Origin: a candidate division FCPU426 bacterium
Lineage (GTDB): Bacteria > Oederibacteriota > PGYV01 > Palsa-1178
Direction: 5' to 3'
DNA length: 64,000 bases
Assembly (NCBI GenBank): GCA_963840035.1
Contig: CAWIXE010000001.1
Span: 672,001 to 736,000, forward strand
Shown: positions 1 to 64,000 of the stretch, in pieces
Layout: each line of letters begins with the position of its first letter
Position numbering within the stretch: the stretch's first letter is position 1
Translations under genes and position numbers: made by a program
The notes under the pieces: model-generated
The model's input: the letters and a program-made list of their open reading frames with translations, nothing else
Databases searched by the model: none
Told to the model about the DNA's origin: nothing

Positions 1-72
1 TATTCACATCACCCCGGCCCTCTCCTAAATAGGAGAGGTAGAAAAAACAGAGCGTTTATTAAGGAGGCTTTT

Positions 73-963
73 ATGTTCAAAAACAGGACTTTGGCTTTTA
101 TTGTTTTAACCTACGCTTTAACCGCAGTTTACTCCCTTTTATACCTGAAGTTTCCCTTAGCCGCGAAAGGGCCATCCACTGCCATTACCATGCTTTACAT
201 GTTCCTGCCCATTATAGCCGCTCTCATATTGCAGGTAATTGTATACAGGGAGCCGGTTAAGGATATCGGCATAAACCTTAAGTGGTCCAACTGGTTCATT
301 GTGGCGGCGCTGATCCCGGTGGTTTATGCGCTGTGCACTTTCGGAGTGTCCCTTCTCATCCCGGGAATTAAATATGACCCGGATATGGCCGCGTTTATGG
401 AAAAGATGTCAAAGGCCATAACCCCGGAGCAGGTTGAAATGGCAAAAAAACAGATGGAACCTTTAAAGCCGTTTATGCTGCTCATTTCAGTTTTTCAGGC
501 AATTATATACGGCATGACCATAAACGCAGTATTTGCCTTTGGCGAGGAAGCCGGCTGGAGGGGATTCATGCTCAAAAGCCTGCAGGGAAAAAACTTCTAT
601 GCCGCGGCGCTTATTATAGGCGCTGTCTGGGGAATCTGGCACGCGCCGGTGATAATACAGGGTCATAATTATCCGGAACACCCGGTAATAGGCATTTTTA
701 TGATGACTGTATGGACCATGCTTTTGTCGCCCCTGTTGTCATATGTAACCATCAAATCAGGATCAGTAATCGCGGCAGCCATATTCCATGGGGTCCTTAA
801 CGCCTCCGGCGCCATTCCCATCATGTACATATCAGGAGGAAACGACCTGACTACGGGTATAACAGGGCTTGCCGGATTCATAACCCTGATAATATTCAAC
901 ATTTTGTTATTTGTTTATGACAGGTATATGGCGAAAGACAAAATTATTATAGTTAAAAATTGA
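73..963 (+). CDS. CPBP (CAAX/Abi) family intramembrane metalloprotease
   Basis: Multi-TM; motifs GEEAGWRG, WGIWH, FHGVLN; AAGGAGG RBS at 61-67. Confidence 0.9.
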   Translation: MFKNRTLAFIVLTYALTAVYSLLYLKFPLAAKGPSTAITMLYMFLPIIAALILQVIVYREPVKDIGINLKWSNWFIVAALIPVVYALCTFGVSLLIPGIKYDPDMAAFMEKMSKAITPEQVEMAKKQMEPLKPFMLLISVFQAIIYGMTINAVFAFGEEAGWRGFMLKSLQGKNFYAAALIIGAVWGIWHAPVIIQGHNYPEHPVIGIFMMTVWTMLLSPLLSYVTIKSGSVIAAAIFHGVLNASGAIPIMYISGGNDLTTGITGLAGFITLIIFNILLFVYDRYMAKDKIIIVKN

Positions 964-999
964 CGATTGTCGATTGACGATTAAAAGACGGCATTAATT

Positions 1000-1179
1000 T
1001 GTACTGTTAACATGTTCTGTTTACAGTCTTATGCTTGTCATTGCGAGGAGGCGTTTTTGTTACTTGCCGACGAAGCAATCTCGCTGTTCCAGAAGGAGAA
1101 AACGAGATTGCTTCGTCGCCACAAGCCAACTGCGGCTCCTCGCAATGACAAACTGTAAACACATCTTCTTAACAGTGCA
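1000..1179. mobile_element. MITE with TG..CA terminal inverted repeats enclosing a GTCATTGCGAG/CGAAGCAATCT palindromic element (copy 1)
   Basis: Ends tgtactgttaacatgttctgtttacag / ctgtaaacacatcttcttaacagtgca; 7-bp direct repeat attaatt at 993-999 and 1180-1186; homologous inverted copy at 12849-13027. Confidence 0.75.
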
Positions 1180-1222
1180 ATTAATTGACAATTGACAATA
1201 GTCAATCGTTAATTACCTGCCC

Positions 1223-1251
1223 TTGACAACACGCCCTAAAAGCCCTATAAT
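1223..1251 (+). promoter_or_regulatory. sigma70-type promoter upstream of grpE
   Basis: TTGACA-N17-TATAAT, perfect consensus. Confidence 0.75.
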
Positions 1252-1400
1252 TAGCCTGTTTGTTATTGACGCGGATATGACCAGATAAGTTACTGGAGAC
1301 AGGAAAGGCAATAATAACGCCAGGCCGGTATTATCTATAAAAAAACAAACCCAAAACACAATATTTTTGGATTATTTAAGTGCATTGAAGGAGGTTTATC

Positions 1401-1979
1401 ATGGCGGACGAAGCAAAGAAAGAGGAAACAACAAAGGAAGAGCTAAAAGCTGAAGCACAGCCTGTTCCGGAGGTAAAGGAAAAGACCGTGGAAGAGCTTT
1501 TAAAGGAAAAAGACGATAAGATAGCAGAGATGACCGATAAATACCTGCGCGCGCTGGCTGAACAGGATAATTACAGGAAACGGGTGCAAAAGGATAAAGA
1601 AGATTTTGTGAAGTATTCAAAAAGCGAATCAATATCTGTCTTCCTTCCTGTTGTTGATAATTTTGAGAGGGCTGTTGCGTCGGCTGACAAGACAAAAGAC
1701 TATGGACAGCTTAAGAAAGGCATTGAAATGGTATTAAAACAGTTTGAAGGCGTCTTAAAGGAACTCGGCGCGAAAGAGGTGCCCACCAAAGGCGTTTTTG
1801 ACCCGGCTTTCCACCATGTCATGCATAAGGAGCACGTCGAAGGAAAAAAGGAAGGCGAGATAATCGAGGTTTACCAGAGGGGCTATATGATAGATGACAA
1901 GCTGGTAAGGCCGGCGATGGTAAAAATAGCGCATAACGCTGACGATAAGAACAAGAATCATCACGAAAAGAAACAATAA
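1401..1979 (+). CDS. grpE: Nucleotide exchange factor GrpE
   Basis: YLRALAEQDNYRKR, LPVVDNFERA, FDPAFH, YQRGY..DKLVRPAMV. Confidence 0.95.
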   Translation: MADEAKKEETTKEELKAEAQPVPEVKEKTVEELLKEKDDKIAEMTDKYLRALAEQDNYRKRVQKDKEDFVKYSKSESISVFLPVVDNFERAVASADKTKDYGQLKKGIEMVLKQFEGVLKELGAKEVPTKGVFDPAFHHVMHKEHVEGKKEGEIIEVYQRGYMIDDKLVRPAMVKIAHNADDKNKNHHEKKQ

Positions 1980-2108
1980 GCTGAAACTTAACCCTTAATT
2001 CTTATCTCTTACCCTTAGTATTTGGAATTAGGTTTAGGGCAAGGGCTAAAGGCTGAGGATAAGAATTAAGGATAAGGGTTAAGGTGAATAATAATATAAA
2101 GGAGTTTT

Positions 2109-3275
2109 ATGGCTAATAAGGATTTATACGCGATACTCGGCGTATCAAAAAACGCCACACCCGATGAAATGAAAGCCGCGTTCCGGTCAAAAGCGAAGGA
2201 AATACACCCTGACAAATTCCAGGACGCGACGGAAAAAAAGCACGCTGAGGAGAAGTTCAAGGAACTCGGCGAGGCATACAGCATATTAAACGACCCGGAA
2301 AAAAAGCAGAAATATGACGCCTATGGCTATGAAGGAATGAAAGGCAGCCCGGGTTATTCCAACGCAGGCGGCTTTTCAGGGGATATGGAAGACATGTTCG
2401 GCGACATATCCGACATCTTCGGCGATTTTTTCGGGTTTGATTCCGGAGCCAGGGGAAGGCGGGGCGGCGGCGCGCGCGGCGGCAAAAGAAGGCGCGCGGG
2501 CGAGGACTTAAGGTATGATACCCTGCTGACATTTGAAGAGATTGCTTCCGGAAAAAAGGAAGTACTTGAAGTTAACAGGAAGGAAGCCTGCGAAACATGC
2601 CACGGCGAAGGCATTAAACCGGGAACGTCGAGGACGCAGTGCAGGACCTGCGGCGGCGCCGGAAAAGTAAGGCAGTCCAGCGGATTTTTTTCTGTCGTTA
2701 CCACATGCCCGGCATGCGGCGGCGCCGGGGAAGTGGCTGAGGCGCACTGCGATGACTGCGGCGGCACCGGAATAAAGACAAAAAAAAGGAAGATAGAAGT
2801 GAAAATACCGGCCGGAGTTGACGGAGGGTCATATTTAAAACTATCAGGCGAAGGCCACGCCGGAATAAACGGCGGGCCCAACGGCGACCTGTATGTTGTC
2901 ATTAACATGGAACCGCATGAAATATTTAAAAGGGAAGGCGAGGATGTCATATTGCCGCTTCCAATCACCATTACACAGGCGGTACTTGGCGATGATGTCG
3001 TCATACCGACATTATACGGGGATTACACCCTGAAGATACAGCCGGGCACCCAGCCCGGCGATGTCATTAACATTAAGACAAAGGGATTCCCGCGCACGCA
3101 TTCACAGCAAAAGGGAGACCTTAAAGTGGTGATATCCGTGGAGACCCCCAGAAACCTAAATTCCAAGTTGAAAGACGCTTTTAAAAATGTTAAAGTGTTG
3201 GAGTCGGAAGATAATTACGGCGCGGTTAAGAACGCGTCTAAAACCTTTAAAAAGTATAAAAAAGAGGTGAAGTAA
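2109..3275 (+). CDS. dnaJ: Chaperone DnaJ
   Basis: J-domain HPD, G/F region, four CxxCxGxG zinc repeats. Confidence 0.97.
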   Translation: MANKDLYAILGVSKNATPDEMKAAFRSKAKEIHPDKFQDATEKKHAEEKFKELGEAYSILNDPEKKQKYDAYGYEGMKGSPGYSNAGGFSGDMEDMFGDISDIFGDFFGFDSGARGRRGGGARGGKRRRAGEDLRYDTLLTFEEIASGKKEVLEVNRKEACETCHGEGIKPGTSRTQCRTCGGAGKVRQSSGFFSVVTTCPACGGAGEVAEAHCDDCGGTGIKTKKRKIEVKIPAGVDGGSYLKLSGEGHAGINGGPNGDLYVVINMEPHEIFKREGEDVILPLPITITQAVLGDDVVIPTLYGDYTLKIQPGTQPGDVINIKTKGFPRTHSQQKGDLKVVISVETPRNLNSKLKDAFKNVKVLESEDNYGAVKNASKTFKKYKKEVK

Positions 3276-4580
3276 ATGGCTGAAGAGAAATTTGACGCGA
3301 TAGTTGTAGGCGGCGGGCCCGCGGGATTATCAGCGGCTCTGGTAATGGCAAAGGCAGGGATGCAGGTTATAGTGCTTGAAAGGGGTGAATACTGCGGGGC
3401 GAAGAACGTATTCGGCGGCATATTCTTCACCAATGTAATGAAGGAGCTTATCCCTGATTTTTTAAAGGACGCCCCCATTGAGCGCAACGTAACGAAAAGG
3501 CGTTTTGCGTTCCTCTCAGAGGATGGCGAGTTCGGCGGGGATTTCAAATTTGACAGGTTTAACAAGGACTATTCCAATAACTGCTTTACGGTGCTGCGCG
3601 CGAAATTTGACAAGTGGTTCGCGGAAAAGGCTGAAGCGGCCGGAGCCATGATCATAACGGGCGCTGTTGTGGATGACTTTCTTATGAAAGACGGAAAGAT
3701 AGCCGGCGTAAAAGCCAGGATGGACGACGGCGACATATTGGGCGATGTAATCGTACTCGCTGACGGGGTAAACTCGCTTTTGGCAAAAAAACTCGGCATG
3801 CACAAGGAACTCCCGCCGGAATCCACTATCGTGGGCGTGAAGGAAATACTTTCGCTTTCCGAGGAAAAAATACGCGACAGGTTCGGCTTAAACGGCAACG
3901 AAGGCGTGGCATATGAATACTTTGGAAACGCCGCCATGGGCGCGATCGGATCCGGATTCATCTATACCAATAAGGACACCATCTCAATAGGCGTGGGCGC
4001 GACCATCAAGTCGCTGCTTGAGCACAAATTAAACCCGAACGATGTGCTCGAACATTTCAAAGCCCATCCGTGCATCAAACCGTTCATCCGCGATACCGAG
4101 CAGAAGGAATACTCGGCGCACTTGATACCGGACGGCGGATATAAGAAACTCTCAAAACTCTACGCGGATAACATTGTGGTCGCGGGAGACGCGGCCGGAT
4201 TTGTCAACGCCACGCTTTTCCACGAAGGCACGAACCTTGCCATGGAAACAGGCCGGTTAGCCGGCGAGACGGCCGTTGAAGCCTTTAAGAAAAAAGATTT
4301 CTCGGCTACAGCCATGTCGCAGTACGAGACTAAGCTGAAAGATTCATTCGCCATGAGGGATATGAAGCAGTTCAAGCATTCAAGCGAGACCCTTGACCAT
4401 AACCCGCAGCTTTTTGACAAGTATCCGGCTTTAATGGGAGACCTTATAGCCGAACTTTTCACAGTCGACGGGGAGCCGAAATGGGCCAAGGAAAAAAGGC
4501 TGATGTGGAAGCTTTTAACTTCTGAGAATCCTTTAAGGCTTGCGAAGACAGCCATTGACATGAGGAGGGTAATCATATGA
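3276..4580 (+). CDS. fixC: FAD-dependent oxidoreductase, FixC/ETF-quinone oxidoreductase family
   Basis: VVGGGPAG FAD motif, ERGEYCGAKN, VVAGDAAG; followed by FixX-like ferredoxin. Confidence 0.85.
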   Translation: MAEEKFDAIVVGGGPAGLSAALVMAKAGMQVIVLERGEYCGAKNVFGGIFFTNVMKELIPDFLKDAPIERNVTKRRFAFLSEDGEFGGDFKFDRFNKDYSNNCFTVLRAKFDKWFAEKAEAAGAMIITGAVVDDFLMKDGKIAGVKARMDDGDILGDVIVLADGVNSLLAKKLGMHKELPPESTIVGVKEILSLSEEKIRDRFGLNGNEGVAYEYFGNAAMGAIGSGFIYTNKDTISIGVGATIKSLLEHKLNPNDVLEHFKAHPCIKPFIRDTEQKEYSAHLIPDGGYKKLSKLYADNIVVAGDAAGFVNATLFHEGTNLAMETGRLAGETAVEAFKKKDFSATAMSQYETKLKDSFAMRDMKQFKHSSETLDHNPQLFDKYPALMGDLIAELFTVDGEPKWAKEKRLMWKLLTSENPLRLAKTAIDMRRVII

Positions 4581-4855
4581 AACATTTTACAACCATGGAA
4601 GACAAGCTTGGCTTAAATAAATTCACGGCTTTTGAGAAGACGCACCTGAAGTTAAAGCCGGGTGTTGACCCGAAAGTGGTGGAACACAAACTTTTCATAT
4701 GCCCGGCAAAGGTATATGAATTAAATGACAAAGGCGAGGCAATAGTTTCATTTGAAAACTGCCTTGAGTGCGGCACATGCAGGGTTGCGGCGCCGGAAGA
4801 ACTTGACTGGGACTACCCTCAGGGCGGTTTCGGCGTAACATATAAGTTCGGATAA
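4577..4855 (+). CDS. fixX: Ferredoxin-like protein FixX
   Basis: CPAKVY..NCLECGTCRV..WDYPQGGFGVTYKFG; ATGA overlap with fixC. Confidence 0.85.
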   Translation: MKHFTTMEDKLGLNKFTAFEKTHLKLKPGVDPKVVEHKLFICPAKVYELNDKGEAIVSFENCLECGTCRVAAPEELDWDYPQGGFGVTYKFG

Positions 4856-4857
4856 AC

Positions 4858-5634
4858 ATGGTACTCGTATTTGACATAGGCAACACAAATATAACCATAG
4901 GTGTTTTCAGCGGGGCGCAGCTTCTTTTTGACCTGCGCCTTCGCACTAATATAGGATATACAGAGGACCAGTACTACGCGCACCTGCGCACCCTTCTTAA
5001 TGAAAAGCAGATTGAAAAGGAAGACATCGAAGGCGGCATAGTGGGCAGCGTTGTTCCGGCTGTGACCAGGACTGTCGTGGAGATGTTTAAAAAGTACTTT
5101 TCCATGATGCCGGTTTTAATGGACCAGAAGACAAAACTTAATGTAAAAAACCGCTATAAAAACCCCCGTGAAGTCGGCGACGACAGGCTGGCAAACGCGG
5201 CGGCCGGCAGGACATATTTCCCCGGCAAGAACCTCATCATAGTGGATTTTGGCACGGGCACCACATTTGACGCCGTGGACAGAAAAGGCAATTATCTCGG
5301 AGGGGCCATACTTCCGGGGCTGCACCTCTCGCTCAGGGCGCTTTTTTCCCACACGGCAAGGCTTCCACAGGTGGAGCTTAAATTTCCGGATAAAGTCATA
5401 GGCAATACGACTGAAACCTCCATACAAAGCGGCATCATGTACGGCGCGATCGCCTCACTTAATTACTTCATAAAAGGGGTAAAAAAAGAACTCGGCGCAG
5501 GGAGCGTAAAGGTCATATTAACAGGCGGCGACGCTGAAATGATACCTTTAAAGCTGATGGATGAAAAGAACGCGCATGTGGACTGCGATTTTACACTCAA
5601 AGGGTTTAAGATTATATACGATTTAAATAAATAG
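4858..5634 (+). CDS. coaX: Type III pantothenate kinase
   Basis: DIGNTN, VGDDR, VDFGTGTTFD, GGAILPG, TGGDA. Confidence 0.93.
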   Translation: MVLVFDIGNTNITIGVFSGAQLLFDLRLRTNIGYTEDQYYAHLRTLLNEKQIEKEDIEGGIVGSVVPAVTRTVVEMFKKYFSMMPVLMDQKTKLNVKNRYKNPREVGDDRLANAAAGRTYFPGKNLIIVDFGTGTTFDAVDRKGNYLGGAILPGLHLSLRALFSHTARLPQVELKFPDKVIGNTTETSIQSGIMYGAIASLNYFIKGVKKELGAGSVKVILTGGDAEMIPLKLMDEKNAHVDCDFTLKGFKIIYDLNK

Positions 5635-6030
5635 TCTCAGGACACAAGACTCATGTCCCAAGACTCATGACCCAGGTTGGACTTGGGACTTGGGTCTTGA
5701 GTCTTGTGACTAAAAGCCGCCTGGAAGATCAAATACCAAAAGCAATCAGACATATATGACCTACTGTATATACAAAAATAACTGACAACTAACAAAATAA
5801 CTGCTTGACAAAAATACAGAAAATGATATAACTTTAAATGCGCAGGGTTGAGCCTACCTTGTAGCTCGTAAAAACCCCTCTATATCCCTGCGCATTTTAA
5901 AAAAAGACAAAAAAAAGCCTAACGGCTTTAAATGGCCATATAGTTTCATATAGCAAAAACCAGTTTTATAATACCTAACAAGGTCCCATTTAAACTTGCA
6001 TGCTTGTAATTTCGCTGTTATTATATACTT

Positions 6031-6330
6031 ATGAGGATAAAACCGATTTTAAGCATAATAATTGTCTTTGTTTTTATGTCTGCATTTATTATTGCTTCCT
6101 GCGCGGCAAGGAAGCCTGATACGGTCATTTATGAAGAGCCGCTTAACGCGGTGCCTGCGGGATCCATGATTGAAACCACAGCCACAGCCGGAGCAATAAT
6201 CCCTGCGCCTACGGCAGCCCCGAAACCCTTCAAAATAAAAAGGAAAAAGAAAAAGGCTGTTTCCGCGGCGCCTTTACAGGATAGAGGGGCAATGCAGGTG
6301 TTCGACAGCACAGGCAATAAAATACAATAG
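6031..6330 (+). CDS. Putative small lipoprotein
   Basis: Hydrophobic signal ending IASC; Lys-rich tail. Confidence 0.55.
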   Translation: MRIKPILSIIIVFVFMSAFIIASCAARKPDTVIYEEPLNAVPAGSMIETTATAGAIIPAPTAAPKPFKIKRKKKKAVSAAPLQDRGAMQVFDSTGNKIQ

Positions 6331-6344
6331 AAAATGGTGCAAAC

Positions 6345-6794
6345 ATGAAAAAAGGCGTCGCGATAGTTTACCTCACAATCATCATGGTATTTCTCCTGGC
6401 TTTCCTGTTTTTTGACATCCGGGTGAAGGTTTCTGATAAAAGCGCCGGTGATTCAATGAAGATAGCCGTTATAAACATGGTTTCCGCGGAGACCAAGGAA
6501 AACATATCAGTGTGTGATGACGCTCTTGTCTCTAAAAAAGTAAAGATAAGCATCCCCAATAAAGGGCTTATAAGGTTCATGGCATCTTCCGATAAAATGT
6601 ACAATTTTGGTGCTGATGCAACGGAAAAATGGCAGGCAATTAAAGACGGGTTGAACGGCGCGGGATTGCTTGGGAACGGTTCAGGTGTGGCTGAAATAGA
6701 GGCGGCAAAGATTCCTGCCGCTCTTGAGATGCTAAATTCTGTGGGCAGTCTTTTTAATAAGGCCATGGATAACGGGTATGATTTTGATTTTTAA
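6345..6794 (+). CDS. Hypothetical membrane-anchored protein
   Basis: N-terminal TM; ends NGYDFDF, resembles the next gene. Confidence 0.6.
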   Translation: MKKGVAIVYLTIIMVFLLAFLFFDIRVKVSDKSAGDSMKIAVINMVSAETKENISVCDDALVSKKVKISIPNKGLIRFMASSDKMYNFGADATEKWQAIKDGLNGAGLLGNGSGVAEIEAAKIPAALEMLNSVGSLFNKAMDNGYDFDF

Positions 6795-6806
6795 GCTGTT
6801 GAAAGC

Positions 6807-7307
6807 ATGAAAGAAACTAACATAAAATCAAACAGGCCGGCAATTATAATTCTGATTGTCCTCGGACTGGTATTATGGTCCATCATTATGAGGTCGTGCG
6901 GCGACAGGGCGCAAAGGGCTGAGATGATAAACAGCCTTTTGCTGGAATGCAGGACAAACGGGGCAGTTCTTAATGTAATGGCAGCGGATGGAACGGAAAA
7001 CAACAGCGGGTTAAAACTCAAGGTTAAGGCTTTGAATGTTTTTATAGGAAATGAGAGAAAGTTCAGTTTCAGCAAAAGCGCAGGGGAGCGCTGGGACGGC
7101 ATAAAAAGAAAATTCCGGGAAAAAGGTCTGGTCATGGCAGGAATCGTTGACGCGGAGCTTAAACCCGGAAATGCGCTGGAAATGGCGGGGATTTACAGGG
7201 CGCTGTTTGACATGCTCCTTACTGCGGCGCAAAACGGATATGATTTTAAGTACAGGGAATCAGCAGCAGCCGGGAAAACAAGGCAGTTTGAAGAGGCGGT
7301 AAATTAG
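6807..7307 (+). CDS. Hypothetical membrane-anchored protein (paralog of upstream gene)
   Basis: N-terminal TM; shared W..IK..G and ALEM..NGYDF pattern. Confidence 0.6.
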   Translation: MKETNIKSNRPAIIILIVLGLVLWSIIMRSCGDRAQRAEMINSLLLECRTNGAVLNVMAADGTENNSGLKLKVKALNVFIGNERKFSFSKSAGERWDGIKRKFREKGLVMAGIVDAELKPGNALEMAGIYRALFDMLLTAAQNGYDFKYRESAAAGKTRQFEEAVN

Positions 7308-7315
7308 GGGGGGAC

Positions 7316-8188
7316 ATGGCAAAAAAGAAGATAAGGAAAGCAGTCAGGAAAACCGCGGGCAGGCCGCGCAAAAAAACTGTAAGGCCGCCGGCTGCGGCAG
7401 TAATTCCGGCGGCAGTGCCGGAGGCATTAAAAGCGGCATCAACGGAAGAAAGACTGAACCTCTGGGAGACCCTGAAAAATTCATGGGAGATATTCATAAA
7501 AAACATTAAATTTGTATGGATCCCCGCCGTAATAATTAACCTGCCTTTTATTTTTCTTGCCCGAATTGATTTCAAGGACATGCAGCATGCCGACTGGAGG
7601 GCTATTTTATACGCCTTCGCCGCGTTCGGGTTTATCGCGCTGTTTTTCAACACTGTCATATACAGGATATATGAGGGAAAGGAAAACAAGCACCCGGCGG
7701 CTTACGCATTCTCAAGGTTCCTGCCTGTAATGGGCGTTGGAATTTTATACATGGCCATATTATGCGCCATATTTTTACCGGCTGTTTTTGCCTTTTTGAT
7801 AATGAAGAATACTGTGGCGGGCATACTCATCGCGCTGCTGATAGCTTTCATCCTTTTAGTCCCGCTTTTTTATGTGAGTGTGGGATTTACTTTCGCCGGC
7901 ATTATAGCCATGTTAGAGCCGGAAACAGATAACCCATTCGCCAGGTCAATGAAAATCATAAAGGGAAACTTCTGGATGGTTTTCCTTGGCACGCTCGTAA
8001 TGGCAGGAATCAACCAGGCCATGAACCTGGTATTTTCGCCCATAGGCCTGCTGGTCAGGCTCTTTGACGGAAACATAACCGAATTCGGAGCGCAGATGAT
8101 ATCAGCCTGCATCTACTCGCCAATATACACGCCGTTTTATATGGCGTTTATTTTCGCGATGTATAAGGCTTTAAAGAATAAAGTGTAA
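7316..8188 (+). CDS. Integral membrane protein of unknown function
   Basis: ~6 TM helices, basic N-terminus, ARSMKIIKGNFW motif typical of DUF975-like membrane proteins. Confidence 0.7.
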   Translation: MAKKKIRKAVRKTAGRPRKKTVRPPAAAVIPAAVPEALKAASTEERLNLWETLKNSWEIFIKNIKFVWIPAVIINLPFIFLARIDFKDMQHADWRAILYAFAAFGFIALFFNTVIYRIYEGKENKHPAAYAFSRFLPVMGVGILYMAILCAIFLPAVFAFLIMKNTVAGILIALLIAFILLVPLFYVSVGFTFAGIIAMLEPETDNPFARSMKIIKGNFWMVFLGTLVMAGINQAMNLVFSPIGLLVRLFDGNITEFGAQMISACIYSPIYTPFYMAFIFAMYKALKNKV

Positions 8189-8237
8189 CCGTACAATCTG
8201 CGTTTAATCAAGGGTGTTACAGCCGGATTTCCAAGGT

Positions 8238-8315
8238 GGGCGATTCGTGAATCGCCCCTACTAAGGCAGACAAAACATCCGTACAACCTTGAGCCGCAGC
8301 AAGCAGCGGCTCTAC
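8238..8315. repeat. Two GTAG-footed REP hairpins
   Basis: gggcgattcgtgaatcgcccCTAC and gagccgcagcaagcagcggctCTAC; related copies at 53425 and ~44620. Confidence 0.7.
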
Positions 8316-8320
8316 AAAAC

Positions 8321-8350
8321 AAAAAACCGCGGTTTTTATGCCGCGGTTTT
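8321..8350. terminator. Bidirectional intrinsic terminator between convergent genes
   Basis: aaaaaaccgcgg-loop-ccgcggtttt. Confidence 0.7.
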
Positions 8351-8391
8351 GTATTTAATTAAAAATTAGAAATTAGAAATCAGAAATTGAT

Positions 8392-10194
8392 TTAATCGAC
8401 TTTAAGAATCGCCAGGAACGCTTCCTGCGGGATTTCCACGCTTCCTATGGACTTCATCCTTTTCTTTCCCTCTTTCTGTTTTTCTAAAAGTTTCCTTTTA
8501 CGCGTGATGTCTCCGCCGTAGCATTTGGCCAGGACGTTCTTCCTCATGGCGGGGATGGTTTCCCTTGATATGATATTGGCCCCTATGGCGCCCTGTATGG
8601 GGACCTGGAACATCTGGCGGGGTATTACTTCCTTTAGCCTCTCGACAAGCACTTTTGCCTTTGTGTAAGCGAAGGACTCGTGCGTTATGAACGAGAGCGA
8701 GTCCACTTTTTCAAAATTAACAAGGATATCCACTTTTTTCAGCTCGGATGTCCTGTAGTCTATCAATTCATAATCCATGGAAGCGTAGCCCTTTGACATG
8801 GATTTTAATTTGTCATAAAAGTCCCAGATGATCTCGGCTAAGGGTATCTCATAAACCAAAAGCGCCCTGGTGGACGAGATGTATTCGGTATTCACATAAG
8901 TGCCGCGGCGCTGCTGGCAAAGCTGCATTAAGGCGCCCAGGTATTCAGCCGGCGTTATAAGGTTAAGCTTTACATAAGGCTCTTCCACATGGTCAACAAA
9001 CGCGAAGTCCGGAAAAGAGGATGGAGCGTCGCATATCATGGTTTCTTTTTTTGTTGTGATGATCTTATACTCCACGTTTGGGGCAGTGGCAATAAGGTTC
9101 AGGTTGTATTCGCGCTCGAGCCTTTCCTGAATGATTTCCATGTGGAGCAGGCCTAAAAATCCGCAGCGGTATCCGAAACCGAGGGCTTCAGAGGATTCAG
9201 GCTCAAAGAAAAGCGAAGAGTCGTTGAGTTTAAGTTTTGAAAGCGCGTCCTTTAACTCCACATACTGCTCTGATATGACAGGGAAAAGTCCGCAGAAAAC
9301 CATGGGCTTTATGTCCTTATATCCGGGCAAAGGCGCGTCGCACGGGTTGTCAGCCATGGTCACGGTGTCGCCTATGCGTATGTCGCTTAAAGCTTTTATG
9401 CCGGCTGTAAGGAAACCCACCTGGCCGGCGAATAACTCATCAACGTCAACCATACCGGGCCTGAATACGCCGACTCCGTTTATCTCCCAGTCGTTGTTTG
9501 ACGCCATCATCTTTATCTTCATGCCTTTTTTAATCGAACCGTCAACGAGCCTGACGAATATTATGACGCCCTTGTAAAAATCAAACTGCGCGTCCATGAT
9601 GAGAGCCTTAAGGGGTTTGTTTACATCGCCTTTGGGAGAAGGTATGTTCTTGACTATGCTGGCTAATATCTCGGCAATGCCAATGCCTTCCTTGGCGCTG
9701 GCTAAGACAGCTTCGTCAGCCGGTATGGCAAGGAGCTCCTCGAGCTCGGCCTTTGCCTTGGGGATGTCGGAATTGGGAAGGTCAATTTTATTTATGACAG
9801 GTATGAGTTTTAAGTTAAGCGTATTTGCTATGTGGGCATTGGCCATGGTCTGCGCCTCTATGCCCTGGGAAGCGTCAATGACCAAAAGCGCGCCTTCGGA
9901 GGCGATAAGCGAACGGGAGACTTCATAGGTGAAATCCACATGGCCGGGCGTGTCGATTAAGTTCATCAGGTATTCCTGGCCGTCCAAGGTATACTTCATC
10001 TGCACGGCTTTGGCCTTTATGGTAATGCCGCGTTCGCGCTCCAAGTCCATGGAGTCCAGAATCTGTTCCTTCATCTTGCGCTTGTCAATGGTGCCTGTGA
10101 ATTCAAGGAGCCTGTCGGCCAGGGTGGACTTGCCGTGGTCAATGTGCGCTATGATTGAAAAATTTCTTATGGATTTCATGTAATCGCTGTTCAT
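8392..10194 (-). CDS. lepA: Translation elongation factor 4 (LepA)
   Basis: [46 protein letters not shown]. Confidence 0.98.
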
Positions 10195-12063
10195 TTATCT
10201 GACCTCAATGTATTTAAAATCAAAGTACCGCTCCTGGGTGGAGAGGCCGTTATACTGCAGCATGTATGAAATCATCTGCATGTAATCTTTCTTGTAATTG
10301 TTGTCCATGGCTTTTACCTGGAAGGTGAGTGTCTTTATCTCGCCCGGAGCCAGGTAGAACTTGTGCACTATGTCGCCGAACATTTCCAGGTTGGAAACCT
10401 TTAGCAGTTTTACGTAATAATCCATGGTAATCTGGCCTGTATTTTTTACGTTTATGTCTATGGTAAATACTTCGCCGCGTTTTACCTTATCCGGAAGCTC
10501 CCATTTGGCTTCGAAAGGGAAGATGCCGTTTTTTGCGCGCACATAAGAAAAAGAAGCTGCTCCGGCGACGGCCCACTCAAGCGATGAATATGGGCCTTTG
10601 GAACCCTTAAAGGCGCGCGTCAGGTCGTGCCAGAAAAGGCCTATGTTAGGGTTAACCGGCATAAGTTCGTCGACTAACATCTGCTGCCTGATGTAATGCT
10701 CCTCCGGGCCCGAAGGCCTGTAGGTCCTGCCGAGCAGGTTCCAGTCAACGCACTGGCCAGCGCAGAGGTTTGTCTGGCCTTTTTCCAGATATTCGCGCCA
10801 GCTGGTTAACATGCTGGGATATGTGTCGTGGTCTATGGAGTAGAACATGCCGGCGTTTATGTCAACGCCCGCGTCTATGAACATCAGAGGGTCCTGGCCG
10901 TGTTCCTTGCCCTGGCGCCATGTAAGCGAAAAGACCCAGAGCGGCTTTGTGATGCCGGCCGCCGCTTTTATCTTTGCGAGCACCGTGGCTATGGAATGGG
11001 CGCGCCACCAGTCCCACATTTCTATGAAGCGGCTGTTCTTTTCCACCTCAATCTTATGGCCCATCCAGATCATCCTGTCTTCCTCAGTCATGTCTTTCCA
11101 GTCGCGCGGCACGTCCAGAAGAGGCATGTCCTCCACAAACTGGTCAGTGTACTCAAGTCCGCCGAAGTCGGTGCGCATATAATCCAGGCCGATATAATCC
11201 ACTGCCGGGTTTTCCTGGAATGATTTCATAAGGTCTATCATGTCAGCATGGCGTTTTTCATCAAGTATGGAAACGTAAATAAGGGGGCGCAGCGTGTTGT
11301 CAGTGGGGTCATAAGCGATGGTCTGCTTGTAAGGGGAAAGGTCTTTCCTGTTTCCCAGGACAACAAAGCTTGTTATCCACGCGCCGTATTTTAGTCCGTA
11401 CTTATGCAGGTCGTTTCCGAGGTCTGTGACCTGTTTTAAGGCAACTTTATCCCAGGGAAAGTCGTCAGGTTTCCAGGTGTTCCAGATTTGTGACTGGCCC
11501 ACGCAGTGCCAGAGCGCGTCAGCGCCCATGAACTTTGCCCAGAGCACGTAATTTTCCCATATCTTAACGGCTTTGCCGCCTATTCCGGGGACCCTTGTGA
11601 TTATGGAGTCGCCCGGCTCTATGTTCATAACACAGAGGGCTTTCTGCATTTTTAGCGGGGTGCGTTTCGTGACATCGAAATTAATGTTTCCGGCGAATTT
11701 TTTTGCGCCGGACCTGAACATGACAACGGCTTTATAAGTGCCGAGTTTTGGCCCCCAGGGAATAGGCCATTTGCCGACCCACTTTTTGCCGGCCGGGTCG
11801 TATCTGAAAATAATTTCCTCGGTATTTCCGACAGTTTTAACAGGCTTGTTATCATAAAATATCCTCGCGGAGCAGAGCGCTTCCTGGCGTGTTTTTTCGG
11901 CTCCGCCGTTTAAGTCAAGCAGCGGCCCGACATACTCGCAGGTCATTTCCACCAGCTCGTAACGCAGGTATGACGGTTTGGAGGCTTTTATCTTGATCCC
12001 TTCGGCGTAAACGCTTGAAATAAAAAGGGAAAAGAGTATAATAATTAAAATTGATTTCTTCAT
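10195..12063 (-). CDS. Secreted hypothetical protein, possible glycoside-hydrolase-like TIM barrel with Ig-like terminal domains
   Basis: Signal peptide; 'YIGLDYMR' resembles GHL10-type motifs; abuts lepA start. Confidence 0.6.
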   Translation of the reverse strand: MKKSILIIILFSLFISSVYAEGIKIKASKPSYLRYELVEMTCEYVGPLLDLNGGAEKTRQEALCSARIFYDNKPVKTVGNTEEIIFRYDPAGKKWVGKWPIPWGPKLGTYKAVVMFRSGAKKFAGNINFDVTKRTPLKMQKALCVMNIEPGDSIITRVPGIGGKAVKIWENYVLWAKFMGADALWHCVGQSQIWNTWKPDDFPWDKVALKQVTDLGNDLHKYGLKYGAWITSFVVLGNRKDLSPYKQTIAYDPTDNTLRPLIYVSILDEKRHADMIDLMKSFQENPAVDYIGLDYMRTDFGGLEYTDQFVEDMPLLDVPRDWKDMTEEDRMIWMGHKIEVEKNSRFIEMWDWWRAHSIATVLAKIKAAAGITKPLWVFSLTWRQGKEHGQDPLMFIDAGVDINAGMFYSIDHDTYPSMLTSWREYLEKGQTNLCAGQCVDWNLLGRTYRPSGPEEHYIRQQMLVDELMPVNPNIGLFWHDLTRAFKGSKGPYSSLEWAVAGAASFSYVRAKNGIFPFEAKWELPDKVKRGEVFTIDINVKNTGQITMDYYVKLLKVSNLEMFGDIVHKFYLAPGEIKTLTFQVKAMDNNYKKDYMQMISYMLQYNGLSTQERYFDFKYIEVR

Positions 12064-12188
12064 ACCGCTCCTTTATGCGTATATAATAATGAAGATGCAA
12101 AATATGATTATAAGGATATTTGCCAAAAATACAAGAGAAAAGTGAATATAAACTTGAAACTTAAAGCTGAAAACTGAAAGCGGGAACA

Positions 12189-12830
12189 ATGAACCATGAA
12201 CAGGCAATAAAAACAGGCAGTCTGAAGGTCAATGAAATCTTCTATGACATAGAGGGAGAAGGCAAATATCAGGGTTATCCCACCCTGTTTATCCGCCTGA
12301 CCGGATGCAACCTGCGCTGTTCCTGGTGCGATACGAAATACTCTTATTTTAAGGGGAAGATGACTGATATTGACGGCATATTGAAAAAGGCAAAAAAGAG
12401 CCCGTATATGAATATAAATATTACAGGCGGCGAGCCGCTTTGCTTTAAAAAAGAGCTTATAGAACTGATAAAAGGGATAAAAAAAATAAGGCCTGATATT
12501 ACCGTGTCAGTGGAGACCAATGGTTCACTTGATATCTCAGGCGTTCCGGCTGATAACATAAGCATGGATTTAAAGCTGCCGTCGTCAGGGGAGCACGATA
12601 AGATGATGTTTTCGAACCTGAATATCTTAAAACCCAAAGACCAGTTAAAACTTGTCATAGGATCGCGGAAAGACCTCGCATGGGCGAGAAAAACACTCGC
12701 GGGATATAAAGTCAAATGCGTCATATTTGCCCAGCCCGTATACGGGAAGTTTAAAACCGCTGACATAGGCAGGTTTGTGATGAAGAATAATTTAAAGTGG
12801 AAGGTAAGTGTACAGCTGCATAAACTTTAA
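12189..12830 (+). CDS. queE: 7-carboxy-7-deazaguanine synthase QueE (radical SAM)
   Basis: EIFYDIEGEG, FIRLTGCNLRCSWCDT, TGGEP, VETNG, SVQLHK. Confidence 0.88.
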   Translation: MNHEQAIKTGSLKVNEIFYDIEGEGKYQGYPTLFIRLTGCNLRCSWCDTKYSYFKGKMTDIDGILKKAKKSPYMNINITGGEPLCFKKELIELIKGIKKIRPDITVSVETNGSLDISGVPADNISMDLKLPSSGEHDKMMFSNLNILKPKDQLKLVIGSRKDLAWARKTLAGYKVKCVIFAQPVYGKFKTADIGRFVMKNNLKWKVSVQLHKL

Positions 12831-12848
12831 TTTACAATTACGTTCGAG

Positions 12849-13027
12849 TGCATTATTAAGAAGGTTTGTTTACAGTTTGTCATTGCGAGGAGCCGGTGTT
12901 GGTTTATGGCGACGAAGCAATCTCGTTTTTCCATTACTGAACAGCGAGATTGCTTCGTCGGCAAAGACAAAAACGCCTCCTCGCAATGACGGACTAAAGG
13001 CTGTAAGCAGAACATATTAGCAGTACA
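12849..13027. mobile_element. MITE copy 2 (inverted relative to 1000-1179)
   Basis: Reverse complement aligns to copy 1 over its full length; flanks gttcgag / gttggat are a degenerate 7-bp repeat. Confidence 0.7.
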
Positions 13028-13070
13028 GTTGGATTTAATAGTAAATAGCAAATTTCCGCAAGGGGTGATC

Positions 13071-15707
13071 ATGAAAAAAATATTGTTAATACTTCTAACC
13101 TTATTATTTTCGCAGGTTTTAACAGCCTACTTCGACTGGCAGTGCGTAAAGACGGATCAGTTCACGGTTTTCTACGGCCCGGGGTTTGAGGAGCGGGCGA
13201 GATACCTTTTGGCCACGCTGGAAAATAACAAACAAATACCCGAGCGCATTACCGGCAACAGGCTCGCGTGGGTACCGGTACTTTTGGAGGACGCGGGCGA
13301 ATACAATCAGGGTTATGCCGACCCGGCATATTTCAGGATGTCGGTCTTTAATTACGAATACAACGAACCATGGTTCAGGATGGTGGGGATACACGAATAC
13401 ACGCACATGCTGCAGATGACGGAAACGCGCGGCATACCAACTGCCTTTACATTCCTTTTCGGCTCCATAATGTCGCCGAATATTTTCATGCCCCTGTGGG
13501 TGCACGAGGGGATAACCACTTATGACGAGTCGCAGGCCTCGCAATACACGGGCCGGCTGAACACGGGCGGGTTTGACGCGTATATGGGGGCGTGCGTTTC
13601 CGAAAATAAAATGCCGTCCATAATGAAAGCCACATACGACCCCATGGAAGCGCCTTACGGGCAGACGCCTTACCTTTTCGGCGGCGAGTTCACGCAGTAT
13701 CTGTCTAAAACATACGGCGAAGAAAAACTTAAGGAATTATACGCGGACATAGGCGGAAATGTATTCATGTACCTTTCCCCTGTTTTTCCGTTTTTGGGCA
13801 TGGACCAGTCATACAGGAACATACTCGGGAAAAGAACTGACGAACTCTGGCAGGATTTTCTTGAAGGGGAAAAAATAAGGTTTAAGGATTTTAAGATGGA
13901 CGGGGAAAGGCTTACAAACAGGGGTTATTACACAAACAGCCTTGTCCTGTCAGGGGAAAAACTTTACTACAGCAGCACGACCCTGGAAAAAACCGGTCCT
14001 TACAGCCTGTGGGTCATAAACAGGATAGTGGAAAGGGATATTAAAACAGGGAATGAAAAAGAAATTGTGCTGCGCACAGGACAGGTCTTAAAAGCCATGA
14101 AGACATACGGCGGAAAGCTGTATTACACGGTGCATGAAATAAAACCGGGATACGCGAACACTTTTAACGGAAGTTTTGGCTACTATTCCGTGGTATATGA
14201 GCGCGATATCGCCTCCGGCGATGAAAGGGAAATAGCCAGGGGAGAGATGAACGCTTTCTGCGTAATAAACGGAAAACTTTTATACAGCGTTAACAAACCT
14301 TACACTTACGGTTCTGAAATATATTTAAAAGACCTGGATACGATGAAGGCCGTAAAGCTTCCGGACATTGACCGGGTTATTTTCGATTTTGCCGTGACAG
14401 ACGACGACGAAGGCGTATATGTCTCCGCAAAAAAAGAGGAGGAGAATTTAAGCCTCTTTTACTTTGAATATAAAAAAGGATATTTTACAGCGGTGGCTGA
14501 CACGCCATGGAGCGAGGAAAAACCCGCCATATACGGGGACAGGCTTTTTTACTCGGCTGACTACGGCAAAGCTGTCAAAAATTACTGCTATGACCTGAAG
14601 GCAAAAACATTTTATGCGCTCACCGGCAGCGGCTTCGCGCAGGAGGCGGCATATGACGCGGCCTCAGGCGATATTTATTTCATCGGAATCAACACGGACG
14701 GCTTTGACCTTTATAGAAAAAAAGCTGATTTTAAAAAATTCGCACTTCCGGCGGATAAGGCGGACGATTATGTAAATAGGCCCCTTGACCCGGCTTCAGT
14801 GTCTAAGGGCTCATACCTGGACAACCTGGCGACGTTGTGGCCAAAAATAAGGGTGCCTTTTATTTACGTGGATGACAATTCAAATACAATGGCGGGATTT
14901 ACTCTGATGGGTTCGGACGCTATGGGAGACCTGACATACACGGCGGAATTTTCATATAACCTCGCAAAGAAAACAGTGGGAGAAACCATCCTGCTTACCG
15001 CGGGTTTCTTAAACCCGTTAAGGCTGGAAGCGCAGTTTAACAACACTTTAGACAGGGATGCGCGCATCGGCGTCGCATATCCGCTTTATACCTCGGTTAT
15101 TGGCGGGCTCTCAAACATAACCATTGGCGCCCAATACAGGCGTTTTGAAGACCTTACAAAAAACGGATATAATCTTAACCTGAAAGTGGATTCGAAATGG
15201 CCTTTGACGCAGTTGTACCTGGTTGGGGTGGCGGAAGCCAGGCCGGAAAACGATATTGATTTTATTACCTCAAAAAGGGTCTTTGGCTACACAATCGCCA
15301 GGTTAGTGCAGCATTTCCCTTATTCAAACCTTATCATCGACGCTGTACGCGGATTCTCCGGGAAGCCGGGGGCTGGTTTTGTTTTTAAGGCAAGGGGTTA
15401 TGATGACGGGCCATATGACCATAACATGACCGCGTTAAACGCGCAGATAACAGCGCCGCTTTTGAAGCTGCGCTTCGGGCTGTGGAACCCGAATATATAT
15501 TTTGAGGACATTTGTGTGAACCTTTTCTGTGATTCTGTTTTTACAGGCGGTGAAACGCAGCTCTCAGGAGGCGGAGGGCTCCAGCTTGAGACAAAACTGC
15601 TGTTCATAGCGAGCACAACCATAGGCGTTGAAGCCGTGCACACAAAAGAAAAGGGCGCGGAATGGATAATCACATACAACCTCGGGTTCGTGTCGTTCGG
15701 GTTTTAA
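13071..15707 (+). CDS. Secreted/outer-membrane protein: HExxH peptidase-like domain + beta-propeller + C-terminal beta-barrel-like region
   Basis: Signal peptide from ATG 13071; HEYTH..PLWVHEG; TolB-like repeats; C-terminal Phe. Confidence 0.7.
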   Translation: MKKILLILLTLLFSQVLTAYFDWQCVKTDQFTVFYGPGFEERARYLLATLENNKQIPERITGNRLAWVPVLLEDAGEYNQGYADPAYFRMSVFNYEYNEPWFRMVGIHEYTHMLQMTETRGIPTAFTFLFGSIMSPNIFMPLWVHEGITTYDESQASQYTGRLNTGGFDAYMGACVSENKMPSIMKATYDPMEAPYGQTPYLFGGEFTQYLSKTYGEEKLKELYADIGGNVFMYLSPVFPFLGMDQSYRNILGKRTDELWQDFLEGEKIRFKDFKMDGERLTNRGYYTNSLVLSGEKLYYSSTTLEKTGPYSLWVINRIVERDIKTGNEKEIVLRTGQVLKAMKTYGGKLYYTVHEIKPGYANTFNGSFGYYSVVYERDIASGDEREIARGEMNAFCVINGKLLYSVNKPYTYGSEIYLKDLDTMKAVKLPDIDRVIFDFAVTDDDEGVYVSAKKEEENLSLFYFEYKKGYFTAVADTPWSEEKPAIYGDRLFYSADYGKAVKNYCYDLKAKTFYALTGSGFAQEAAYDAASGDIYFIGINTDGFDLYRKKADFKKFALPADKADDYVNRPLDPASVSKGSYLDNLATLWPKIRVPFIYVDDNSNTMAGFTLMGSDAMGDLTYTAEFSYNLAKKTVGETILLTAGFLNPLRLEAQFNNTLDRDARIGVAYPLYTSVIGGLSNITIGAQYRRFEDLTKNGYNLNLKVDSKWPLTQLYLVGVAEARPENDIDFITSKRVFGYTIARLVQHFPYSNLIIDAVRGFSGKPGAGFVFKARGYDDGPYDHNMTALNAQITAPLLKLRFGLWNPNIYFEDICVNLFCDSVFTGGETQLSGGGGLQLETKLLFIASTTIGVEAVHTKEKGAEWIITYNLGFVSFGF

Positions 15708-15792
15708 GGCGTTTTTTTGGTGCATACAGGAGTGTTTTGTTTTATAATAATCAGGTTAAGGGTGTTGGTTAAAAAATGAAAAACAGATTTTT

Positions 15793-15871
15793 GTAGAGAC
15801 GCAGCTTGCTGCGTCTCAGACGTTGGGTTTAAAACAAGGCAAATGCGAGACACAGCAAGCTGTGTCTCTAC
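15793..15871. repeat. Paired GTAG REPs (REPIN)
   Basis: GTAGagacgcagcttgctgcgtctc ... gagacacagcaagctgtgtctCTAC. Confidence 0.75.
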
Positions 15872-15893
15872 GAATACAAAAAAGGGCGGATTG

Positions 15894-17105
15894 ATGAAAA
15901 AGTTATTATTTGTTTTTTTAGCGTTCCTTTCAGCCGGTATTTTATACGCGGAGAACATGTCCACGTCCACTTACCTGCTTACCGGATCGTATCCGGCATC
16001 AGCGGCTAAGGGCGCGGCTTGCGGCGCTTCCAGCGGAGGGGCTCTTGCCTCGGATTTAAACCCGGCGCTTATCGCTTCCGCGGATTATTTCTCATATTCC
16101 GCCATGCACGCAGTGCTTCCCGGTATGATGGCCTTAGAAAGGCTCACTGTGGCAAAATCCTTTGATTTCGGCGCAATCGGCGCCGACATTTCATATTATA
16201 ATTTCGGGGACACGCGCAGGGTCGGGCTTGATATTAATTTAGGCCCGGTTTTTACATCGGATGTCATTTCCTCGCGCGCTTTTGCCGGAGCTGTAACCTA
16301 CGGCAAAAAATTTGAGAACATAAGTTTCGGTATCGCCTTAAAATACATAGTCGAAAACATAGGTGAATCCCAGTGGTCCATGCCCGCGGCTGACGCCGGA
16401 ATAATTTTTGAAGGCCTCGGCGCTGAAAACATGGACGCGGGAATAAGCGTCCTTAACTTAAGCGCCGAAGATGCCGATTATGCCCTGCCGCTTACTATAA
16501 AAGGCGCGCTTACATATAACTTCAGGTCGCGCGTGGCCGAGAATATGAAACTTACCGCGGGCGCGGATTACCTTGTGCGGGATAACGCTTTAAAGGCCGG
16601 GGCGGGATTTGATTATTTTGTGACCGAGGAGATAACGCTGCGCGGCGGAGTCACGGCGGGGCAGAACCAGCCCATAAGGTTTACGGCCGGGTTCGGCGCG
16701 AAAGCCCTGGGAGTATCGCTTGATTACGCGTATGTGCCTGACGCGGCAATTGGCGACACGCATAAGGTATCGGTATCCGGTTCGTTTGGAAAACCTGATG
16801 AAGACGTGGAAAAACCAGCCGGCAAGGCCGGAGAGTCATACGAAGGTTACAAAAAATCAGGGGATTATTATTATGAAAACAAGCAGTACCGGCAGGCGCT
16901 GAAATATTACGAATATTTGAACCTGCTCTACTGGAAAGAGATAGAGGACATGCCCGAGAGGGAGAAGTCGTCATTCTTCCAAAAGCTTGGCATATGCTAT
17001 TACAACATAAGGGACAATAAAAGGGCGCTGCAGTATTTTGACAGGGCCGTGTATTTTGAAAAGGATAATGAGATATTAAAGCACTGGATAAAACTGCTGA
17101 AGTAA
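15894..17105 (+). CDS. PorV/PorQ-like beta-barrel protein with C-terminal TPR
   Basis: Signal peptide; A..GA..NPA, DAGI, FTAGFG..DYAYVP..GDTHKVS pattern; TPR tail. Confidence 0.7.
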   Translation: MKKLLFVFLAFLSAGILYAENMSTSTYLLTGSYPASAAKGAACGASSGGALASDLNPALIASADYFSYSAMHAVLPGMMALERLTVAKSFDFGAIGADISYYNFGDTRRVGLDINLGPVFTSDVISSRAFAGAVTYGKKFENISFGIALKYIVENIGESQWSMPAADAGIIFEGLGAENMDAGISVLNLSAEDADYALPLTIKGALTYNFRSRVAENMKLTAGADYLVRDNALKAGAGFDYFVTEEITLRGGVTAGQNQPIRFTAGFGAKALGVSLDYAYVPDAAIGDTHKVSVSGSFGKPDEDVEKPAGKAGESYEGYKKSGDYYYENKQYRQALKYYEYLNLLYWKEIEDMPEREKSSFFQKLGICYYNIRDNKRALQYFDRAVYFEKDNEILKHWIKLLK

Positions 17106-17220
17106 TTTTATATTTTAAATTTTAGATTTAAGGTATTCCATGGCACTATTATAATAGAGCCGCGGAGCACCTTAAATCTAAAATCTGCAATCTAAAATAT
17201 AAAATAAACCAGGGAGCATC

Positions 17221-17910
17221 ATGAAAAGAGCAGTACTTGTTTTAACAGCGTTTTTAGCCGCGGGGCTTTTGTTTGCGGCGCCTACAGAGACTTTTACCGA
17301 GACGGTTACAGAGACCATAACACTTACTGTTACGGATACTTCGACCGCCACAGTCACGGAAACCGCGACGGCTACGGGAACTTATTCCGTTACGCAAAGC
17401 ACCACGGAAACTGTCACTGGCACGGCTACGCAGACTCTTACAGAAACTTTTACCTCCACCATGACTGCGACTGAGACATTTACGGTTACATCCACAAGAA
17501 CATACACTTTCACAACCACGGTCACGGCGTCAAGTACATCAACACCGAGCATAACACCGACATTTACAATGACTGCTACGGTAACCGTCACTCTTACGCC
17601 AGTGCCGTCAGCCACAATCCAGGCGGCATATTATGAAAATTACAATTCAACCATATATCCGGACCCTGTAAAAACAGGGGAGTATGTTTACATGCTTTAT
17701 AACCTGCAGGGAAGCGCGGACATAAAGATTATAATTTACACCATGGACGGCCGGAGCGCGCGCGAGGTAAAAACTTCAGGTTCAGGAAAAGGCATGGCGC
17801 GTATCGCTACTTCAGGGCTCGCGCCGGGCATCTATTTTTATACCGTGACATATAAATATGCCACGAAGGAAGACAAACACGCGGCTAAAAAGTTTATTAT
17901 ATCCAGGTAA
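17221..17910 (+). CDS. Thr-rich secreted protein with T9SS type A-like C-terminal domain
   Basis: Signal peptide, ~105-aa (T-x)n tract, IYPDPV..IYTMDG..LAPGIYFY..KKFII. Confidence 0.75.
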   Translation: MKRAVLVLTAFLAAGLLFAAPTETFTETVTETITLTVTDTSTATVTETATATGTYSVTQSTTETVTGTATQTLTETFTSTMTATETFTVTSTRTYTFTTTVTASSTSTPSITPTFTMTATVTVTLTPVPSATIQAAYYENYNSTIYPDPVKTGEYVYMLYNLQGSADIKIIIYTMDGRSAREVKTSGSGKGMARIATSGLAPGIYFYTVTYKYATKEDKHAAKKFIISR

Positions 17911-17922
17911 AGGGGATAAAAC

Positions 17923-18129
17923 ATGGCGGATGAAAAAGACTGCAACAAGAACAGATGGCAGGGCAATAACGCGGGCGGCGGGGCCGTGTACGGCTTGGGT
18001 TTTATCGGAGCGCTGATTTATTTTATACAGCACGCGACATCGTTCTGGGGCGGGGTTTTAGGCGTTTTAAAAGCGATGATCTGGCCGGTTCTGGCGGTTT
18101 ATAAATTGCTGGAATTCCTTAAGTTTTAA
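17923..18129 (+). CDS. Small membrane protein
   Basis: GGAVYGLGFIGALIYF..KAMIWP; purine-rich RBS. Confidence 0.75.
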   Translation: MADEKDCNKNRWQGNNAGGGAVYGLGFIGALIYFIQHATSFWGGVLGVLKAMIWPVLAVYKLLEFLKF

Positions 18130-18315
18130 TTGCGCTGATTTCCACAATGAGGAAGAGTTTAAGAGACAAGAGATAGGAGACTGGAGTAAGGAAAACCCGG
18201 TTTTTGGCCTGTTTTTGTCTTTAATCTCCAGTCTCCTGTCTCAAATAAGAAATAACGTTGATAACATCCTTTTTATGTTATAATATATTCAGTATTATAG
18301 TGCTGCATCGCACAG

Positions 18316-18341
18316 ACCCCGGCCATTTGCCGGGTTTTTTT
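18316..18341 (+). terminator. Terminator-like hairpin in the ABC-F leader (possible attenuator)
   Basis: cccggc-cattt-gccggg-T7, 25 nt before the ATG and downstream of a TTGATA/TATAAT-like promoter. Confidence 0.55.
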
Positions 18342-18366
18342 CATACATGAAAAGGACGGAGAAAAC

Positions 18367-20178
18367 ATGCTTCAGGTAAACGAACTTTCGCTTTCATTCG
18401 GCGAAGATGAGATCTTAAATAACATAAGCTTTAACATACACGGCGGCGAGCGCATAGGGCTGGTTGGAAGGAACGGTTCCGGCAAAACCACCATTTTCAA
18501 GCTTTTAACCGGCGAGATGACTCCCGACAGCGGCCGCATCATAATCCCAAGGCATTACACCATAGGTTATTTAAAGCAGCACCTTAAATTCAACGAACCG
18601 ACACTCATACAGGAAGCTTGCCTCGGTTTAAAACAGGAAGAACGCAGCCAGATATGGAAAGCCGAAAAAATGCTCGGCGGACTCGGATTCTCGGATGAGG
18701 ATATGTACAAGTCGCCGGCCGAGTTTTCAGGCGGATTCCAGGTGCGCTTAAACCTGGCAAAGGTACTGCTAGCCGAACCGCACCTTCTGCTTCTTGACGA
18801 ACCTACAAATTATCTCGACATCATATCCATCCGCTGGCTGACAAAGTTCCTTCAGCAGAGGGAAAACGAGCTTATGATCATAACCCACGACAGGGACTTC
18901 ATGAACGCGGTCACCACGCATACCATGGGCATATACAGGAAGGGCATAAAAAAGATAGAAGGCCCGACGGATAAACTTTTCTCGCAGATATCCGTGGAAG
19001 ACGAGGTATATGAAAAGACCAGGGTAAAGGACGACAAAAAAAGGGAAGAAGTGGAAAAATTTATAGCGCGTTTCAGGGCGCAGGCAAGCAAGGCCAGCCT
19101 GGTGCAGTCCAAGGTAAAGGCCCTGGAAAAAATGGGGAAGAAGGAAGAAATCGGGAAAGAGGCGTCGCTGGGGTTCAGGTTTAATTACAAGGAATTCCAG
19201 GCAAAGCTGGCCATGCGTGTGGAGCACATATCATTCGGATACACGCCGGAGCGGACGCTGATTAAAGACCTTACATTTGAAATAGGAAAAGACGACCGCA
19301 TCTGCGTCATAGGAAAAAACGGAAAAGGAAAATCAACGCTGTTAAAGCTTCTGGCCAATGAGATGGAACCTAATTCAGGCGTCATAACCCCGCATCCGGT
19401 GTGTTCCATAGGATATTTCGGCCAGACAAATATAGAAAGGCTTAACCAGAAAAATACCGTCGAGCAGGAACTCTGGGCAGTAAAGCCGGACATGGCGTAT
19501 ACCAACGTCAGGGGAGTGGCCGGAGCCATGATGTTCTCAGGGGACGCGGCGCTTAAGGAAATATCGGTATTATCAGGAGGGGAAAAATCAAGGGTGTCGC
19601 TTGGAAAGATTCTCATACACCCGGCAAACCTGCTTTTGCTCGACGAACCCACAAACCACCTGGACATAGAGTCGTGCGACTCAATGATAGACGCGCTGGA
19701 TAAATTTCCAGGAGCTGTAGTAATCGTGACCCACAGTGAAATGTTTTTGCACCACCTGGCCACAAGGCTCATAGTTTTTGACGAGGACAAGGTGACGGTA
19801 TTTGACGGCACATACCAGGACTTTTTAGACAGGATAGGCTGGGAAGAGGAAACACGCAAACCGAAAAAAGAACGCGCAGCCATACTCGCGCCCGCGGAAC
19901 AGCAGGGCGAGAACGCGGATACCCCGAAAAAGAAGAAAAAAAGGCTCGCGGTGCGCATCGCGGCCATAGAAAAAATGATTGACGAGGCAGAGGCCGCCTT
20001 TGAGGAAGTAAACCACAAGCTCGTGGAGGCGTATTCAAAGCCAAGGGCCACCGGCATACAGGAACTGGAAATACAAAGCCATAAATACCAGACGGCAATA
20101 GACGACGGCTACGCGGAATTAGACGGCCTTATAGCCGAGATGGATATACTTGAGAAGGAAGAAAAAAAGGAAGATTGA
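18367..20178 (+). CDS. ABC-F family ATPase
   Basis: Two NBDs (GRNGSGKT, GKNGKGKST; LLDEPTN twice), no TM, coiled-coil tail. Confidence 0.93.
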   Translation: MLQVNELSLSFGEDEILNNISFNIHGGERIGLVGRNGSGKTTIFKLLTGEMTPDSGRIIIPRHYTIGYLKQHLKFNEPTLIQEACLGLKQEERSQIWKAEKMLGGLGFSDEDMYKSPAEFSGGFQVRLNLAKVLLAEPHLLLLDEPTNYLDIISIRWLTKFLQQRENELMIITHDRDFMNAVTTHTMGIYRKGIKKIEGPTDKLFSQISVEDEVYEKTRVKDDKKREEVEKFIARFRAQASKASLVQSKVKALEKMGKKEEIGKEASLGFRFNYKEFQAKLAMRVEHISFGYTPERTLIKDLTFEIGKDDRICVIGKNGKGKSTLLKLLANEMEPNSGVITPHPVCSIGYFGQTNIERLNQKNTVEQELWAVKPDMAYTNVRGVAGAMMFSGDAALKEISVLSGGEKSRVSLGKILIHPANLLLLDEPTNHLDIESCDSMIDALDKFPGAVVIVTHSEMFLHHLATRLIVFDEDKVTVFDGTYQDFLDRIGWEEETRKPKKERAAILAPAEQQGENADTPKKKKKRLAVRIAAIEKMIDEAEAAFEEVNHKLVEAYSKPRATGIQELEIQSHKYQTAIDDGYAELDGLIAEMDILEKEEKKED

Positions 20179-20239
20179 CGATTGTCAATCTTCGTAATTT
20201 TGTATTTTTAATCCAAAATTTAGAATCCAGAATCTAGAA

Positions 20240-20872
20240 TTACTTTTTTTTAACCGGATACGACTCCGGATGTACCATCCCGAAAGAAGCCACCGATTTC
20301 AAACCCTGCTCTACCGTTATGTCCAGATATGAAAGGTCCTCCACCGGTATGACCGCAATTATGCCCTGGGTGGGCGGGGTAAAGGGGACATACACATGGA
20401 CAGCGGGAACCATGACCCCGTCTTTTTCCACGTTCACCGTGGTTGCCGAAGTGACAAAGCCAAACCTGTTCATTCCGAAAGTCGGGGATTTTATGAGCAC
20501 CACGTCCCTGAATGTATTTTTATCCCCGGCAAAAAGGGAACTGCTTATTTCTTTTAAGGCGTTGAATACATTGCCCAAAAGCGGGATTTTGGAGAATATG
20601 CCTTCATAAACATTGATGGCCCGTTTTACAAAAATATTCCTCGCGAGCATGCCCGTCAGCCAGATAAGGGATAAAAGTACTATTACCCCGATGCCCTTTA
20701 TGTATCCGTCCTCAAGGTATGATCTGAGGATATTCCCCAGTATCTTATCCAGGGCGTTAAAGGCGATAATGGAAAAGTAAATGGTAAGGGCGAGCGGGAG
20801 TATGACGGCGAGCCCCGCAAAAAAATTCTTCATAAGGCCTTCCTGGAATTTCTTAAAGAATGAATCCTGCAT
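20240..20872 (-). CDS. DUF502 family membrane protein
   Basis: FFAGLAVILPLALT, KIPLLG, VYVPFTPPTQG; ATG 20872 preceded by AAGGAGG. Confidence 0.85.
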   Translation of the reverse strand: MQDSFFKKFQEGLMKNFFAGLAVILPLALTIYFSIIAFNALDKILGNILRSYLEDGYIKGIGVIVLLSLIWLTGMLARNIFVKRAINVYEGIFSKIPLLGNVFNALKEISSSLFAGDKNTFRDVVLIKSPTFGMNRFGFVTSATTVNVEKDGVMVPAVHVYVPFTPPTQGIIAVIPVEDLSYLDITVEQGLKSVASFGMVHPESYPVKKK

Positions 20873-21063
20873 ATTGGCCTCCTTAAAAACCGTTTTAATT
20901 ATTTTACATTGTCCGGGCGGGAAAGCAAGAGAATATGGGAGGAGGAGAGGGAGAGACAGGAGATAGGAGACAAGAGACAAGAGACAGGAGGCAGTAGTAA
21001 GACAAATAACAACGTATTACTCCAGTCTCTTGTCTCCTATCTCCTGTCTCACGCAAATTTTTC

Positions 21064-21113
21064 TTGACTTTATAGTATACAAGATGTATACTTTACACAA
21101 ATAAAGTATACAG
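21064..21113 (+). promoter_or_regulatory. Promoter overlapped by palindromic operator AGTATACA-aga-TGTATACT
   Basis: TTGACT-N17-TATACT; palindrome 21074-21092; identical 22-mer at 52229. Confidence 0.7.
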
Positions 21114-21131
21114 AACAAAAAGGAGGCTTAC

Positions 21132-21278
21132 ATGAAACTAAACAGCAATGAAAAAGAGGTTATAAGGGAAAGACGGGCTTACAAGGCCCGCAGGCTGCGG
21201 GCTTTCCGCAAGTTAAGGCGCTTAGTGCAGGTCAATGTGAAGTTCGGGGATATTTTTTGGGAATTGAGGGCCTGCTGA
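21132..21278 (+). CDS. Small Arg-rich protein (48 aa), not in the ORF track
   Basis: AGGAGG RBS 21121-21126; MKLNSNEKEVIRERRAYKARRLRAFRKLRRLVQVNVKFGDIFWELRAC. Confidence 0.5.
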   Translation: MKLNSNEKEVIRERRAYKARRLRAFRKLRRLVQVNVKFGDIFWELRAC

Positions 21279-21327
21279 AAACCGGAATCAGGGGCTTTAT
21301 TAGTAAAAAAAAATATGGAGGGGTCTT

Positions 21328-21594
21328 ATGAGTGAACAGGAAGCAGTTTTTTCAAAGGCAGTAAGTTCGGGAAAGAAAAAGTACTATATGGACGTGAAGA
21401 AAGCCAAGAACGGGAACCTGTACATGACCATCAAGGAAGTCACGATGGGCGATACAGCCGAGGCAAAGGAGCAGCGCAGGATACTTGTTTTTGATGACGC
21501 CATAAAAGATTTTGCGGCGGCTTTTGACGCGGCAAAACAACACATACCCAACAGGGAAAGGGCAAAACCGCCGATGGAAAAAGCGGCGTTTTAA
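21328..21594 (+). CDS. DUF3276 / PUR-like ssDNA/RNA-binding protein
   Basis: VFSKAV.SGKKKYYMDVKKAKNGNLYMTIKE..RRILVF. Confidence 0.85.
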   Translation: MSEQEAVFSKAVSSGKKKYYMDVKKAKNGNLYMTIKEVTMGDTAEAKEQRRILVFDDAIKDFAAAFDAAKQHIPNRERAKPPMEKAAF

Positions 21595-21606
21595 AAGGAA
21601 GGGATT

Positions 21607-21640
21607 TTAAAGGCGGCAGGCCGGTCTGCCGCCTTTTACT
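21607..21640 (+). terminator. Intrinsic terminator
   Basis: aaaggcggcag-loop-ctgccgcctttt. Confidence 0.75.
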
Positions 21641-21746
21641 TTTGTGGGGCGGGGTATAAGGGTAAGGATTAGGGGTTGAGGAGGAAGAAAAAATACTGTA
21701 GAGAGGCGGCTTGCTGCCTCTTTAGGCGGGCACTTTTGTTTTTGTA

Positions 21747-21809
21747 TTCAAGGTCGCAATTTGCGACCTTGAACGATACCCGTTTGAGGTACCAAATTGG
21801 CACCTCAAA
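21747..21809. repeat. Two non-coding 27-bp palindromes homologous to the ORF6N internal repeat
   Basis: ttcaaggtcgcaatttgcgaccttgaa and tttgaggtaccaaattggcacctcaaa, 36-bp period. Confidence 0.85.
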
Positions 21810-21935
21810 GCGGATTATGTCCTAAAATGTTTTGTGGTCGCAAGCCTGCGTTCCACCGGTCTGCGCCTATATTAGGCATTGAAATATGCAATCGAAAGAA
21901 AATCCTGCAAATCTAAAATTTAGGGGGAGATAGGT

Positions 21936-22472
21936 ATGACGGATATGATACCAATCGAAAATATTGCACAGAAGATTTATGTTATAAGGGGACAAAAGGT
22001 AATGTTAGACAGCAATCTTGCGGTGTTTTATGGAGTGGAAACAAAGGTTTTAAATCAGGCGGTAAAAAGAAATCTGGACCGTTTTCCTGAAAACTTTATG
22101 TTTCAATTGTCCATAGAAGAAAGCAGTTCTTTAAGGTCACAAATTGTGACCTTAAACGACACGACTTTGAGGTCACAAATTGTGACCTCAAAGAGAGGAG
22201 GCAGGACATACCTTCCCTACGCTTTTACCGAGCACGGCGTGGTCATGCTATCCAGCGTCCTTAAAAGCAAAAAAGCCGCGCAGGTCAGCATTGCCGTGGT
22301 AAACGCTTTTATTAAGATGAGGGAATACCTGGCAACGCATAAACAGATACTGGACAAGCTAAAAAAACATGACGAGAACTTTGTAATAATTTTTAATTTT
22401 TTAAAGAAATTGTCTGACAAACCGAAACCGCAGCCAAAACAGATAGGTTTCAGGCAGGTGAAGGATTTGTAG
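21936..22472 (+). CDS. ORF6N-domain (KilA-N-like) DNA-binding protein
   Basis: IRGQKVMLDS.LA.FYGVETKVLNQAVKRN..RFPENFMFQL, LPYAFTEHGV.MLSSVL, C-terminal IGF. Confidence 0.9.
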   Translation: MTDMIPIENIAQKIYVIRGQKVMLDSNLAVFYGVETKVLNQAVKRNLDRFPENFMFQLSIEESSSLRSQIVTLNDTTLRSQIVTSKRGGRTYLPYAFTEHGVVMLSSVLKSKKAAQVSIAVVNAFIKMREYLATHKQILDKLKKHDENFVIIFNFLKKLSDKPKPQPKQIGFRQVKDL

Positions 22473-22798
22473 TCGCAGGCCTGCGTATCATCGGCCTGCG
22501 CCTATTCAAGTAATAGAAGGACGCAGCCCATCGAAAGTTAACCAACGCGCGCTACAATCATAAAGGACTTCATATAAGGCTAAGGTTTAGGGGTTAAGGA
22601 GGAAGAAAGATATTCCGTAGAGACGCCACCCGCTCATGGCCCTGAGTGAATCGAAGGTCGGGTCCCGTCTCTACGAAATACATGCGGATTGCATTTGGTA
22701 TTAATATTTATAATCACTGTAGAGAGGCGGCTTGCTGCCTCTCAAGGCAGGCACTGCGTCTGAGAGGGGGCAAGCCCCCTCTCTACAATTACATGTTT

Positions 22799-23059
22799 TT
22801 TAAGGTCACAAAATGAGACCTTAAACGAAGCTTCATTGAAGTCACAATCTGTGACCTCAAACAAGTACCCATTTGAGGTGCCAAATTGACACCTCAAACC
22901 GCAGGCAAAACATATATGCTTCAGGCAGGTAAAAGACGGGGAGTAAAAGCAGTGTTTGATATTCCGTTTTAGAATATCAAGTCTCAAGGCTGCGAGACGG
23001 GTACGGGTCTCGTCTCTACGATTTCTTACGGTTCAAGGTCACAATTTGTGACCTTGAAC
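22799..23059. repeat. Four further non-coding copies of the 27-bp palindrome, interleaved with GTAG REPs
   Basis: Copies at 22799-22825, 22835-22861, 22872-22898, 23032-23058. Confidence 0.85.
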
Positions 23060-23061
23060 GT

Positions 23062-23469
23062 TTATTTAACTTTCTCCTTCAAAAACGGCCCCAGTTTTAT
23101 ATCCGTGGTCATGATGTGGTTTATGACCCAGCCTGTGAGCCAGTTGTAGGTCTTTATGACGTCCGCGCTTGTGACCGCCGCGGCACTTAACTTTTCCTTT
23201 TTTTCCAGGAACTCCGCCACCAGTTTTTCATGCTCGGCTTTATGCAACTCATAACCGGGGTAATTGTATTTCTTCATGAGGCCTTCCTCGGTGCCGAAAT
23301 GCACCACGACATAGTCCTGTATGAACTGCAAAACCTGCGTGAGCCTGTCGCGGCCCTTGCCTTCGGCCATGGCGGATAAAAGGGCGTTAACATGGTTTAT
23401 GAGTTCCTTATGCTGGTCGTCTATCAGGTTAAAGTGTACGGACAGGCTTTCTTTCCATTCAGCTCTCAT
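23062..23469 (-). CDS. Bacteriohemerythrin
   Basis: W..SLSV...IDDQHKEL, HFGTEE, HKAEH, WVINHIMTTD. Confidence 0.92.
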   Translation of the reverse strand: MRAEWKESLSVHFNLIDDQHKELINHVNALLSAMAEGKGRDRLTQVLQFIQDYVVVHFGTEEGLMKKYNYPGYELHKAEHEKLVAEFLEKKEKLSAAAVTSADVIKTYNWLTGWVINHIMTTDIKLGPFLKEKVK

Positions 23470-23591
23470 AAGCGCCTCCGGGGTTTTAGTCTCATATAAT
23501 TATATTTGCGGGCTGAATCAAAGTCAAGTTTGTATTTTCCGGCAGGAGTGATATAATACTTGCAGGAATAAAATAACGCCATGAGGGACAC

Positions 23592-24560
23592 ATGAAAAAA
23601 ATATGCGCGGTAATGATGCTTTTATTCGCCTTCACAGCACTGCGGGCCTCGGTAGGGATAACTAACGAGGTTTCAGCGGCAAAGGGTTATATTTCCTATA
23701 GCCTCGGCGTTTCAACGGATGACGAACCCTTCTCCATAAACGGCACGCTGGACCTCTCGGGAAGCGAAGGCCATAACTTCACTTTTGGAGCCGGCGCAGG
23801 CGGTTATTACACGGTAAATGATAATCTAAGTTTTAACCTCGGGGTTAACTATACGGGAAATACTTCGTATCCTGTCTATAAGACTATAATAACATTTGCC
23901 AAGGATTATTACGTATCCTATAAGCAGACATTAAAGGCATGGTCCATAAACCCGGGCGTGGACGCTCAAATTGATTTTTTTAAAATTTCGCCGTACTGCG
24001 GCGTGACATTTAACGGGTTGGGCGGATACCTTGAAATAGACGCTGTCCAGGGAGCCGGAAATTACACTAAAAAAATAGCGGAGAGCAATTTTGTGGAATA
24101 CGCGCCGGGCACCGGGATTTCCTTTAAACTTCCCGAGAAGTTCAGGCTTTCAATGGGCGGGACCGTAAACTTTTATAATGTAAACGTCAGGGAGATACTC
24201 GACGCGGGCACATCCACCATCACCGCAAGGTCGCAGACATTAAACCAGGAAGCGTTAAAGACCGCCGTAACTTTTAATGACTTCAGCCTCTCCACAGGGC
24301 TTTCAAAAACAATTGACGACCTGTACCTGAAGGTGTCGCTCAACTACTCAAAATACAGGACGCCCTCCGCCGAGACAGCGTTCGGACACAGCGCGGGAAT
24401 AACGTTGGCGGGTAGCTATGATATCAATGATAACTGCACACTGGGATTAAAGCTGGAAGGCTCCAGGTCATACTACACAGACGGTACTTTTGCCAACAGC
24501 GCGTATATATACCTGGACGCGGATTTTTATATAACAGGGGAAGAAAAAACAGGGGAGTAA
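23592..24560 (+). CDS. Putative outer-membrane beta-barrel protein
   Basis: Signal peptide; alternating aromatic/Gly beta-strand pattern. Confidence 0.65.
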   Translation: MKKICAVMMLLFAFTALRASVGITNEVSAAKGYISYSLGVSTDDEPFSINGTLDLSGSEGHNFTFGAGAGGYYTVNDNLSFNLGVNYTGNTSYPVYKTIITFAKDYYVSYKQTLKAWSINPGVDAQIDFFKISPYCGVTFNGLGGYLEIDAVQGAGNYTKKIAESNFVEYAPGTGISFKLPEKFRLSMGGTVNFYNVNVREILDAGTSTITARSQTLNQEALKTAVTFNDFSLSTGLSKTIDDLYLKVSLNYSKYRTPSAETAFGHSAGITLAGSYDINDNCTLGLKLEGSRSYYTDGTFANSAYIYLDADFYITGEEKTGE

Positions 24561-24607
24561 ACATATGTGTTTTATACGTAGAAAAATAAAACGTTGCTGT
24601 TAAAAAC

Positions 24608-25200
24608 TCAAGACGCCCACAAGGGGCGTCTCTAAGGGTTTTGTCATTATTTGGATCTTCAAAAACTTGTAGAGACGGGCCTCGTACCCGTCTAAAACGG
24701 GGTCACAACACGTTGAAAAGCGAGACGCCCACAAGGGGCGTCTCTACGGGTTTTTTACATTAATCGGGCTTTTAAAAACCTGTAGAGACGGGCCTTGTGC
24801 CCGTCTAAAACGGGGTCACAGCGCGTTGAAAAGCGAGACGCCCACGAGGGGCGTCTCTACGGGGTTTTGATATTAATCGAGCCTTTAAAAACCTGTAGAT
24901 ACGGGCCTTGTGCCCGTCTAAAACTGGGTCACAACACGTTGAAAAGCGAGACGCCCACGAGGGGCGTCTCTACGGGTTTTGTCATTATTTGGACCTTCAA
25001 AAACCTGTAGAGACGGGCCTTGTGCCCGTCTAAAACGGGGTCACAACACGTTGAAAAGCGAGACGCCCACAAGGGGCGTCTCTACGGGTTTTGTCATTAT
25101 TTTGACCTTCAAAAACCTGTAGAGACGGGCCTCGTGCCCGTCTAAAACGGGGTCACAGCGCGTTGAAAAGCGAGACGCCCACGAGGGGCGTCTCTACGGG
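24608..25200. repeat. Tandem array of 112-113 bp REP-doublet units (BIME-like), five full units plus a partial
   Basis: GTAG-footed hairpin starts at 24669, 24782, 24895, 25007, 25119; each unit also has AGACGCCC..GGGCGTCTCTAC. Confidence 0.9.
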
Positions 25201-25334
25201 GTTTTGTTTGATACCTTGGATGTTGCCATTTTAACCACTTGTTTCATTATTTTTTCAAATCCGCTTTATTGACAACATACCCCCCTTATTGTTATAATAA
25301 CTAATACATTTATCCAGTTAAATCAGGAGGGCTT

Positions 25335-25976
25335 ATGGCAACTGCGGTTAAAAAAGAAAAACCTAAAATGTCCCTTGAACAGCTCCAGATCGGGGTTTTT
25401 ATCCTTATCGGCGCTGTAATCGGGGTGATCTTAAGTTTCTTTATTTTTAAGGGAGTATTTGAGGCTTACCTTGCCATGCAGCGCAAGTATATAGACGAAG
25501 ACTGGTCAAAGGTGGAATACTTTACCAACAGGATAACAGACCAGGTTATAAACCTTCGCAAGATGCTCTTGGTGGACAAGGCAAAGGCGGATTATGACAA
25601 GATAGACTCAATAATCGACCTGCGCAGCAGGGTAATCGGCGGCGACACACTGCAGGATAAAATACCGCTCATGAAAGAACTGATAATAAGTTCCGAGGAG
25701 ATAATTTCCTACTATAACAGCAGGATGGACTTAAGAAGGAAGCATTTTACATACATAGAATGGGGCATGGCCACGCAGCCGCTCCTGGAAGAATTCAACG
25801 ACAGCGTAAACGCGTATAATGTTTCCGCTGATGATTTTAACGGCAAGATCCGCATAGTCCCTTATTCGTGGATAGCGGACCTGAAGAAATATAAGAGACT
25901 GCCGCTTGTAAAAGGGCTCTTATTGACATCGGTGCAGACGGCTACTGAAGAGTACACCAAGAAGAAAGAGGAGTAG
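25335..25976 (+). CDS. LemA-like protein
   Basis: N-terminal TM, W..VE..R, FNDSV.AYN...IR.VP..WIA; AGGAGG RBS; TTGACA-N18-TATAAT at 25269-25298. Confidence 0.7.
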   Translation: MATAVKKEKPKMSLEQLQIGVFILIGAVIGVILSFFIFKGVFEAYLAMQRKYIDEDWSKVEYFTNRITDQVINLRKMLLVDKAKADYDKIDSIIDLRSRVIGGDTLQDKIPLMKELIISSEEIISYYNSRMDLRRKHFTYIEWGMATQPLLEEFNDSVNAYNVSADDFNGKIRIVPYSWIADLKKYKRLPLVKGLLLTSVQTATEEYTKKKEE

Positions 25977-26339
25977 CTCTTCGGAGGAAAGTCCGGACTC
26001 CATGAAGCACGGTTCCGGGTGAAAATCCGGGCATGCAGGGGCAATCCTGCATGATGGAAAGTGCAACAGAAAATAACCGCCACGGGTCAAACCGTGGTAA
26101 GGGTGAAAAGGCGGGGTAAGAGCCCACCGCGCTTGACCGTAAGGTCAGCGGCTATGAAAACCCAACCGGGAGCAAGGCCAAATAGAGGGCAAATGCCTGG
26201 ACCCTAACAGGTTCAGGCGGGAACAGTTTCATTCCTTATGCCCGGGTAGGCCGCTTAGAGTAATTGCCGTCACCTGTCACAGCGCAAGCTGCGGCGGGGA
26301 CAGAATCCGGCTTACGCGCCGGTGTCAATAAGAACCCTT
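25912..26339 (+). ncRNA. rnpB: RNase P RNA (bacterial type A)
   Basis: GAGGAAAGTCCGGACT, GGAAAGTGCAACAGAAA, AAGGGTGAAAAGGCGGGGTAAGAGCCCACCGC, GAGCAAGGCCAAATAG, ACAGAATCCGGCTTA; P1 25912-25935 pairs with 26316-26339. Confidence 0.95.
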
Positions 26340-26470
26340 AAAAACTTAAGAGCGTTCGAAGGGCGGAGTTCGGGGTTCGGAGTTGGAAAGGCAAAATGTT
26401 ATGTTTAGCCTTTGTTCGAACTTCGAACCCCGAACTCCACCCTTCGAACGCTTTTACATTGAGAGGTTTC

Positions 26471-27277
26471 ATGTACAACCTAACCGACCTTCATCTTCAC
26501 ACAAAGTTTTCATGGGATGCCGAACAGACCATGGAAGAGATAGTTAAAAAAGCCTATAAGGAAGACATTGAGTTTATAGGATTTACAGAACACCTTGACT
26601 TCCATAAAAATCACCCGGACAGTTTCATGTTTCTGGATTATGAGAAGTACACGAAGGCTTTTCACCATGTCAAAAAGGATTTCCCCGGGCTAATCAAAGG
26701 CGTGGAAGTGGGGGAACCGAATTTATATACGGATCTTTATGAGAAGTGGATGGAAGGAAAGGAATTTGACTTTATCATGGCCTCCACCCACTGGATAGAC
26801 GGCGCAACCCCGGTCTTTGAGGAATATTTTAAAAGGTACAAATCATATGACGACGCTTATAAAAAGTATTTTGAGGAATTATACAAGCTCGTTTCATACG
26901 GAAAGTTTGACGTGGCGGCGCACTTAACCCTCGTGCACAGGCAGGGGAAGAACCTGTATAAGGAATACTCCTATGAAAAATACAAAAAGGAACTGGATGA
27001 TATTTTAAAGATAATAATATCCAAAAATATCGCGCTTGAGGTGAACTGCTCGGGTTTAAGGTTCCCTTCAAAGGAACTCATACCTGACGAGGATGTCATA
27101 AAGGCGTATATGAAACTCGGAGGCAATTCGTTCATGATGGGTTCCGACAGCCACAGGGTGAGGGACTCGTTCTTCGGGTTAAATGAGGGGTACGCGGTCT
27201 TAGCGCGGCTGGGTGTAAAGGAAGTTACGATATTTGAGAAACGCAGGCAGGTAAAAGTGCCTTTAATAAAGGAATAA
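26471..27277 (+). CDS. PHP-family phosphatase (histidinol-phosphatase HisJ-like)
   Basis: DLHLHTKFS.D, FTEH, GVEVG, ALEVN.SG, GSDSH; start moved to ATG 26471. Confidence 0.88.
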   Translation: MYNLTDLHLHTKFSWDAEQTMEEIVKKAYKEDIEFIGFTEHLDFHKNHPDSFMFLDYEKYTKAFHHVKKDFPGLIKGVEVGEPNLYTDLYEKWMEGKEFDFIMASTHWIDGATPVFEEYFKRYKSYDDAYKKYFEELYKLVSYGKFDVAAHLTLVHRQGKNLYKEYSYEKYKKELDDILKIIISKNIALEVNCSGLRFPSKELIPDEDVIKAYMKLGGNSFMMGSDSHRVRDSFFGLNEGYAVLARLGVKEVTIFEKRRQVKVPLIKE

Positions 27278-27401
27278 AGGCAGTCTCAATAATCTCAATG
27301 ATCTCAGAGGTCTCAATAGGAAATGCAGCGGTTGTAAGCATTTACTATTGAGATCATTGAGGCTTCTGAGATCACTGAGACCGCATTATAAAAGGAGCAA
27401 T

Positions 27402-28415
27402 ATGAAAATCTACAAGAACAACATCAACACCGCAAAGCCTTTTGTCACAAAAGATTCATCCATAATACGCTCCATCCTCGACCTCTCCAACGCGAAGGTA
27501 AAGAACGTTTCCCTTGCCGAGGCTGTGGTAAAGCCGGGCATGACAACACTTGCGCATGAGCACCGGGCAACAGAGGAGATTTACTATTTTACTTCAGGCA
27601 GCGGCAGGATGAAACTCGGAAAAAAGACATTCCCGGTGAAAACCGGCGACGGCGTGCTGATACCTCCGGGCACGAGCCACAAACTTTTTAACACGGGAAA
27701 AAAAGACCTCAGCCTTTTATGCGCGTGCGCGCCGCCTTACTCGCACGAGGACACATTTACTTCCGAGTCAAAATACAAGCTCATCATATTTGATTTTGAC
27801 GGCACGCTTGTGGACTCCGCAACCGGTATCTGGGCTACGGCAAACGCCATGGCAAAGAAGTTCGGGGTAAAGCAGTTTAAGAGGGATATCATTATCGGCG
27901 CTGTGGGCACCGGGCTTGACAGTTTCCTGCACGACCTGTTTCCTGCCAAAGAAAAGGAAATCGGAAACAAGGAACTCATAAAAATATACCGCGCCATATA
28001 TGACGTTAAGTATAAGCAGGGGCTTAAAATTTACAAAAACGTAAAAGAAACTCTTGGATTCCTTTACGCGAAGGGCATGATACTGGCAATAGCTTCAAAT
28101 AAGTTAAAGCGGTATGTTGTGGACATCAATAAGGAAGTCGGCATAGACGGATTTTTTGACATAACCCTCGGCAGCGCGGATGTAAAGCGGCGCAAACCGG
28201 ACCCTTTTGTGGTCCACCACCTCATGAAAAAATATAAGGTTAAGGCAAAAGAAGTGCTCTTTGTCGGCGACAGCCAGTATGACGTCCAGACGGCCAAAAA
28301 CGCCGGCGTGGACTGCGCTTACCTGGAATACGGCTACGCGGATAAGAAAATCATTAAGAAACTGAAACCGGAATACGTCCTGGAAGGATTCAAACAACTC
28401 CGGGAAATAATATAA
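27402..28415 (+). CDS. Cupin domain fused to HAD phosphatase (Gph-like)
   Basis: HEH..TEEIYY..G.G..IPPG..H cupin; FDFDGTLVDS, KPDP, VGDSQYD; AAGGAG RBS. Confidence 0.88.
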   Translation: MKIYKNNINTAKPFVTKDSSIIRSILDLSNAKVKNVSLAEAVVKPGMTTLAHEHRATEEIYYFTSGSGRMKLGKKTFPVKTGDGVLIPPGTSHKLFNTGKKDLSLLCACAPPYSHEDTFTSESKYKLIIFDFDGTLVDSATGIWATANAMAKKFGVKQFKRDIIIGAVGTGLDSFLHDLFPAKEKEIGNKELIKIYRAIYDVKYKQGLKIYKNVKETLGFLYAKGMILAIASNKLKRYVVDINKEVGIDGFFDITLGSADVKRRKPDPFVVHHLMKKYKVKAKEVLFVGDSQYDVQTAKNAGVDCAYLEYGYADKKIIKKLKPEYVLEGFKQLREII

Positions 28416-28427
28416 GGCGGGGCATAA

Positions 28428-29348
28428 GTGGAGCTGATCGCGAACTCAATTATACCGGTATTCATACTTGTAGCGCTGGGGTACTGGTTTAAAAGGGCGA
28501 AATTTATAGAGGATGTGACTGAAAAATTCCTGAATAACCTGGCATATTACCTGGTCCTTCCTGCCATGGTATTTGCCTCCATATATAAATCCCCGTTTGA
28601 GAAAATATTTTCGCTTAAAATGATAGCCGGGCTTTATCTGGCCGCGTTTGCCGTATTTGTGCTGGCTGCGGCTGCTGCGTCATTTTATCCGAAGGAAAAG
28701 CGCGGTTCTTTTGTCCTTCCGTCTTTCAGGACAAATATCGCGTATATAGGCTTCCCCATTATTTTACACGCCTATGGACAGCTGGCTCTGGCGGAGATCG
28801 GCGTTATTACCGGGTTTATGGCGCCGTTCATGATAATTCTTTCCATCATTTATCTGAATATAATGAACAAGGATAACGGCACGCACAAAGCATCAATCCT
28901 ATATTACATAATATCCGACCCGCTGGTAATCAGCTCCATAGTGGGGCTTGTATTTTCATACTTTAAGATCGGCCTTCCGGTGTTCCTGTCAAATACCGTG
29001 GAAATGGTTTCTTCCATGGGGTCGCCGCTGATGCTCATTGCCGTGGGCGCCGGACTGAAGATTTCCACCATAAAAAAAGACAGGTGGCATGTTATCCTTG
29101 CCACGTCTTTAAAACTTTTCATACAGCCGCTTTTCGCGTGGCTTATTTTTACATTTTTCATTATTTTGCCTTCGCCGCTGGATTTTAAGGTCGCGGTCAT
29201 GACTTTTACATTTCCGTCAGCGCTTTCCACATACATAATGGTGAAGCAGTATAAAGGCGATGGCGAGCTTACAGCGGCGATAATAATGGTTACAACGCTG
29301 CTTTCAATCCTGACAATGTCAGGCTGGATATTATTTTTAGGGAAGTGA
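28428..29348 (+). CDS. AEC family transporter
   Basis: ~10 TM; LVLPAMVF, NIAYIGFP, PLMLIAVG, PSA. Confidence 0.88.
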   Translation: MELIANSIIPVFILVALGYWFKRAKFIEDVTEKFLNNLAYYLVLPAMVFASIYKSPFEKIFSLKMIAGLYLAAFAVFVLAAAAASFYPKEKRGSFVLPSFRTNIAYIGFPIILHAYGQLALAEIGVITGFMAPFMIILSIIYLNIMNKDNGTHKASILYYIISDPLVISSIVGLVFSYFKIGLPVFLSNTVEMVSSMGSPLMLIAVGAGLKISTIKKDRWHVILATSLKLFIQPLFAWLIFTFFIILPSPLDFKVAVMTFTFPSALSTYIMVKQYKGDGELTAAIIMVTTLLSILTMSGWILFLGK

Positions 29349-29358
29349 TTTTGATGCT

Positions 29359-29490
29359 GGTAGCCGCAGCCTTCAGGCTGCGAAAGGCGGTTTGCGTACT
29401 TGGCGGGGAAGCAGAAGACAGAAATATTATTTTCGTTTTTGTAAATATTTGTCCATTTGCGACGTTACGCAGCCTGAAGGCTGCGGCTAC
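29359..29490. repeat. Paired GTAG REPs (GTAGCCGCAGCCTTCAGGCTGCG type)
   Basis: Inverted pair; third copy at ~36540. Confidence 0.75.
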
Positions 29491-29535
29491 AAAACCAATA
29501 GAAACAACCATATTCTATTGAAAAAGTGCAGAACT

Positions 29536-29670
29536 CTGTGGGAAATCCACAGAAAACCCATAATACGCTTTTAAAATATAGGGTTTTATGGAAATAACAG
29601 GTGTGGATAGCATGTGGATTAGCAATCTAAAGAGGGCTATAAAAATATGGGGTTTTTGGAGTTATCCACA
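29536..29670. promoter_or_regulatory. Cluster of DnaA-box-like 9-mers
   Basis: Perfect TTATCCACA 29662-29670; TGTGGATAG 29602 and TGTGGATTA 29613 (1 mismatch each); two weaker boxes 29537-29551. Confidence 0.55.
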
Positions 29671-29830
29671 TAATAGATTTTCAATTTTATATTTTCAATT
29701 TTCAATTAAATGCCAAAAACAGAACAGAACAAAAACCGTTATATTATTGTCAGGCTGTTTCATAATACGGATTTTAAATTTGACTGGAATTTGAAAAAAT
29801 GATATTATAAATAGAAAGGAGACCGCAGCT

Positions 29831-31321
29831 ATGATCCGTAAAGTTATCTCATCAAACAAAAAAATACTAAAAGAGGCCCTGACTTTTGACGACGTTTTGC
29901 TCGTCCCCCAGATGTCATCGGTGCTTCCCAGACAGGTGGAAGTAAAGACAAAATTCTCCAGGAATATAACCATAAATATACCGCTGGTATCAGCGGCAAT
30001 GGACACTGTAACAGAGGCCAAGCTGGCTATTGCCATAGCCCAGGAGGGCGGGATCGGCGTCATTCATAAGAACCTGACCATTGAAGAACAGGCAAAAGAG
30101 ATCGATAAGGTAAAGCGCTCTGAATCAGGCATGATATTAGACCCCATAACCCTGCACCCGGAATCAACGGTCGGTGAAGCGGCTGAATTTATGAACAAGT
30201 ACAGCGTCTCGGGATTCCCAATATGCGAAGGAAAAAAACTCGTAGGCATACTCACTAACAGGGACTTAAGGTTCGTAAAAAATAAAAAGCAGAAAATCAA
30301 GGAACTGATGACGCCTAAAGAAAGGCTCATCGTGGCCAACCACGGCATATCGCTTGAAAAAGCCCAGGAAATACTTCATAAGAACAGGATAGAGAAACTG
30401 CCTGTGGTCAGCAAGGATTTTGATTTAAAAGGGCTTATAACGATAAAGGACATCGAGAAAAAACTCAAGCATCCGTTTGCCGCCAAGGATAAATTCGGCA
30501 GGCTTATGGTCGCGGCGGCAGTAGGGCCCTCTGATGAACTTTTCGACAGGGCAGCGGCGCTTATTAACGCGGGCGTTGACGCGCTCGTGATTGAAACAGC
30601 GCATGGACATTCTGAAAATGTCATAAACGCCGTAAGGGACCTTAAAAAGAAATACAGGAACATCGACATGATAGCCGGAAACATAGCCACCGCGCGCGCG
30701 GCACAGGACTTAATAGAAGTGGGCGCGGACGGGGTTAAAGTGGGCATGGGGCCGGGTTCGATATGCACGACCAGGGTGGTAGCCGGAATCGGCGTGCCGC
30801 AGATAACAGCCATAATGGACGTTTATGAAGTGACCAGAAAAAAAGGCGTGACACTGATCGCCGACGGCGGAATTAAATATTCCGGGGATATAACAAAAGC
30901 CATAGCGGCAGGCGCGGACTCCGTAATGATTGGAAGCCTTTTTGCCGGCACCGAAGAATCGCCGGGAGAGACAGTGCTATTGGACGGCAGGAGCTTCAAG
31001 GTACACCGCGGCATGGGCTCTCTGGCTGCCATGAAAAAACGCGGCGGCAGGGAAAGATATTTCCAGTGGGAAGAAGAGGAAGAGAAACTCGTGCCGGAAG
31101 GCATTGAAGGAAGGGTTCCGTTCCGCGGCCAGCTTGCCTCCACAGTGCACCAGATGATAGGCGGCGTGCGCGCGGGGATGGGTTACTGCGGGACTGTCAA
31201 TATAAAAGAGCTTAAGGAAAAAACGCAGTTTGTTAAAATATCAAACGCAAGCCTGAAAGAAAGCCATCCTCACGATGTCATCATCACCAATGAGGCGCCG
31301 AATTACAGGATAATGAAGTAA
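29831..31321 (+). CDS. guaB: IMP dehydrogenase
   Basis: [13 protein letters not shown] pair, [16 protein letters not shown]. Confidence 0.97.
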
Positions 31322-31378
31322 GCACGCAATTTAAAATCTAAAATTTTAAATTTAAAATTGAAAAATAAAGGATAAACC

Positions 31379-32926
31379 ATGAAACACGACACGATACTTG
31401 TTCTTGATTTCGGTTCCCAGTATACCCAGCTTATCGCGCGCAGGGTCAGGGAGATGGATGTTTATTCGGAGATAATGCCGTTTAACCATTCTTTTGAAAA
31501 AATTAAAGAGATGGCGCCCAAGGGCATAATCCTTTCGGGAAGCCCGGCTTCCATATACGATAAAAAAGCGCCGCTTCCTGACATGAGGATATTTGACCTC
31601 GGCGTGCCGATTCTGGGCATATGTTACGGCATGCAGGTTGTGGCAAAAAAGTTCGGCGGCAGGGTGGAAAAAGGCGAACACAGGGAATACGGATTTACCG
31701 AACTCAGGCTCACTGAGAAAGACCCGCTGTTAAAGGACCTCTTTAAGCAGGAAATAGTCTGGATGAGCCACGGCGACAAACTTGTAAAAAAACCGACTGG
31801 GTTCAAGACCCTTGCCGTGACCGACACCTCTGATTTCGCGGTCATATCTAACGCTGAAAAAAAGGTGTGGGCCATACAGTTCCACCCGGAAGTCGTGCAC
31901 ACGAAAAACGGAAAGCTCATATTATATAATTTTGTGACGGACATATGCAGGGCAAAGCAGAACTGGACGCCCGAGTCCTACATAAAGGCTACAGTAGAAG
32001 AGATAAAAAACAGGGTCGGCAATGAGCGCGTACTCTGCGCGGTGTCAGGCGGCGTTGACTCGACTGTCGCCTCGGTTTTGATAAGCAAGGCAATCGGCGA
32101 TAAATTGACCTGCGTTTTTGTGGACAACGGCCTTCTGCGCCTGGATGAAGACAGGAAAGTCATGGAGATGTTTAAAAAGCTCGGCATAAAAGTAACACTA
32201 ATAAAGGCCGCAGAGGCTTTTTTAACGCGGCTTAAGGGCGTGTCTGACCCTGAGAAAAAAAGGAAGATAATCGGCAATTATTTCATAGACGTATTTGAAA
32301 AGCACACGAAGAAGCTCAAGGCAAAGCTCGGAAGGTTCGAGTTTTTGGCGCAGGGCACGCTTTATCCGGACTTGATTGAAAGCGTCTCGGTTAAAGGCCC
32401 GTCAGCCATGATAAAGTCGCACCATAACGTGGGCGGGCTTCCGGAAAAAATGGAAATGAAACTCGTGGAGCCGCTGCGCTACCTGTTTAAAGACGAGGTA
32501 AGGGAGATAGGAAAAAAATTGGGCATAGCGCAGGACATACTCTGGCGCCAGCCGTTCCCCGGCCCCGGGCTTGCGGTCAGGATACTTGGCGATGTCACAA
32601 AAGAAAGAACGACCATATTAAAGAAGGCTGACAACATAATAGTCGAAGAGATAAAAAAGGCCGGGCTGTATTTCAAGATATGGCAGTCCTTCGGTGTGCT
32701 CCTGCCGGTTAAGACAGTGGGCGTCATGGGCGATTTGCGCACGTATGAAAATGTCATAGCGCTGCGCGCCGTGGATTCCAAGGACGGCATGACAGCCGAA
32801 TGGGTGAAGCTTCCTTATGACGTATTGAACAATATTTCCTCGAGGGTAATTAACGAGGTTAAGGGTGTTAACAGGGTGGTGTATGACATAAGCAACAAAC
32901 CGCCGGCAACGATAGAGTGGGAATAG
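31379..32926 (+). CDS. guaA: GMP synthase (glutamine-hydrolysing)
   Basis: [41 protein letters not shown]. Confidence 0.98.
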
Positions 32927-33064
32927 ATTCATTTTAAATTTTAAATTTTATATTTTAGATTTATGGTTAGCGCTGCGCGCTTTTTATCATAATTAAGTGC
33001 AAAAGCACACCTTAAATCTAAAATTTAAAATCTAAAATATAAAATTATGAGGGTGGTATAAGGG

Positions 33065-35080
33065 ATGATAAGTTTCGGCCGTCACATTTGCAATGACTTT
33101 AACATTGCGATAGAGAAGGAGTGGATAATAACCAACAAAAAGGGAAGCTTTGCTTCCTCCACTATCCTTATGGCCAATACCCGCAAACACCACGGACTGC
33201 TTGTGGCCAAGTTTCCCGGCATAGACAACAGGATAGTGGTATTCCCCAACTGCGACGAAGATGTGGAAATAGCAGGACACATCTACAACATATCCACTCA
33301 TAAATACCGCGAGACAGTATATCCAAAGGGTTTCGCCCACCTGGAGAACTTCGGGTTAAAAGACGACATCATAACCATGCTTTTCCTCATAGACAATGTC
33401 CGCCTTAAAAAAGAAATATTCCTCATGAAGGATTCCAATACCACGGTGATAACATATACCGTGCTGACGCCGAATTCATTCGCAAAGCTCCATGTAAAGC
33501 CTTTCATCGCCTTCAGGGAAGCTGAAAACCTCATAAGGGAAATGCCGATATTTGACGCAAATGTAACCGTGGAGAGCCCCGATAAAATAAAACTTCAGCC
33601 ATACATGAACATACCGCCGGCTTATATTTACAACCCTGACGGCGCTGAGTTCAAGCAGGAAGGCGTATGGTACAGGGACTTTTATTATCTGCGGGAGGGC
33701 CAGTCCGGTTTTGAATCCACGGAGGACCTTTATAACCTGGGTATATTTACCCTGGACATTGAGTATAACAGCCCAAAATCAATAGTGTTTTCAACGGAGA
33801 ATCTTACCGGAGTCAGCAGGGAAGGGCTCTGGAAACAATACAGGGCGCAGATAAAGAAGGTAAAGGACCTCTGCAAAGAAACAGGGTCATGCGTAAAAGA
33901 TGACGATTACAGGATGAATGTGCAGCAGCTTTTAGCCGCGGCGGAATCATTCGCCATAGAAGATAATGACGGGGTTCCCATGGTCGTGGCCGGATATCCG
34001 TGGCCGCATTACATATGGTTCAGGGACGCCTTTGCGGCGCTGCCCGGGCTCTTCCTTGTGACGGGAAAATACGCGGACGCCAAGCGCCTGCTTGCCGAAT
34101 CCATAAAGTTCGAGAAAAACGGGCTGCTGCCCCTTAACATGACCATAAATAAGAACGACATAAAATACGCCTCAGCGGATACCACGCTGTGGTTTTTCTT
34201 CGCGCTGTATAAGTATCTGGTATACACAAAGGATTTCTCCCTTGTCGACAAAGGCGGCGAATTTTTCAAAAGGCTAACTTGGATCATACAAAAGCACGTC
34301 GAGGGCACTGATTTTAACATACACATGGCGGACGATTCCCTGCTGTACGCGGGTTATCCCGGGCTTCAGCTGACGTGGATGGACACCAAGGTCGGAGCCA
34401 CAGCCAGGCAGGGCAAGGCCGTGGAAATAAACGCGCTTTGGTATAACGCGATAAAGATCATGGAATTTATATGCAAAAATAACAGCGAGCCGCAAATGGC
34501 GGAGTCATACGGCGCCATGGCAAAGAAAGTTTATGACAGCTTCAACGAAAAGTTCTGGGATGAGGAGGCGGGATGCCTTTATGACTGCATTGAAAACGGA
34601 CATAAGGACGCTTCTGTCAGGCCCAACCAGGTGCTGGCAATAAGCCTGCCTTTTATGCTCATTGAGGATGAAAACAAACGCGAGATGATAATGAATACCG
34701 TGATCAAGGAATTATACACGTCATTCGGCTTAAGGACCCTGTCTAACATGAACCCGAATTTCAAGGCACGCTATGACGGAAACCAGGGAGCGCGCGACTC
34801 CGCAGCGCACCAGGGTACTGTGTGGGCGTGGACTACGGGCCATTTTGTGACCGCGTACTTAAAGACATACGGCACGGGCAAGGAATCCATGGATTTCATA
34901 GAAACCGTATATGAACCCATCTTTGAGCACTTAAAAAACGCCGGGCTGGGCACTGTTTCCGAAATGTTTGACGGGAATTTCCCGTATAACGCGCGCGGAA
35001 GGATATCGCACGCGTGGGCCGTGGCAGAACTGCTGCGCTCTTACATCGAAGACTATACAGCGGTAAATGAAAAAGCATAA
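33065..35080 (+). CDS. Amylo-alpha-1,6-glucosidase / glycogen debranching enzyme (GH133-like)
   Basis: EWIITN..GSFAS, AGYPW...WFRD, LTWMD, GKAVEINALWYNA, RPNQ, HQGTVWAW. Confidence 0.9.
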   Translation: MISFGRHICNDFNIAIEKEWIITNKKGSFASSTILMANTRKHHGLLVAKFPGIDNRIVVFPNCDEDVEIAGHIYNISTHKYRETVYPKGFAHLENFGLKDDIITMLFLIDNVRLKKEIFLMKDSNTTVITYTVLTPNSFAKLHVKPFIAFREAENLIREMPIFDANVTVESPDKIKLQPYMNIPPAYIYNPDGAEFKQEGVWYRDFYYLREGQSGFESTEDLYNLGIFTLDIEYNSPKSIVFSTENLTGVSREGLWKQYRAQIKKVKDLCKETGSCVKDDDYRMNVQQLLAAAESFAIEDNDGVPMVVAGYPWPHYIWFRDAFAALPGLFLVTGKYADAKRLLAESIKFEKNGLLPLNMTINKNDIKYASADTTLWFFFALYKYLVYTKDFSLVDKGGEFFKRLTWIIQKHVEGTDFNIHMADDSLLYAGYPGLQLTWMDTKVGATARQGKAVEINALWYNAIKIMEFICKNNSEPQMAESYGAMAKKVYDSFNEKFWDEEAGCLYDCIENGHKDASVRPNQVLAISLPFMLIEDENKREMIMNTVIKELYTSFGLRTLSNMNPNFKARYDGNQGARDSAAHQGTVWAWTTGHFVTAYLKTYGTGKESMDFIETVYEPIFEHLKNAGLGTVSEMFDGNFPYNARGRISHAWAVAELLRSYIEDYTAVNEKA

Positions 35081-35630
35081 CATACTTGTCATACTGGCAA
35101 GCCCGAGGAAGGGGAGCAACTCCGCCCTCGCCGCGCTGTATTTGGCCGGGATCACAGATTCCAGGCTCCAAATCTCAAACTTAAACACCTTAAATATCCA
35201 CCCGTGCACCGCCTGCGACAAATGCGAAAACACCTTTAAGTGCGTTTTTAATGACGACGCGGGCAAACTCATCAGAAAAATTGAAAAAGCCGATGTTGTC
35301 ATCGTTGCTTCGCCTGTTTATTTTACCGGGGTACCGGGGGTTTTTAAGGTGTTTATAGACAGGAACCAGAGCGTGTGGAATAAACAGAACTCAAAACTTA
35401 AAGCTGAAAATTTAAAACTGAAACAGGGAATAATCATTCTGACCCAGGGCGATAACAAACCAAAATATTTCCGCCCGGCGGAAAGCGAAATACGCTCTTT
35501 TTTCGCGGTCAACGGTATAAAGACAAAAGCCGTACTTAAGTTTACCTCCATGGACAGGCAGAAATCCATACTTTCGGATAAAAAAGCGTTGAAAAAAATA
35601 AAGGCCGCGGCAGGGTTGATACATGGATGA
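35067..35630 (+). CDS. Iron-sulfur flavoprotein / NADPH-dependent FMN reductase family
   Basis: SPRKGSNS, CTACDKC...C...DD, ASPVYF. Confidence 0.85.
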   Translation: MKKHNILVILASPRKGSNSALAALYLAGITDSRLQISNLNTLNIHPCTACDKCENTFKCVFNDDAGKLIRKIEKADVVIVASPVYFTGVPGVFKVFIDRNQSVWNKQNSKLKAENLKLKQGIIILTQGDNKPKYFRPAESEIRSFFAVNGIKTKAVLKFTSMDRQKSILSDKKALKKIKAAAGLIHG

Positions 35631-36495
35631 AAGGGAAGAAGCGTTCATAAATTTCATACAGTTTGAAAAAGGGCTGTCTTCAAACACCATAAAGGCGTAC
35701 AAATCAGACCTTAAAATATTTAACCAATTCCTTAAATCCCATGAAATAAGTTCCCCTTCCGAAGACGAGATCCTGGATTTTATATTTGAGCTGAAAAATA
35801 AAAAACACGCGGAACTTTCCATAGCGAGGGCCCTGGTTACAATCAGGAATTTTTATAAATTCATGGTCAGGACAGGGCATATGAAAAAAAGCCCTTTTGA
35901 GGACATGGATTCCTTCAAGACCCACAAGCACATACCCGAAGTACTCACAGGCGCTGACATAGAGCGCATGTCCGCCGCCATAGACCCGGCTAAAAAGGAA
36001 GGTATACGCGACAGGGCCATAATGGAACTTTTGTATTCGGCGGGGCTGCGCGTATCCGAGCTTGTCAGCCTTGAGCTGACTGACATTGACCTGGAGGAGA
36101 AGATACTACGGTGTTTTGGCAAGGGGTCAAAAGAACGGCTGGTGCCGGTGGGCGATTTTGTGGTAGAATCGCTTTCGGAGTACCTGGACATAAGGAAATC
36201 ATTCATAAAGGATTTTTCGCCGCATCTTTTTGTGACAAGGCTCGGGAAAAAGTTTACAAGGGAAGGCATATGGAAGGTTGTAAAGGGTTACGCGAAGAAA
36301 GCCAAAATAACAAAAGACGTTTACCCGCACATATTCAGGCACTCGTTTGCCACGCACCTGCTCGCAGGCGGCGCTGACCTAAGGAGCGTTCAGGAAATGC
36401 TGGGCCACGCGGACATATCCACAACGCAGATTTACACGCACGTGGACAGGACGAGGTTAAAGAAGATACATAAGCAATTTCACCCGCGAGGGTAG
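35623..36495 (+). CDS. xerD: Tyrosine recombinase XerD
   Basis: EKGLSSNTIKAY, LYSAGLRVSEL, GKGSKER, HIFRHSFATHLL, LGHADISTTQIY, HPRG. Confidence 0.9.
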   Translation: MDEREEAFINFIQFEKGLSSNTIKAYKSDLKIFNQFLKSHEISSPSEDEILDFIFELKNKKHAELSIARALVTIRNFYKFMVRTGHMKKSPFEDMDSFKTHKHIPEVLTGADIERMSAAIDPAKKEGIRDRAIMELLYSAGLRVSELVSLELTDIDLEEKILRCFGKGSKERLVPVGDFVVESLSEYLDIRKSFIKDFSPHLFVTRLGKKFTREGIWKVVKGYAKKAKITKDVYPHIFRHSFATHLLAGGADLRSVQEMLGHADISTTQIYTHVDRTRLKKIHKQFHPRG

Positions 36496-36611
36496 TGGGT
36501 AGTGGGTGGTGGGTAGTAGGTGGTAGGTGGTGAGTGGTGGTAGCCGCAGCCTTCAGGCTGCGTAAGGAAGGAAGTTAGTTCGGAGGGTGGAGGGTAGAGT
36601 TCGGAGTGGTA

Positions 36612-36905
36612 GAACTAAGAACAACGAACAATAAACAACGAACAACGAACAATGAACAACGAACAACGAACAATGAACAACGAACAATGAACAACGAACA
36701 ACGAACAACGAACAACGAACAACGAACAACGAACAACGAACAACGAACAACGAACAACGAACAACGAACAACGAACAACGAACAACGAACAACGAACAAC
36801 GAACAACGAACAACGAATAACGAACAACGAACAACGAACAACGAACAACGAACAACGAACAACGAACAACGAACAACGAACAACGAACAACGAACAACGA
36901 ACAAC
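36612..36905. repeat. Heptamer microsatellite (GAACAAC)n, ~40 units
   Basis: Direct reading; ends at the AGGAGG RBS of the next gene. Confidence 0.95.
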
Positions 36906-36915
36906 AGGAGGACTT

Positions 36916-37437
36916 ATGAGTAAGAGATTTATAACCATGGTAATTCTCGCAACAATTGTGGGAATTATGGCTGTTTATTTCGCGGGGCTGGGCATAAAGA
37001 ACATCAGTGAGAAAAACTCTCTTCATAAGTTTGAGGCAGTCGTGGAAAAGGTTGTGGACGGGGATACCGTTGTAACCGATGCGGGCGAGAAAGTGCGGTT
37101 TCTTGGCGTTGACACCCCGGAGCTTCACCACCCTGACCGGCCTGAGGAGCCTTTCGCGCAGGAGGCAAAGCAGTATGTTAAGGAAAGGATAGAGGGTAAA
37201 AAATGCGTTTTTGAGTACACCGACCGCGACCACTATGACAAATACGGAAGGACGCTGGCTTTCATATATATTGACGGCGACCTCCTGAACTCGGAACTTG
37301 TGAAAAAAGGGTATGGTTACGCGAGTGTAAGCAAGTTCATATCTAAAACAAAAGAATTCCTTGTGCTTGAAAATATAGCAAAAAAGTTCAGGCTCGGATT
37401 ATGGCAGTATAAAGAAGGAGGACAGAAGAAAAAATGA
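36916..37437 (+). CDS. Thermonuclease (SNase-like)
   Basis: VVDGDT, VRFLGVDTPE, DKYGRTLA, LVKKGY, GLW; N-terminal anchor. Confidence 0.92.
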   Translation: MSKRFITMVILATIVGIMAVYFAGLGIKNISEKNSLHKFEAVVEKVVDGDTVVTDAGEKVRFLGVDTPELHHPDRPEEPFAQEAKQYVKERIEGKKCVFEYTDRDHYDKYGRTLAFIYIDGDLLNSELVKKGYGYASVSKFISKTKEFLVLENIAKKFRLGLWQYKEGGQKKK

Positions 37438-37943
37438 ATGATGATATGAAGCAGCAAGGCGGATTTGCGTTAAAGGCGGTTGTCGTGGTACTTGCCGCCA
37501 TAGTGGTCATGTTTTTCGCGAAGATATGGATAGTGGACCCGCTCATGTCAGCGCATGAGGCAAAGGAAGGGCCTGAAGCCTCGGAAGAGCCGTATGAAAA
37601 AAAGTGGGATGACGCGGCCAGGCAGCCGGAGAAGAACTGGTCAAAGTTCAAGAAAAAGATAGACTGGAAAAACGCCGGGGACTACATAGACCAGTACGTG
37701 GAGGTCGAGGGCACGGTGGTATCCTCGCATAAAACAGAAAAGATATGCTACCTGAACTTTGACAAGGATTATAAAAGGTACATGGCGCTCATCATATTTG
37801 CCGGGTCATTTAAGAAGTTCCCGGACAACCCTGAAAAATATTACATGGGCAAGAAAGTAAAGGTTGAAGGCAGGGTAAAGGAATATAAGGGAAGGCTGGA
37901 AATAGTATTGGGGTCGCCGGAACAGATAAAGTTGCTGGAGTAG
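37434..37943 (+). CDS. Membrane-anchored OB-fold nucleic-acid-binding protein
   Basis: VEGTV..YLNF..IIF..Y.GKKV.V.G.VKEYKG.LEI; ATGA overlap with nuclease gene. Confidence 0.75.
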   Translation: MNDDMKQQGGFALKAVVVVLAAIVVMFFAKIWIVDPLMSAHEAKEGPEASEEPYEKKWDDAARQPEKNWSKFKKKIDWKNAGDYIDQYVEVEGTVVSSHKTEKICYLNFDKDYKRYMALIIFAGSFKKFPDNPEKYYMGKKVKVEGRVKEYKGRLEIVLGSPEQIKLLE

Positions 37944-37989
37944 GGAATAAAATGGAAATTAACAGTCGTTTAAAGATTTATTATGTTTC

Positions 37990-38050
37990 GTAGAGACGCC
38001 ACCCGTGGGCGTCTCAGTGCTGCGAGACGGGCACGGGTCCCGTCTCTACG
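37990..38050. repeat. Paired GTAG REPs
   Basis: GTAGagacgccacccgtgggcgtctc ... gagacgggcacgggtcccgtctCTAC. Confidence 0.75.
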
Positions 38051-38111
38051 GGGGTTTTTACAAGAATGTATTTATGGGTTTAAAACATTATAGATTAATC
38101 AGGAGGAAAAG

Positions 38112-39104
38112 ATGAAAAAAGTCGGGCTGTTAATCGCGGTATTTTTTGTATTTACAGTTTTTTCCATGGCGGCAGTGGAGACGAAGTTTTACGGGTTCCA
38201 GTGGATAAAATATAATCTGAGCTATACAGGTGCGTCGCAAACATCAAGCACATTTTGCATACCCAGGACTTATTTAAGGTGGAAGATGAAGGACGCGGAA
38301 ATGGGATGGGAAGGGAACCTCACGCTGGATGTAAATAACGACCAGTACGGGCAGGAAGTAACCACGACCGCCTCCACAGGCAACCTTGACTGGGCCGCGT
38401 TCATAAAGCACGGTTATGTGGTATTAAACAAAATACCGCTTTTATCCGACGCCGGAATTTCACTTAAAGTCGGGTTGCAGCCCACATATTACGGCGTCAT
38501 AGACACATGGTGGTCGCCGCTCATAGAACGCTGCGTGGAGGATATCAGGGGAGTTATTTCAGCCGCTGACCAGGGAATAATAATTGACGGTACCATCCCG
38601 GCGGGATTTGGAAGTTATCAGGCGGGCATATATAACGGGACAGGGTACAGAAAGATGGAAAGTGATTTTGAAAAAATGGCGCTGGCAAGGGTTATAATAA
38701 CGCCGATCAAAGAAGCATATTTACGGGCTTCGTATTTCAGAAATATAACAGGGGGAAAACTTACCGCCTCAACCGATTTTGTGATTGGCGGCGCGGTGGG
38801 GCCGGTTGACGGTTTCGCTGAGTATGTTGTGAAAGCCGGCGATATTACTTCCATAGGGTGGAGCGGGTACTTGAATTACAATATAACCGATCCGCTTTCT
38901 TTCATGATAAGGTATGACAACTGGAAGGCTGATACGAGACAGGCCAACGTCCAGGAACACGTGTATATCGCCGGTATTAATTACAAAATAATGGGTGAGA
39001 ATGTTTTGCTGCAGCTTAATTATCAGATGAATAACCTGAGCCTTGGCAGCGGTGTGAACACATATAAGACACAGTATCTGGCGCAGATAAAGTGGTCGTG
39101 GTAA
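38112..39104 (+). CDS. Putative outer-membrane porin
   Basis: Signal peptide, PRTYL, IKHGY, GIYNGTGY, RYD, C-terminal Trp. Confidence 0.7.
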   Translation: MKKVGLLIAVFFVFTVFSMAAVETKFYGFQWIKYNLSYTGASQTSSTFCIPRTYLRWKMKDAEMGWEGNLTLDVNNDQYGQEVTTTASTGNLDWAAFIKHGYVVLNKIPLLSDAGISLKVGLQPTYYGVIDTWWSPLIERCVEDIRGVISAADQGIIIDGTIPAGFGSYQAGIYNGTGYRKMESDFEKMALARVIITPIKEAYLRASYFRNITGGKLTASTDFVIGGAVGPVDGFAEYVVKAGDITSIGWSGYLNYNITDPLSFMIRYDNWKADTRQANVQEHVYIAGINYKIMGENVLLQLNYQMNNLSLGSGVNTYKTQYLAQIKWSW

Positions 39105-39148
39105 GGCCATAAGAAAATTAATAATAAGTAAAGAATAATCAGGGCATA

Positions 39149-39178
39149 AAAGGGCGCGGATAAAACCGCGTCCTTTTG
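39149..39178 (+). terminator. Intrinsic terminator
   Basis: aaagggcgcgg-ataaaa-ccgcgtcctttt. Confidence 0.65.
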
Positions 39179-39185
39179 TTTTTTT

Positions 39186-39272
39186 TCCTCTCCCATTTGG
39201 GAGAGGGTAGGGTGAGGGGAATAAGTCACTTGGTTTCACCTCACCCCAGCCCCTCTCCTAAGAGGAGAGGGG
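39186..39272. repeat. CCTCTCCC..GGGAGAGGG.AGGGTGAGGG / CCTCACCCC..CCCTCTCC REP doublet
   Basis: Homologous copies at 60790-60902 and partial at ~5-40. Confidence 0.8.
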
Positions 39273-39430
39273 AAGAAGGGGGTTTAAACCGAAATAGGAA
39301 AAGCATAAGCGAATTTATATAGAATCAGATACATCAACCTCAAGGTTTTGTCCGTTGTGTTTATTTTGAAACAATGATAGATTATATCCCATAAGGGATA
39401 CAAAAACTAAAACCCGCGGAGAAGATTAAT

Positions 39431-40783
39431 ATGGCTTATGGACATTCCGGATCATTCCTGAAACGAATCCTTGCAACAGCTTTAATTCTTGCGATTTTGC
39501 CTTTATCCATATTTGCCGGGGATTTTTATTACGGCGGGCCTGCGCGGCTTCTGTCGCTTGGCGGGCCTGGCGCGGCCATGTTTGATATTTCAAGCGCTGC
39601 CGACGGATACTCAGCGGGTTTTGCTTCCGCCATCTTTGCGCGGCCGGCTGTCAATGTCATCACATTAAACCCGCAGGTCATAGCGCTCGCGCGGGACGGC
39701 GCGCAGTGGCCCGGGACTTTAGTTATGGACTGGAGATATAAAACCGCAAATGTCAGGCTCAGTAATGAGGATGTGGGTATCATTTACCGCTTAGACGAAG
39801 ACACATCCTTTGTTATAAAACCGTATGCTGGTTTTTACGGGAATGACCCTTTTTTCAGCGACCACAGCGCCGGGGGTTTTTACGCCGAGGCAGCCCAGAG
39901 GTTTTTTGGGCGCTTCTGCGCGGCTATAAGCGGCGGGTGGTACAGGTTAAATTATTCCGAGCCTCAGTATTCGAAAAATATGGGATTTTACCAGGTTTCT
40001 TTATCACTGCTTCCCGAGGCAAAGGACGGCTGGGCATATTCCGTATCAGCCGGGAATAAGGGGAAGTCCGCCCTGTATTCGGATTATAAGTTATTGAGAT
40101 TTGACGCGGCCGCTTCCATGAGGTCAGCGGGAGACATTGAAATGCTTTTTAAGATTGGGACAGGGCCGGGTTATTCCGAGGATATCAGGAGGTATGGTTT
40201 TACTTTCACGCAGAGCCAGCCGGTTCAGGCGGACGCAGAGGCTTCCGTAAAAAAAGTTTTTGGGCCAATCACATACGGGCTTAAGCTGAACGCAAAATAC
40301 GGAACATCCATAACAGGGTTAGACAGCGCGGCAGGTGTTATGGTCAGGATAACAGACACTATTGCGTTGCCGTTTGAGGCGGGATACGCGTTTATTAAAA
40401 AGAACCGCGACTACAATAATCAGGGGTACGACCTTTTTTCAGCCTTTTACAAAGTAAGCCTTGGAGCGGAACTGAACATCTCGCCTGAGATGGCGATAAG
40501 GGCCGGAATAAATTGTGACGGGCAGAACGATGAATACACCAATATTGATGAGGAATATGGATTCTTAATCACGGAAACAACCGGGGCAGTTGGAACGAAA
40601 GATAACCCGCTTTTCCTTTCACCGGGACTGAACATAGGCGCGGGGTATAAGGCCGCTAATTTTGAAGTGAACATAGGGGCAAGGTACGCGAGGCATTTTT
40701 GGGCGCCTGAAGACAAATACCACATGGATATGCTCCATTACGGAATTGTGACAATAATAAGCGATTTCAAGTACTATTATTAG
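39431..40783 (+). CDS. Putative outer-membrane beta-barrel (FadL/PorV-like N-terminus)
   Basis: Signal peptide, GPARLLSLGG, amphipathic strands, C-terminal FKYYY. Confidence 0.6.
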   Translation: MAYGHSGSFLKRILATALILAILPLSIFAGDFYYGGPARLLSLGGPGAAMFDISSAADGYSAGFASAIFARPAVNVITLNPQVIALARDGAQWPGTLVMDWRYKTANVRLSNEDVGIIYRLDEDTSFVIKPYAGFYGNDPFFSDHSAGGFYAEAAQRFFGRFCAAISGGWYRLNYSEPQYSKNMGFYQVSLSLLPEAKDGWAYSVSAGNKGKSALYSDYKLLRFDAAASMRSAGDIEMLFKIGTGPGYSEDIRRYGFTFTQSQPVQADAEASVKKVFGPITYGLKLNAKYGTSITGLDSAAGVMVRITDTIALPFEAGYAFIKKNRDYNNQGYDLFSAFYKVSLGAELNISPEMAIRAGINCDGQNDEYTNIDEEYGFLITETTGAVGTKDNPLFLSPGLNIGAGYKAANFEVNIGARYARHFWAPEDKYHMDMLHYGIVTIISDFKYYY

Positions 40784-40829
40784 CCGGTTCTTTGAAAACC
40801 ATAAATCAACGATTGCTGTTTTCTAAATA

Positions 40830-41216
40830 CTACATCGCCCTGGTATCCGGATGGATTAGCTTGTTTAACAGCGGTTTTATTTCCATTATCTCGTCAGGCA
40901 TTCTTACATAAGCCGCGGCGCCGAGCTTCACTAGCCTTTCTTTCATTGCGGGGTCATCGTTTTTCCCATATACAATAATGGGAATGCTTATGGTTGTTCC
41001 GCTGCACTTTAGGGCTTTTAATGTATCCTCCCCGCTCATCCCCGGCATGTCCAGGTCCAGTATAATCGCGTCGGGTTGTTCCTTTTGCGCTTTTTCAATC
41101 CCGTCCCTGCCGTCAAAAGAAGAAATCATCTGGTGGTGCTCATTGCCGCCGTGCCTTAAGTAATACCCTATAAGTTTGTGCTGCATGTTAGTGTCGTCGA
41201 TGTATAGAACTTTCAT
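40830..41216 (-). CDS. Single-domain response regulator (receiver)
   Basis: KVLYIDD, PDAIILDLDMPGMSG; GGAGG RBS. Confidence 0.88.
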   Translation of the reverse strand: MKVLYIDDTNMQHKLIGYYLRHGGNEHHQMISSFDGRDGIEKAQKEQPDAIILDLDMPGMSGEDTLKALKCSGTTISIPIIVYGKNDDPAMKERLVKLGAAAYVRMPDEIMEIKPLLNKLIHPDTRAM

Positions 41217-41592
41217 AGTGCACCTCCCGTATCACAGGCCCGTATGACGGGCAGAATAAGGGAAAGTACAGGCGCGATAGCGCGGACAACTCAAGTAAAC
41301 AATCGATCAAAGCGGGCGTGTGTTGTTCATGTGCCTATAGGATTTGAATTTTTAGCATTTTAGAATCCAATATCTTTCCCCTATGGTATAAATACATTTA
41401 AATGGCAAAAAAGTCAAATTTTCGTAAATCCATTTTTTAGATAATTTGAAACAGTGACAAAATCCGGATAATCACGGGAACTAATATGCTGTTTTATATC
41501 CTCGTTTTTAATGGCGTTTCATGGTTTAACCATGTTGTCGTAATACGGGTAAAATGAATAAGGCCGGGGCACAATTTCCTCACGTAAAAGGC

Positions 41593-41740
41593 GAGAGGGA
41601 GCAAGCTCCCTCTCTACGAAAAACAAAGACAAAATAAAAACAAAACAAAAACGAGCAAGGGCCATAAATATTTACACCTACTGTAGAAACGCAGATTCCG
41701 ACTTTGCCAAGGCTTCGCCGGACAGGTGCTGCGGCTCAAG
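41593..41740. repeat. Composite REP cassette, copy 1
   Basis: gagagggagcaagctccctctCTAC .. ataaatatttacac .. GTAG-REP with nested insert; copy 2 at 44451-44578. Confidence 0.75.
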
Positions 41741-41915
41741 TCAGAATGTAAAAAAAGTTTGCTCCCGTTGTTATCAGCATAGAGGCGACAGAATAGACCC
41801 GGAGTCGGTAAACATACAAGCACAACTTCTTGGATATTGACACCAAAGGTCGAATTGGTGTAGAATTAACACGATTTAAGGGGATTTACAATAATTCAAA
41901 TTGTGGGAGGATTTC

Positions 41916-42791
41916 ATGAAAAAAACTATTTTTAATCTTTTATTACTATCCGTAATTGTTTTTATTGCTTCCTGTGGGGATAAAAAAGCAACCGGCCCCG
42001 GCATGGCACCGCCCGAAAATTCAGCGACCGTGACGCAAACTTACACTATCACACTTACAATGACTCCTTACCAGAGTTCTACTATCACGGCGACGAGGAC
42101 GATAACGCTTACCAATACAGACACGCCGACTTATACGGTGACTCCGACTAAGACCGCAACATCAACCTCGACGGTCACCCCTACAAATACCCCGAAAACA
42201 TTTAACCTCATACCGGGAAACAACTTAGGCTGCGCTGATGCTGATATCTTAAATTTATCGCCCACAAATAATACCGGAAGCTGCGGCGGCATAAGCATAT
42301 ACGCGGATCCTTCATCAGGCTATACAAAAAGGATCCTGTTGCGTTACGGAGTGGCTTCGGCTTTTATTACTCCGACAGTTGTGGCTGTAAACTTGAAGAT
42401 GAAGTTAAACGCATATGCCAACAGGAATGGCAATATAAACGTCCACAAGATGAATGCCCCATGGGTTGAAGGAAAATTTTGCGATGCTTCTTCCACTACA
42501 ACTGTAAGCTGGAGCGGGAGCGGGACTTCGGCGTGGACAACCGCGGGCGGAGACTATGATTCGGGCATTCAGGCTTCATTTCCATTTGATTCATATACGG
42601 GGACGGACAGCGTTATCAGGATACCCCTGCCGATATCCGTTTTTCAGGGATGGCTTGCAAACGACGCGACAAATTACGGGCTACTTTTAAAGCTGGCAAA
42701 CGAAAACCCGGCAGATTCCACAGGTATTTCATTTTACGCGGCGGGTGTAGGGTCTTCGAATAATCCAACGCTTGAGGTTTTATACTATTGA
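41916..42791 (+). CDS. Lipoprotein with Thr linker and DNRLRE-like domain
   Basis: IASC lipobox, T-x tract, W.EG..W..AGGDY, GWL...NYGLLLK, PTLEV. Confidence 0.75.
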   Translation: MKKTIFNLLLLSVIVFIASCGDKKATGPGMAPPENSATVTQTYTITLTMTPYQSSTITATRTITLTNTDTPTYTVTPTKTATSTSTVTPTNTPKTFNLIPGNNLGCADADILNLSPTNNTGSCGGISIYADPSSGYTKRILLRYGVASAFITPTVVAVNLKMKLNAYANRNGNINVHKMNAPWVEGKFCDASSTTTVSWSGSGTSAWTTAGGDYDSGIQASFPFDSYTGTDSVIRIPLPISVFQGWLANDATNYGLLLKLANENPADSTGISFYAAGVGSSNNPTLEVLYY

Positions 42792-42799
42792 TATGATGT

Positions 42800-42826
42800 G
42801 AAGGCAGGCCGTAAAGCCTGCCTTCA
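42800..42826 (+). terminator. Hairpin/terminator between the two lipoprotein genes
   Basis: gaaggcaggc-cgtaaa-gcctgccttc. Confidence 0.5.
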
Positions 42827-42928
42827 TCCGGTTTTTGGGGAAGCTAAAATAATAACGGGGCCGCATGCGTCCGTGAAATCCTTCACGGATTCCTTTTCAT
42901 TTCCGGAAAAATTTATTGGGAGGTTTCC

Positions 42929-44440
42929 ATGAAAAAAATTAGTGTGTGCGGGTGTATTCTTATTTTAGCCCTGTTTATATTTTCCTGCGGGAAAAAATCA
43001 ACGCCTTCGGGCCCGTCCGGGACACCGGGGCAGGCGGAGACTATGACTGTAACCGCGACGCTGACATCGACAGCGCAGCCCACGGGCACGGCCACGGCAA
43101 CGAGAACCGCCACACAGTCAGCCACCACGGAAAACAGCGCTACGCTTACCGCCACGAAAACCCACACCCAGGCCATGTCATCAACCGCGACACCGACGGC
43201 CACTACGACGCCTGTATTCACGATAAAAGTATCGGCCACATACAAATTTGATGATTTATTTTGCGCGGTGCCGGTGCGCAGCATCGACTGCGTAATACTC
43301 AACAATTGGGGCACCGAGGTATTTATCGCAAGTTCAATCATGGTGGACAATCTTTCAGACCCGGCGCCTGCATCGCAAATGCCGGCAACAACCGTTTATG
43401 ACGGGGGATGTTCCTGTTTTAAGATCACTGACTATGGCGGGCATACGGGCATGATACTCATGCCGCCGGAAGGCTGCAACGACAGCCGCATACTGGCTTT
43501 TGCGCCGGGTGATATATTAAGGTTTACTGTAACCATAGCAGGCACAGATACAGTCCTCGAACAGGAAGTGCCGGATATGTCCAGGACAGCCGGCGGGCAT
43601 ACCATACTTATGCCTTCTTCAGGATTTGATTACAGCGTATGTGATACATTTTATGGCTCAGCCTGTGATTCGGGCATAACCCCGCATACTTATACGGTAA
43701 ATCCTTCAAGGCCTTCGTGCACAGATAAAATTAGCGCGTATTTAAATAAAACAACATTCGCGTACGGCGCGGAAATATATACGGAATCTGAAATGTACTA
43801 CAGCATAGCCACGGCTACATCGACTTCTACAGCCACGGCCACGGTGACTCCGACAAACACACCCCAGACAGCCTCGTTTCAGCAGGGCGCGAATCTGTAT
43901 ACGGGGTGCGCGGACGCGTCGCTTCTGAGCTCCTCCCCGACTTTTAACAACGGTTCATGCACAATGATATCCATCGGAAAAAGTGGCACAAGCCTCTCAA
44001 GGGGAGTAATAAAATTCGTACTTACGTCGCTTTCGGGCGCGCAGGTGCAGTCAGCGCTGCTGACGTTTAAACTGAACACAATAATATCCGGCAGCGGAGA
44101 TGTGGAAGCATTCAGGCTGGCGAGGGCTTTTACAGAGGGGAACAAGTGCAATGCGGCAGGGGTAAATGAAGCGTGCTGGACAAAAGCATCAGCCACATCC
44201 TGGACAAATCCCGGCGGTGACTATACGGTGAGCATGGGAAGCGGAAGTTTCAGCGTGGGTTCCACATATCTTACGATGAGCCTCGACCCGGCGGTGGTGC
44301 AGGCATGGATAAACAACTCAGCTGTTAATTATGGGATGCTGCTTAAGACAAAGGAAACAGCGGACGCGGCCGCGCCGGTTTTTACCCAGGATAACGCGAC
44401 CCAGTCAAACAGGCCCGAGCTGGAGATAATATACTACTGA
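42929..44440 (+). CDS. Lipoprotein with Thr linkers, Cys-rich middle domain and C-terminal DNRLRE-like domain
   Basis: IFSC lipobox; GCADA, WTNPGGDY, VQAWI..NYGMLLK, RPELEIIYY (paralogous to upstream gene). Confidence 0.75.
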   Translation: MKKISVCGCILILALFIFSCGKKSTPSGPSGTPGQAETMTVTATLTSTAQPTGTATATRTATQSATTENSATLTATKTHTQAMSSTATPTATTTPVFTIKVSATYKFDDLFCAVPVRSIDCVILNNWGTEVFIASSIMVDNLSDPAPASQMPATTVYDGGCSCFKITDYGGHTGMILMPPEGCNDSRILAFAPGDILRFTVTIAGTDTVLEQEVPDMSRTAGGHTILMPSSGFDYSVCDTFYGSACDSGITPHTYTVNPSRPSCTDKISAYLNKTTFAYGAEIYTESEMYYSIATATSTSTATATVTPTNTPQTASFQQGANLYTGCADASLLSSSPTFNNGSCTMISIGKSGTSLSRGVIKFVLTSLSGAQVQSALLTFKLNTIISGSGDVEAFRLARAFTEGNKCNAAGVNEACWTKASATSWTNPGGDYTVSMGSGSFSVGSTYLTMSLDPAVVQAWINNSAVNYGMLLKTKETADAAAPVFTQDNATQSNRPELEIIYY

Positions 44441-44450
44441 AGCGGCGTTT

Positions 44451-44645
44451 GAGAGGGAGCAAGCTCCCTCTCTACAAAAACAAAAAAGATACGGCGGGTT
44501 ATAAATATTTACACCCACTGTAGAGCCGCTGCTTCCGACTTCGCCAAGGCTACGTCGGACAGGTGCTGCGGCTCTACAGTGGGTTATCAAATATTTGCAT
44601 TTAAAACAATTCCAGCCTTGAGCCGCAGCAAGCGGCGGCTCTACA
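44451..44645. repeat. Composite REP cassette, copy 2, plus an extra REP
   Basis: Colinear with 41593-41740. Confidence 0.75.
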
Positions 44646-44838
44646 AAATATAAAAAGCGCGTATTTGTCCCCGCCTTAAGTGGCGGGAAGCCGCCTCTCT
44701 GCACAAGAAGCCAATAGCCAATATACTTGTAGCCAATAATTATGGTTTGTACTATTATAATAATACCGCAAAGCGATACCATATCTAATGGCTAAGCGTA
44801 TATTGGCTAAATTTTGTCCGGCCCAAAAGGAGTAAAAC

Positions 44839-45246
44839 ATGCATAAAATGCCCTTTGAAGTGCGATTAAGCGACACCGATGTCACAGGCCAGGTCTACTA
44901 TTCCAAGCCGCTTGAGTGGATGGAATGGTGCCGAGTGGACTGGTTCCAGGCAAAGTACGGAAACTTCATGAAACATGTGGAGGAAACAGGCGTAACTTTT
45001 TTCCCTTCAAAAGTCAGCGTGGATTACAGGAAGCCAATCCTGTTCGGGGATAAACTTCAGATAGAGATGTCCTCAAAGGATATCAAAAAAGTTTCCTTTG
45101 TCCTTGAATATGCCATGAAAAGGCAGGGTGACACCGTGTTACAGGCGGAGGTTTTAATGGTGTGTTTTGATGTTAAGAACAAGAAACTCGCAAAGCTCGA
45201 AGGCGGCATGCTTGAGCACATTGGCGGGATTGCTGTCACGGCGTAG
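44839..45246 (+). CDS. Acyl-CoA thioesterase (4HBT/YbgC hot-dog family)
   Basis: VRLSDTDVTGQVYY, VDYRKP..FGD. Confidence 0.88.
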   Translation: MHKMPFEVRLSDTDVTGQVYYSKPLEWMEWCRVDWFQAKYGNFMKHVEETGVTFFPSKVSVDYRKPILFGDKLQIEMSSKDIKKVSFVLEYAMKRQGDTVLQAEVLMVCFDVKNKKLAKLEGGMLEHIGGIAVTA

Positions 45247-45439
45247 TATATGGCTTAAGTGCGAGGTTGAGCTTGCGGCACGTGCAAGCGGCGGTTCTGC
45301 AAAATCATGAAAGGCCCGGAGTTGATATTTAATAACCTGGCAAATCCGGGAAAATTGAAAGAACTGGCAAATGATATCCCGATGGTGTATAATAAAAAAT
45401 AATTACATTATCGCAGAAAGCCACTTTACGGGGTCATAT

Positions 45440-47287
45440 ATGAAAACAACGACAGGCAGCCGGGGTTTCTTTTTAAAGAGCGTCTTTGTCCTGCTTTATA
45501 CCGCTGCCATAGCCTGCGCCTGTGAGGCGGCCACGACTGCGACATTTACGCCGACAGGCACGGCCACCTTCACTAACACTCCCACCCGAACCGCCATTGT
45601 CTCTTCGATATGGCGGGTAAATGCGGGCGGGCCACTGTATCCGGACAGCTGGGGCAACACCTGGGCCGCGGATACTAATTTTAACAACGGCACCGGACAC
45701 TGTGTGACGATGACTGTTGCAAATACCATTGACAGCGTGCTTTACCAGTGTGAAAGATACGGCAGTCCCTTCACGTACGGTTTTAATGTCCCCGCGGGAA
45801 ATTATCAGGTCACGCTGAAATTCGCGGATTTATTCTGGGAAGCCGCGGGGGAGAGGGTATTTGACGTGTTCATAAACGGCGCGCTGGTGCTGGATAATTT
45901 TGACATTATATCGGATTCCGGGTCCGCTTTTACGGCAGTCAGCAAAGTGTTCAACAACATTGCGCCCGTAAGCGGGGCCATAGCATTACAGTTCGGGCCT
46001 GCGTCAGTTGATAACGCGCAGGTGTGCGCGATACAGATAAATCCCATGCCGCCCGCGCCGACACCGACTAAGACGCCGTGCCTGCCTACCACTATTAACC
46101 CATATATCCGGGTGAATGAAGGAATCTGGTCGCAGAGCAGCAGCGTAACCGTGTTCATGGGCACCGCCGTGAACCTTGGGCCGCAGCCTTTAACCGGCGG
46201 AACGTGGAAATGGACCGGCCCGGCCGGGTTTGTTGCCAATTCGCGGGAAATCAGCAATATTCCGCTGACATACGGCGTCAACACGTATACGGTAGTGCAC
46301 ACTAATTCCTGCGGCGGCCAAAACTCCGTGACTTTTACGGTTACGGTTCTGGTGCCTGTCATAACTGAGGCGGTCGGCGGCTGTGCCGCGGCAATAACCA
46401 CGGACGGAGTCATGAACGAAAGCGAGTGGGATTCAGCGGCATGGAATTCAATATCCAAAATCTGCGAAGGCACCAATCCCGGTAACGTATCAGGAAATTT
46501 CAAGCTTTTGTGGGACACAAAGAACCTATACGCGGGTATTGCCATAAACGACGCTTACCTGAACGCGACACAGGTGGCCTGCGCGAATTATAATGATTCT
46601 GCCGTTGAAATGTACCTTGATATGGCCAATGACCATGGCGCGCAGAGTTACCCGGGCTCTGTGGGAGATTTTCATTTCATGATCAGTTATGACTGCCTGC
46701 AGTTTTGCTTAAACGCCGCGGTGGCCATGGCTCCTTCCGGCATGAAGTACGCCAGCACGCATGATGCCGGCGGGTATGTTATGGAAGTGAAAATTCCCTG
46801 GGTGCTTTTGGGGGTTGTGCCCGCCGTAGGAGATACATATCAGTTTGATTTGCAGGTGGATTTCAACAACGGGACCAGCGAGCGCGTGGGACAGCTTGTC
46901 TGGAACGGCGACGCCAATAACTGGAAAAGTTCGGCTAATTTTGGAAATGTGCGGCTGGGCTATTGCCCGGGCCCGCCCCTCAAAGAATCATTCCATGTTT
47001 TCCCAAACCCCGTCAACCCAAAACAGTCGCAGGCGCGTTTCAATTACAACATTGAAAATGAGTCGGAAATATCCATAGAGATCTTCACCATAAGCGGCAG
47101 CCGCGTAAAAACCGTGCTGAATAAAGTTATAAAACCCGCCGGCCAGCATAATGAGGACGCATGGGACTCGAAAAATGAGTCGGGCAAGGAAGTGCTCTCG
47201 GGCGTTTACTTATGCGTTCTGGAGGTAAAAGACAGGGTCACTGGCGGGACAACAAGGCTCGTAAAGAAGATGGCGGTACTCAGGTGA
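45440..47287 (+). CDS. Secreted carbohydrate-binding protein: malectin + Ig-like + CBM9-like + FlgD/T9SS-like CTD
   Basis: RVNAGG..D..GNTWAAD, YQCERYG, LKFAD..GERVFDV (malectin); DG.MNESEW, LLWD..LY, DSAVE.YLD, YVMEVKIPW (CBM9); VFPNP..WD.KNESG..SGVY. Confidence 0.85.
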   Translation: MKTTTGSRGFFLKSVFVLLYTAAIACACEAATTATFTPTGTATFTNTPTRTAIVSSIWRVNAGGPLYPDSWGNTWAADTNFNNGTGHCVTMTVANTIDSVLYQCERYGSPFTYGFNVPAGNYQVTLKFADLFWEAAGERVFDVFINGALVLDNFDIISDSGSAFTAVSKVFNNIAPVSGAIALQFGPASVDNAQVCAIQINPMPPAPTPTKTPCLPTTINPYIRVNEGIWSQSSSVTVFMGTAVNLGPQPLTGGTWKWTGPAGFVANSREISNIPLTYGVNTYTVVHTNSCGGQNSVTFTVTVLVPVITEAVGGCAAAITTDGVMNESEWDSAAWNSISKICEGTNPGNVSGNFKLLWDTKNLYAGIAINDAYLNATQVACANYNDSAVEMYLDMANDHGAQSYPGSVGDFHFMISYDCLQFCLNAAVAMAPSGMKYASTHDAGGYVMEVKIPWVLLGVVPAVGDTYQFDLQVDFNNGTSERVGQLVWNGDANNWKSSANFGNVRLGYCPGPPLKESFHVFPNPVNPKQSQARFNYNIENESEISIEIFTISGSRVKTVLNKVIKPAGQHNEDAWDSKNESGKEVLSGVYLCVLEVKDRVTGGTTRLVKKMAVLR

Positions 47288-48831
47288 GGAAAGAAAAAGC
47301 CTCAGCAGTGAGGCTGTATTTATTCATGCTGTTTTTGCTTTCTTCGGCGGCATTTGCGGCGCCGGGGGATTATGGCACGGAAAATGTATTCATGATCGGA
47401 GCCGGGTCCAGGCCGGATGGCATGGCCGGCGCTTTTACGGCCGTGGCTGATGATCTCTCCGCGATACACTTTAACCCCGCAGGTATGGTAAACATAAAAA
47501 AACAGGAAGTATCCCTTCTATATTATCCGCTCTATGAAGGCGCCTCAATCGGCTCGGCCGCGTACGGGCAGTCCATCCTGAATTTTGGCACGATCGGAGC
47601 CGCTTTTTCCGTGTTTTCCTCGGGCAATATGGAGGGTTATGATGAGGCGGGGGAGCTTACATCTGTTTTCAGCAGCCAGCAGTATAAACTGACGGCCTCA
47701 TACGGGCGTTATCTGGCAGAAGGCCTTTCTGCCGGGGCAAATATCAATATATACTACTCCAATATGTCCAGGTTCAATTACGCGGGATTTGGCGCCGATC
47801 TGGGAGTCCTGTACAAACCTTTTTCTTTTTTTTCCGCGGGATTGATGGCCGGAAATATCATTACGCCGGCTTTTTCCATGCAGTCGGTTACAGAGGCGCT
47901 TGGCCGCAAATACACTCTCGGGCTTCTGGCAAGGCATCAGATCGCGGATTTTGAATTCAAGGCCGCTTTTGACGCTTCTGCCGGCGAAAAGGAAAACTTT
48001 AAAGCAAGGGCCGGCATGGAAGTCAGATGGGCCGGCATAGCGGCTGTGAGGGGCGGTTACAGCGAAGGCGAATTCACTTTCGGGGCGGGGCTGTCGCTAT
48101 ATGACGCGAAATTTGATTACGCGTACATAGCCAACAGGAATTTCGGAAGGATGGACAGGTTCGCGGTTTCATACGCGTTCGGAATGACCATAGATCAGCA
48201 GCGGGCGCAGTGGCGCAGGGCCATATATAATGAAGTGCGCAGGATCGTCGACGCCAGGATCAGGATAAAGATAAAGGAAGAGGCGGAAGCGCACTACAGC
48301 CGGGCATACGGGTATTATCAAAACGGCGAATACGAAGAAGCGCTTGCCGCGGTGGAGAAGTCCCTGGAGTGGAAGCGCGACCATGAACCTTCTATCATGA
48401 TGAAGAATATAATTGAGGAGAAACTTAAGGAAAAGCTCAGTTCAGGAGCAGGCATATCCGGGATAAAGGACGCGTATGTCATAGCCGGCATTGAATTTTA
48501 CGAACAAATGCAGTATGATGAGGCCTTAAAACAGTGGGAACTGGCGTTAAAGGGCAGGCCCGGAAATAAAGCCATTCAATCGCTTATTTTGAAGGCAAGG
48601 AAAGCCATGGCAACAGTTCCCAAAAGCAGTCAAGTGCCGAAGGAACAAAAGGAACTGGCGGACAGGATGTACTATATAGCGGTAAACAGCTATACTTCAG
48701 GCGACCTGAAAGGCGCTATAGAGATGTGGAAAAAAGTCCTTGCAATAGACCCGGAAGACGTCAAAACGCTCAGGGACTTAAGGAAAGCTCAGGCGGAACT
48801 TGAAGAACTCTCCAGGCGGGGAATCGAATGA
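47284..48831 (+). CDS. PorV/PorQ-like beta-barrel with C-terminal TPR repeats
   Basis: GAGSRPDGMAGAFTAVADDLSAIHFNPAG, GADLG, FDYAY; TPRs; GTG start overlaps upstream TGA. Confidence 0.8.
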   Translation: MRKEKASAVRLYLFMLFLLSSAAFAAPGDYGTENVFMIGAGSRPDGMAGAFTAVADDLSAIHFNPAGMVNIKKQEVSLLYYPLYEGASIGSAAYGQSILNFGTIGAAFSVFSSGNMEGYDEAGELTSVFSSQQYKLTASYGRYLAEGLSAGANINIYYSNMSRFNYAGFGADLGVLYKPFSFFSAGLMAGNIITPAFSMQSVTEALGRKYTLGLLARHQIADFEFKAAFDASAGEKENFKARAGMEVRWAGIAAVRGGYSEGEFTFGAGLSLYDAKFDYAYIANRNFGRMDRFAVSYAFGMTIDQQRAQWRRAIYNEVRRIVDARIRIKIKEEAEAHYSRAYGYYQNGEYEEALAAVEKSLEWKRDHEPSIMMKNIIEEKLKEKLSSGAGISGIKDAYVIAGIEFYEQMQYDEALKQWELALKGRPGNKAIQSLILKARKAMATVPKSSQVPKEQKELADRMYYIAVNSYTSGDLKGAIEMWKKVLAIDPEDVKTLRDLRKAQAELEELSRRGIE

Positions 48832-50318
48832 AGAAAAAATATTCAGGAATAAGGCTTGAAATAATGGCGGTTATTTTGTCCCTTACCCTGGCTGTTACAG
48901 CCATCATGAGCTTTATGGTGCTTAACATCCAGAAAAAAAGCCTCACAAACGAGATGGAACTCAGGGGCTTAAGCATGACGAGGAACATAGCGAACAATAT
49001 CTCGGATTTTATGCTCATGAAATACGAACTCGAGGCCGCAAAAATATTGAAAGAGGCGATGCAGAACAAGGGCGTTAAGTACGCTATGGTTGTCGGCCCA
49101 AGCGGCGTAATCCTCGCGCACAACGACATGACGCTGGTAAAAACCGCTTATGCGCCTCCGGGCAGGCTGCTTTATACCACGCCGGGGAAAAACAGCGTTT
49201 ATGTAACTGCGTCCGGCGAAAAAGTGATAGAGTTTACCTCGGCAGTGGTCGCCAAGCGCAAGGCAAAAATAGGCGTTGTACACGCGGGCATATCTTATGA
49301 TCTCATAACAAACGCGCTCAAGAGGACATACTTTGACATAATACTTGTGGCCGTTGTTGCCGTACTTTTAAGTTTGCTTGGCGCTTTCCTGCTGAGCGCC
49401 GCGTTCACAAAACCGATCCACGCGCTTGCCGAAGGCGCGAGGATAGCGGGAATGGGTGATTTAAACCATAAGATCAGCATAAAAAGCAGGAATGAACTCG
49501 GATTGCTGGCGGAGGCTTTCAACAGCATGACCGAGGGTCTGCAAAAAGCGCAGAAAGCCGAGATAGAAAGGCTGGCGCTGGAAAAAGAGCTTGAGATAGC
49601 GTGGAAGATTCAGGACTCCCTGCTGCCAAAGTCATTTCCTGAGATGAAGAAATATGAAGTCGCCGCGTTTTACAAGCCGGCAAAGGAAATCGGCGGGGAT
49701 TACTATGACGTGATACCGCTCTCCGGCAACAGGTTCGGGATGGTGATGGCTGACGTATCGGGTAAAGGAATACCCGCGGCGCTGATTATGACCATGCTCA
49801 GCGGCATATTAAATATGGAAGCAAGGGCGAATCAGGATCCTGTAACCGTGCTGACAAAATTAAACGAAGGCCTGCTCGCAAAAGTCGGGGGCGGCATGTT
49901 CGCGACGATTTTTTACGCTGTGCTTGATACTGTAAGTAATACGATAGAGATGGTTTCCGCAGGACACCATGAAATACTTGTATACAGGCAAGCGGCGGCT
50001 AAGGTCGAATCATACTGCCCCAAAGGCGCTGCCATAGGGATTTTAAACGGCAAAGAGTTTGGGTCAAGGCTGGAAAAGATAACGCTGAAGGCTGAACCGG
50101 GCGATAAATTTTTGCTTTTTACAGACGGCATAAGCGAAGCCAGGGCGGACGGCGGAGGCAGGTTTGGCATGGACAGGGCCGCGCAGTCCCTGCAAAAAAA
50201 CGGCGGCTTGGCGTGCAAGGCGGTGCTCGACGGGCTGCTCGGGGAAGTTGAGAAATTCACAGGCGGCCAGGAACAAAGCGACGATATCGCGGTCCTTTCT
50301 ATAGGAAGAAACGCTTGA
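48828..50318 (+). CDS. Membrane sensor PP2C/SpoIIE phosphatase with HAMP domain (RsbU-like)
   Basis: 2 TM + periplasmic domain, HAMP (NELGLLAEAFN.M), IGGDYYD, ADVSGKG, FTDGISE, QSDD. Confidence 0.92.
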   Translation: MKKKYSGIRLEIMAVILSLTLAVTAIMSFMVLNIQKKSLTNEMELRGLSMTRNIANNISDFMLMKYELEAAKILKEAMQNKGVKYAMVVGPSGVILAHNDMTLVKTAYAPPGRLLYTTPGKNSVYVTASGEKVIEFTSAVVAKRKAKIGVVHAGISYDLITNALKRTYFDIILVAVVAVLLSLLGAFLLSAAFTKPIHALAEGARIAGMGDLNHKISIKSRNELGLLAEAFNSMTEGLQKAQKAEIERLALEKELEIAWKIQDSLLPKSFPEMKKYEVAAFYKPAKEIGGDYYDVIPLSGNRFGMVMADVSGKGIPAALIMTMLSGILNMEARANQDPVTVLTKLNEGLLAKVGGGMFATIFYAVLDTVSNTIEMVSAGHHEILVYRQAAAKVESYCPKGAAIGILNGKEFGSRLEKITLKAEPGDKFLLFTDGISEARADGGGRFGMDRAAQSLQKNGGLACKAVLDGLLGEVEKFTGGQEQSDDIAVLSIGRNA

Positions 50319-50331
50319 GCGGAGGTGGACA

Positions 50332-50685
50332 ATGGCATTTGAGATCAGGGAAAATGAAGACGGTGAAATAATCATAGTGGCGCTTTTCGGCGAGCTGGAT
50401 TCCTCGTCGGTTGCGGCTTTTAGCCTGGGGTTTAAGGATATTATTGGCAAGCGAGGCCCTAAGAAATATGTCCTGGATTTAAAAGGGCTTGAATTCATAA
50501 GCTCCGCCGGCTGGACCGCGTTTTTGAACGAATTCAAGCAGCTCCGGGCGTCAGGCGGGGATTTGAAGCTTGCCGCCATGCAGCAGGACGCGAAAAGAGT
50601 CTATTCGCTTGTGGGCATAGACGGGGTGATAGAAAGTCACGAAACCGTGAAAGAGGCTGTGAAGAGTTATGCCGGGAAAAACTGA
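50332..50685 (+). CDS. STAS anti-sigma-factor antagonist (RsbV-like)
   Basis: GELD, DLKGLEFISSAG with phosphorylatable Ser. Confidence 0.9.
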   Translation: MAFEIRENEDGEIIIVALFGELDSSSVAAFSLGFKDIIGKRGPKKYVLDLKGLEFISSAGWTAFLNEFKQLRASGGDLKLAAMQQDAKRVYSLVGIDGVIESHETVKEAVKSYAGKN

Positions 50686-51115
50686 AATAATAAGCGCGGA
50701 AATCAAAGTGGACGCGGCAGAGGGCAATCTCAGCCTGATAAGGAAATTCATCGGCGGCAACATGAAAAGCACGGGCTTCCCGGGGAAAAAAATATCGGCG
50801 CTGGCAGTGTCGGTAACAGAGCACTGCGAAAACCTGATTAAGCACGCTTACGCCAAAAAAACCGGTAAAGTCGCGCTGAAGCTGGCGCTTAAATACCCGG
50901 AGGCAAAAATAACGGCATGGGATTCCGGGCCGCGGTTTAACATGAAGGAACAAAAGATACCTGATACCTCCCGGAGAATAAAAAAAGGCCTCGGCGGGAA
51001 AATGGGGATTAAGACAATACTGGCATTATGCGACGCGGTCGAATACAAAAGAATAAACGGCCGCAATGAAAATACTTTCATAGTCCGGGCGAAAAGCCTA
51101 AGAAAAGGAAAATAA
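50669..51115 (+). CDS. Anti-sigma regulatory Ser kinase (RsbW-like HATPase)
   Basis: E.CENLIKHAY, DSGPRFN, GGKMG, D.VEY. Confidence 0.85.
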   Translation: MPGKTEIISAEIKVDAAEGNLSLIRKFIGGNMKSTGFPGKKISALAVSVTEHCENLIKHAYAKKTGKVALKLALKYPEAKITAWDSGPRFNMKEQKIPDTSRRIKKGLGGKMGIKTILALCDAVEYKRINGRNENTFIVRAKSLRKGK

Positions 51116-51118
51116 TAA

Positions 51119-52135
51119 ATGGCAACGATAAAGGACGTGGCAAAGATAGCGGGGGTCTCCTATAATACCGTTTCTTTTGTGGTCAACGGAGTGGATAAGG
51201 TCGCGCCCGCGACAAGGGAAAAGGTCCTGAAGGCAATAGAAAAACTGCATTACAAGCCAAACAAGACCGCGAGGGCCTTAGTAGGCGGTAAAGCGGACTC
51301 CATAGCCTTCATAAGCACCAGGTTCACCTCTGTATTCGGCATGAACATATTAAGGGAAATCGAAGACGGCGTTCACTTAGCCGGGCTTTCATCCAACTAT
51401 GACCTCATACCGTACTCAACAAGGGGCGAAGAGGAATTCAAGGAACAGATAATAGACTCCATAATACGCAACAGAAAAGCGGACGCCATAATCATGCTGG
51501 GCATAAAACCCGGCCCGGAAAACATGTCGGAACTCAAAAAGAACGGCATACCGGTGGTCGTCATAGACGGAACAATATCCGGCGGACACAGCGTAAAGTG
51601 CGACAATGAAAAAGGCGCTTACCTTGCGACAGATTACCTTATAAAATCCGGCAGGAAAAAAATTGCGTACTTAGGCATGTCCAAAACAGGCGGAGAAACA
51701 TGGCCGTCGATAATAGAAAGGGAGCAGGGCTATAAAAAAGCGCTCACTGAAAAAAACATCGGCATAAATGACCGCCTGATTGTCACAGTAAACAACAACT
51801 ACATAAACGAAGGCAGGGCCGTCATGCATACGCTGCTGAAGGCAAACAAGGACATAGACGCAGTCTTCTGCGGAGCCGGCGACAGCACGGCCATCGGAGT
51901 TGTGAACGCAATAAAGGAAGCGGGACTTAGCGTCCCAAAAGACATAGCCGTAATAGGCTACGACGACATCCCGGTAGCGTCAGCCATAACGCCGTCGCTG
52001 ACTACAGTAAGGCAACCCGTGGAAAAAATGGGCAATGAAGCTTTTTTAATGGCGCTTGAAGCCATGCAGGGAAGGCTGAAAGAGCCAAAGAACCTGGTAT
52101 TTGAGCCGGAGTTGATTGTAAGGGAATCGGCGTAA
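51119..52135 (+). CDS. LacI-family transcriptional regulator
   Basis: TIKDVAKIAGVS..TVS, YKPN..AR.L, IAVIGYDD, PSLTTVRQP. Confidence 0.95.
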   Translation: MATIKDVAKIAGVSYNTVSFVVNGVDKVAPATREKVLKAIEKLHYKPNKTARALVGGKADSIAFISTRFTSVFGMNILREIEDGVHLAGLSSNYDLIPYSTRGEEEFKEQIIDSIIRNRKADAIIMLGIKPGPENMSELKKNGIPVVVIDGTISGGHSVKCDNEKGAYLATDYLIKSGRKKIAYLGMSKTGGETWPSIIEREQGYKKALTEKNIGINDRLIVTVNNNYINEGRAVMHTLLKANKDIDAVFCGAGDSTAIGVVNAIKEAGLSVPKDIAVIGYDDIPVASAITPSLTTVRQPVEKMGNEAFLMALEAMQGRLKEPKNLVFEPELIVRESA

Positions 52136-52219
52136 GTGGGGAAAGGGAATTCGACAAGACAATCTTACATCGGCAATGAAATAAGGTAATTAACCCGGGG
52201 TCTGATTTGGTTTTGTTTA

Positions 52220-52250
52220 TTGACAAACAGTATACAAGATGTATACTTTA
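52220..52250 (+). promoter_or_regulatory. Promoter overlapped by operator AGTATACA-aga-TGTATACT (copy 2)
   Basis: TTGACA-N16-TATACT; palindrome 52229-52247. Confidence 0.7.
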
Positions 52251-52307
52251 TTTGATTCTTATGAGGGAATCAAATAACCCGTGCAAGGCGGGACAATAGG
52301 GGAAAAT

Positions 52308-53126
52308 ATGGATAGTCTACCGGTTGTTTTTGAGAATTTTGAGATACGCAGGGTTTATGATGAAAAGAAAGAGGTTTGGTTTTTTTCTGTAGTTGATATT
52401 GTGGGGGCGCTTATACAGCAGAAGGATTTTCAGGCGGCGAGGAAGTATTGGAATAAGCTTAAGGAAAGACTGGTAAAGGAAGGAAATCAGTCGGTGACAA
52501 ATTGTCACCAACTGAAAATGGAAGCGGCAGACGGAAAAAAGTACCTTACAGATGTGGCGGATCCGGAGGTCCTGCTTCGCCTCATCCAGTCCGTCCCGAG
52601 CCCCAAGGCTGAGCCAATAAAACTATGGCTTGCCAAGGTCGGTTACGAAAGGATGCAGGAACTGGCTGACCCGGAGCGTTCCTTAAACCGCGCCAGGGAA
52701 AACTGGCAAAGGCACGGCAGAAGTGAAAAGTGGATACAGCAGAGGATGATGAGCCAGGAAACCAGGAACAAACTCACCGACTACTGGAAAGACAACGAAA
52801 TAACACAAAAAGAAGAATACGCCATACTGACAAACATAATACACAAAGAATGGTCCGGACTGGATGTAAAAACCCATAAAATCCTGAAAGGCCTAAAAAG
52901 CCAAAACCTGCGGGACCATATGAGCGAGGCGGAGCTCATTTTTACTGCGTTAGCCGAACTCTCCACAAGGCAGATAGCACAGGCAGAGAAAGCAAAGGGC
53001 TTAAAGCATAACAGCCGCACCGGAAAAAAAGGCGGGAAGATAGCGGGTAAGGCAAGAAAAGAGCTGGAGAAAAAAACCGGCAGAAGTATTATAACGGGAG
53101 ACAACTTTCTTCCTCCAAAGAAGTAA
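52308..53126 (+). CDS. Bro-N domain (phage antirepressor-like) protein
   Basis: FENFEIRRV..WFFSVVDIV, RKYWNKLKERL, DGK..LTDVAD, LIQSVPSPKAEP.KLWLA, KSQNLRDHM. Confidence 0.88.
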   Translation: MDSLPVVFENFEIRRVYDEKKEVWFFSVVDIVGALIQQKDFQAARKYWNKLKERLVKEGNQSVTNCHQLKMEAADGKKYLTDVADPEVLLRLIQSVPSPKAEPIKLWLAKVGYERMQELADPERSLNRARENWQRHGRSEKWIQQRMMSQETRNKLTDYWKDNEITQKEEYAILTNIIHKEWSGLDVKTHKILKGLKSQNLRDHMSEAELIFTALAELSTRQIAQAEKAKGLKHNSRTGKKGGKIAGKARKELEKKTGRSIITGDNFLPPKK

Positions 53127-53135
53127 GATAAAGGT

Positions 53136-53400
53136 TTGGTACTGGTACGCTATTGCGTGAAGAAAAATGCGGGGCTTGTTATACACCGTGAAATCGGCAA
53201 CAGCATGGAATGGTCGTTAAATGAGGACGGCTACGCTTATAAAACGCTTGGGCCATTGTATGAGACTCTTTTTAGGGCTCCGGCGCCGCTTGAGAAGATA
53301 AAGGAAGTCATCAAAGAGAACCTGCCAAAAAACATGGTCCTGGAGGCGAAGTTATTCGGTTCCATGGCTAGGGGCGATTACGGCGGAAGCAGTAACGTCT
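53136..53400 (+). pseudogene. Fragment of a nucleotidyltransferase-domain gene, ending near a REP
   Basis: LFGSMARGD motif without an intact start or C-terminus; REP at 53425-53448. Confidence 0.55.
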
Positions 53401-53562
53401 GTGGCGGTCTTAATGGCTGGGGCTGGGCGATTCGTGAATCGCCCCTACAAATGAATGAATCATGGACATAAATACTGTTTTCTGAGACGTTAATTCATTA
53501 AAATATAACACCTTTATTTTAAGGGCTTTTATGGAATTAAGCCTTATTTTATAAAAATATCC

Positions 53563-53673
53563 TTGACAATCAGACTTAAATCGGGTAAATTTGTATTGAA
53601 GATATGAACGTTCATATAAATCAATTTACTTAGGAAAAGTATATTTAAAGCGCAAGAATATGAACGTTCATAT
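53563..53673 (+). promoter_or_regulatory. Promoter with two perfect LacI-type operators ATATGAACGTTCATAT
   Basis: TTGACA-N17-TAAATT (53563-53591); 16-bp palindromes at 53602-53617 and 53658-53673. Confidence 0.8.
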
Positions 53674-53742
53674 GATGATAAAGAAAATAACGGAGGATAA
53701 AAAATAAAAATGAAAATAAAAATTTCAAAGGGGAGTGGGAAA

Positions 53743-56241
53743 ATGAAAAAAATCTTTTTGTTCCTGATCGTGCTTTTGTCTTTTGTTGTTCCTGTCTTAA
53801 ACGCGGCGACCTGTACGGTTGACGCGAATGCCACGTACCAGTACATACGCGGCATAGGAGCTTCCAGCGCCTGGTATGGTTTGGCCGGCGCGAGCGCTGC
53901 ATCGCTTTTTGCGGATGACAACGTCAACGGCCACATCGGAATGTCCATGTTGAGGGCCAGGATAGATCCAAACGGAAGCCACGCAGCTGAAGTCAATAAC
54001 CTGGTCGCTGCCAAGGCCGCCAATCCCAACCTTCTTTTATGGGCCACAGAGTGGTCGCCGCCAGCGCAGTACAAGGCTAATAATAATGTAAACGGGCCGG
54101 CAACCAACAATACCTTCCTTGGCGCCTCATCCGGCGCGCCTAACAGCGCGGATACGGGTTATGCCAATTACCTGGTCTCATATATACAGTACGCGAAAAG
54201 CCGCGGCATAGACCTTTACGCCATTTCAGTCCAGAACGAACCAAACTGGAACCCGGACTATGAAGCCTGCCTTTGGACAGCGGGGCAGTTTGAAGTTTTT
54301 GCGCGCGCGTTTAAAAGCGCGCTCACAACCGCCGGGCTTACGACCAAGATCATGATACCTGAGCCGATTAATCCGGGGGGATTAAACCTGGCTTCCGCAT
54401 CCATGAACAACGCGACAACAGCCTCCTATATTAATATAATCGGAACGCACCTTTATGGCGGGATGCCCAACGCCCTTAATACTTACGGCTTCACACAGCT
54501 GACAAACCAGGAATTCTGGGAGACAGAGATATCAGCCAATACGACCGATATAGCGGGCGCATTGCAGCAGGCGGGCTGGGTACAGACGTGCCTGGTGAAC
54601 GCAAGCATGAACGCTTTCCACTACTGGTGGATACAGGATATGGCCACCAACGGCAACCTGAACATAAAGGCTTTTGCCCTGGGCAATTACAGCAAGTTCA
54701 TAAGGCCGGGATATTACCGCATGGGAGCGACAGCCGCCCCGACATCCGGCGTGCAGGTCAGCGCATTTAAGAACACCAATAATTCCACGCCGTCAAAGAT
54801 TGTCTTTGTGGCGATTAACAACAACTCTTCGGCAACCAGCCAGACATTCAGCTTAAACGGCCTCAACGTAACATCGGTTACGCCGTGGCGTACAGACGCC
54901 AGCACAAACCTGGTGGCACAGGCCGCGGTAAGCGTTTCAGGAAACAGTTTTACTTACAGCCTTCCGGCAAGAAGCATAGTTTCCTTTGTGGGAACAAACG
55001 GCACCACCGGGCCTACAGCCACAAACACGGCAATAGTCCCTACATCAACATCCACACCGTGTGCGGCAACAGCTATCGTGCCTTATCTTCAGGCTGACGC
55101 AGGCGCATGGCAGCAGGTTGCCAGCGTTACTGTAGCTTCCACCACCTCCGCTGTTAACCTCGGGCCTCAGCCGGCAACCGGCGGTTCCTGGAGCTGGACC
55201 GGGCCTAACGGTTTCACATCAACTTCGCGTGAACTTCTCGGTATTGCGTTAAGCGCCGGGAATAACGTATTCACGGCAACATATACGAACGCGTGCGGGG
55301 CCAAGTCCACGCAGGCTTTCACTATTATAGTATCAGGTTCGGCCACATCAACGGCCACGGCTGTTGTGACGCCGGTAAACACGCCGATAACGAACTTACT
55401 TGGCGGCAATCCGCTCATGTACCAGAAATACACCGCTGACCCGACAGCCTGCTGGTTCAACGGCAGGATGTATATTTACACTTCGCATGATAAAACAGGC
55501 GCGACAGGTTACGATATATCCGATGTAACCGTCATGTCATCAGATGACCTTGTTAACTGGACCGACGAAGGCGAAGCGGTCAAGGCGTCAGACACATCAT
55601 GGGCGGGGCTGACTTACGCGCCGACGAGCGTTTACAGAAACGGATATTACTATGTATATTTCGGCAACGGCGGAGGCAGCATAGGCGTGGTCAGGGGCAC
55701 GAGCCCGACAGGCCCGTTCACAGACCCTGTAGGACACGCGATTGTAACCGGCTCCACGCCGGGCTGCAGCGGCATGACATACGTATTTGACCCCGCTGTA
55801 TTTGTTGACGACGACGGACAGGCTTACATGTATTTCGGAGGAGGCGGGCCGGGCAACGCAAGGGTTATAAAGCTCAACGCCGACATGATAAGCGTCAATG
55901 GTTCTGCCGTGACGATAGACGCCCCAAGGTATTTTGAGGCTCCATTCATGAATAAGAGAAACGGGATATATTATTACTCGTACTCGACTGATTTCTCGGC
56001 GTCACCGGCTGCGACAATTGACTACATGACTAGCAGCAACCCGATGACAGGCTTTGCATACAAAGGAACCATACTCGGGAATCCATCGGATAACTGCGGC
56101 AACAACAACCATGCTTCGATTGTGAACATAGGGACCGACTGGTACATAGCTTACCATACCAGGAGGCTTCTCAAACATAAACCTCGGCAACTGCAACGGC
56201 ATATACCAGAGGAGCGTGGCTTTAGACAGGCTCTACTTTAA
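53743..56241 (+). CDS. GH30 xylanase-like + Ig-like + GH43 (N-terminal part of a frameshifted gene)
   Basis: Signal peptide; WSPP, SVQNEP, FWETE, NYSKFIRPG (GH30); YTADP, YAP, FDPAVFVDDDG, YFEAP, NNHASIV (GH43). Confidence 0.85.
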   Translation: MKKIFLFLIVLLSFVVPVLNAATCTVDANATYQYIRGIGASSAWYGLAGASAASLFADDNVNGHIGMSMLRARIDPNGSHAAEVNNLVAAKAANPNLLLWATEWSPPAQYKANNNVNGPATNNTFLGASSGAPNSADTGYANYLVSYIQYAKSRGIDLYAISVQNEPNWNPDYEACLWTAGQFEVFARAFKSALTTAGLTTKIMIPEPINPGGLNLASASMNNATTASYINIIGTHLYGGMPNALNTYGFTQLTNQEFWETEISANTTDIAGALQQAGWVQTCLVNASMNAFHYWWIQDMATNGNLNIKAFALGNYSKFIRPGYYRMGATAAPTSGVQVSAFKNTNNSTPSKIVFVAINNNSSATSQTFSLNGLNVTSVTPWRTDASTNLVAQAAVSVSGNSFTYSLPARSIVSFVGTNGTTGPTATNTAIVPTSTSTPCAATAIVPYLQADAGAWQQVASVTVASTTSAVNLGPQPATGGSWSWTGPNGFTSTSRELLGIALSAGNNVFTATYTNACGAKSTQAFTIIVSGSATSTATAVVTPVNTPITNLLGGNPLMYQKYTADPTACWFNGRMYIYTSHDKTGATGYDISDVTVMSSDDLVNWTDEGEAVKASDTSWAGLTYAPTSVYRNGYYYVYFGNGGGSIGVVRGTSPTGPFTDPVGHAIVTGSTPGCSGMTYVFDPAVFVDDDGQAYMYFGGGGPGNARVIKLNADMISVNGSAVTIDAPRYFEAPFMNKRNGIYYYSYSTDFSASPAATIDYMTSSNPMTGFAYKGTILGNPSDNCGNNNHASIVNIGTDWYIAYHTRRLLKHKPRQLQRHIPEERGFRQALL

Positions 56242-59200
56242 CGCTGACGGCACCATACAGAAAGTGGTAACGACAACAACAGGCGTAAACGCGCTGAAAA
56301 CCGTGAACCCGTATACCACATTAAAAGCGGTTATGATGGCAAAAGAATCAGGGATAACCACTGAAATATGCACAGAAGGCGGGCTGAATGTAGCGAACAT
56401 TGAGAATAATGACTCGATACAGGTCAAGAACCTCGAGTTCGGCACCGGCGCTACAGGATTTAACGCACGCGTGGCGAGCGCGACCAGCGGCGGAAACATA
56501 GTGATACACCTTGACAGCGCGACAGGGCCGGTCATCGGCACGTGCGCTGTGACAGGCACCGGCGGATGGCAGACATGGCAGACCAAGTCGTGCGCGATAT
56601 CCGGCGCGACAGGAAGACACGATGTATACTTTGTGTTTACCGGCGGGTCAGGATTCCTGTTCAATTTCGCGTCCTACAGCTTTACACAGGGAAGCGTAAC
56701 AGCGACACCTGTAGTAACAAATACAAACACACCGGTTCCTCCTACAGCGACTCCGACAACACCGGTGGCCACAAGCACGCCGGTTGTACCTACAGCTACT
56801 CCGACAACACCGGTTATCACGGGCGGATTAAGGGACTTAGCCGCAGCCAAAGGGCTGCTGCTCGGCTCAGAGGCTACGAACAGCCCGCTGCAGAATGAAG
56901 CCATATACAGGACCACGCTTGCCAAGGAATTCAACTGGATGGGCGGGGAGAATGAGTTCAAGGCTTATCTTTGGAACGGGCCTTACTCCTATAATTTTGG
57001 GACCACTGATTATTACAAGAATTTCAGGGATGCTAATAATATGCAGATGAGGGGACATGTCCTGGTTTATAACGCGGTTGTGCCAAGCTGGATGAGCAGC
57101 GGCAGCTATACAAACACCCAGATTGGCGACATGCTCAAGGCATACGTGCTGGCCATGGCCGGCAGGTACAGCGGCAAGATGAATGAATGGGATGTTGTAA
57201 ACGAGGCAGTCTCAGACGGCGCGCCGTATGGGTATAAGTCCAACGACTTCTGGTACCAGAAGCTTGGCGATTACATCCCGCAGGCGTTCCAGTGGGCAAG
57301 GCAGGCAGACCCGAACGCGAAGCTTGTCTACAATGATTACGGCAACGAAGGCTTAAACGCAAAGTCAAACTATATATACACCATGGTCAGCAATATGAAA
57401 AACCAGAACATTCCGATCGACGGTGTGGGATGGCAGTGCCACGTAAGCAGCAGCTGGCGCTTAAACGACGACATATGGGAAAACGCGCAGAGGCTCAGCG
57501 CGCTTGGCCTGCAGATATCGGTTACCGAACTCGATGTAGCCATACCGGTCCCTGTTGACGCGGCAAAACTGCAGTCGCAGGCAAAGGCGTATGCCGACAT
57601 GGCTTTCCTTTGCATGACGCATCCGAGCATAAAGAGGATGTTCCTGTGGGGATTCACGGACAAGTATTCGTGGATACCCGGCTTTACGAACGGGGCATCG
57701 GACGCGGCCCTGATATATGACGCGAATTACGCCAAAAAACCGGCGTATTACGCGATAGAGTCGGTCTTAAAGCTGCAGCCTGTGGACGGCATTTACAATG
57801 GCGGCTTTGAAAGCTCCATTTACTGCTGGAATGAAAGCTCGGGCGGCACCATAGCGGAAGAGACCAGCGTGGTACACAGCGGCACAAAATCAGCCAGGGT
57901 TGAGAACAGGACACAGGCATACCAGGGCATAGGCCAGTATGTGCTGCCTTATCTTCTGAAGAACGGACAGGGCAACTACAGCGCAGGCGTGTGGGCAAGG
58001 CTCGCCTCCGGCACTGACACGGCAAAGCTGACCCTCTATATAAAGGATGACGCGGGCAGCAAGTATATATCGCTCGGTTCAGCCGCGGTAAACAGCACAC
58101 AGTGGAGCCAGGTAAACGGTTCGGCAAATGTCACATGGACCGGGCTTTTAAGGGTCGCAAGGCTGTTTGTTGAAACATCCACCGGGACATCGAATTTCTA
58201 TGTGGACGACATGAGCTTTGCAACGCAGGGAGTTACAACACCTACAAACACGCCGGTAGTACCGACAGCGACACCTACAACACCGGTGCCGACAAACACG
58301 CCGGTAGTACCGACAGCGACACCTACAACACCTGTGCCGACAAACACGGCCATAGTTCCTACAGCAACACCTACAACACCGGTGCCGACAAATACGGCCA
58401 TAGTTCCGACAGAGACACCGACAACACCTGTACCGACAAACACGGCGATAGTTCCTACAGCTACGCCTATAACACCGGTACCTACAAACACGGCAATAGT
58501 GCCGACAGCGACACCGACAACGCCGGTACCCACAAACACGCCGATAACACCGACGGCAACACCGACAACGCCTGTGCCCACCAGCACACCGATAACACCG
58601 ACACCGACCACACCGGTAACAGCAAATATTTCAATACAGCTTAAAAGCGGAGACACCAACAGTTCTACAAGCAGCCCGCATCCGCAGATAAGGATAATAA
58701 ACACTGGCTCAACAGCGCTTAACATGAATACTGTTGAGGCCCGTTACTGGTTCAGCTATGACGGCGCAGGCCAGTCATTACAGGCTTTTGTTGACTGGGC
58801 CGGCAGGATGCCGCAGGGAGCCGGGGTCAGCGGAAATGTCCAGATTTCGGTCGTCGCTAAAACCCAGGGAACCCAGACACATTACATGAGCATCAAATTC
58901 ACCGGAGGGCTCATGCTGCAGCCTGGGGAATATGTTGAAGTCCAGACAAGGTTCAACAAAAATGACTGGTCATCCATGCTGCAGGCCAATGACTGGAGCT
59001 TCGCATCATACACAGGATTTACAACATGGAGCAGGATAACCGGGTATGTGAACGCGGCAAGAGTATGGGGAGAAGAACCTAACGCGGCAATATCAGGCCA
59101 GGCGGCGCAGGTTTCCAGCGCGATGAGCTATCCGAATCCGTCAACAGGCGGAACGACAAATCTTTCTTACACCATAGCGGGCACGGGCGCGTCATCGCTT

Positions 59201-59452
59201 GATATGAATTACACGATACCTGACCCTGACGCGAAAGTATCGCTGAGGATATATACGGTATCAGACAGGCTGGTGTGGGGAAAGGAAATCAGCGGAGTGC
59301 AGAATGTATCCGCGGGAAAGCATATTGTAAGCTGGGACGGAAAGACGTCCGGCGGCGTTGAACTTGCAGCCGGGACATACACGCTGAATGTAAGGGTAAT
59401 CTCAAACGGAAAGATAAGCAGCAAGGATTTTAAGATAATAATGCTGAAGTAA
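56216..59452 (+). CDS. GH43 tail + CBM6 + GH10 xylanase + CBM4/22-like + PT linker + CBM3-like + CTD (C-terminal part of the frameshifted gene)
   Basis: TGGWQTW..HDVYFVF (CBM6); ENEFK, RGHVLV, WDVVNE, YNDY, GVGWQCH, VTELD, WGFTDKYSW (GH10); YPNP..WDGK; no signal peptide. Confidence 0.85.
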   Translation: MALDRLYFNADGTIQKVVTTTTGVNALKTVNPYTTLKAVMMAKESGITTEICTEGGLNVANIENNDSIQVKNLEFGTGATGFNARVASATSGGNIVIHLDSATGPVIGTCAVTGTGGWQTWQTKSCAISGATGRHDVYFVFTGGSGFLFNFASYSFTQGSVTATPVVTNTNTPVPPTATPTTPVATSTPVVPTATPTTPVITGGLRDLAAAKGLLLGSEATNSPLQNEAIYRTTLAKEFNWMGGENEFKAYLWNGPYSYNFGTTDYYKNFRDANNMQMRGHVLVYNAVVPSWMSSGSYTNTQIGDMLKAYVLAMAGRYSGKMNEWDVVNEAVSDGAPYGYKSNDFWYQKLGDYIPQAFQWARQADPNAKLVYNDYGNEGLNAKSNYIYTMVSNMKNQNIPIDGVGWQCHVSSSWRLNDDIWENAQRLSALGLQISVTELDVAIPVPVDAAKLQSQAKAYADMAFLCMTHPSIKRMFLWGFTDKYSWIPGFTNGASDAALIYDANYAKKPAYYAIESVLKLQPVDGIYNGGFESSIYCWNESSGGTIAEETSVVHSGTKSARVENRTQAYQGIGQYVLPYLLKNGQGNYSAGVWARLASGTDTAKLTLYIKDDAGSKYISLGSAAVNSTQWSQVNGSANVTWTGLLRVARLFVETSTGTSNFYVDDMSFATQGVTTPTNTPVVPTATPTTPVPTNTPVVPTATPTTPVPTNTAIVPTATPTTPVPTNTAIVPTETPTTPVPTNTAIVPTATPITPVPTNTAIVPTATPTTPVPTNTPITPTATPTTPVPTSTPITPTPTTPVTANISIQLKSGDTNSSTSSPHPQIRIINTGSTALNMNTVEARYWFSYDGAGQSLQAFVDWAGRMPQGAGVSGNVQISVVAKTQGTQTHYMSIKFTGGLMLQPGEYVEVQTRFNKNDWSSMLQANDWSFASYTGFTTWSRITGYVNAARVWGEEPNAAISGQAAQVSSAMSYPNPSTGGTTNLSYTIAGTGASSLDMNYTIPDPDAKVSLRIYTVSDRLVWGKEISGVQNVSAGKHIVSWDGKTSGGVELAAGTYTLNVRVISNGKISSKDFKIIMLK

Positions 59453-59468
59453 AAAGCCGTTGAAGTGA

Positions 59469-59502
59469 AAAGCCCTCCTCCGGAAACGGGGAGGGCTTTT
59501 TC
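59469..59502 (+). terminator. Intrinsic terminator
   Basis: aaagccctcc..gggagggcttttt. Confidence 0.75.
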
Positions 59503-59698
59503 ATTTTAGGCTGTGTGCGGGGCGTCGAGGATTGAAAATAGATCAGCAGGTTCCCAAGGGGAGAGGGAATAAAAGTGCGGTATGTAATTTACACACGATC
59601 GTAAACACTGTACGTTTCTTATGCGCCTTGACAATACCAAAATTCAATGATACTTTGAATTTGCAGGAGACATAAAATAACGCGGCCGCGGCGGGCGG

Positions 59699-60742
59699 AT
59701 GAGGAAACGTAAATTGAAAAAACTTGTAATCAAGGACATCGCGAGGCTTGCCGGGGTCAGCTACAGCGCGGTATCGAAGACTATCAATAATTATCCGGAC
59801 ATTTCCGACGTTACAAGGAAAAAAATCCAAAAAATAATCATCAAACACAATTACTGCCCCTCAAAATCGGCCCAGGCCCTGCGCAGCGGGAAAAACAACA
59901 ATATAGCTTTTATGTCCGGGAGGATCGCATCGCATTTTACCGTTGATATACTCGGCGCCATTGAAAGGCGGACTTTTGCCACCGGAAAATATGTGCACGG
60001 GATAATCCCTTACTCCACCAATTACGACACCGGCATAATGAATGAAATATTCGACAAGATACTTTATGGCAGGGAAGCTTCGGCTGTCGTGGCGCTGGCC
60101 ATGAATCCCCCTTCCGGCATACTGCAAAAGCACAGGAAGGCTGGGATTCCGGTGATACTCATAGAGAACTTCATGAAAAATGCCCATACTGTAAATATAG
60201 ACAACAAAAAAGCCGGATTTATGGCGGCCCAGTACCTTATAAAAAGCGGCAGGAAAAACATAGGAATCATATGCGGCGGGCTCAAAGCCGGGTCAAAATT
60301 CGGATACAGTTACGCGGCGGTGGAAAGAAAAGCCGGGTTTGACGCTGCGCTCAAAGAGCATGGGGTCAAATCAGGGGATGAGTACCTGGTAGAATGCGGC
60401 CAGTATACGATTTCGGAAGGCATGGAAATCTTTGGCTCGATGATGAAAAAAGGAAAAATCCCGGGCGCCATTTTCTGCGCTTCCGGAGACATGACCGCTG
60501 TCGGGGTGATGGAGAGCGCGAAAAAACACGGATTGAAAATACCGGATGACCTGGCGGTCATCGGATTTGATGATTCGGAATGCTCGGCCTTTGTCAATCC
60601 GCCGCTGACCACAATAAGGCAGCCGATTGAAAAGATTGGCGCGGAAGTTTTTGACATGGCGGTTGAGGCAATAGGGGGCAAATTAAAAAAATTCAGGCAT
60701 GTTTTGGTGGAACCGGAGCTAATCATAAGAAAGTCGGCTTAA
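59699..60742 (+). CDS. LacI-family transcriptional regulator
   Basis: IKDIARLAGVS..VS, LAVIGFDD, PPLTTIRQP, EPELIIRKSA. Confidence 0.95.
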   Translation: MRKRKLKKLVIKDIARLAGVSYSAVSKTINNYPDISDVTRKKIQKIIIKHNYCPSKSAQALRSGKNNNIAFMSGRIASHFTVDILGAIERRTFATGKYVHGIIPYSTNYDTGIMNEIFDKILYGREASAVVALAMNPPSGILQKHRKAGIPVILIENFMKNAHTVNIDNKKAGFMAAQYLIKSGRKNIGIICGGLKAGSKFGYSYAAVERKAGFDAALKEHGVKSGDEYLVECGQYTISEGMEIFGSMMKKGKIPGAIFCASGDMTAVGVMESAKKHGLKIPDDLAVIGFDDSECSAFVNPPLTTIRQPIEKIGAEVFDMAVEAIGGKLKKFRHVLVEPELIIRKSA

Positions 60743-60746
60743 AATC

Positions 60747-60975
60747 GATATTGTCAAGAATTGTGTGTAAATTGTTTTGTTCTTTTTTCCCTTTCCCCTT
60801 GGGAGAGGGTAGGGTGAGGGGAATAAGACAATTGGTTTCACCTCACCCCAGCCCCTCTCTCCCCCGCAAGGGGGGACTATAAATAGCTAAGAGGAGAGGG
60901 GGGAGCAGTGGTAGAAGAAAATTAACACGTTTAATATAAGCAAATATGAATTTACACACGATTGTATACAATAAC
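60747..60975. mobile_element. IS256-like MITE carrying a REP doublet
   Basis: 27-bp TIRs (22/27 identical): gatattgtcaagaattgtgtgtaaatt / aatttacacacgattgtatacaataac; 9-bp TSD cttaaaatc at 60738-60746 and 60976-60984. Confidence 0.8.
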
Positions 60976-60991
60976 CTTAAAATCGAGCATA

Positions 60992-61035
60992 TTGACATTT
61001 TGAGCTGTTTTTGGTATATTTAACTAAATCGATTT
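60992..61035 (+). promoter_or_regulatory. Promoter for GH74 gene with possible LacI-type operator core
   Basis: TTGACA-N17-TATATT; palindrome AAATCGATTT 61026-61035. Confidence 0.5.
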
Positions 61036-61093
61036 CGATAAATTGGCAAGTCGCGCGATTGCTTTGTAATACTCTCCAGAAAAGCGGGGCATT

Positions 61094-64000
61094 ATGCATG
61101 GGAAAAAGAATATGACAAGGTTAAGAGGTGTTATTTTTTACGGCGTCATTTTGCTCCTGCTGTCCGGAGATATATCCGCCGCCTGGAAAAATGTCGTGGT
61201 ACCGGCCGGCGGCGCCATACAGGATGTCGTATTCAGCAGGGCCGAGCAGGGGCTTAGTTATATCCGCACGGACATGGGCGGGGCTTACCGCAAGGACAAT
61301 AACAACAGCAACTGGATACCCTTGACTGACTGGCTTGATGACTGGAATTTATACGGGGTCGAGAGCATAGCGCCGGACCCGGTAAATCCGGATATTGTTT
61401 ATGCCGCTTTAGGGCAGACTTACGCCGGCACAAACGGCGCTTTTATAGTTTCAAATGACCGCGGAAATACATGGACTCAGCATCCCCTTCCTTTTATGTG
61501 CGGCGCTAACAATTCCAATAATTACGCCGGCGAACGCCTGGCCATAGACCCAAATCTCAGGACAACGTTATTTTTTGGTTCGCGTCTTGACGGGCTGTGG
61601 AAGAGCACAAACTCCGGGGCCGACTGGAACAAAATCACCTCATTTCCGGTAAACGGCGACTCCGGCAACGGATTAAGCTATGTTATTCTTGATAAAAACA
61701 GCGGCACTTCAGGGAACGCATCGCAGACAATTTATGTCGGAGTTCAGGCGGTTGGTTCCGGAAACAGCAATCTTTACCGTTCTTTAAACGGCGGAACAAC
61801 ATGGTCCGTGATTCCGGGAGGGCCATCGGGCATGTCCACTCCGCAGGCATCGCTTGGTTCCGATGGAAATCTGTGGGTTGTCTGCAACAATTCAAACACA
61901 ACCGGGCAGATATGGAAACTAAATACCGGCACCCTTGTGTGGAATAATATATCCCCGGCAGCGGGGCCCGGAGCCGGCTCCGGCGGATACGCCGGTATCA
62001 GCGTCGATTATCAGAACGCGCAGCACGCGGTTGTGTCCACGACGGGCTGGTGGGGCGGCACTGACAAGTGTTTCCAGACAACAAACGGCGGGACTTCATG
62101 GACCATTATTGCAAATACCCAAAACAACTGGAATTCGGGCCCATACCCGGTTTATAATATAAACGGGGCGCCGTGGACAAGGTTTTGCAGCATATATAAC
62201 GGCGGCGCCTGGCTGATATCCTGCGTGCAGATAGACCCTTTTAATTCAAACAATGCCATTTATTCGACAGGCGGCGGCATCTGGTCCACGACAAACGTGC
62301 TTGCGGCCACGCAGCCGCAGGGGATTACCTGGACATTTACCGACTATGGCATAGAACAAACCGCGGTCCTGTTTATCAACCCGTCCTCAAAAGGCGGAAC
62401 TTTTTTCAGCTGCCTCGGGGACATAAGCGGAATGCGCTATACAAACCTTGACGCGCCTGCGCCCAATAAATACTGCAGCCCGCACGTGGGAAACACCCTT
62501 TGCCTGGATTACGCGGAGAATAACATAAACATCGTGGCGCGCGTCGGCAACAGCGGAGCAGTAGCCACTGACACCGCGTTTTCCACGGACAATGGGCAGA
62601 ATTGGGCACCTGCGGCGTCAGCTCCGCCGGGCTATGGAACAAGCAATGAGATGCGTTCATGCGCGGTGGCTGCAAACGGGTCGCGCGTGTTAGTTTGTCC
62701 CAATGCCGGTTACGGCAATCCCGCTTATACCCTTAACAGCGGTTCGAGCTGGACTGCGTGCAACGGCCTGCCGTCAGGCTCGGATCTGGCATCCGACCGC
62801 GTAAACTCCTCTGTTTTCTTTGCCACCAACGGCAGCAACCTATACTTAAGCACCGACGGAGGCGCCAACTTCAGCATGGTTAATAATTTTTCCGGCAACG
62901 GGGCGCCGCGCCCGGTTTTCGGATTAACAGGGGAAGTATGGGTGGCTACCGGGGACGGCCTTTACCGCTTTACAAATAACGGTTCGACAAAAACTACAAT
63001 CAGCAATGTTTCGTCCGCCAACTCAGTTGGTTTCGGCAAAGCCGCGTCAGGACAGCCGCATCCCGCGGTATATCTTTCCGGAACTGCCGGCGGCCAACGC
63101 GGATTTTTCAGGTGCGATGACGGGGTTGGGACATCATGGCTTAGGATAAATGACAATGCCCACCAGTACGGATATGCCGGATGGTGCGGCGGGGATCAGG
63201 AAGTTTACGGAAGGATGTACATAGGCACCAACGGCCGCGGCACGCTTTACTGCGACAGCGCCTCTGGCACCGCGACCCCGACAACGTCAGGAACGCCGCC
63301 GAGCGTTACGTTTACCCCGACAATTACGAAGACACATACTATTACACCGACATACACAGTGACGCCCATGCAGTGCAGTGATGCGATATATTCCGGGGAG
63401 GCTCCCCATAACCTGGCATCGGGCGGGAGTTATATAGACACGGGCGGAACTGTAAGCGAAGTCACGGCACAATCACATTCCGCAACGCACAGCATGCAGG
63501 TGCATTTTTTATGGCCTGACGGCTGGTATCAGGGTATGGCATATAACTGGGCGAACTGGAACGCGTCAGGGGCATATAACGCGTCAAACGCTTCCGCGCT
63601 TAGCGTGTGGCTTAAGTCGGAAACCGGAACCATAAGCACATTATCCGTCTCTTTGCACGATTCGGCGGGTGTTGGCACGAATAATATCCAGGTGACGACA
63701 TATCTGACAGGGGGCGTAACTACAACCTGGCAGGAGCTTAAGATTCCGCTTTCAGCTTTTACAGGCGCTGATATGTCGCTGCTCTGGGAACTGAGGATAA
63801 CTACGGGAGGGTCCCAGGCAGGGGACCAGATTATTTATCTTGACGACCTTGCATTCATAAATGGCTGCGATACGCCGACCTTTACGCCTACCGCCATAAA
63901 CAGCCCCACATATACCAGGACAGCGTCATTGACCGCGACACGCACAGCTACAGCGGCAAATACTTTTACCTCCACGCAGAGCCCTACCGGGACAAGCACA
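61094..64000 (+). CDS. GH74 xyloglucanase-like protein with PT linkers and CBM-like domain; runs off the window
   Basis: Own translation: signal peptide, WKNV..GG, YIRTDMGGAYR, GERLAIDPN, SCLGDISG, MYIGTNGRG, later WQELKIPLSAF; same frame at the positions checked up to 64000. Confidence 0.88.
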   Translation, partial: MHGKKNMTRLRGVIFYGVILLLLSGDISAAWKNVVVPAGGAIQDVVFSRAEQGLSYIRTDMGGAYRKDNNNSNWIPLTDWLDDWNLYGVESIAPDPVNPDIVYAALGQTYAGTNGAFIVSNDRGNTWTQHPLPFMCGANNSNNYAGERLAIDPNLRTTLFFGSRLDGLWKSTNSGADWNKITSFPVNGDSGNGLSYVILDKNSGTSGNASQTIYVGVQAVGSGNSNLYRSLNGGTTWSVIPGGPSGMSTPQASLGSDGNLWVVCNNSNTTGQIWKLNTGTLVWNNISPAAGPGAGSGGYAGISVDYQNAQHAVVSTTGWWGGTDKCFQTTNGGTSWTIIANTQNNWNSGPYPVYNINGAPWTRFCSIYNGGAWLISCVQIDPFNSNNAIYSTGGGIWSTTNVLAATQPQGITWTFTDYGIEQTAVLFINPSSKGGTFFSCLGDISGMRYTNLDAPAPNKYCSPHVGNTLCLDYAENNINIVARVGNSGAVATDTAFSTDNGQNWAPAASAPPGYGTSNEMRSCAVAANGSRVLVCPNAGYGNPAYTLNSGSSWTACNGLPSGSDLASDRVNSSVFFATNGSNLYLSTDGGANFSMVNNFSGNGAPRPVFGLTGEVWVATGDGLYRFTNNGSTKTTISNVSSANSVGFGKAASGQPHPAVYLSGTAGGQRGFFRCDDGVGTSWLRINDNAHQYGYAGWCGGDQEVYGRMYIGTNGRGTLYCDSASGTATPTTSGTPPSVTFTPTITKTHTITPTYTVTPMQCSDAIYSGEAPHNLASGGSYIDTGGTVSEVTAQSHSATHSMQVHFLWPDGWYQGMAYNWANWNASGAYNASNASALSVWLKSETGTISTLSVSLHDSAGVGTNNIQVTTYLTGGVTTTWQELKIPLSAFTGADMSLLWELRITTGGSQAGDQIIYLDDLAFINGCDTPTFTPTAINSPTYTRTASLTATRTATAANTFTSTQSPTGTST

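Follow-up and report, generated by a model that had tools for sequence, protein, structure and literature searches.

To our knowledge, diderm bacteria sense polymers that cannot be imported either through TonB receptors coupled to ECF sigma factors or by periplasmic sensing of released sugars. In TonB-dependent signalling by FecA/FecR/FecI, an outer-membrane barrel contacts an inner-membrane regulator through a periplasmic extension. In the accounts drawn on, RsgI-SigI of cellulolytic clostridia is an extracellular CBM polysaccharide sensor that controls CAZyme genes; it consists of one membrane protein, releases its sigma factor by proteolysis, and operates in a monoderm envelope. Chlamydia RsbU is a membrane phosphatase with a periplasmic Cache domain. 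The Chlamydia RsbU/RsbV1/RsbW partner switch works without SigB and targets the primary sigma factor (PMC4552016). A PP2C phosphatase, a STAS protein, and a GHKL serine kinase make up the RsbU/RsbV/RsbW and SpoIIE/SpoIIAA/SpoIIAB switches (PMC8256260). In SiaABCD of Pseudomonas aeruginosa, which has a phosphatase, a kinase, and a small switch protein, phosphorylation controls a non-sigma partner encoded last (PMC7278518). CcpA, of the LacI family, is under the control of a small protein phosphorylated on serine, HPr-Ser46-P (PMC3074128). At the outer membrane, the T9SS shuttle PorV is a 14-strand barrel serving cargo with type A CTDs (PMC11611037), and the PorA-PorY/PorX-SigP pathway relies on a surface protein, PorA, to activate a sensor kinase (PMC4800418). 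The FadL-like proteins TP0548, TP0859, and TP0865 of Treponema pallidum, proposed nutrient importers, consist of a 14-strand barrel extended at its C-terminus by a periplasmic, helical TPR region, and the portion of that paper drawn on mentions no partner or signalling link (PMC8407342).

A six-gene operon in the window, as the whole 64,000-nucleotide stretch analysed is called here, shares features with each of these systems. Its phosphatase, STAS protein, and kinase keep the motifs of the Rsb and SpoII switches; unlike those, they lack an associated SigB-, SigF-, or SigG-type factor and are tied to a barrel in the outer membrane and to a surface cargo. Neither barrel nor surface lectin is present in SiaABCD, and the last gene here encodes a LacI, though sister cassettes end in GGDEF genes. 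The Chlamydia switch has no barrel, TPR tail, or CBM cargo, and T9SS PorV lacks the periplasmic TPR tail found here. Compared with the PorA pathway, PP2C and STAS proteins take the place of a histidine kinase and an ECF sigma factor. Relative to FecA/FecR/FecI, the barrel is PorV/FadL-like, its extension is a C-terminal TPR rather than an N-terminal one, and a phosphatase switch replaces the anti-sigma/ECF pair. On its own, the cytoplasmic half is a variant of known partner switches, and the relay's novelty depends on the proposed link between TPR tail and Cache domain. A description of the whole relay was not found in searches of open-access literature.

All features lie on the forward strand. 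g1 (45440..47287) encodes a predicted exported lectin with a signal peptide, malectin, Ig-like, and CBM9 domains, and a T9SS-type CTD. g2 (47284..48831, GTG start) encodes a PorV-like 14-strand barrel (aa 74-299), a 44-residue helix, and a TPR tail (aa 303-511), and g3 (48828..50318) a two-TM sCache-HAMP-PP2C (SpoIIE) phosphatase with its metal-site motifs kept. The STAS protein g4 (50332..50685) has a likely phospho-acceptor at Ser58, which we assign by likeness to SpoIIAA. g5 (50669..51115) is an RsbW-like serine kinase retaining the N, G1, and G2 boxes, and g6 (51119..52135), a LacI-family repressor, is the last gene and the candidate output. The sequence-only reading that singled out this operon had listed six such genes and five junctions (GTGA, ATGA, a 13-nt gap, a 17-nt overlap, and a 3-nt gap). 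All five junctions were verified, and profile searches matched the domain content, including the absence of a catalytic family from g1.

Of the 24 genomes of the class, 15 carry orthologues of the operon; leaving this genome aside, the figure is 14 of 23. Conservation of gene order, a check proposed with that reading, was found in 14/14 orthologous loci as far as assembled (11 complete on one contig, three split at contig ends yet consistent), counts that are not independent since the genomes compared are kin. Records labelled Ignavibacteria, Calditrichia, and Zixibacteria contain the core as well: a CTD cargo, a PorV-like barrel carrying the TPR tail, a Cache-HAMP-PP2C, and a STAS protein. 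It is very improbable that a cargo/barrel pair, a stress switch, and a sugar regulator are unrelated modules adjacent by genomic accident. CTD-PorV pairs are common (17 in this genome) and LacIs are many, which speaks for such an accident; it is largely refuted by start codons that overlap the preceding stop codons, by a gene order that stays the same from class to class and between phylum labels, and by the finding that almost all SpoIIE and RsbW genes sit in clusters of this kind. The organism, a degrader of plant fibre, is apparently known from genomes only, and its close relatives bear conflicting labels (Spirochaetia, Ca. Goldiibacteriota).

The proposed mechanism starts outside the cell, where glycan binding would be the signal. 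The CBM9/malectin protein g1 would stay anchored to the cell surface through its dedicated PorV-like barrel, g2. The barrel's periplasmic TPR tail is predicted to contact the Cache domain of g3, the inner-membrane phosphatase. g3 would set STAS phosphorylation against the kinase g5. The most likely target of the STAS protein would be the co-transcribed LacI, a presumed repressor of a xylanase promoter: by analogy with SiaC-SiaD for polarity, unphosphorylated STAS may bind LacI and lift repression, possibly together with a sugar inducer. As a whole, this lectin-barrel-Cache-STAS-LacI glycan sensor controlling a xylanase is a tentative explanation, somewhat short of an even chance; its envelope-spanning part is probable.

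In g1, profile searches place malectin at aa 57-172 and CBM9_1 at aa 322-506, and the T9SS type A sorting domain TIGR04183 scores 23.7 bits (cut-off 23). The CBM9 site appears competent for binding, judged from its residues: an aromatic clamp of Y384 and W495 at the TmCBM9-2 W71/W175 positions, plus E390, H412, Q472, and R482. The clamp matches the Tyr89/Trp191 pair, accompanied by a His, of the binding-competent CkCBM9.3 (PMC8280721). Among covered orthologue sequences, the Tyr is kept in 13/13 and the Trp in 14/15. The CTD would dock on the g2 barrel, as suggested by the PorV precedent and by CTD/barrel co-variation, which drops to rho 0.22 (p 0.09) once tail-bearing pairs are removed. Among 61 CTDs, the four nearest to that of g1 belong to cargos of tail-bearing barrels. 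The AlphaFold2 model of g1 was poor (pLDDT 52.9, from an 11-row alignment), and its Foldseek matches were disregarded.

g2 scores 106 bits against the PorV/PorQ family NF033709 (cut-off 90), with TPRs besides, and 36.6 against the PorV equivalog NF033710 (cut-off 250), which places it outside canonical PorV. Its model has a 14-strand barrel and a 210-residue helical tail, predicted to be periplasmic; the top Foldseek matches of the barrel, 8GL6_F and 6H3I_F, have the PorV fold. The genome holds 38 PorV-like genes, 17 of them directly after a CTD gene. Six of the 38 bear tails, and five of those six lie within phosphatase clusters, as do 5/6 SpoIIE genes and 6/6 RsbW-type genes. Tail-bearing barrels without a phosphatase were found in one of six cases in this genome, in 4/14 metagenome loci, and in L074 and L076. 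In a search for the SprA/Sov translocon, a 2177-aa frame gave four partial matches to TIGR04189, with a best E of 5e-21, which fell under the cut-off. No match to GldM or GldN was found, but control genomes gave none either.

g3 comprises sCache_3_2, HAMP, and SpoIIE domains, and its hydrophobic segments span aa 14-32 and 171-189; it scores 81.4 bits against the SiaA family NF038263, well under the cut-off of 700. A PDB sequence search gave no credible relative for the Cache profile. Contact between tail and periplasmic domain, which had been suggested for complex prediction, passed weakly: the modelled pair scored 0.60 against 0.28 for the best control, with at least 69% of contacts agreeing between runs and partner pLDDT of at least 81. 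Of 157 solved pairs, 116 attained the same mark, as did 2 of 215 mismatched ones. The prediction counts as weak because only 18 solved pairs, yet both mismatches, reached the mark at 0.60 or below. A tail-versus-Cache distance correlation (rho 0.72, 29 rows) was discounted as kinship.

In nine of 20 loci chosen by Cache likeness, the gene directly upstream of the phosphatase encodes a secreted TPR protein that lacks a barrel but bears the C-terminal signature of the tail, and a GGDEF gene follows the kinase; seven of the 20 have no TPR gene upstream. The barrel-less form shows that the phosphatase can be wired without surface cargo. The trans-envelope relay of the sequence-only reading draws support from gene order across class and phylum labels, the barrel-tail model, the tail signature in barrel-less partners, and the weak tail-Cache pass. 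The barrel-less loci also speak for another possibility, in which the Cache domain responds to a small molecule in the periplasm or to the barrel's occupancy and export state and the lectin is an adhesin or tether, with no glycan signal passing through the barrel. Cache domains usually bind small ligands, and most paralogous cargos are long repeat stalks without a recognised CBM. In Bacteroidota, PorV serves as a shuttle for secretion (PMC11611037). Against this stand cargo tips that are swapped on a common stalk and CTD (CBM9, CBM35, and a domain also present in a secreted CBM3 protein), the association of glycan-type tips with LacI-ending cassettes, and CBM9 as the single domain retained in all xylan-type cargos. 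Such a small-ligand sensor is quite unlikely, and the glycan-triggered relay is preferred.

The catalytic and phospho-acceptor motifs of PP2C, STAS, and kinase (g4 matching STAS and g5 HATPase_c_2) are all kept, as expected of a SigB/SigF-type switch. As had been noted, the window has no sigma gene: zero sigma-70 region-2 matches were found across it. No SigB, SigF, or SigG exceeds the cut-off in the genome (best TIGR02980 score 132, cut-off 234), and no sigma-like ORF, ECF genes included, was found in 60 cassette loci, which supports the suggested output without a sigma factor. The six proteins gave no Pfam or NCBIfam match to an RsgI-like anti-sigma, and no sigma factor is linked. The genome does encode RpoD, a 358-aa RpoS-like paralogue, and a FliA-like sigma. 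The relay could be real and act on one of these in trans, or on c-di-GMP or chemotaxis proteins, with LacI an ordinary sugar-induced repressor on the same transcript. Chlamydial RsbW binds the primary sigma factor (PMC4552016), HsbR controls RpoS (PMC6482189), and in other cassette copies the last gene is of the GGDEF or MCP/PilZ type. If six kinase paralogues all targeted a single housekeeping sigma, however, glycan specificity would be lost.

The features of g6 bear on both readings. Its sugar pocket is largely intact (F73, D150, N163, D255, D282, and R201, the last in 12/15), at positions we take to line the inducer pocket from alignment with 5YSZ and general knowledge, and this favours sugar induction. 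Arg201 is Lys in 3/15 g6 orthologues and Arg in 92/92 other LacIs. The genome has about 20 LacI genes, many near CAZymes, so LacI co-location comes cheaply. Against a merely sugar-induced LacI, g6 directly follows the kinase in 13/13 assembled relatives and stays with it where the xylanase lies elsewhere or was not found (G001, G008, G007), and a second LacI lineage entered the same slot, after STAS in three loci (AU p 0.033 against one clade). The g6-type LacI was not found in the nine genomes without the cassette. Since a kinase gene is missing from the second type of cassette that bears a LacI, STAS-LacI contact is favoured over the kinase-LacI contact suggested earlier. A CcpA-like phosphoserine site was rejected: g6 has L310 and E314 at the aligned positions, where CcpA presumably carries basic helix-IX residues that bind phospho-HPr. 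g6 thus lacks those residues, and its partner would be a STAS protein. Extra conservation of LacI regions 76-104 and 291-320 (0.89, 0.85) was discounted, as one control group reached 0.82 and 0.83. Judged from gene context, LacI as the output has a slightly better than even chance given the relay and, overall, falls a little below even; the sugar-induced alternative is rather unlikely.

The predicted target begins some 1.6 kb beyond LacI, with a Bro-N gene in between. A sigma-70-type promoter (53563..53591; TTGACA kept in 13/13 relatives) is followed, 10 nt after the -10 box, by a perfect 16-bp palindrome with a central CG (53602..53617), and an identical palindrome lies 56 nt downstream (53658..53673). 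The secreted multidomain xylanase is split by a frame change into a GH30-Ig-GH43 part (53743..56241) and a CBM6-GH10-CBM22-CBM3-CTD part (56216..59452), which form one ORF in relatives. The hydrolases described as adjoining the operon thus include this xylanase; a second LacI and the GH74 xyloglucanase have a different motif in common, and the xyloglucanase therefore probably belongs to another regulon. The tandem LacI-type palindrome precedes the GH30 xylanase in 14/14 cases, and from this co-occurrence we infer g6 to be its binder. Within the genome, training-range operator sites occur at the xylanase promoter only; none was found at any transporter or catabolic gene, a further point against an ordinary sugar regulator. 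G007 has the cassette and LacI, but no GH30 orthologue or intergenic operator was found there. Exact 12-mer matches in G007, and one in G006, were discounted because they lie inside genes.

Other cassette copies swap both the cargo tip and the last gene, which may be GGDEF, MCP/PilZ, or the second LacI lineage; the cargo of the genome's own second cassette had no PDB match. Such copies may point to a modular two-membrane signalling class with swappable antennas on PorV-like barrels, a TPR-helix plug for Cache-PP2C phosphatases, and STAS proteins with plug-in outputs, in which bound xylan chain ends would here cause STAS-mediated LacI release from the xylanase promoter. This broader proposal is put forward more tentatively than the sensor itself. 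If true, diderms would have another route to sense a polysaccharide that cannot be imported, and PorV-like barrels outside Bacteroidota would gain a signalling role beyond secretion. The relay would feature a DNA-binding repressor controlled by STAS and would be a diderm counterpart of RsgI. It would also be a partner switch with a defined non-sigma target, a question posed for SypA- and BtrV-type systems (PMC8256260). The glycan/LacI/xylanase copy offers the most directly testable input and output, and its candidate ligand-binding domain, docking pair, and 16-bp operator make each step testable with purified proteins. Biosensors for biomass could be built from the swappable tips and outputs.

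A check for autoregulation found operator-like sites upstream of g1 in 4/13 loci, at unaligned positions, and none in the window. The operon is preceded by a sigma-70-type promoter-like site (45364..45393) that matches the consensus at 10 of 12 positions, and a TGTATAAT-like -10 element, judged by eye, lies upstream of most operon orthologues.

The six genes at 45440..52135 on the forward strand, together with their five junctions, stand on re-reading the sequence exactly as the sequence-only reading gave them. Pfam and NCBIfam also bear out its description of the first product (g1) as a malectin and CBM9 protein with an export CTD and without a catalytic family, giving the order signal-like segment, malectin, Ig-like domain, CBM9 and T9SS type A-like CTD. 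The second product (g2) scores above the PorV/PorQ family cut-off and contains TPRs. The third (g3) combines sCache, HAMP and SpoIIE domains with two TM segments; after it come a STAS protein, an RsbW-like kinase and a LacI (g6). In the orthologues, the metal-site motifs of the phosphatase, the serine loop of the STAS protein and the boxes of the kinase are all retained. BamA scores above cut-off in the genome (3.46 Mb, 98% complete), which is that of a diderm; it contains a SprA-like frame of 2177 aa that scores below cut-off, and GldM and GldN gave no match either in it or in the control genomes. Two predicted lipoproteins, encoded in tandem upstream of the operon (41901-44440), have Thr/Pro-rich linkers and DNRLRE domains, and a further PorV-like gene (15843-17105) has an 892-aa unknown on one side and a CTD-bearing protein on the other (region 13029-17910).

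The class comparison covers 24 genomes that are related to one another, and its counts are therefore not independent. Orthologues of the phosphatase (at least 62% identity) occur in 15 of the 24, of LacI (at least 68%) in 14, and of the GH30 xylanase (at least 70%) in 14; 13 have an exact match to the 12-base operator core. The G006 contig stops before the LacI position, no GH30 orthologue was found in G007, whose operator match is intragenic, and G014 and G018 carry operator pairs with one mismatch. None of these orthologues, nor the operator core, was found in the other nine class genomes (61-99% complete). The expected conservation of gene order held: in 11 of 14 relatives a single contig carries all six genes in order, and in the remaining three the order is consistent across contig ends. 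LacI comes directly after the kinase in 13/13, separated from it by 0-24 nt at the nine loci with a resolved gap, two of which are metagenome copies. That the genes are grouped by accident we regard as very improbable. As to the proposed linkage to carbohydrate-active enzymes, the next large gene encodes a GH30 xylanase in 10/13, a PL11 lyase in G001, a GH26 enzyme in G008 and an RHS fragment in G007. The LacI-xylanase spacer (52135-53560) is an insertion hot spot, with a Bro-N gene in the window copy and YhcG, AAA_14/DUF4143, AAA_22 or RHS genes in relatives. In G008 the phosphatase gene is interrupted by a frame break, as is the LacI gene in G010 (loci L048 and L052).

The operon is one copy of a repeated module. 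A paralogous cassette in the same genome (L001) encodes a CTD-bearing protein (cargo), barrel, phosphatase, STAS and LacI, the kinase being absent; L002-L004 include two cassettes with 2.7-kaa cargos, one with MCP and PilZ genes at its end, and L006 pairs a barrel with a kinase-phosphatase fusion. The C-terminal TPR tail is present in 6 of 38 PorV-like genes of this genome, and five of those six lie within phosphatase clusters, which also contain 5/6 SpoIIE and 6/6 RsbW-type genes. Among the best 80 of 599 loci from a phosphatase-motif genome scan, six have a CTD cargo and tail-bearing barrel upstream, all ranked in the top 17 (one in-class copy, the others labelled Ignavibacteria, Calditrichia (2), Zixibacteria and unclassified); many of the other loci among the 80 are short contigs. 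In metagenomes, the phosphatase lies beside 10 of 14 tail-bearing barrels (from 59 loci) and is absent at four; five of the ten duplicate genomes already counted. Relatives of g2 are publicly named solely 'TPR protein' or 'PorV/PorQ family protein'. Searches of the open-access literature, judged by titles and abstract openings, gave no account of the arrangement, nor did the searched passages of a Goldbacteria paper (PMC7031533). Several variants accompany these copies. The long-cargo cassettes ending in MCP and PilZ carry, between barrel and phosphatase, a degenerate RsbW-like protein that is missing the N-box Asn (L002 18354-18839 and orthologues). L077, L079 and L081 encode kinase-Cache-HAMP-PP2C fusions with a C-terminal HTH, L077 also having three STAS domains, and in L078 Cache-PP2C, STAS and kinase genes precede Flp pilus genes (CpaB, secretin) and a PorV-like gene. 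The first 20 kb of the contig on which L001 lies (G000:C3:1-20000, ending in L001) have a GC content of 0.68-0.73 vs 0.48-0.54 beyond and a broken FliA/WhiG-like sigma gene; this is likely foreign DNA or a chimeric join.

The AlphaFold2 model of g2 (pLDDT 84.8) shows a barrel of 14 strands followed by a helix of 44 residues and by TPR pairs, and its closest structures are PorV chains, then FadL. The C-terminus past the last strand of such a barrel is on the periplasmic side. Passages on Treponema FadL-like proteins likewise assign the C-terminus to the periplasm (PMC8407342). Twenty high-scoring loci from other classes were chosen on Cache similarity alone. Nine of them, which form one orthologous group, have a barrel-less secreted TPR protein directly upstream; one has a short TPR gene in that position, at three a tail-bearing barrel lies no more than a few kb away, and seven are without an upstream TPR gene. 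Because the C-terminal signature of g2 is kept in the barrel-less partners (AEMELKEMEKRGI versus AQAELEELSRRGI), the terminal TPR and helix accompany the Cache domain even without a barrel. Complex prediction of the tail against a Cache dimer (29-row alignments) scored 0.60, the best control 0.28, with contact agreement between runs of at least 69% and partner pLDDT of at least 81; the output did not include an interface. The mark used was reached by 116/157 solved vs 2/215 mismatched pairs, and at or below 0.60 by 18 solved pairs and both mismatched ones; the contact that the sequence-only reading had placed between TPR and phosphatase thus receives weak support from the model. A relay that spans the envelope is, on balance, probable. 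In two families of other classes (L231-L239), a conserved operon encodes the barrel-less periplasmic TPR protein, Cache-PP2C, STAS, (STAS-)kinase and GAF-GGDEF. The same Cache type also heads the two products of a gene pair, one an HD-GYP protein and the other an adenylate/guanylate cyclase (L168, L246, L247); in two genomes the pair lies downstream of a tail-bearing barrel.

Bacteroidota PorV binds CTD cargos, according to passages of PMC11611037. The four CTDs nearest that of g1, among 61 in the genome, all directly precede tail-bearing barrels, and CTD likeness follows barrel likeness over 17 pairs (rho 0.40, p 0.005, falling to rho 0.22, p 0.09, once the tail group is left out). Cargos follow one design: a tip that varies, a stalk of repeats and the CTD. 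Among the tips are CBM9 on a stalk in G010, with xylan-type partners, CBM35 in G008 and, in the genome's own second cassette, a domain that shares 81% identity with the N-terminal end of a secreted CBM3 protein. Such cassettes could instead sense a small ligand or the state of export, which we think unlikely; CBM9 is the domain present in every xylan-type cargo. The CBM9 of g1 can be aligned with both TmCBM9-2 and CkCBM9.3; it shares the Tyr/Trp clamp and the His with CkCBM9.3, a binder of oligosaccharide ends (PMC8280721). The ligand of g1 would be a glycan, and a signal would pass on through the barrel.

A sigma factor of the SigB, SigF or SigG type as output is not borne out, none scoring above cut-off in the genome. 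Its sigma set consists of RpoD and a 358-aa paralogue, a FliA-like protein and, at other loci, ECFs, and six queries made from its own sigma factors gave no match in 60 TPR-gene and phosphatase loci (of varying length, searched without a positive control). What comes after STAS or kinase varies: GGDEF in 9/9 barrel-less loci and also in L079 and L093, MerR-GGDEF in L073, MCP/PilZ in the cassettes with long cargos, LacI in two types of cassette, and unrelated genes in several other loci. The two LacI types form separate lineages in a tree (AU p 0.033, the groups being named by their gene context). A 16-bp palindrome stands twice in identical form (53602..53617 and 53658..53673) directly 3' of a sigma-70-type promoter of the xylanase (53743..59452, in two parts); a pair recurs in 13/13 relatives examined, spaced 51-64 nt, and the two window sites are the only ones in the genome with training-range operator scores. 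In G001 and G008 the operator remains beside the xylanase and LacI beside the kinase. Arg201 is Lys in 3/15 g6 orthologues and Arg in all 92 other LacIs gathered. Counted against LacI as output are the retention of most pocket residues, the abundance of LacIs, the absence of a CcpA-type phosphoserine site from g6, and G007, which is without a detectable target. An ordinary LacI, with the output of the switch elsewhere, is a rival to weigh, in our judgement somewhat unlikely. Where LacI repressors usually carry Asn-Asp, the roughly 20 LacI paralogues of the genome have a Gly-Asp motif in common, a lineage-wide pocket variant.

Release of LacI by the switch would begin with the export of g1 and capture of its CTD by its dedicated barrel, g2. 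CBM9 would bind glycan, and a change would travel down the tail to Cache-HAMP; STAS phosphorylation would then shift, and STAS-dependent release would free the xylanase promoter of LacI. As the partner that contacts LacI we prefer STAS, since the second LacI cassette is without a kinase, and by analogy the polarity of the switch may follow that of SiaC-SiaD and SypA, as described in PMC7278518 and PMC8256260, respectively. The whole chain, from export to release, is the most likely mechanism, put tentatively at a little under an even chance. Judged by their defining features, the operon falls outside SigB-type switches, SiaABCD, RsgI-SigI and TonB/ECF signalling, and g2 outside canonical PorV, though each illustrates one possible step.

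The best intergenic operator-like site away from the xylanase promoter (G000:C2:410502; 15.7 bits, training minimum 21) precedes an ECF sigma gene and is probably due to chance. A frame change near 56168 divides the xylanase, which in relatives is a single ORF of 1960-2100 aa; the window copy is also about 330 residues short, malectin domain included. A second LacI gene (59699-60742) and a GH74 gene (from 61094) share an upstream motif at 59588 and 60951, unlike the xylanase operators, which suggests a separate xyloglucan regulon.
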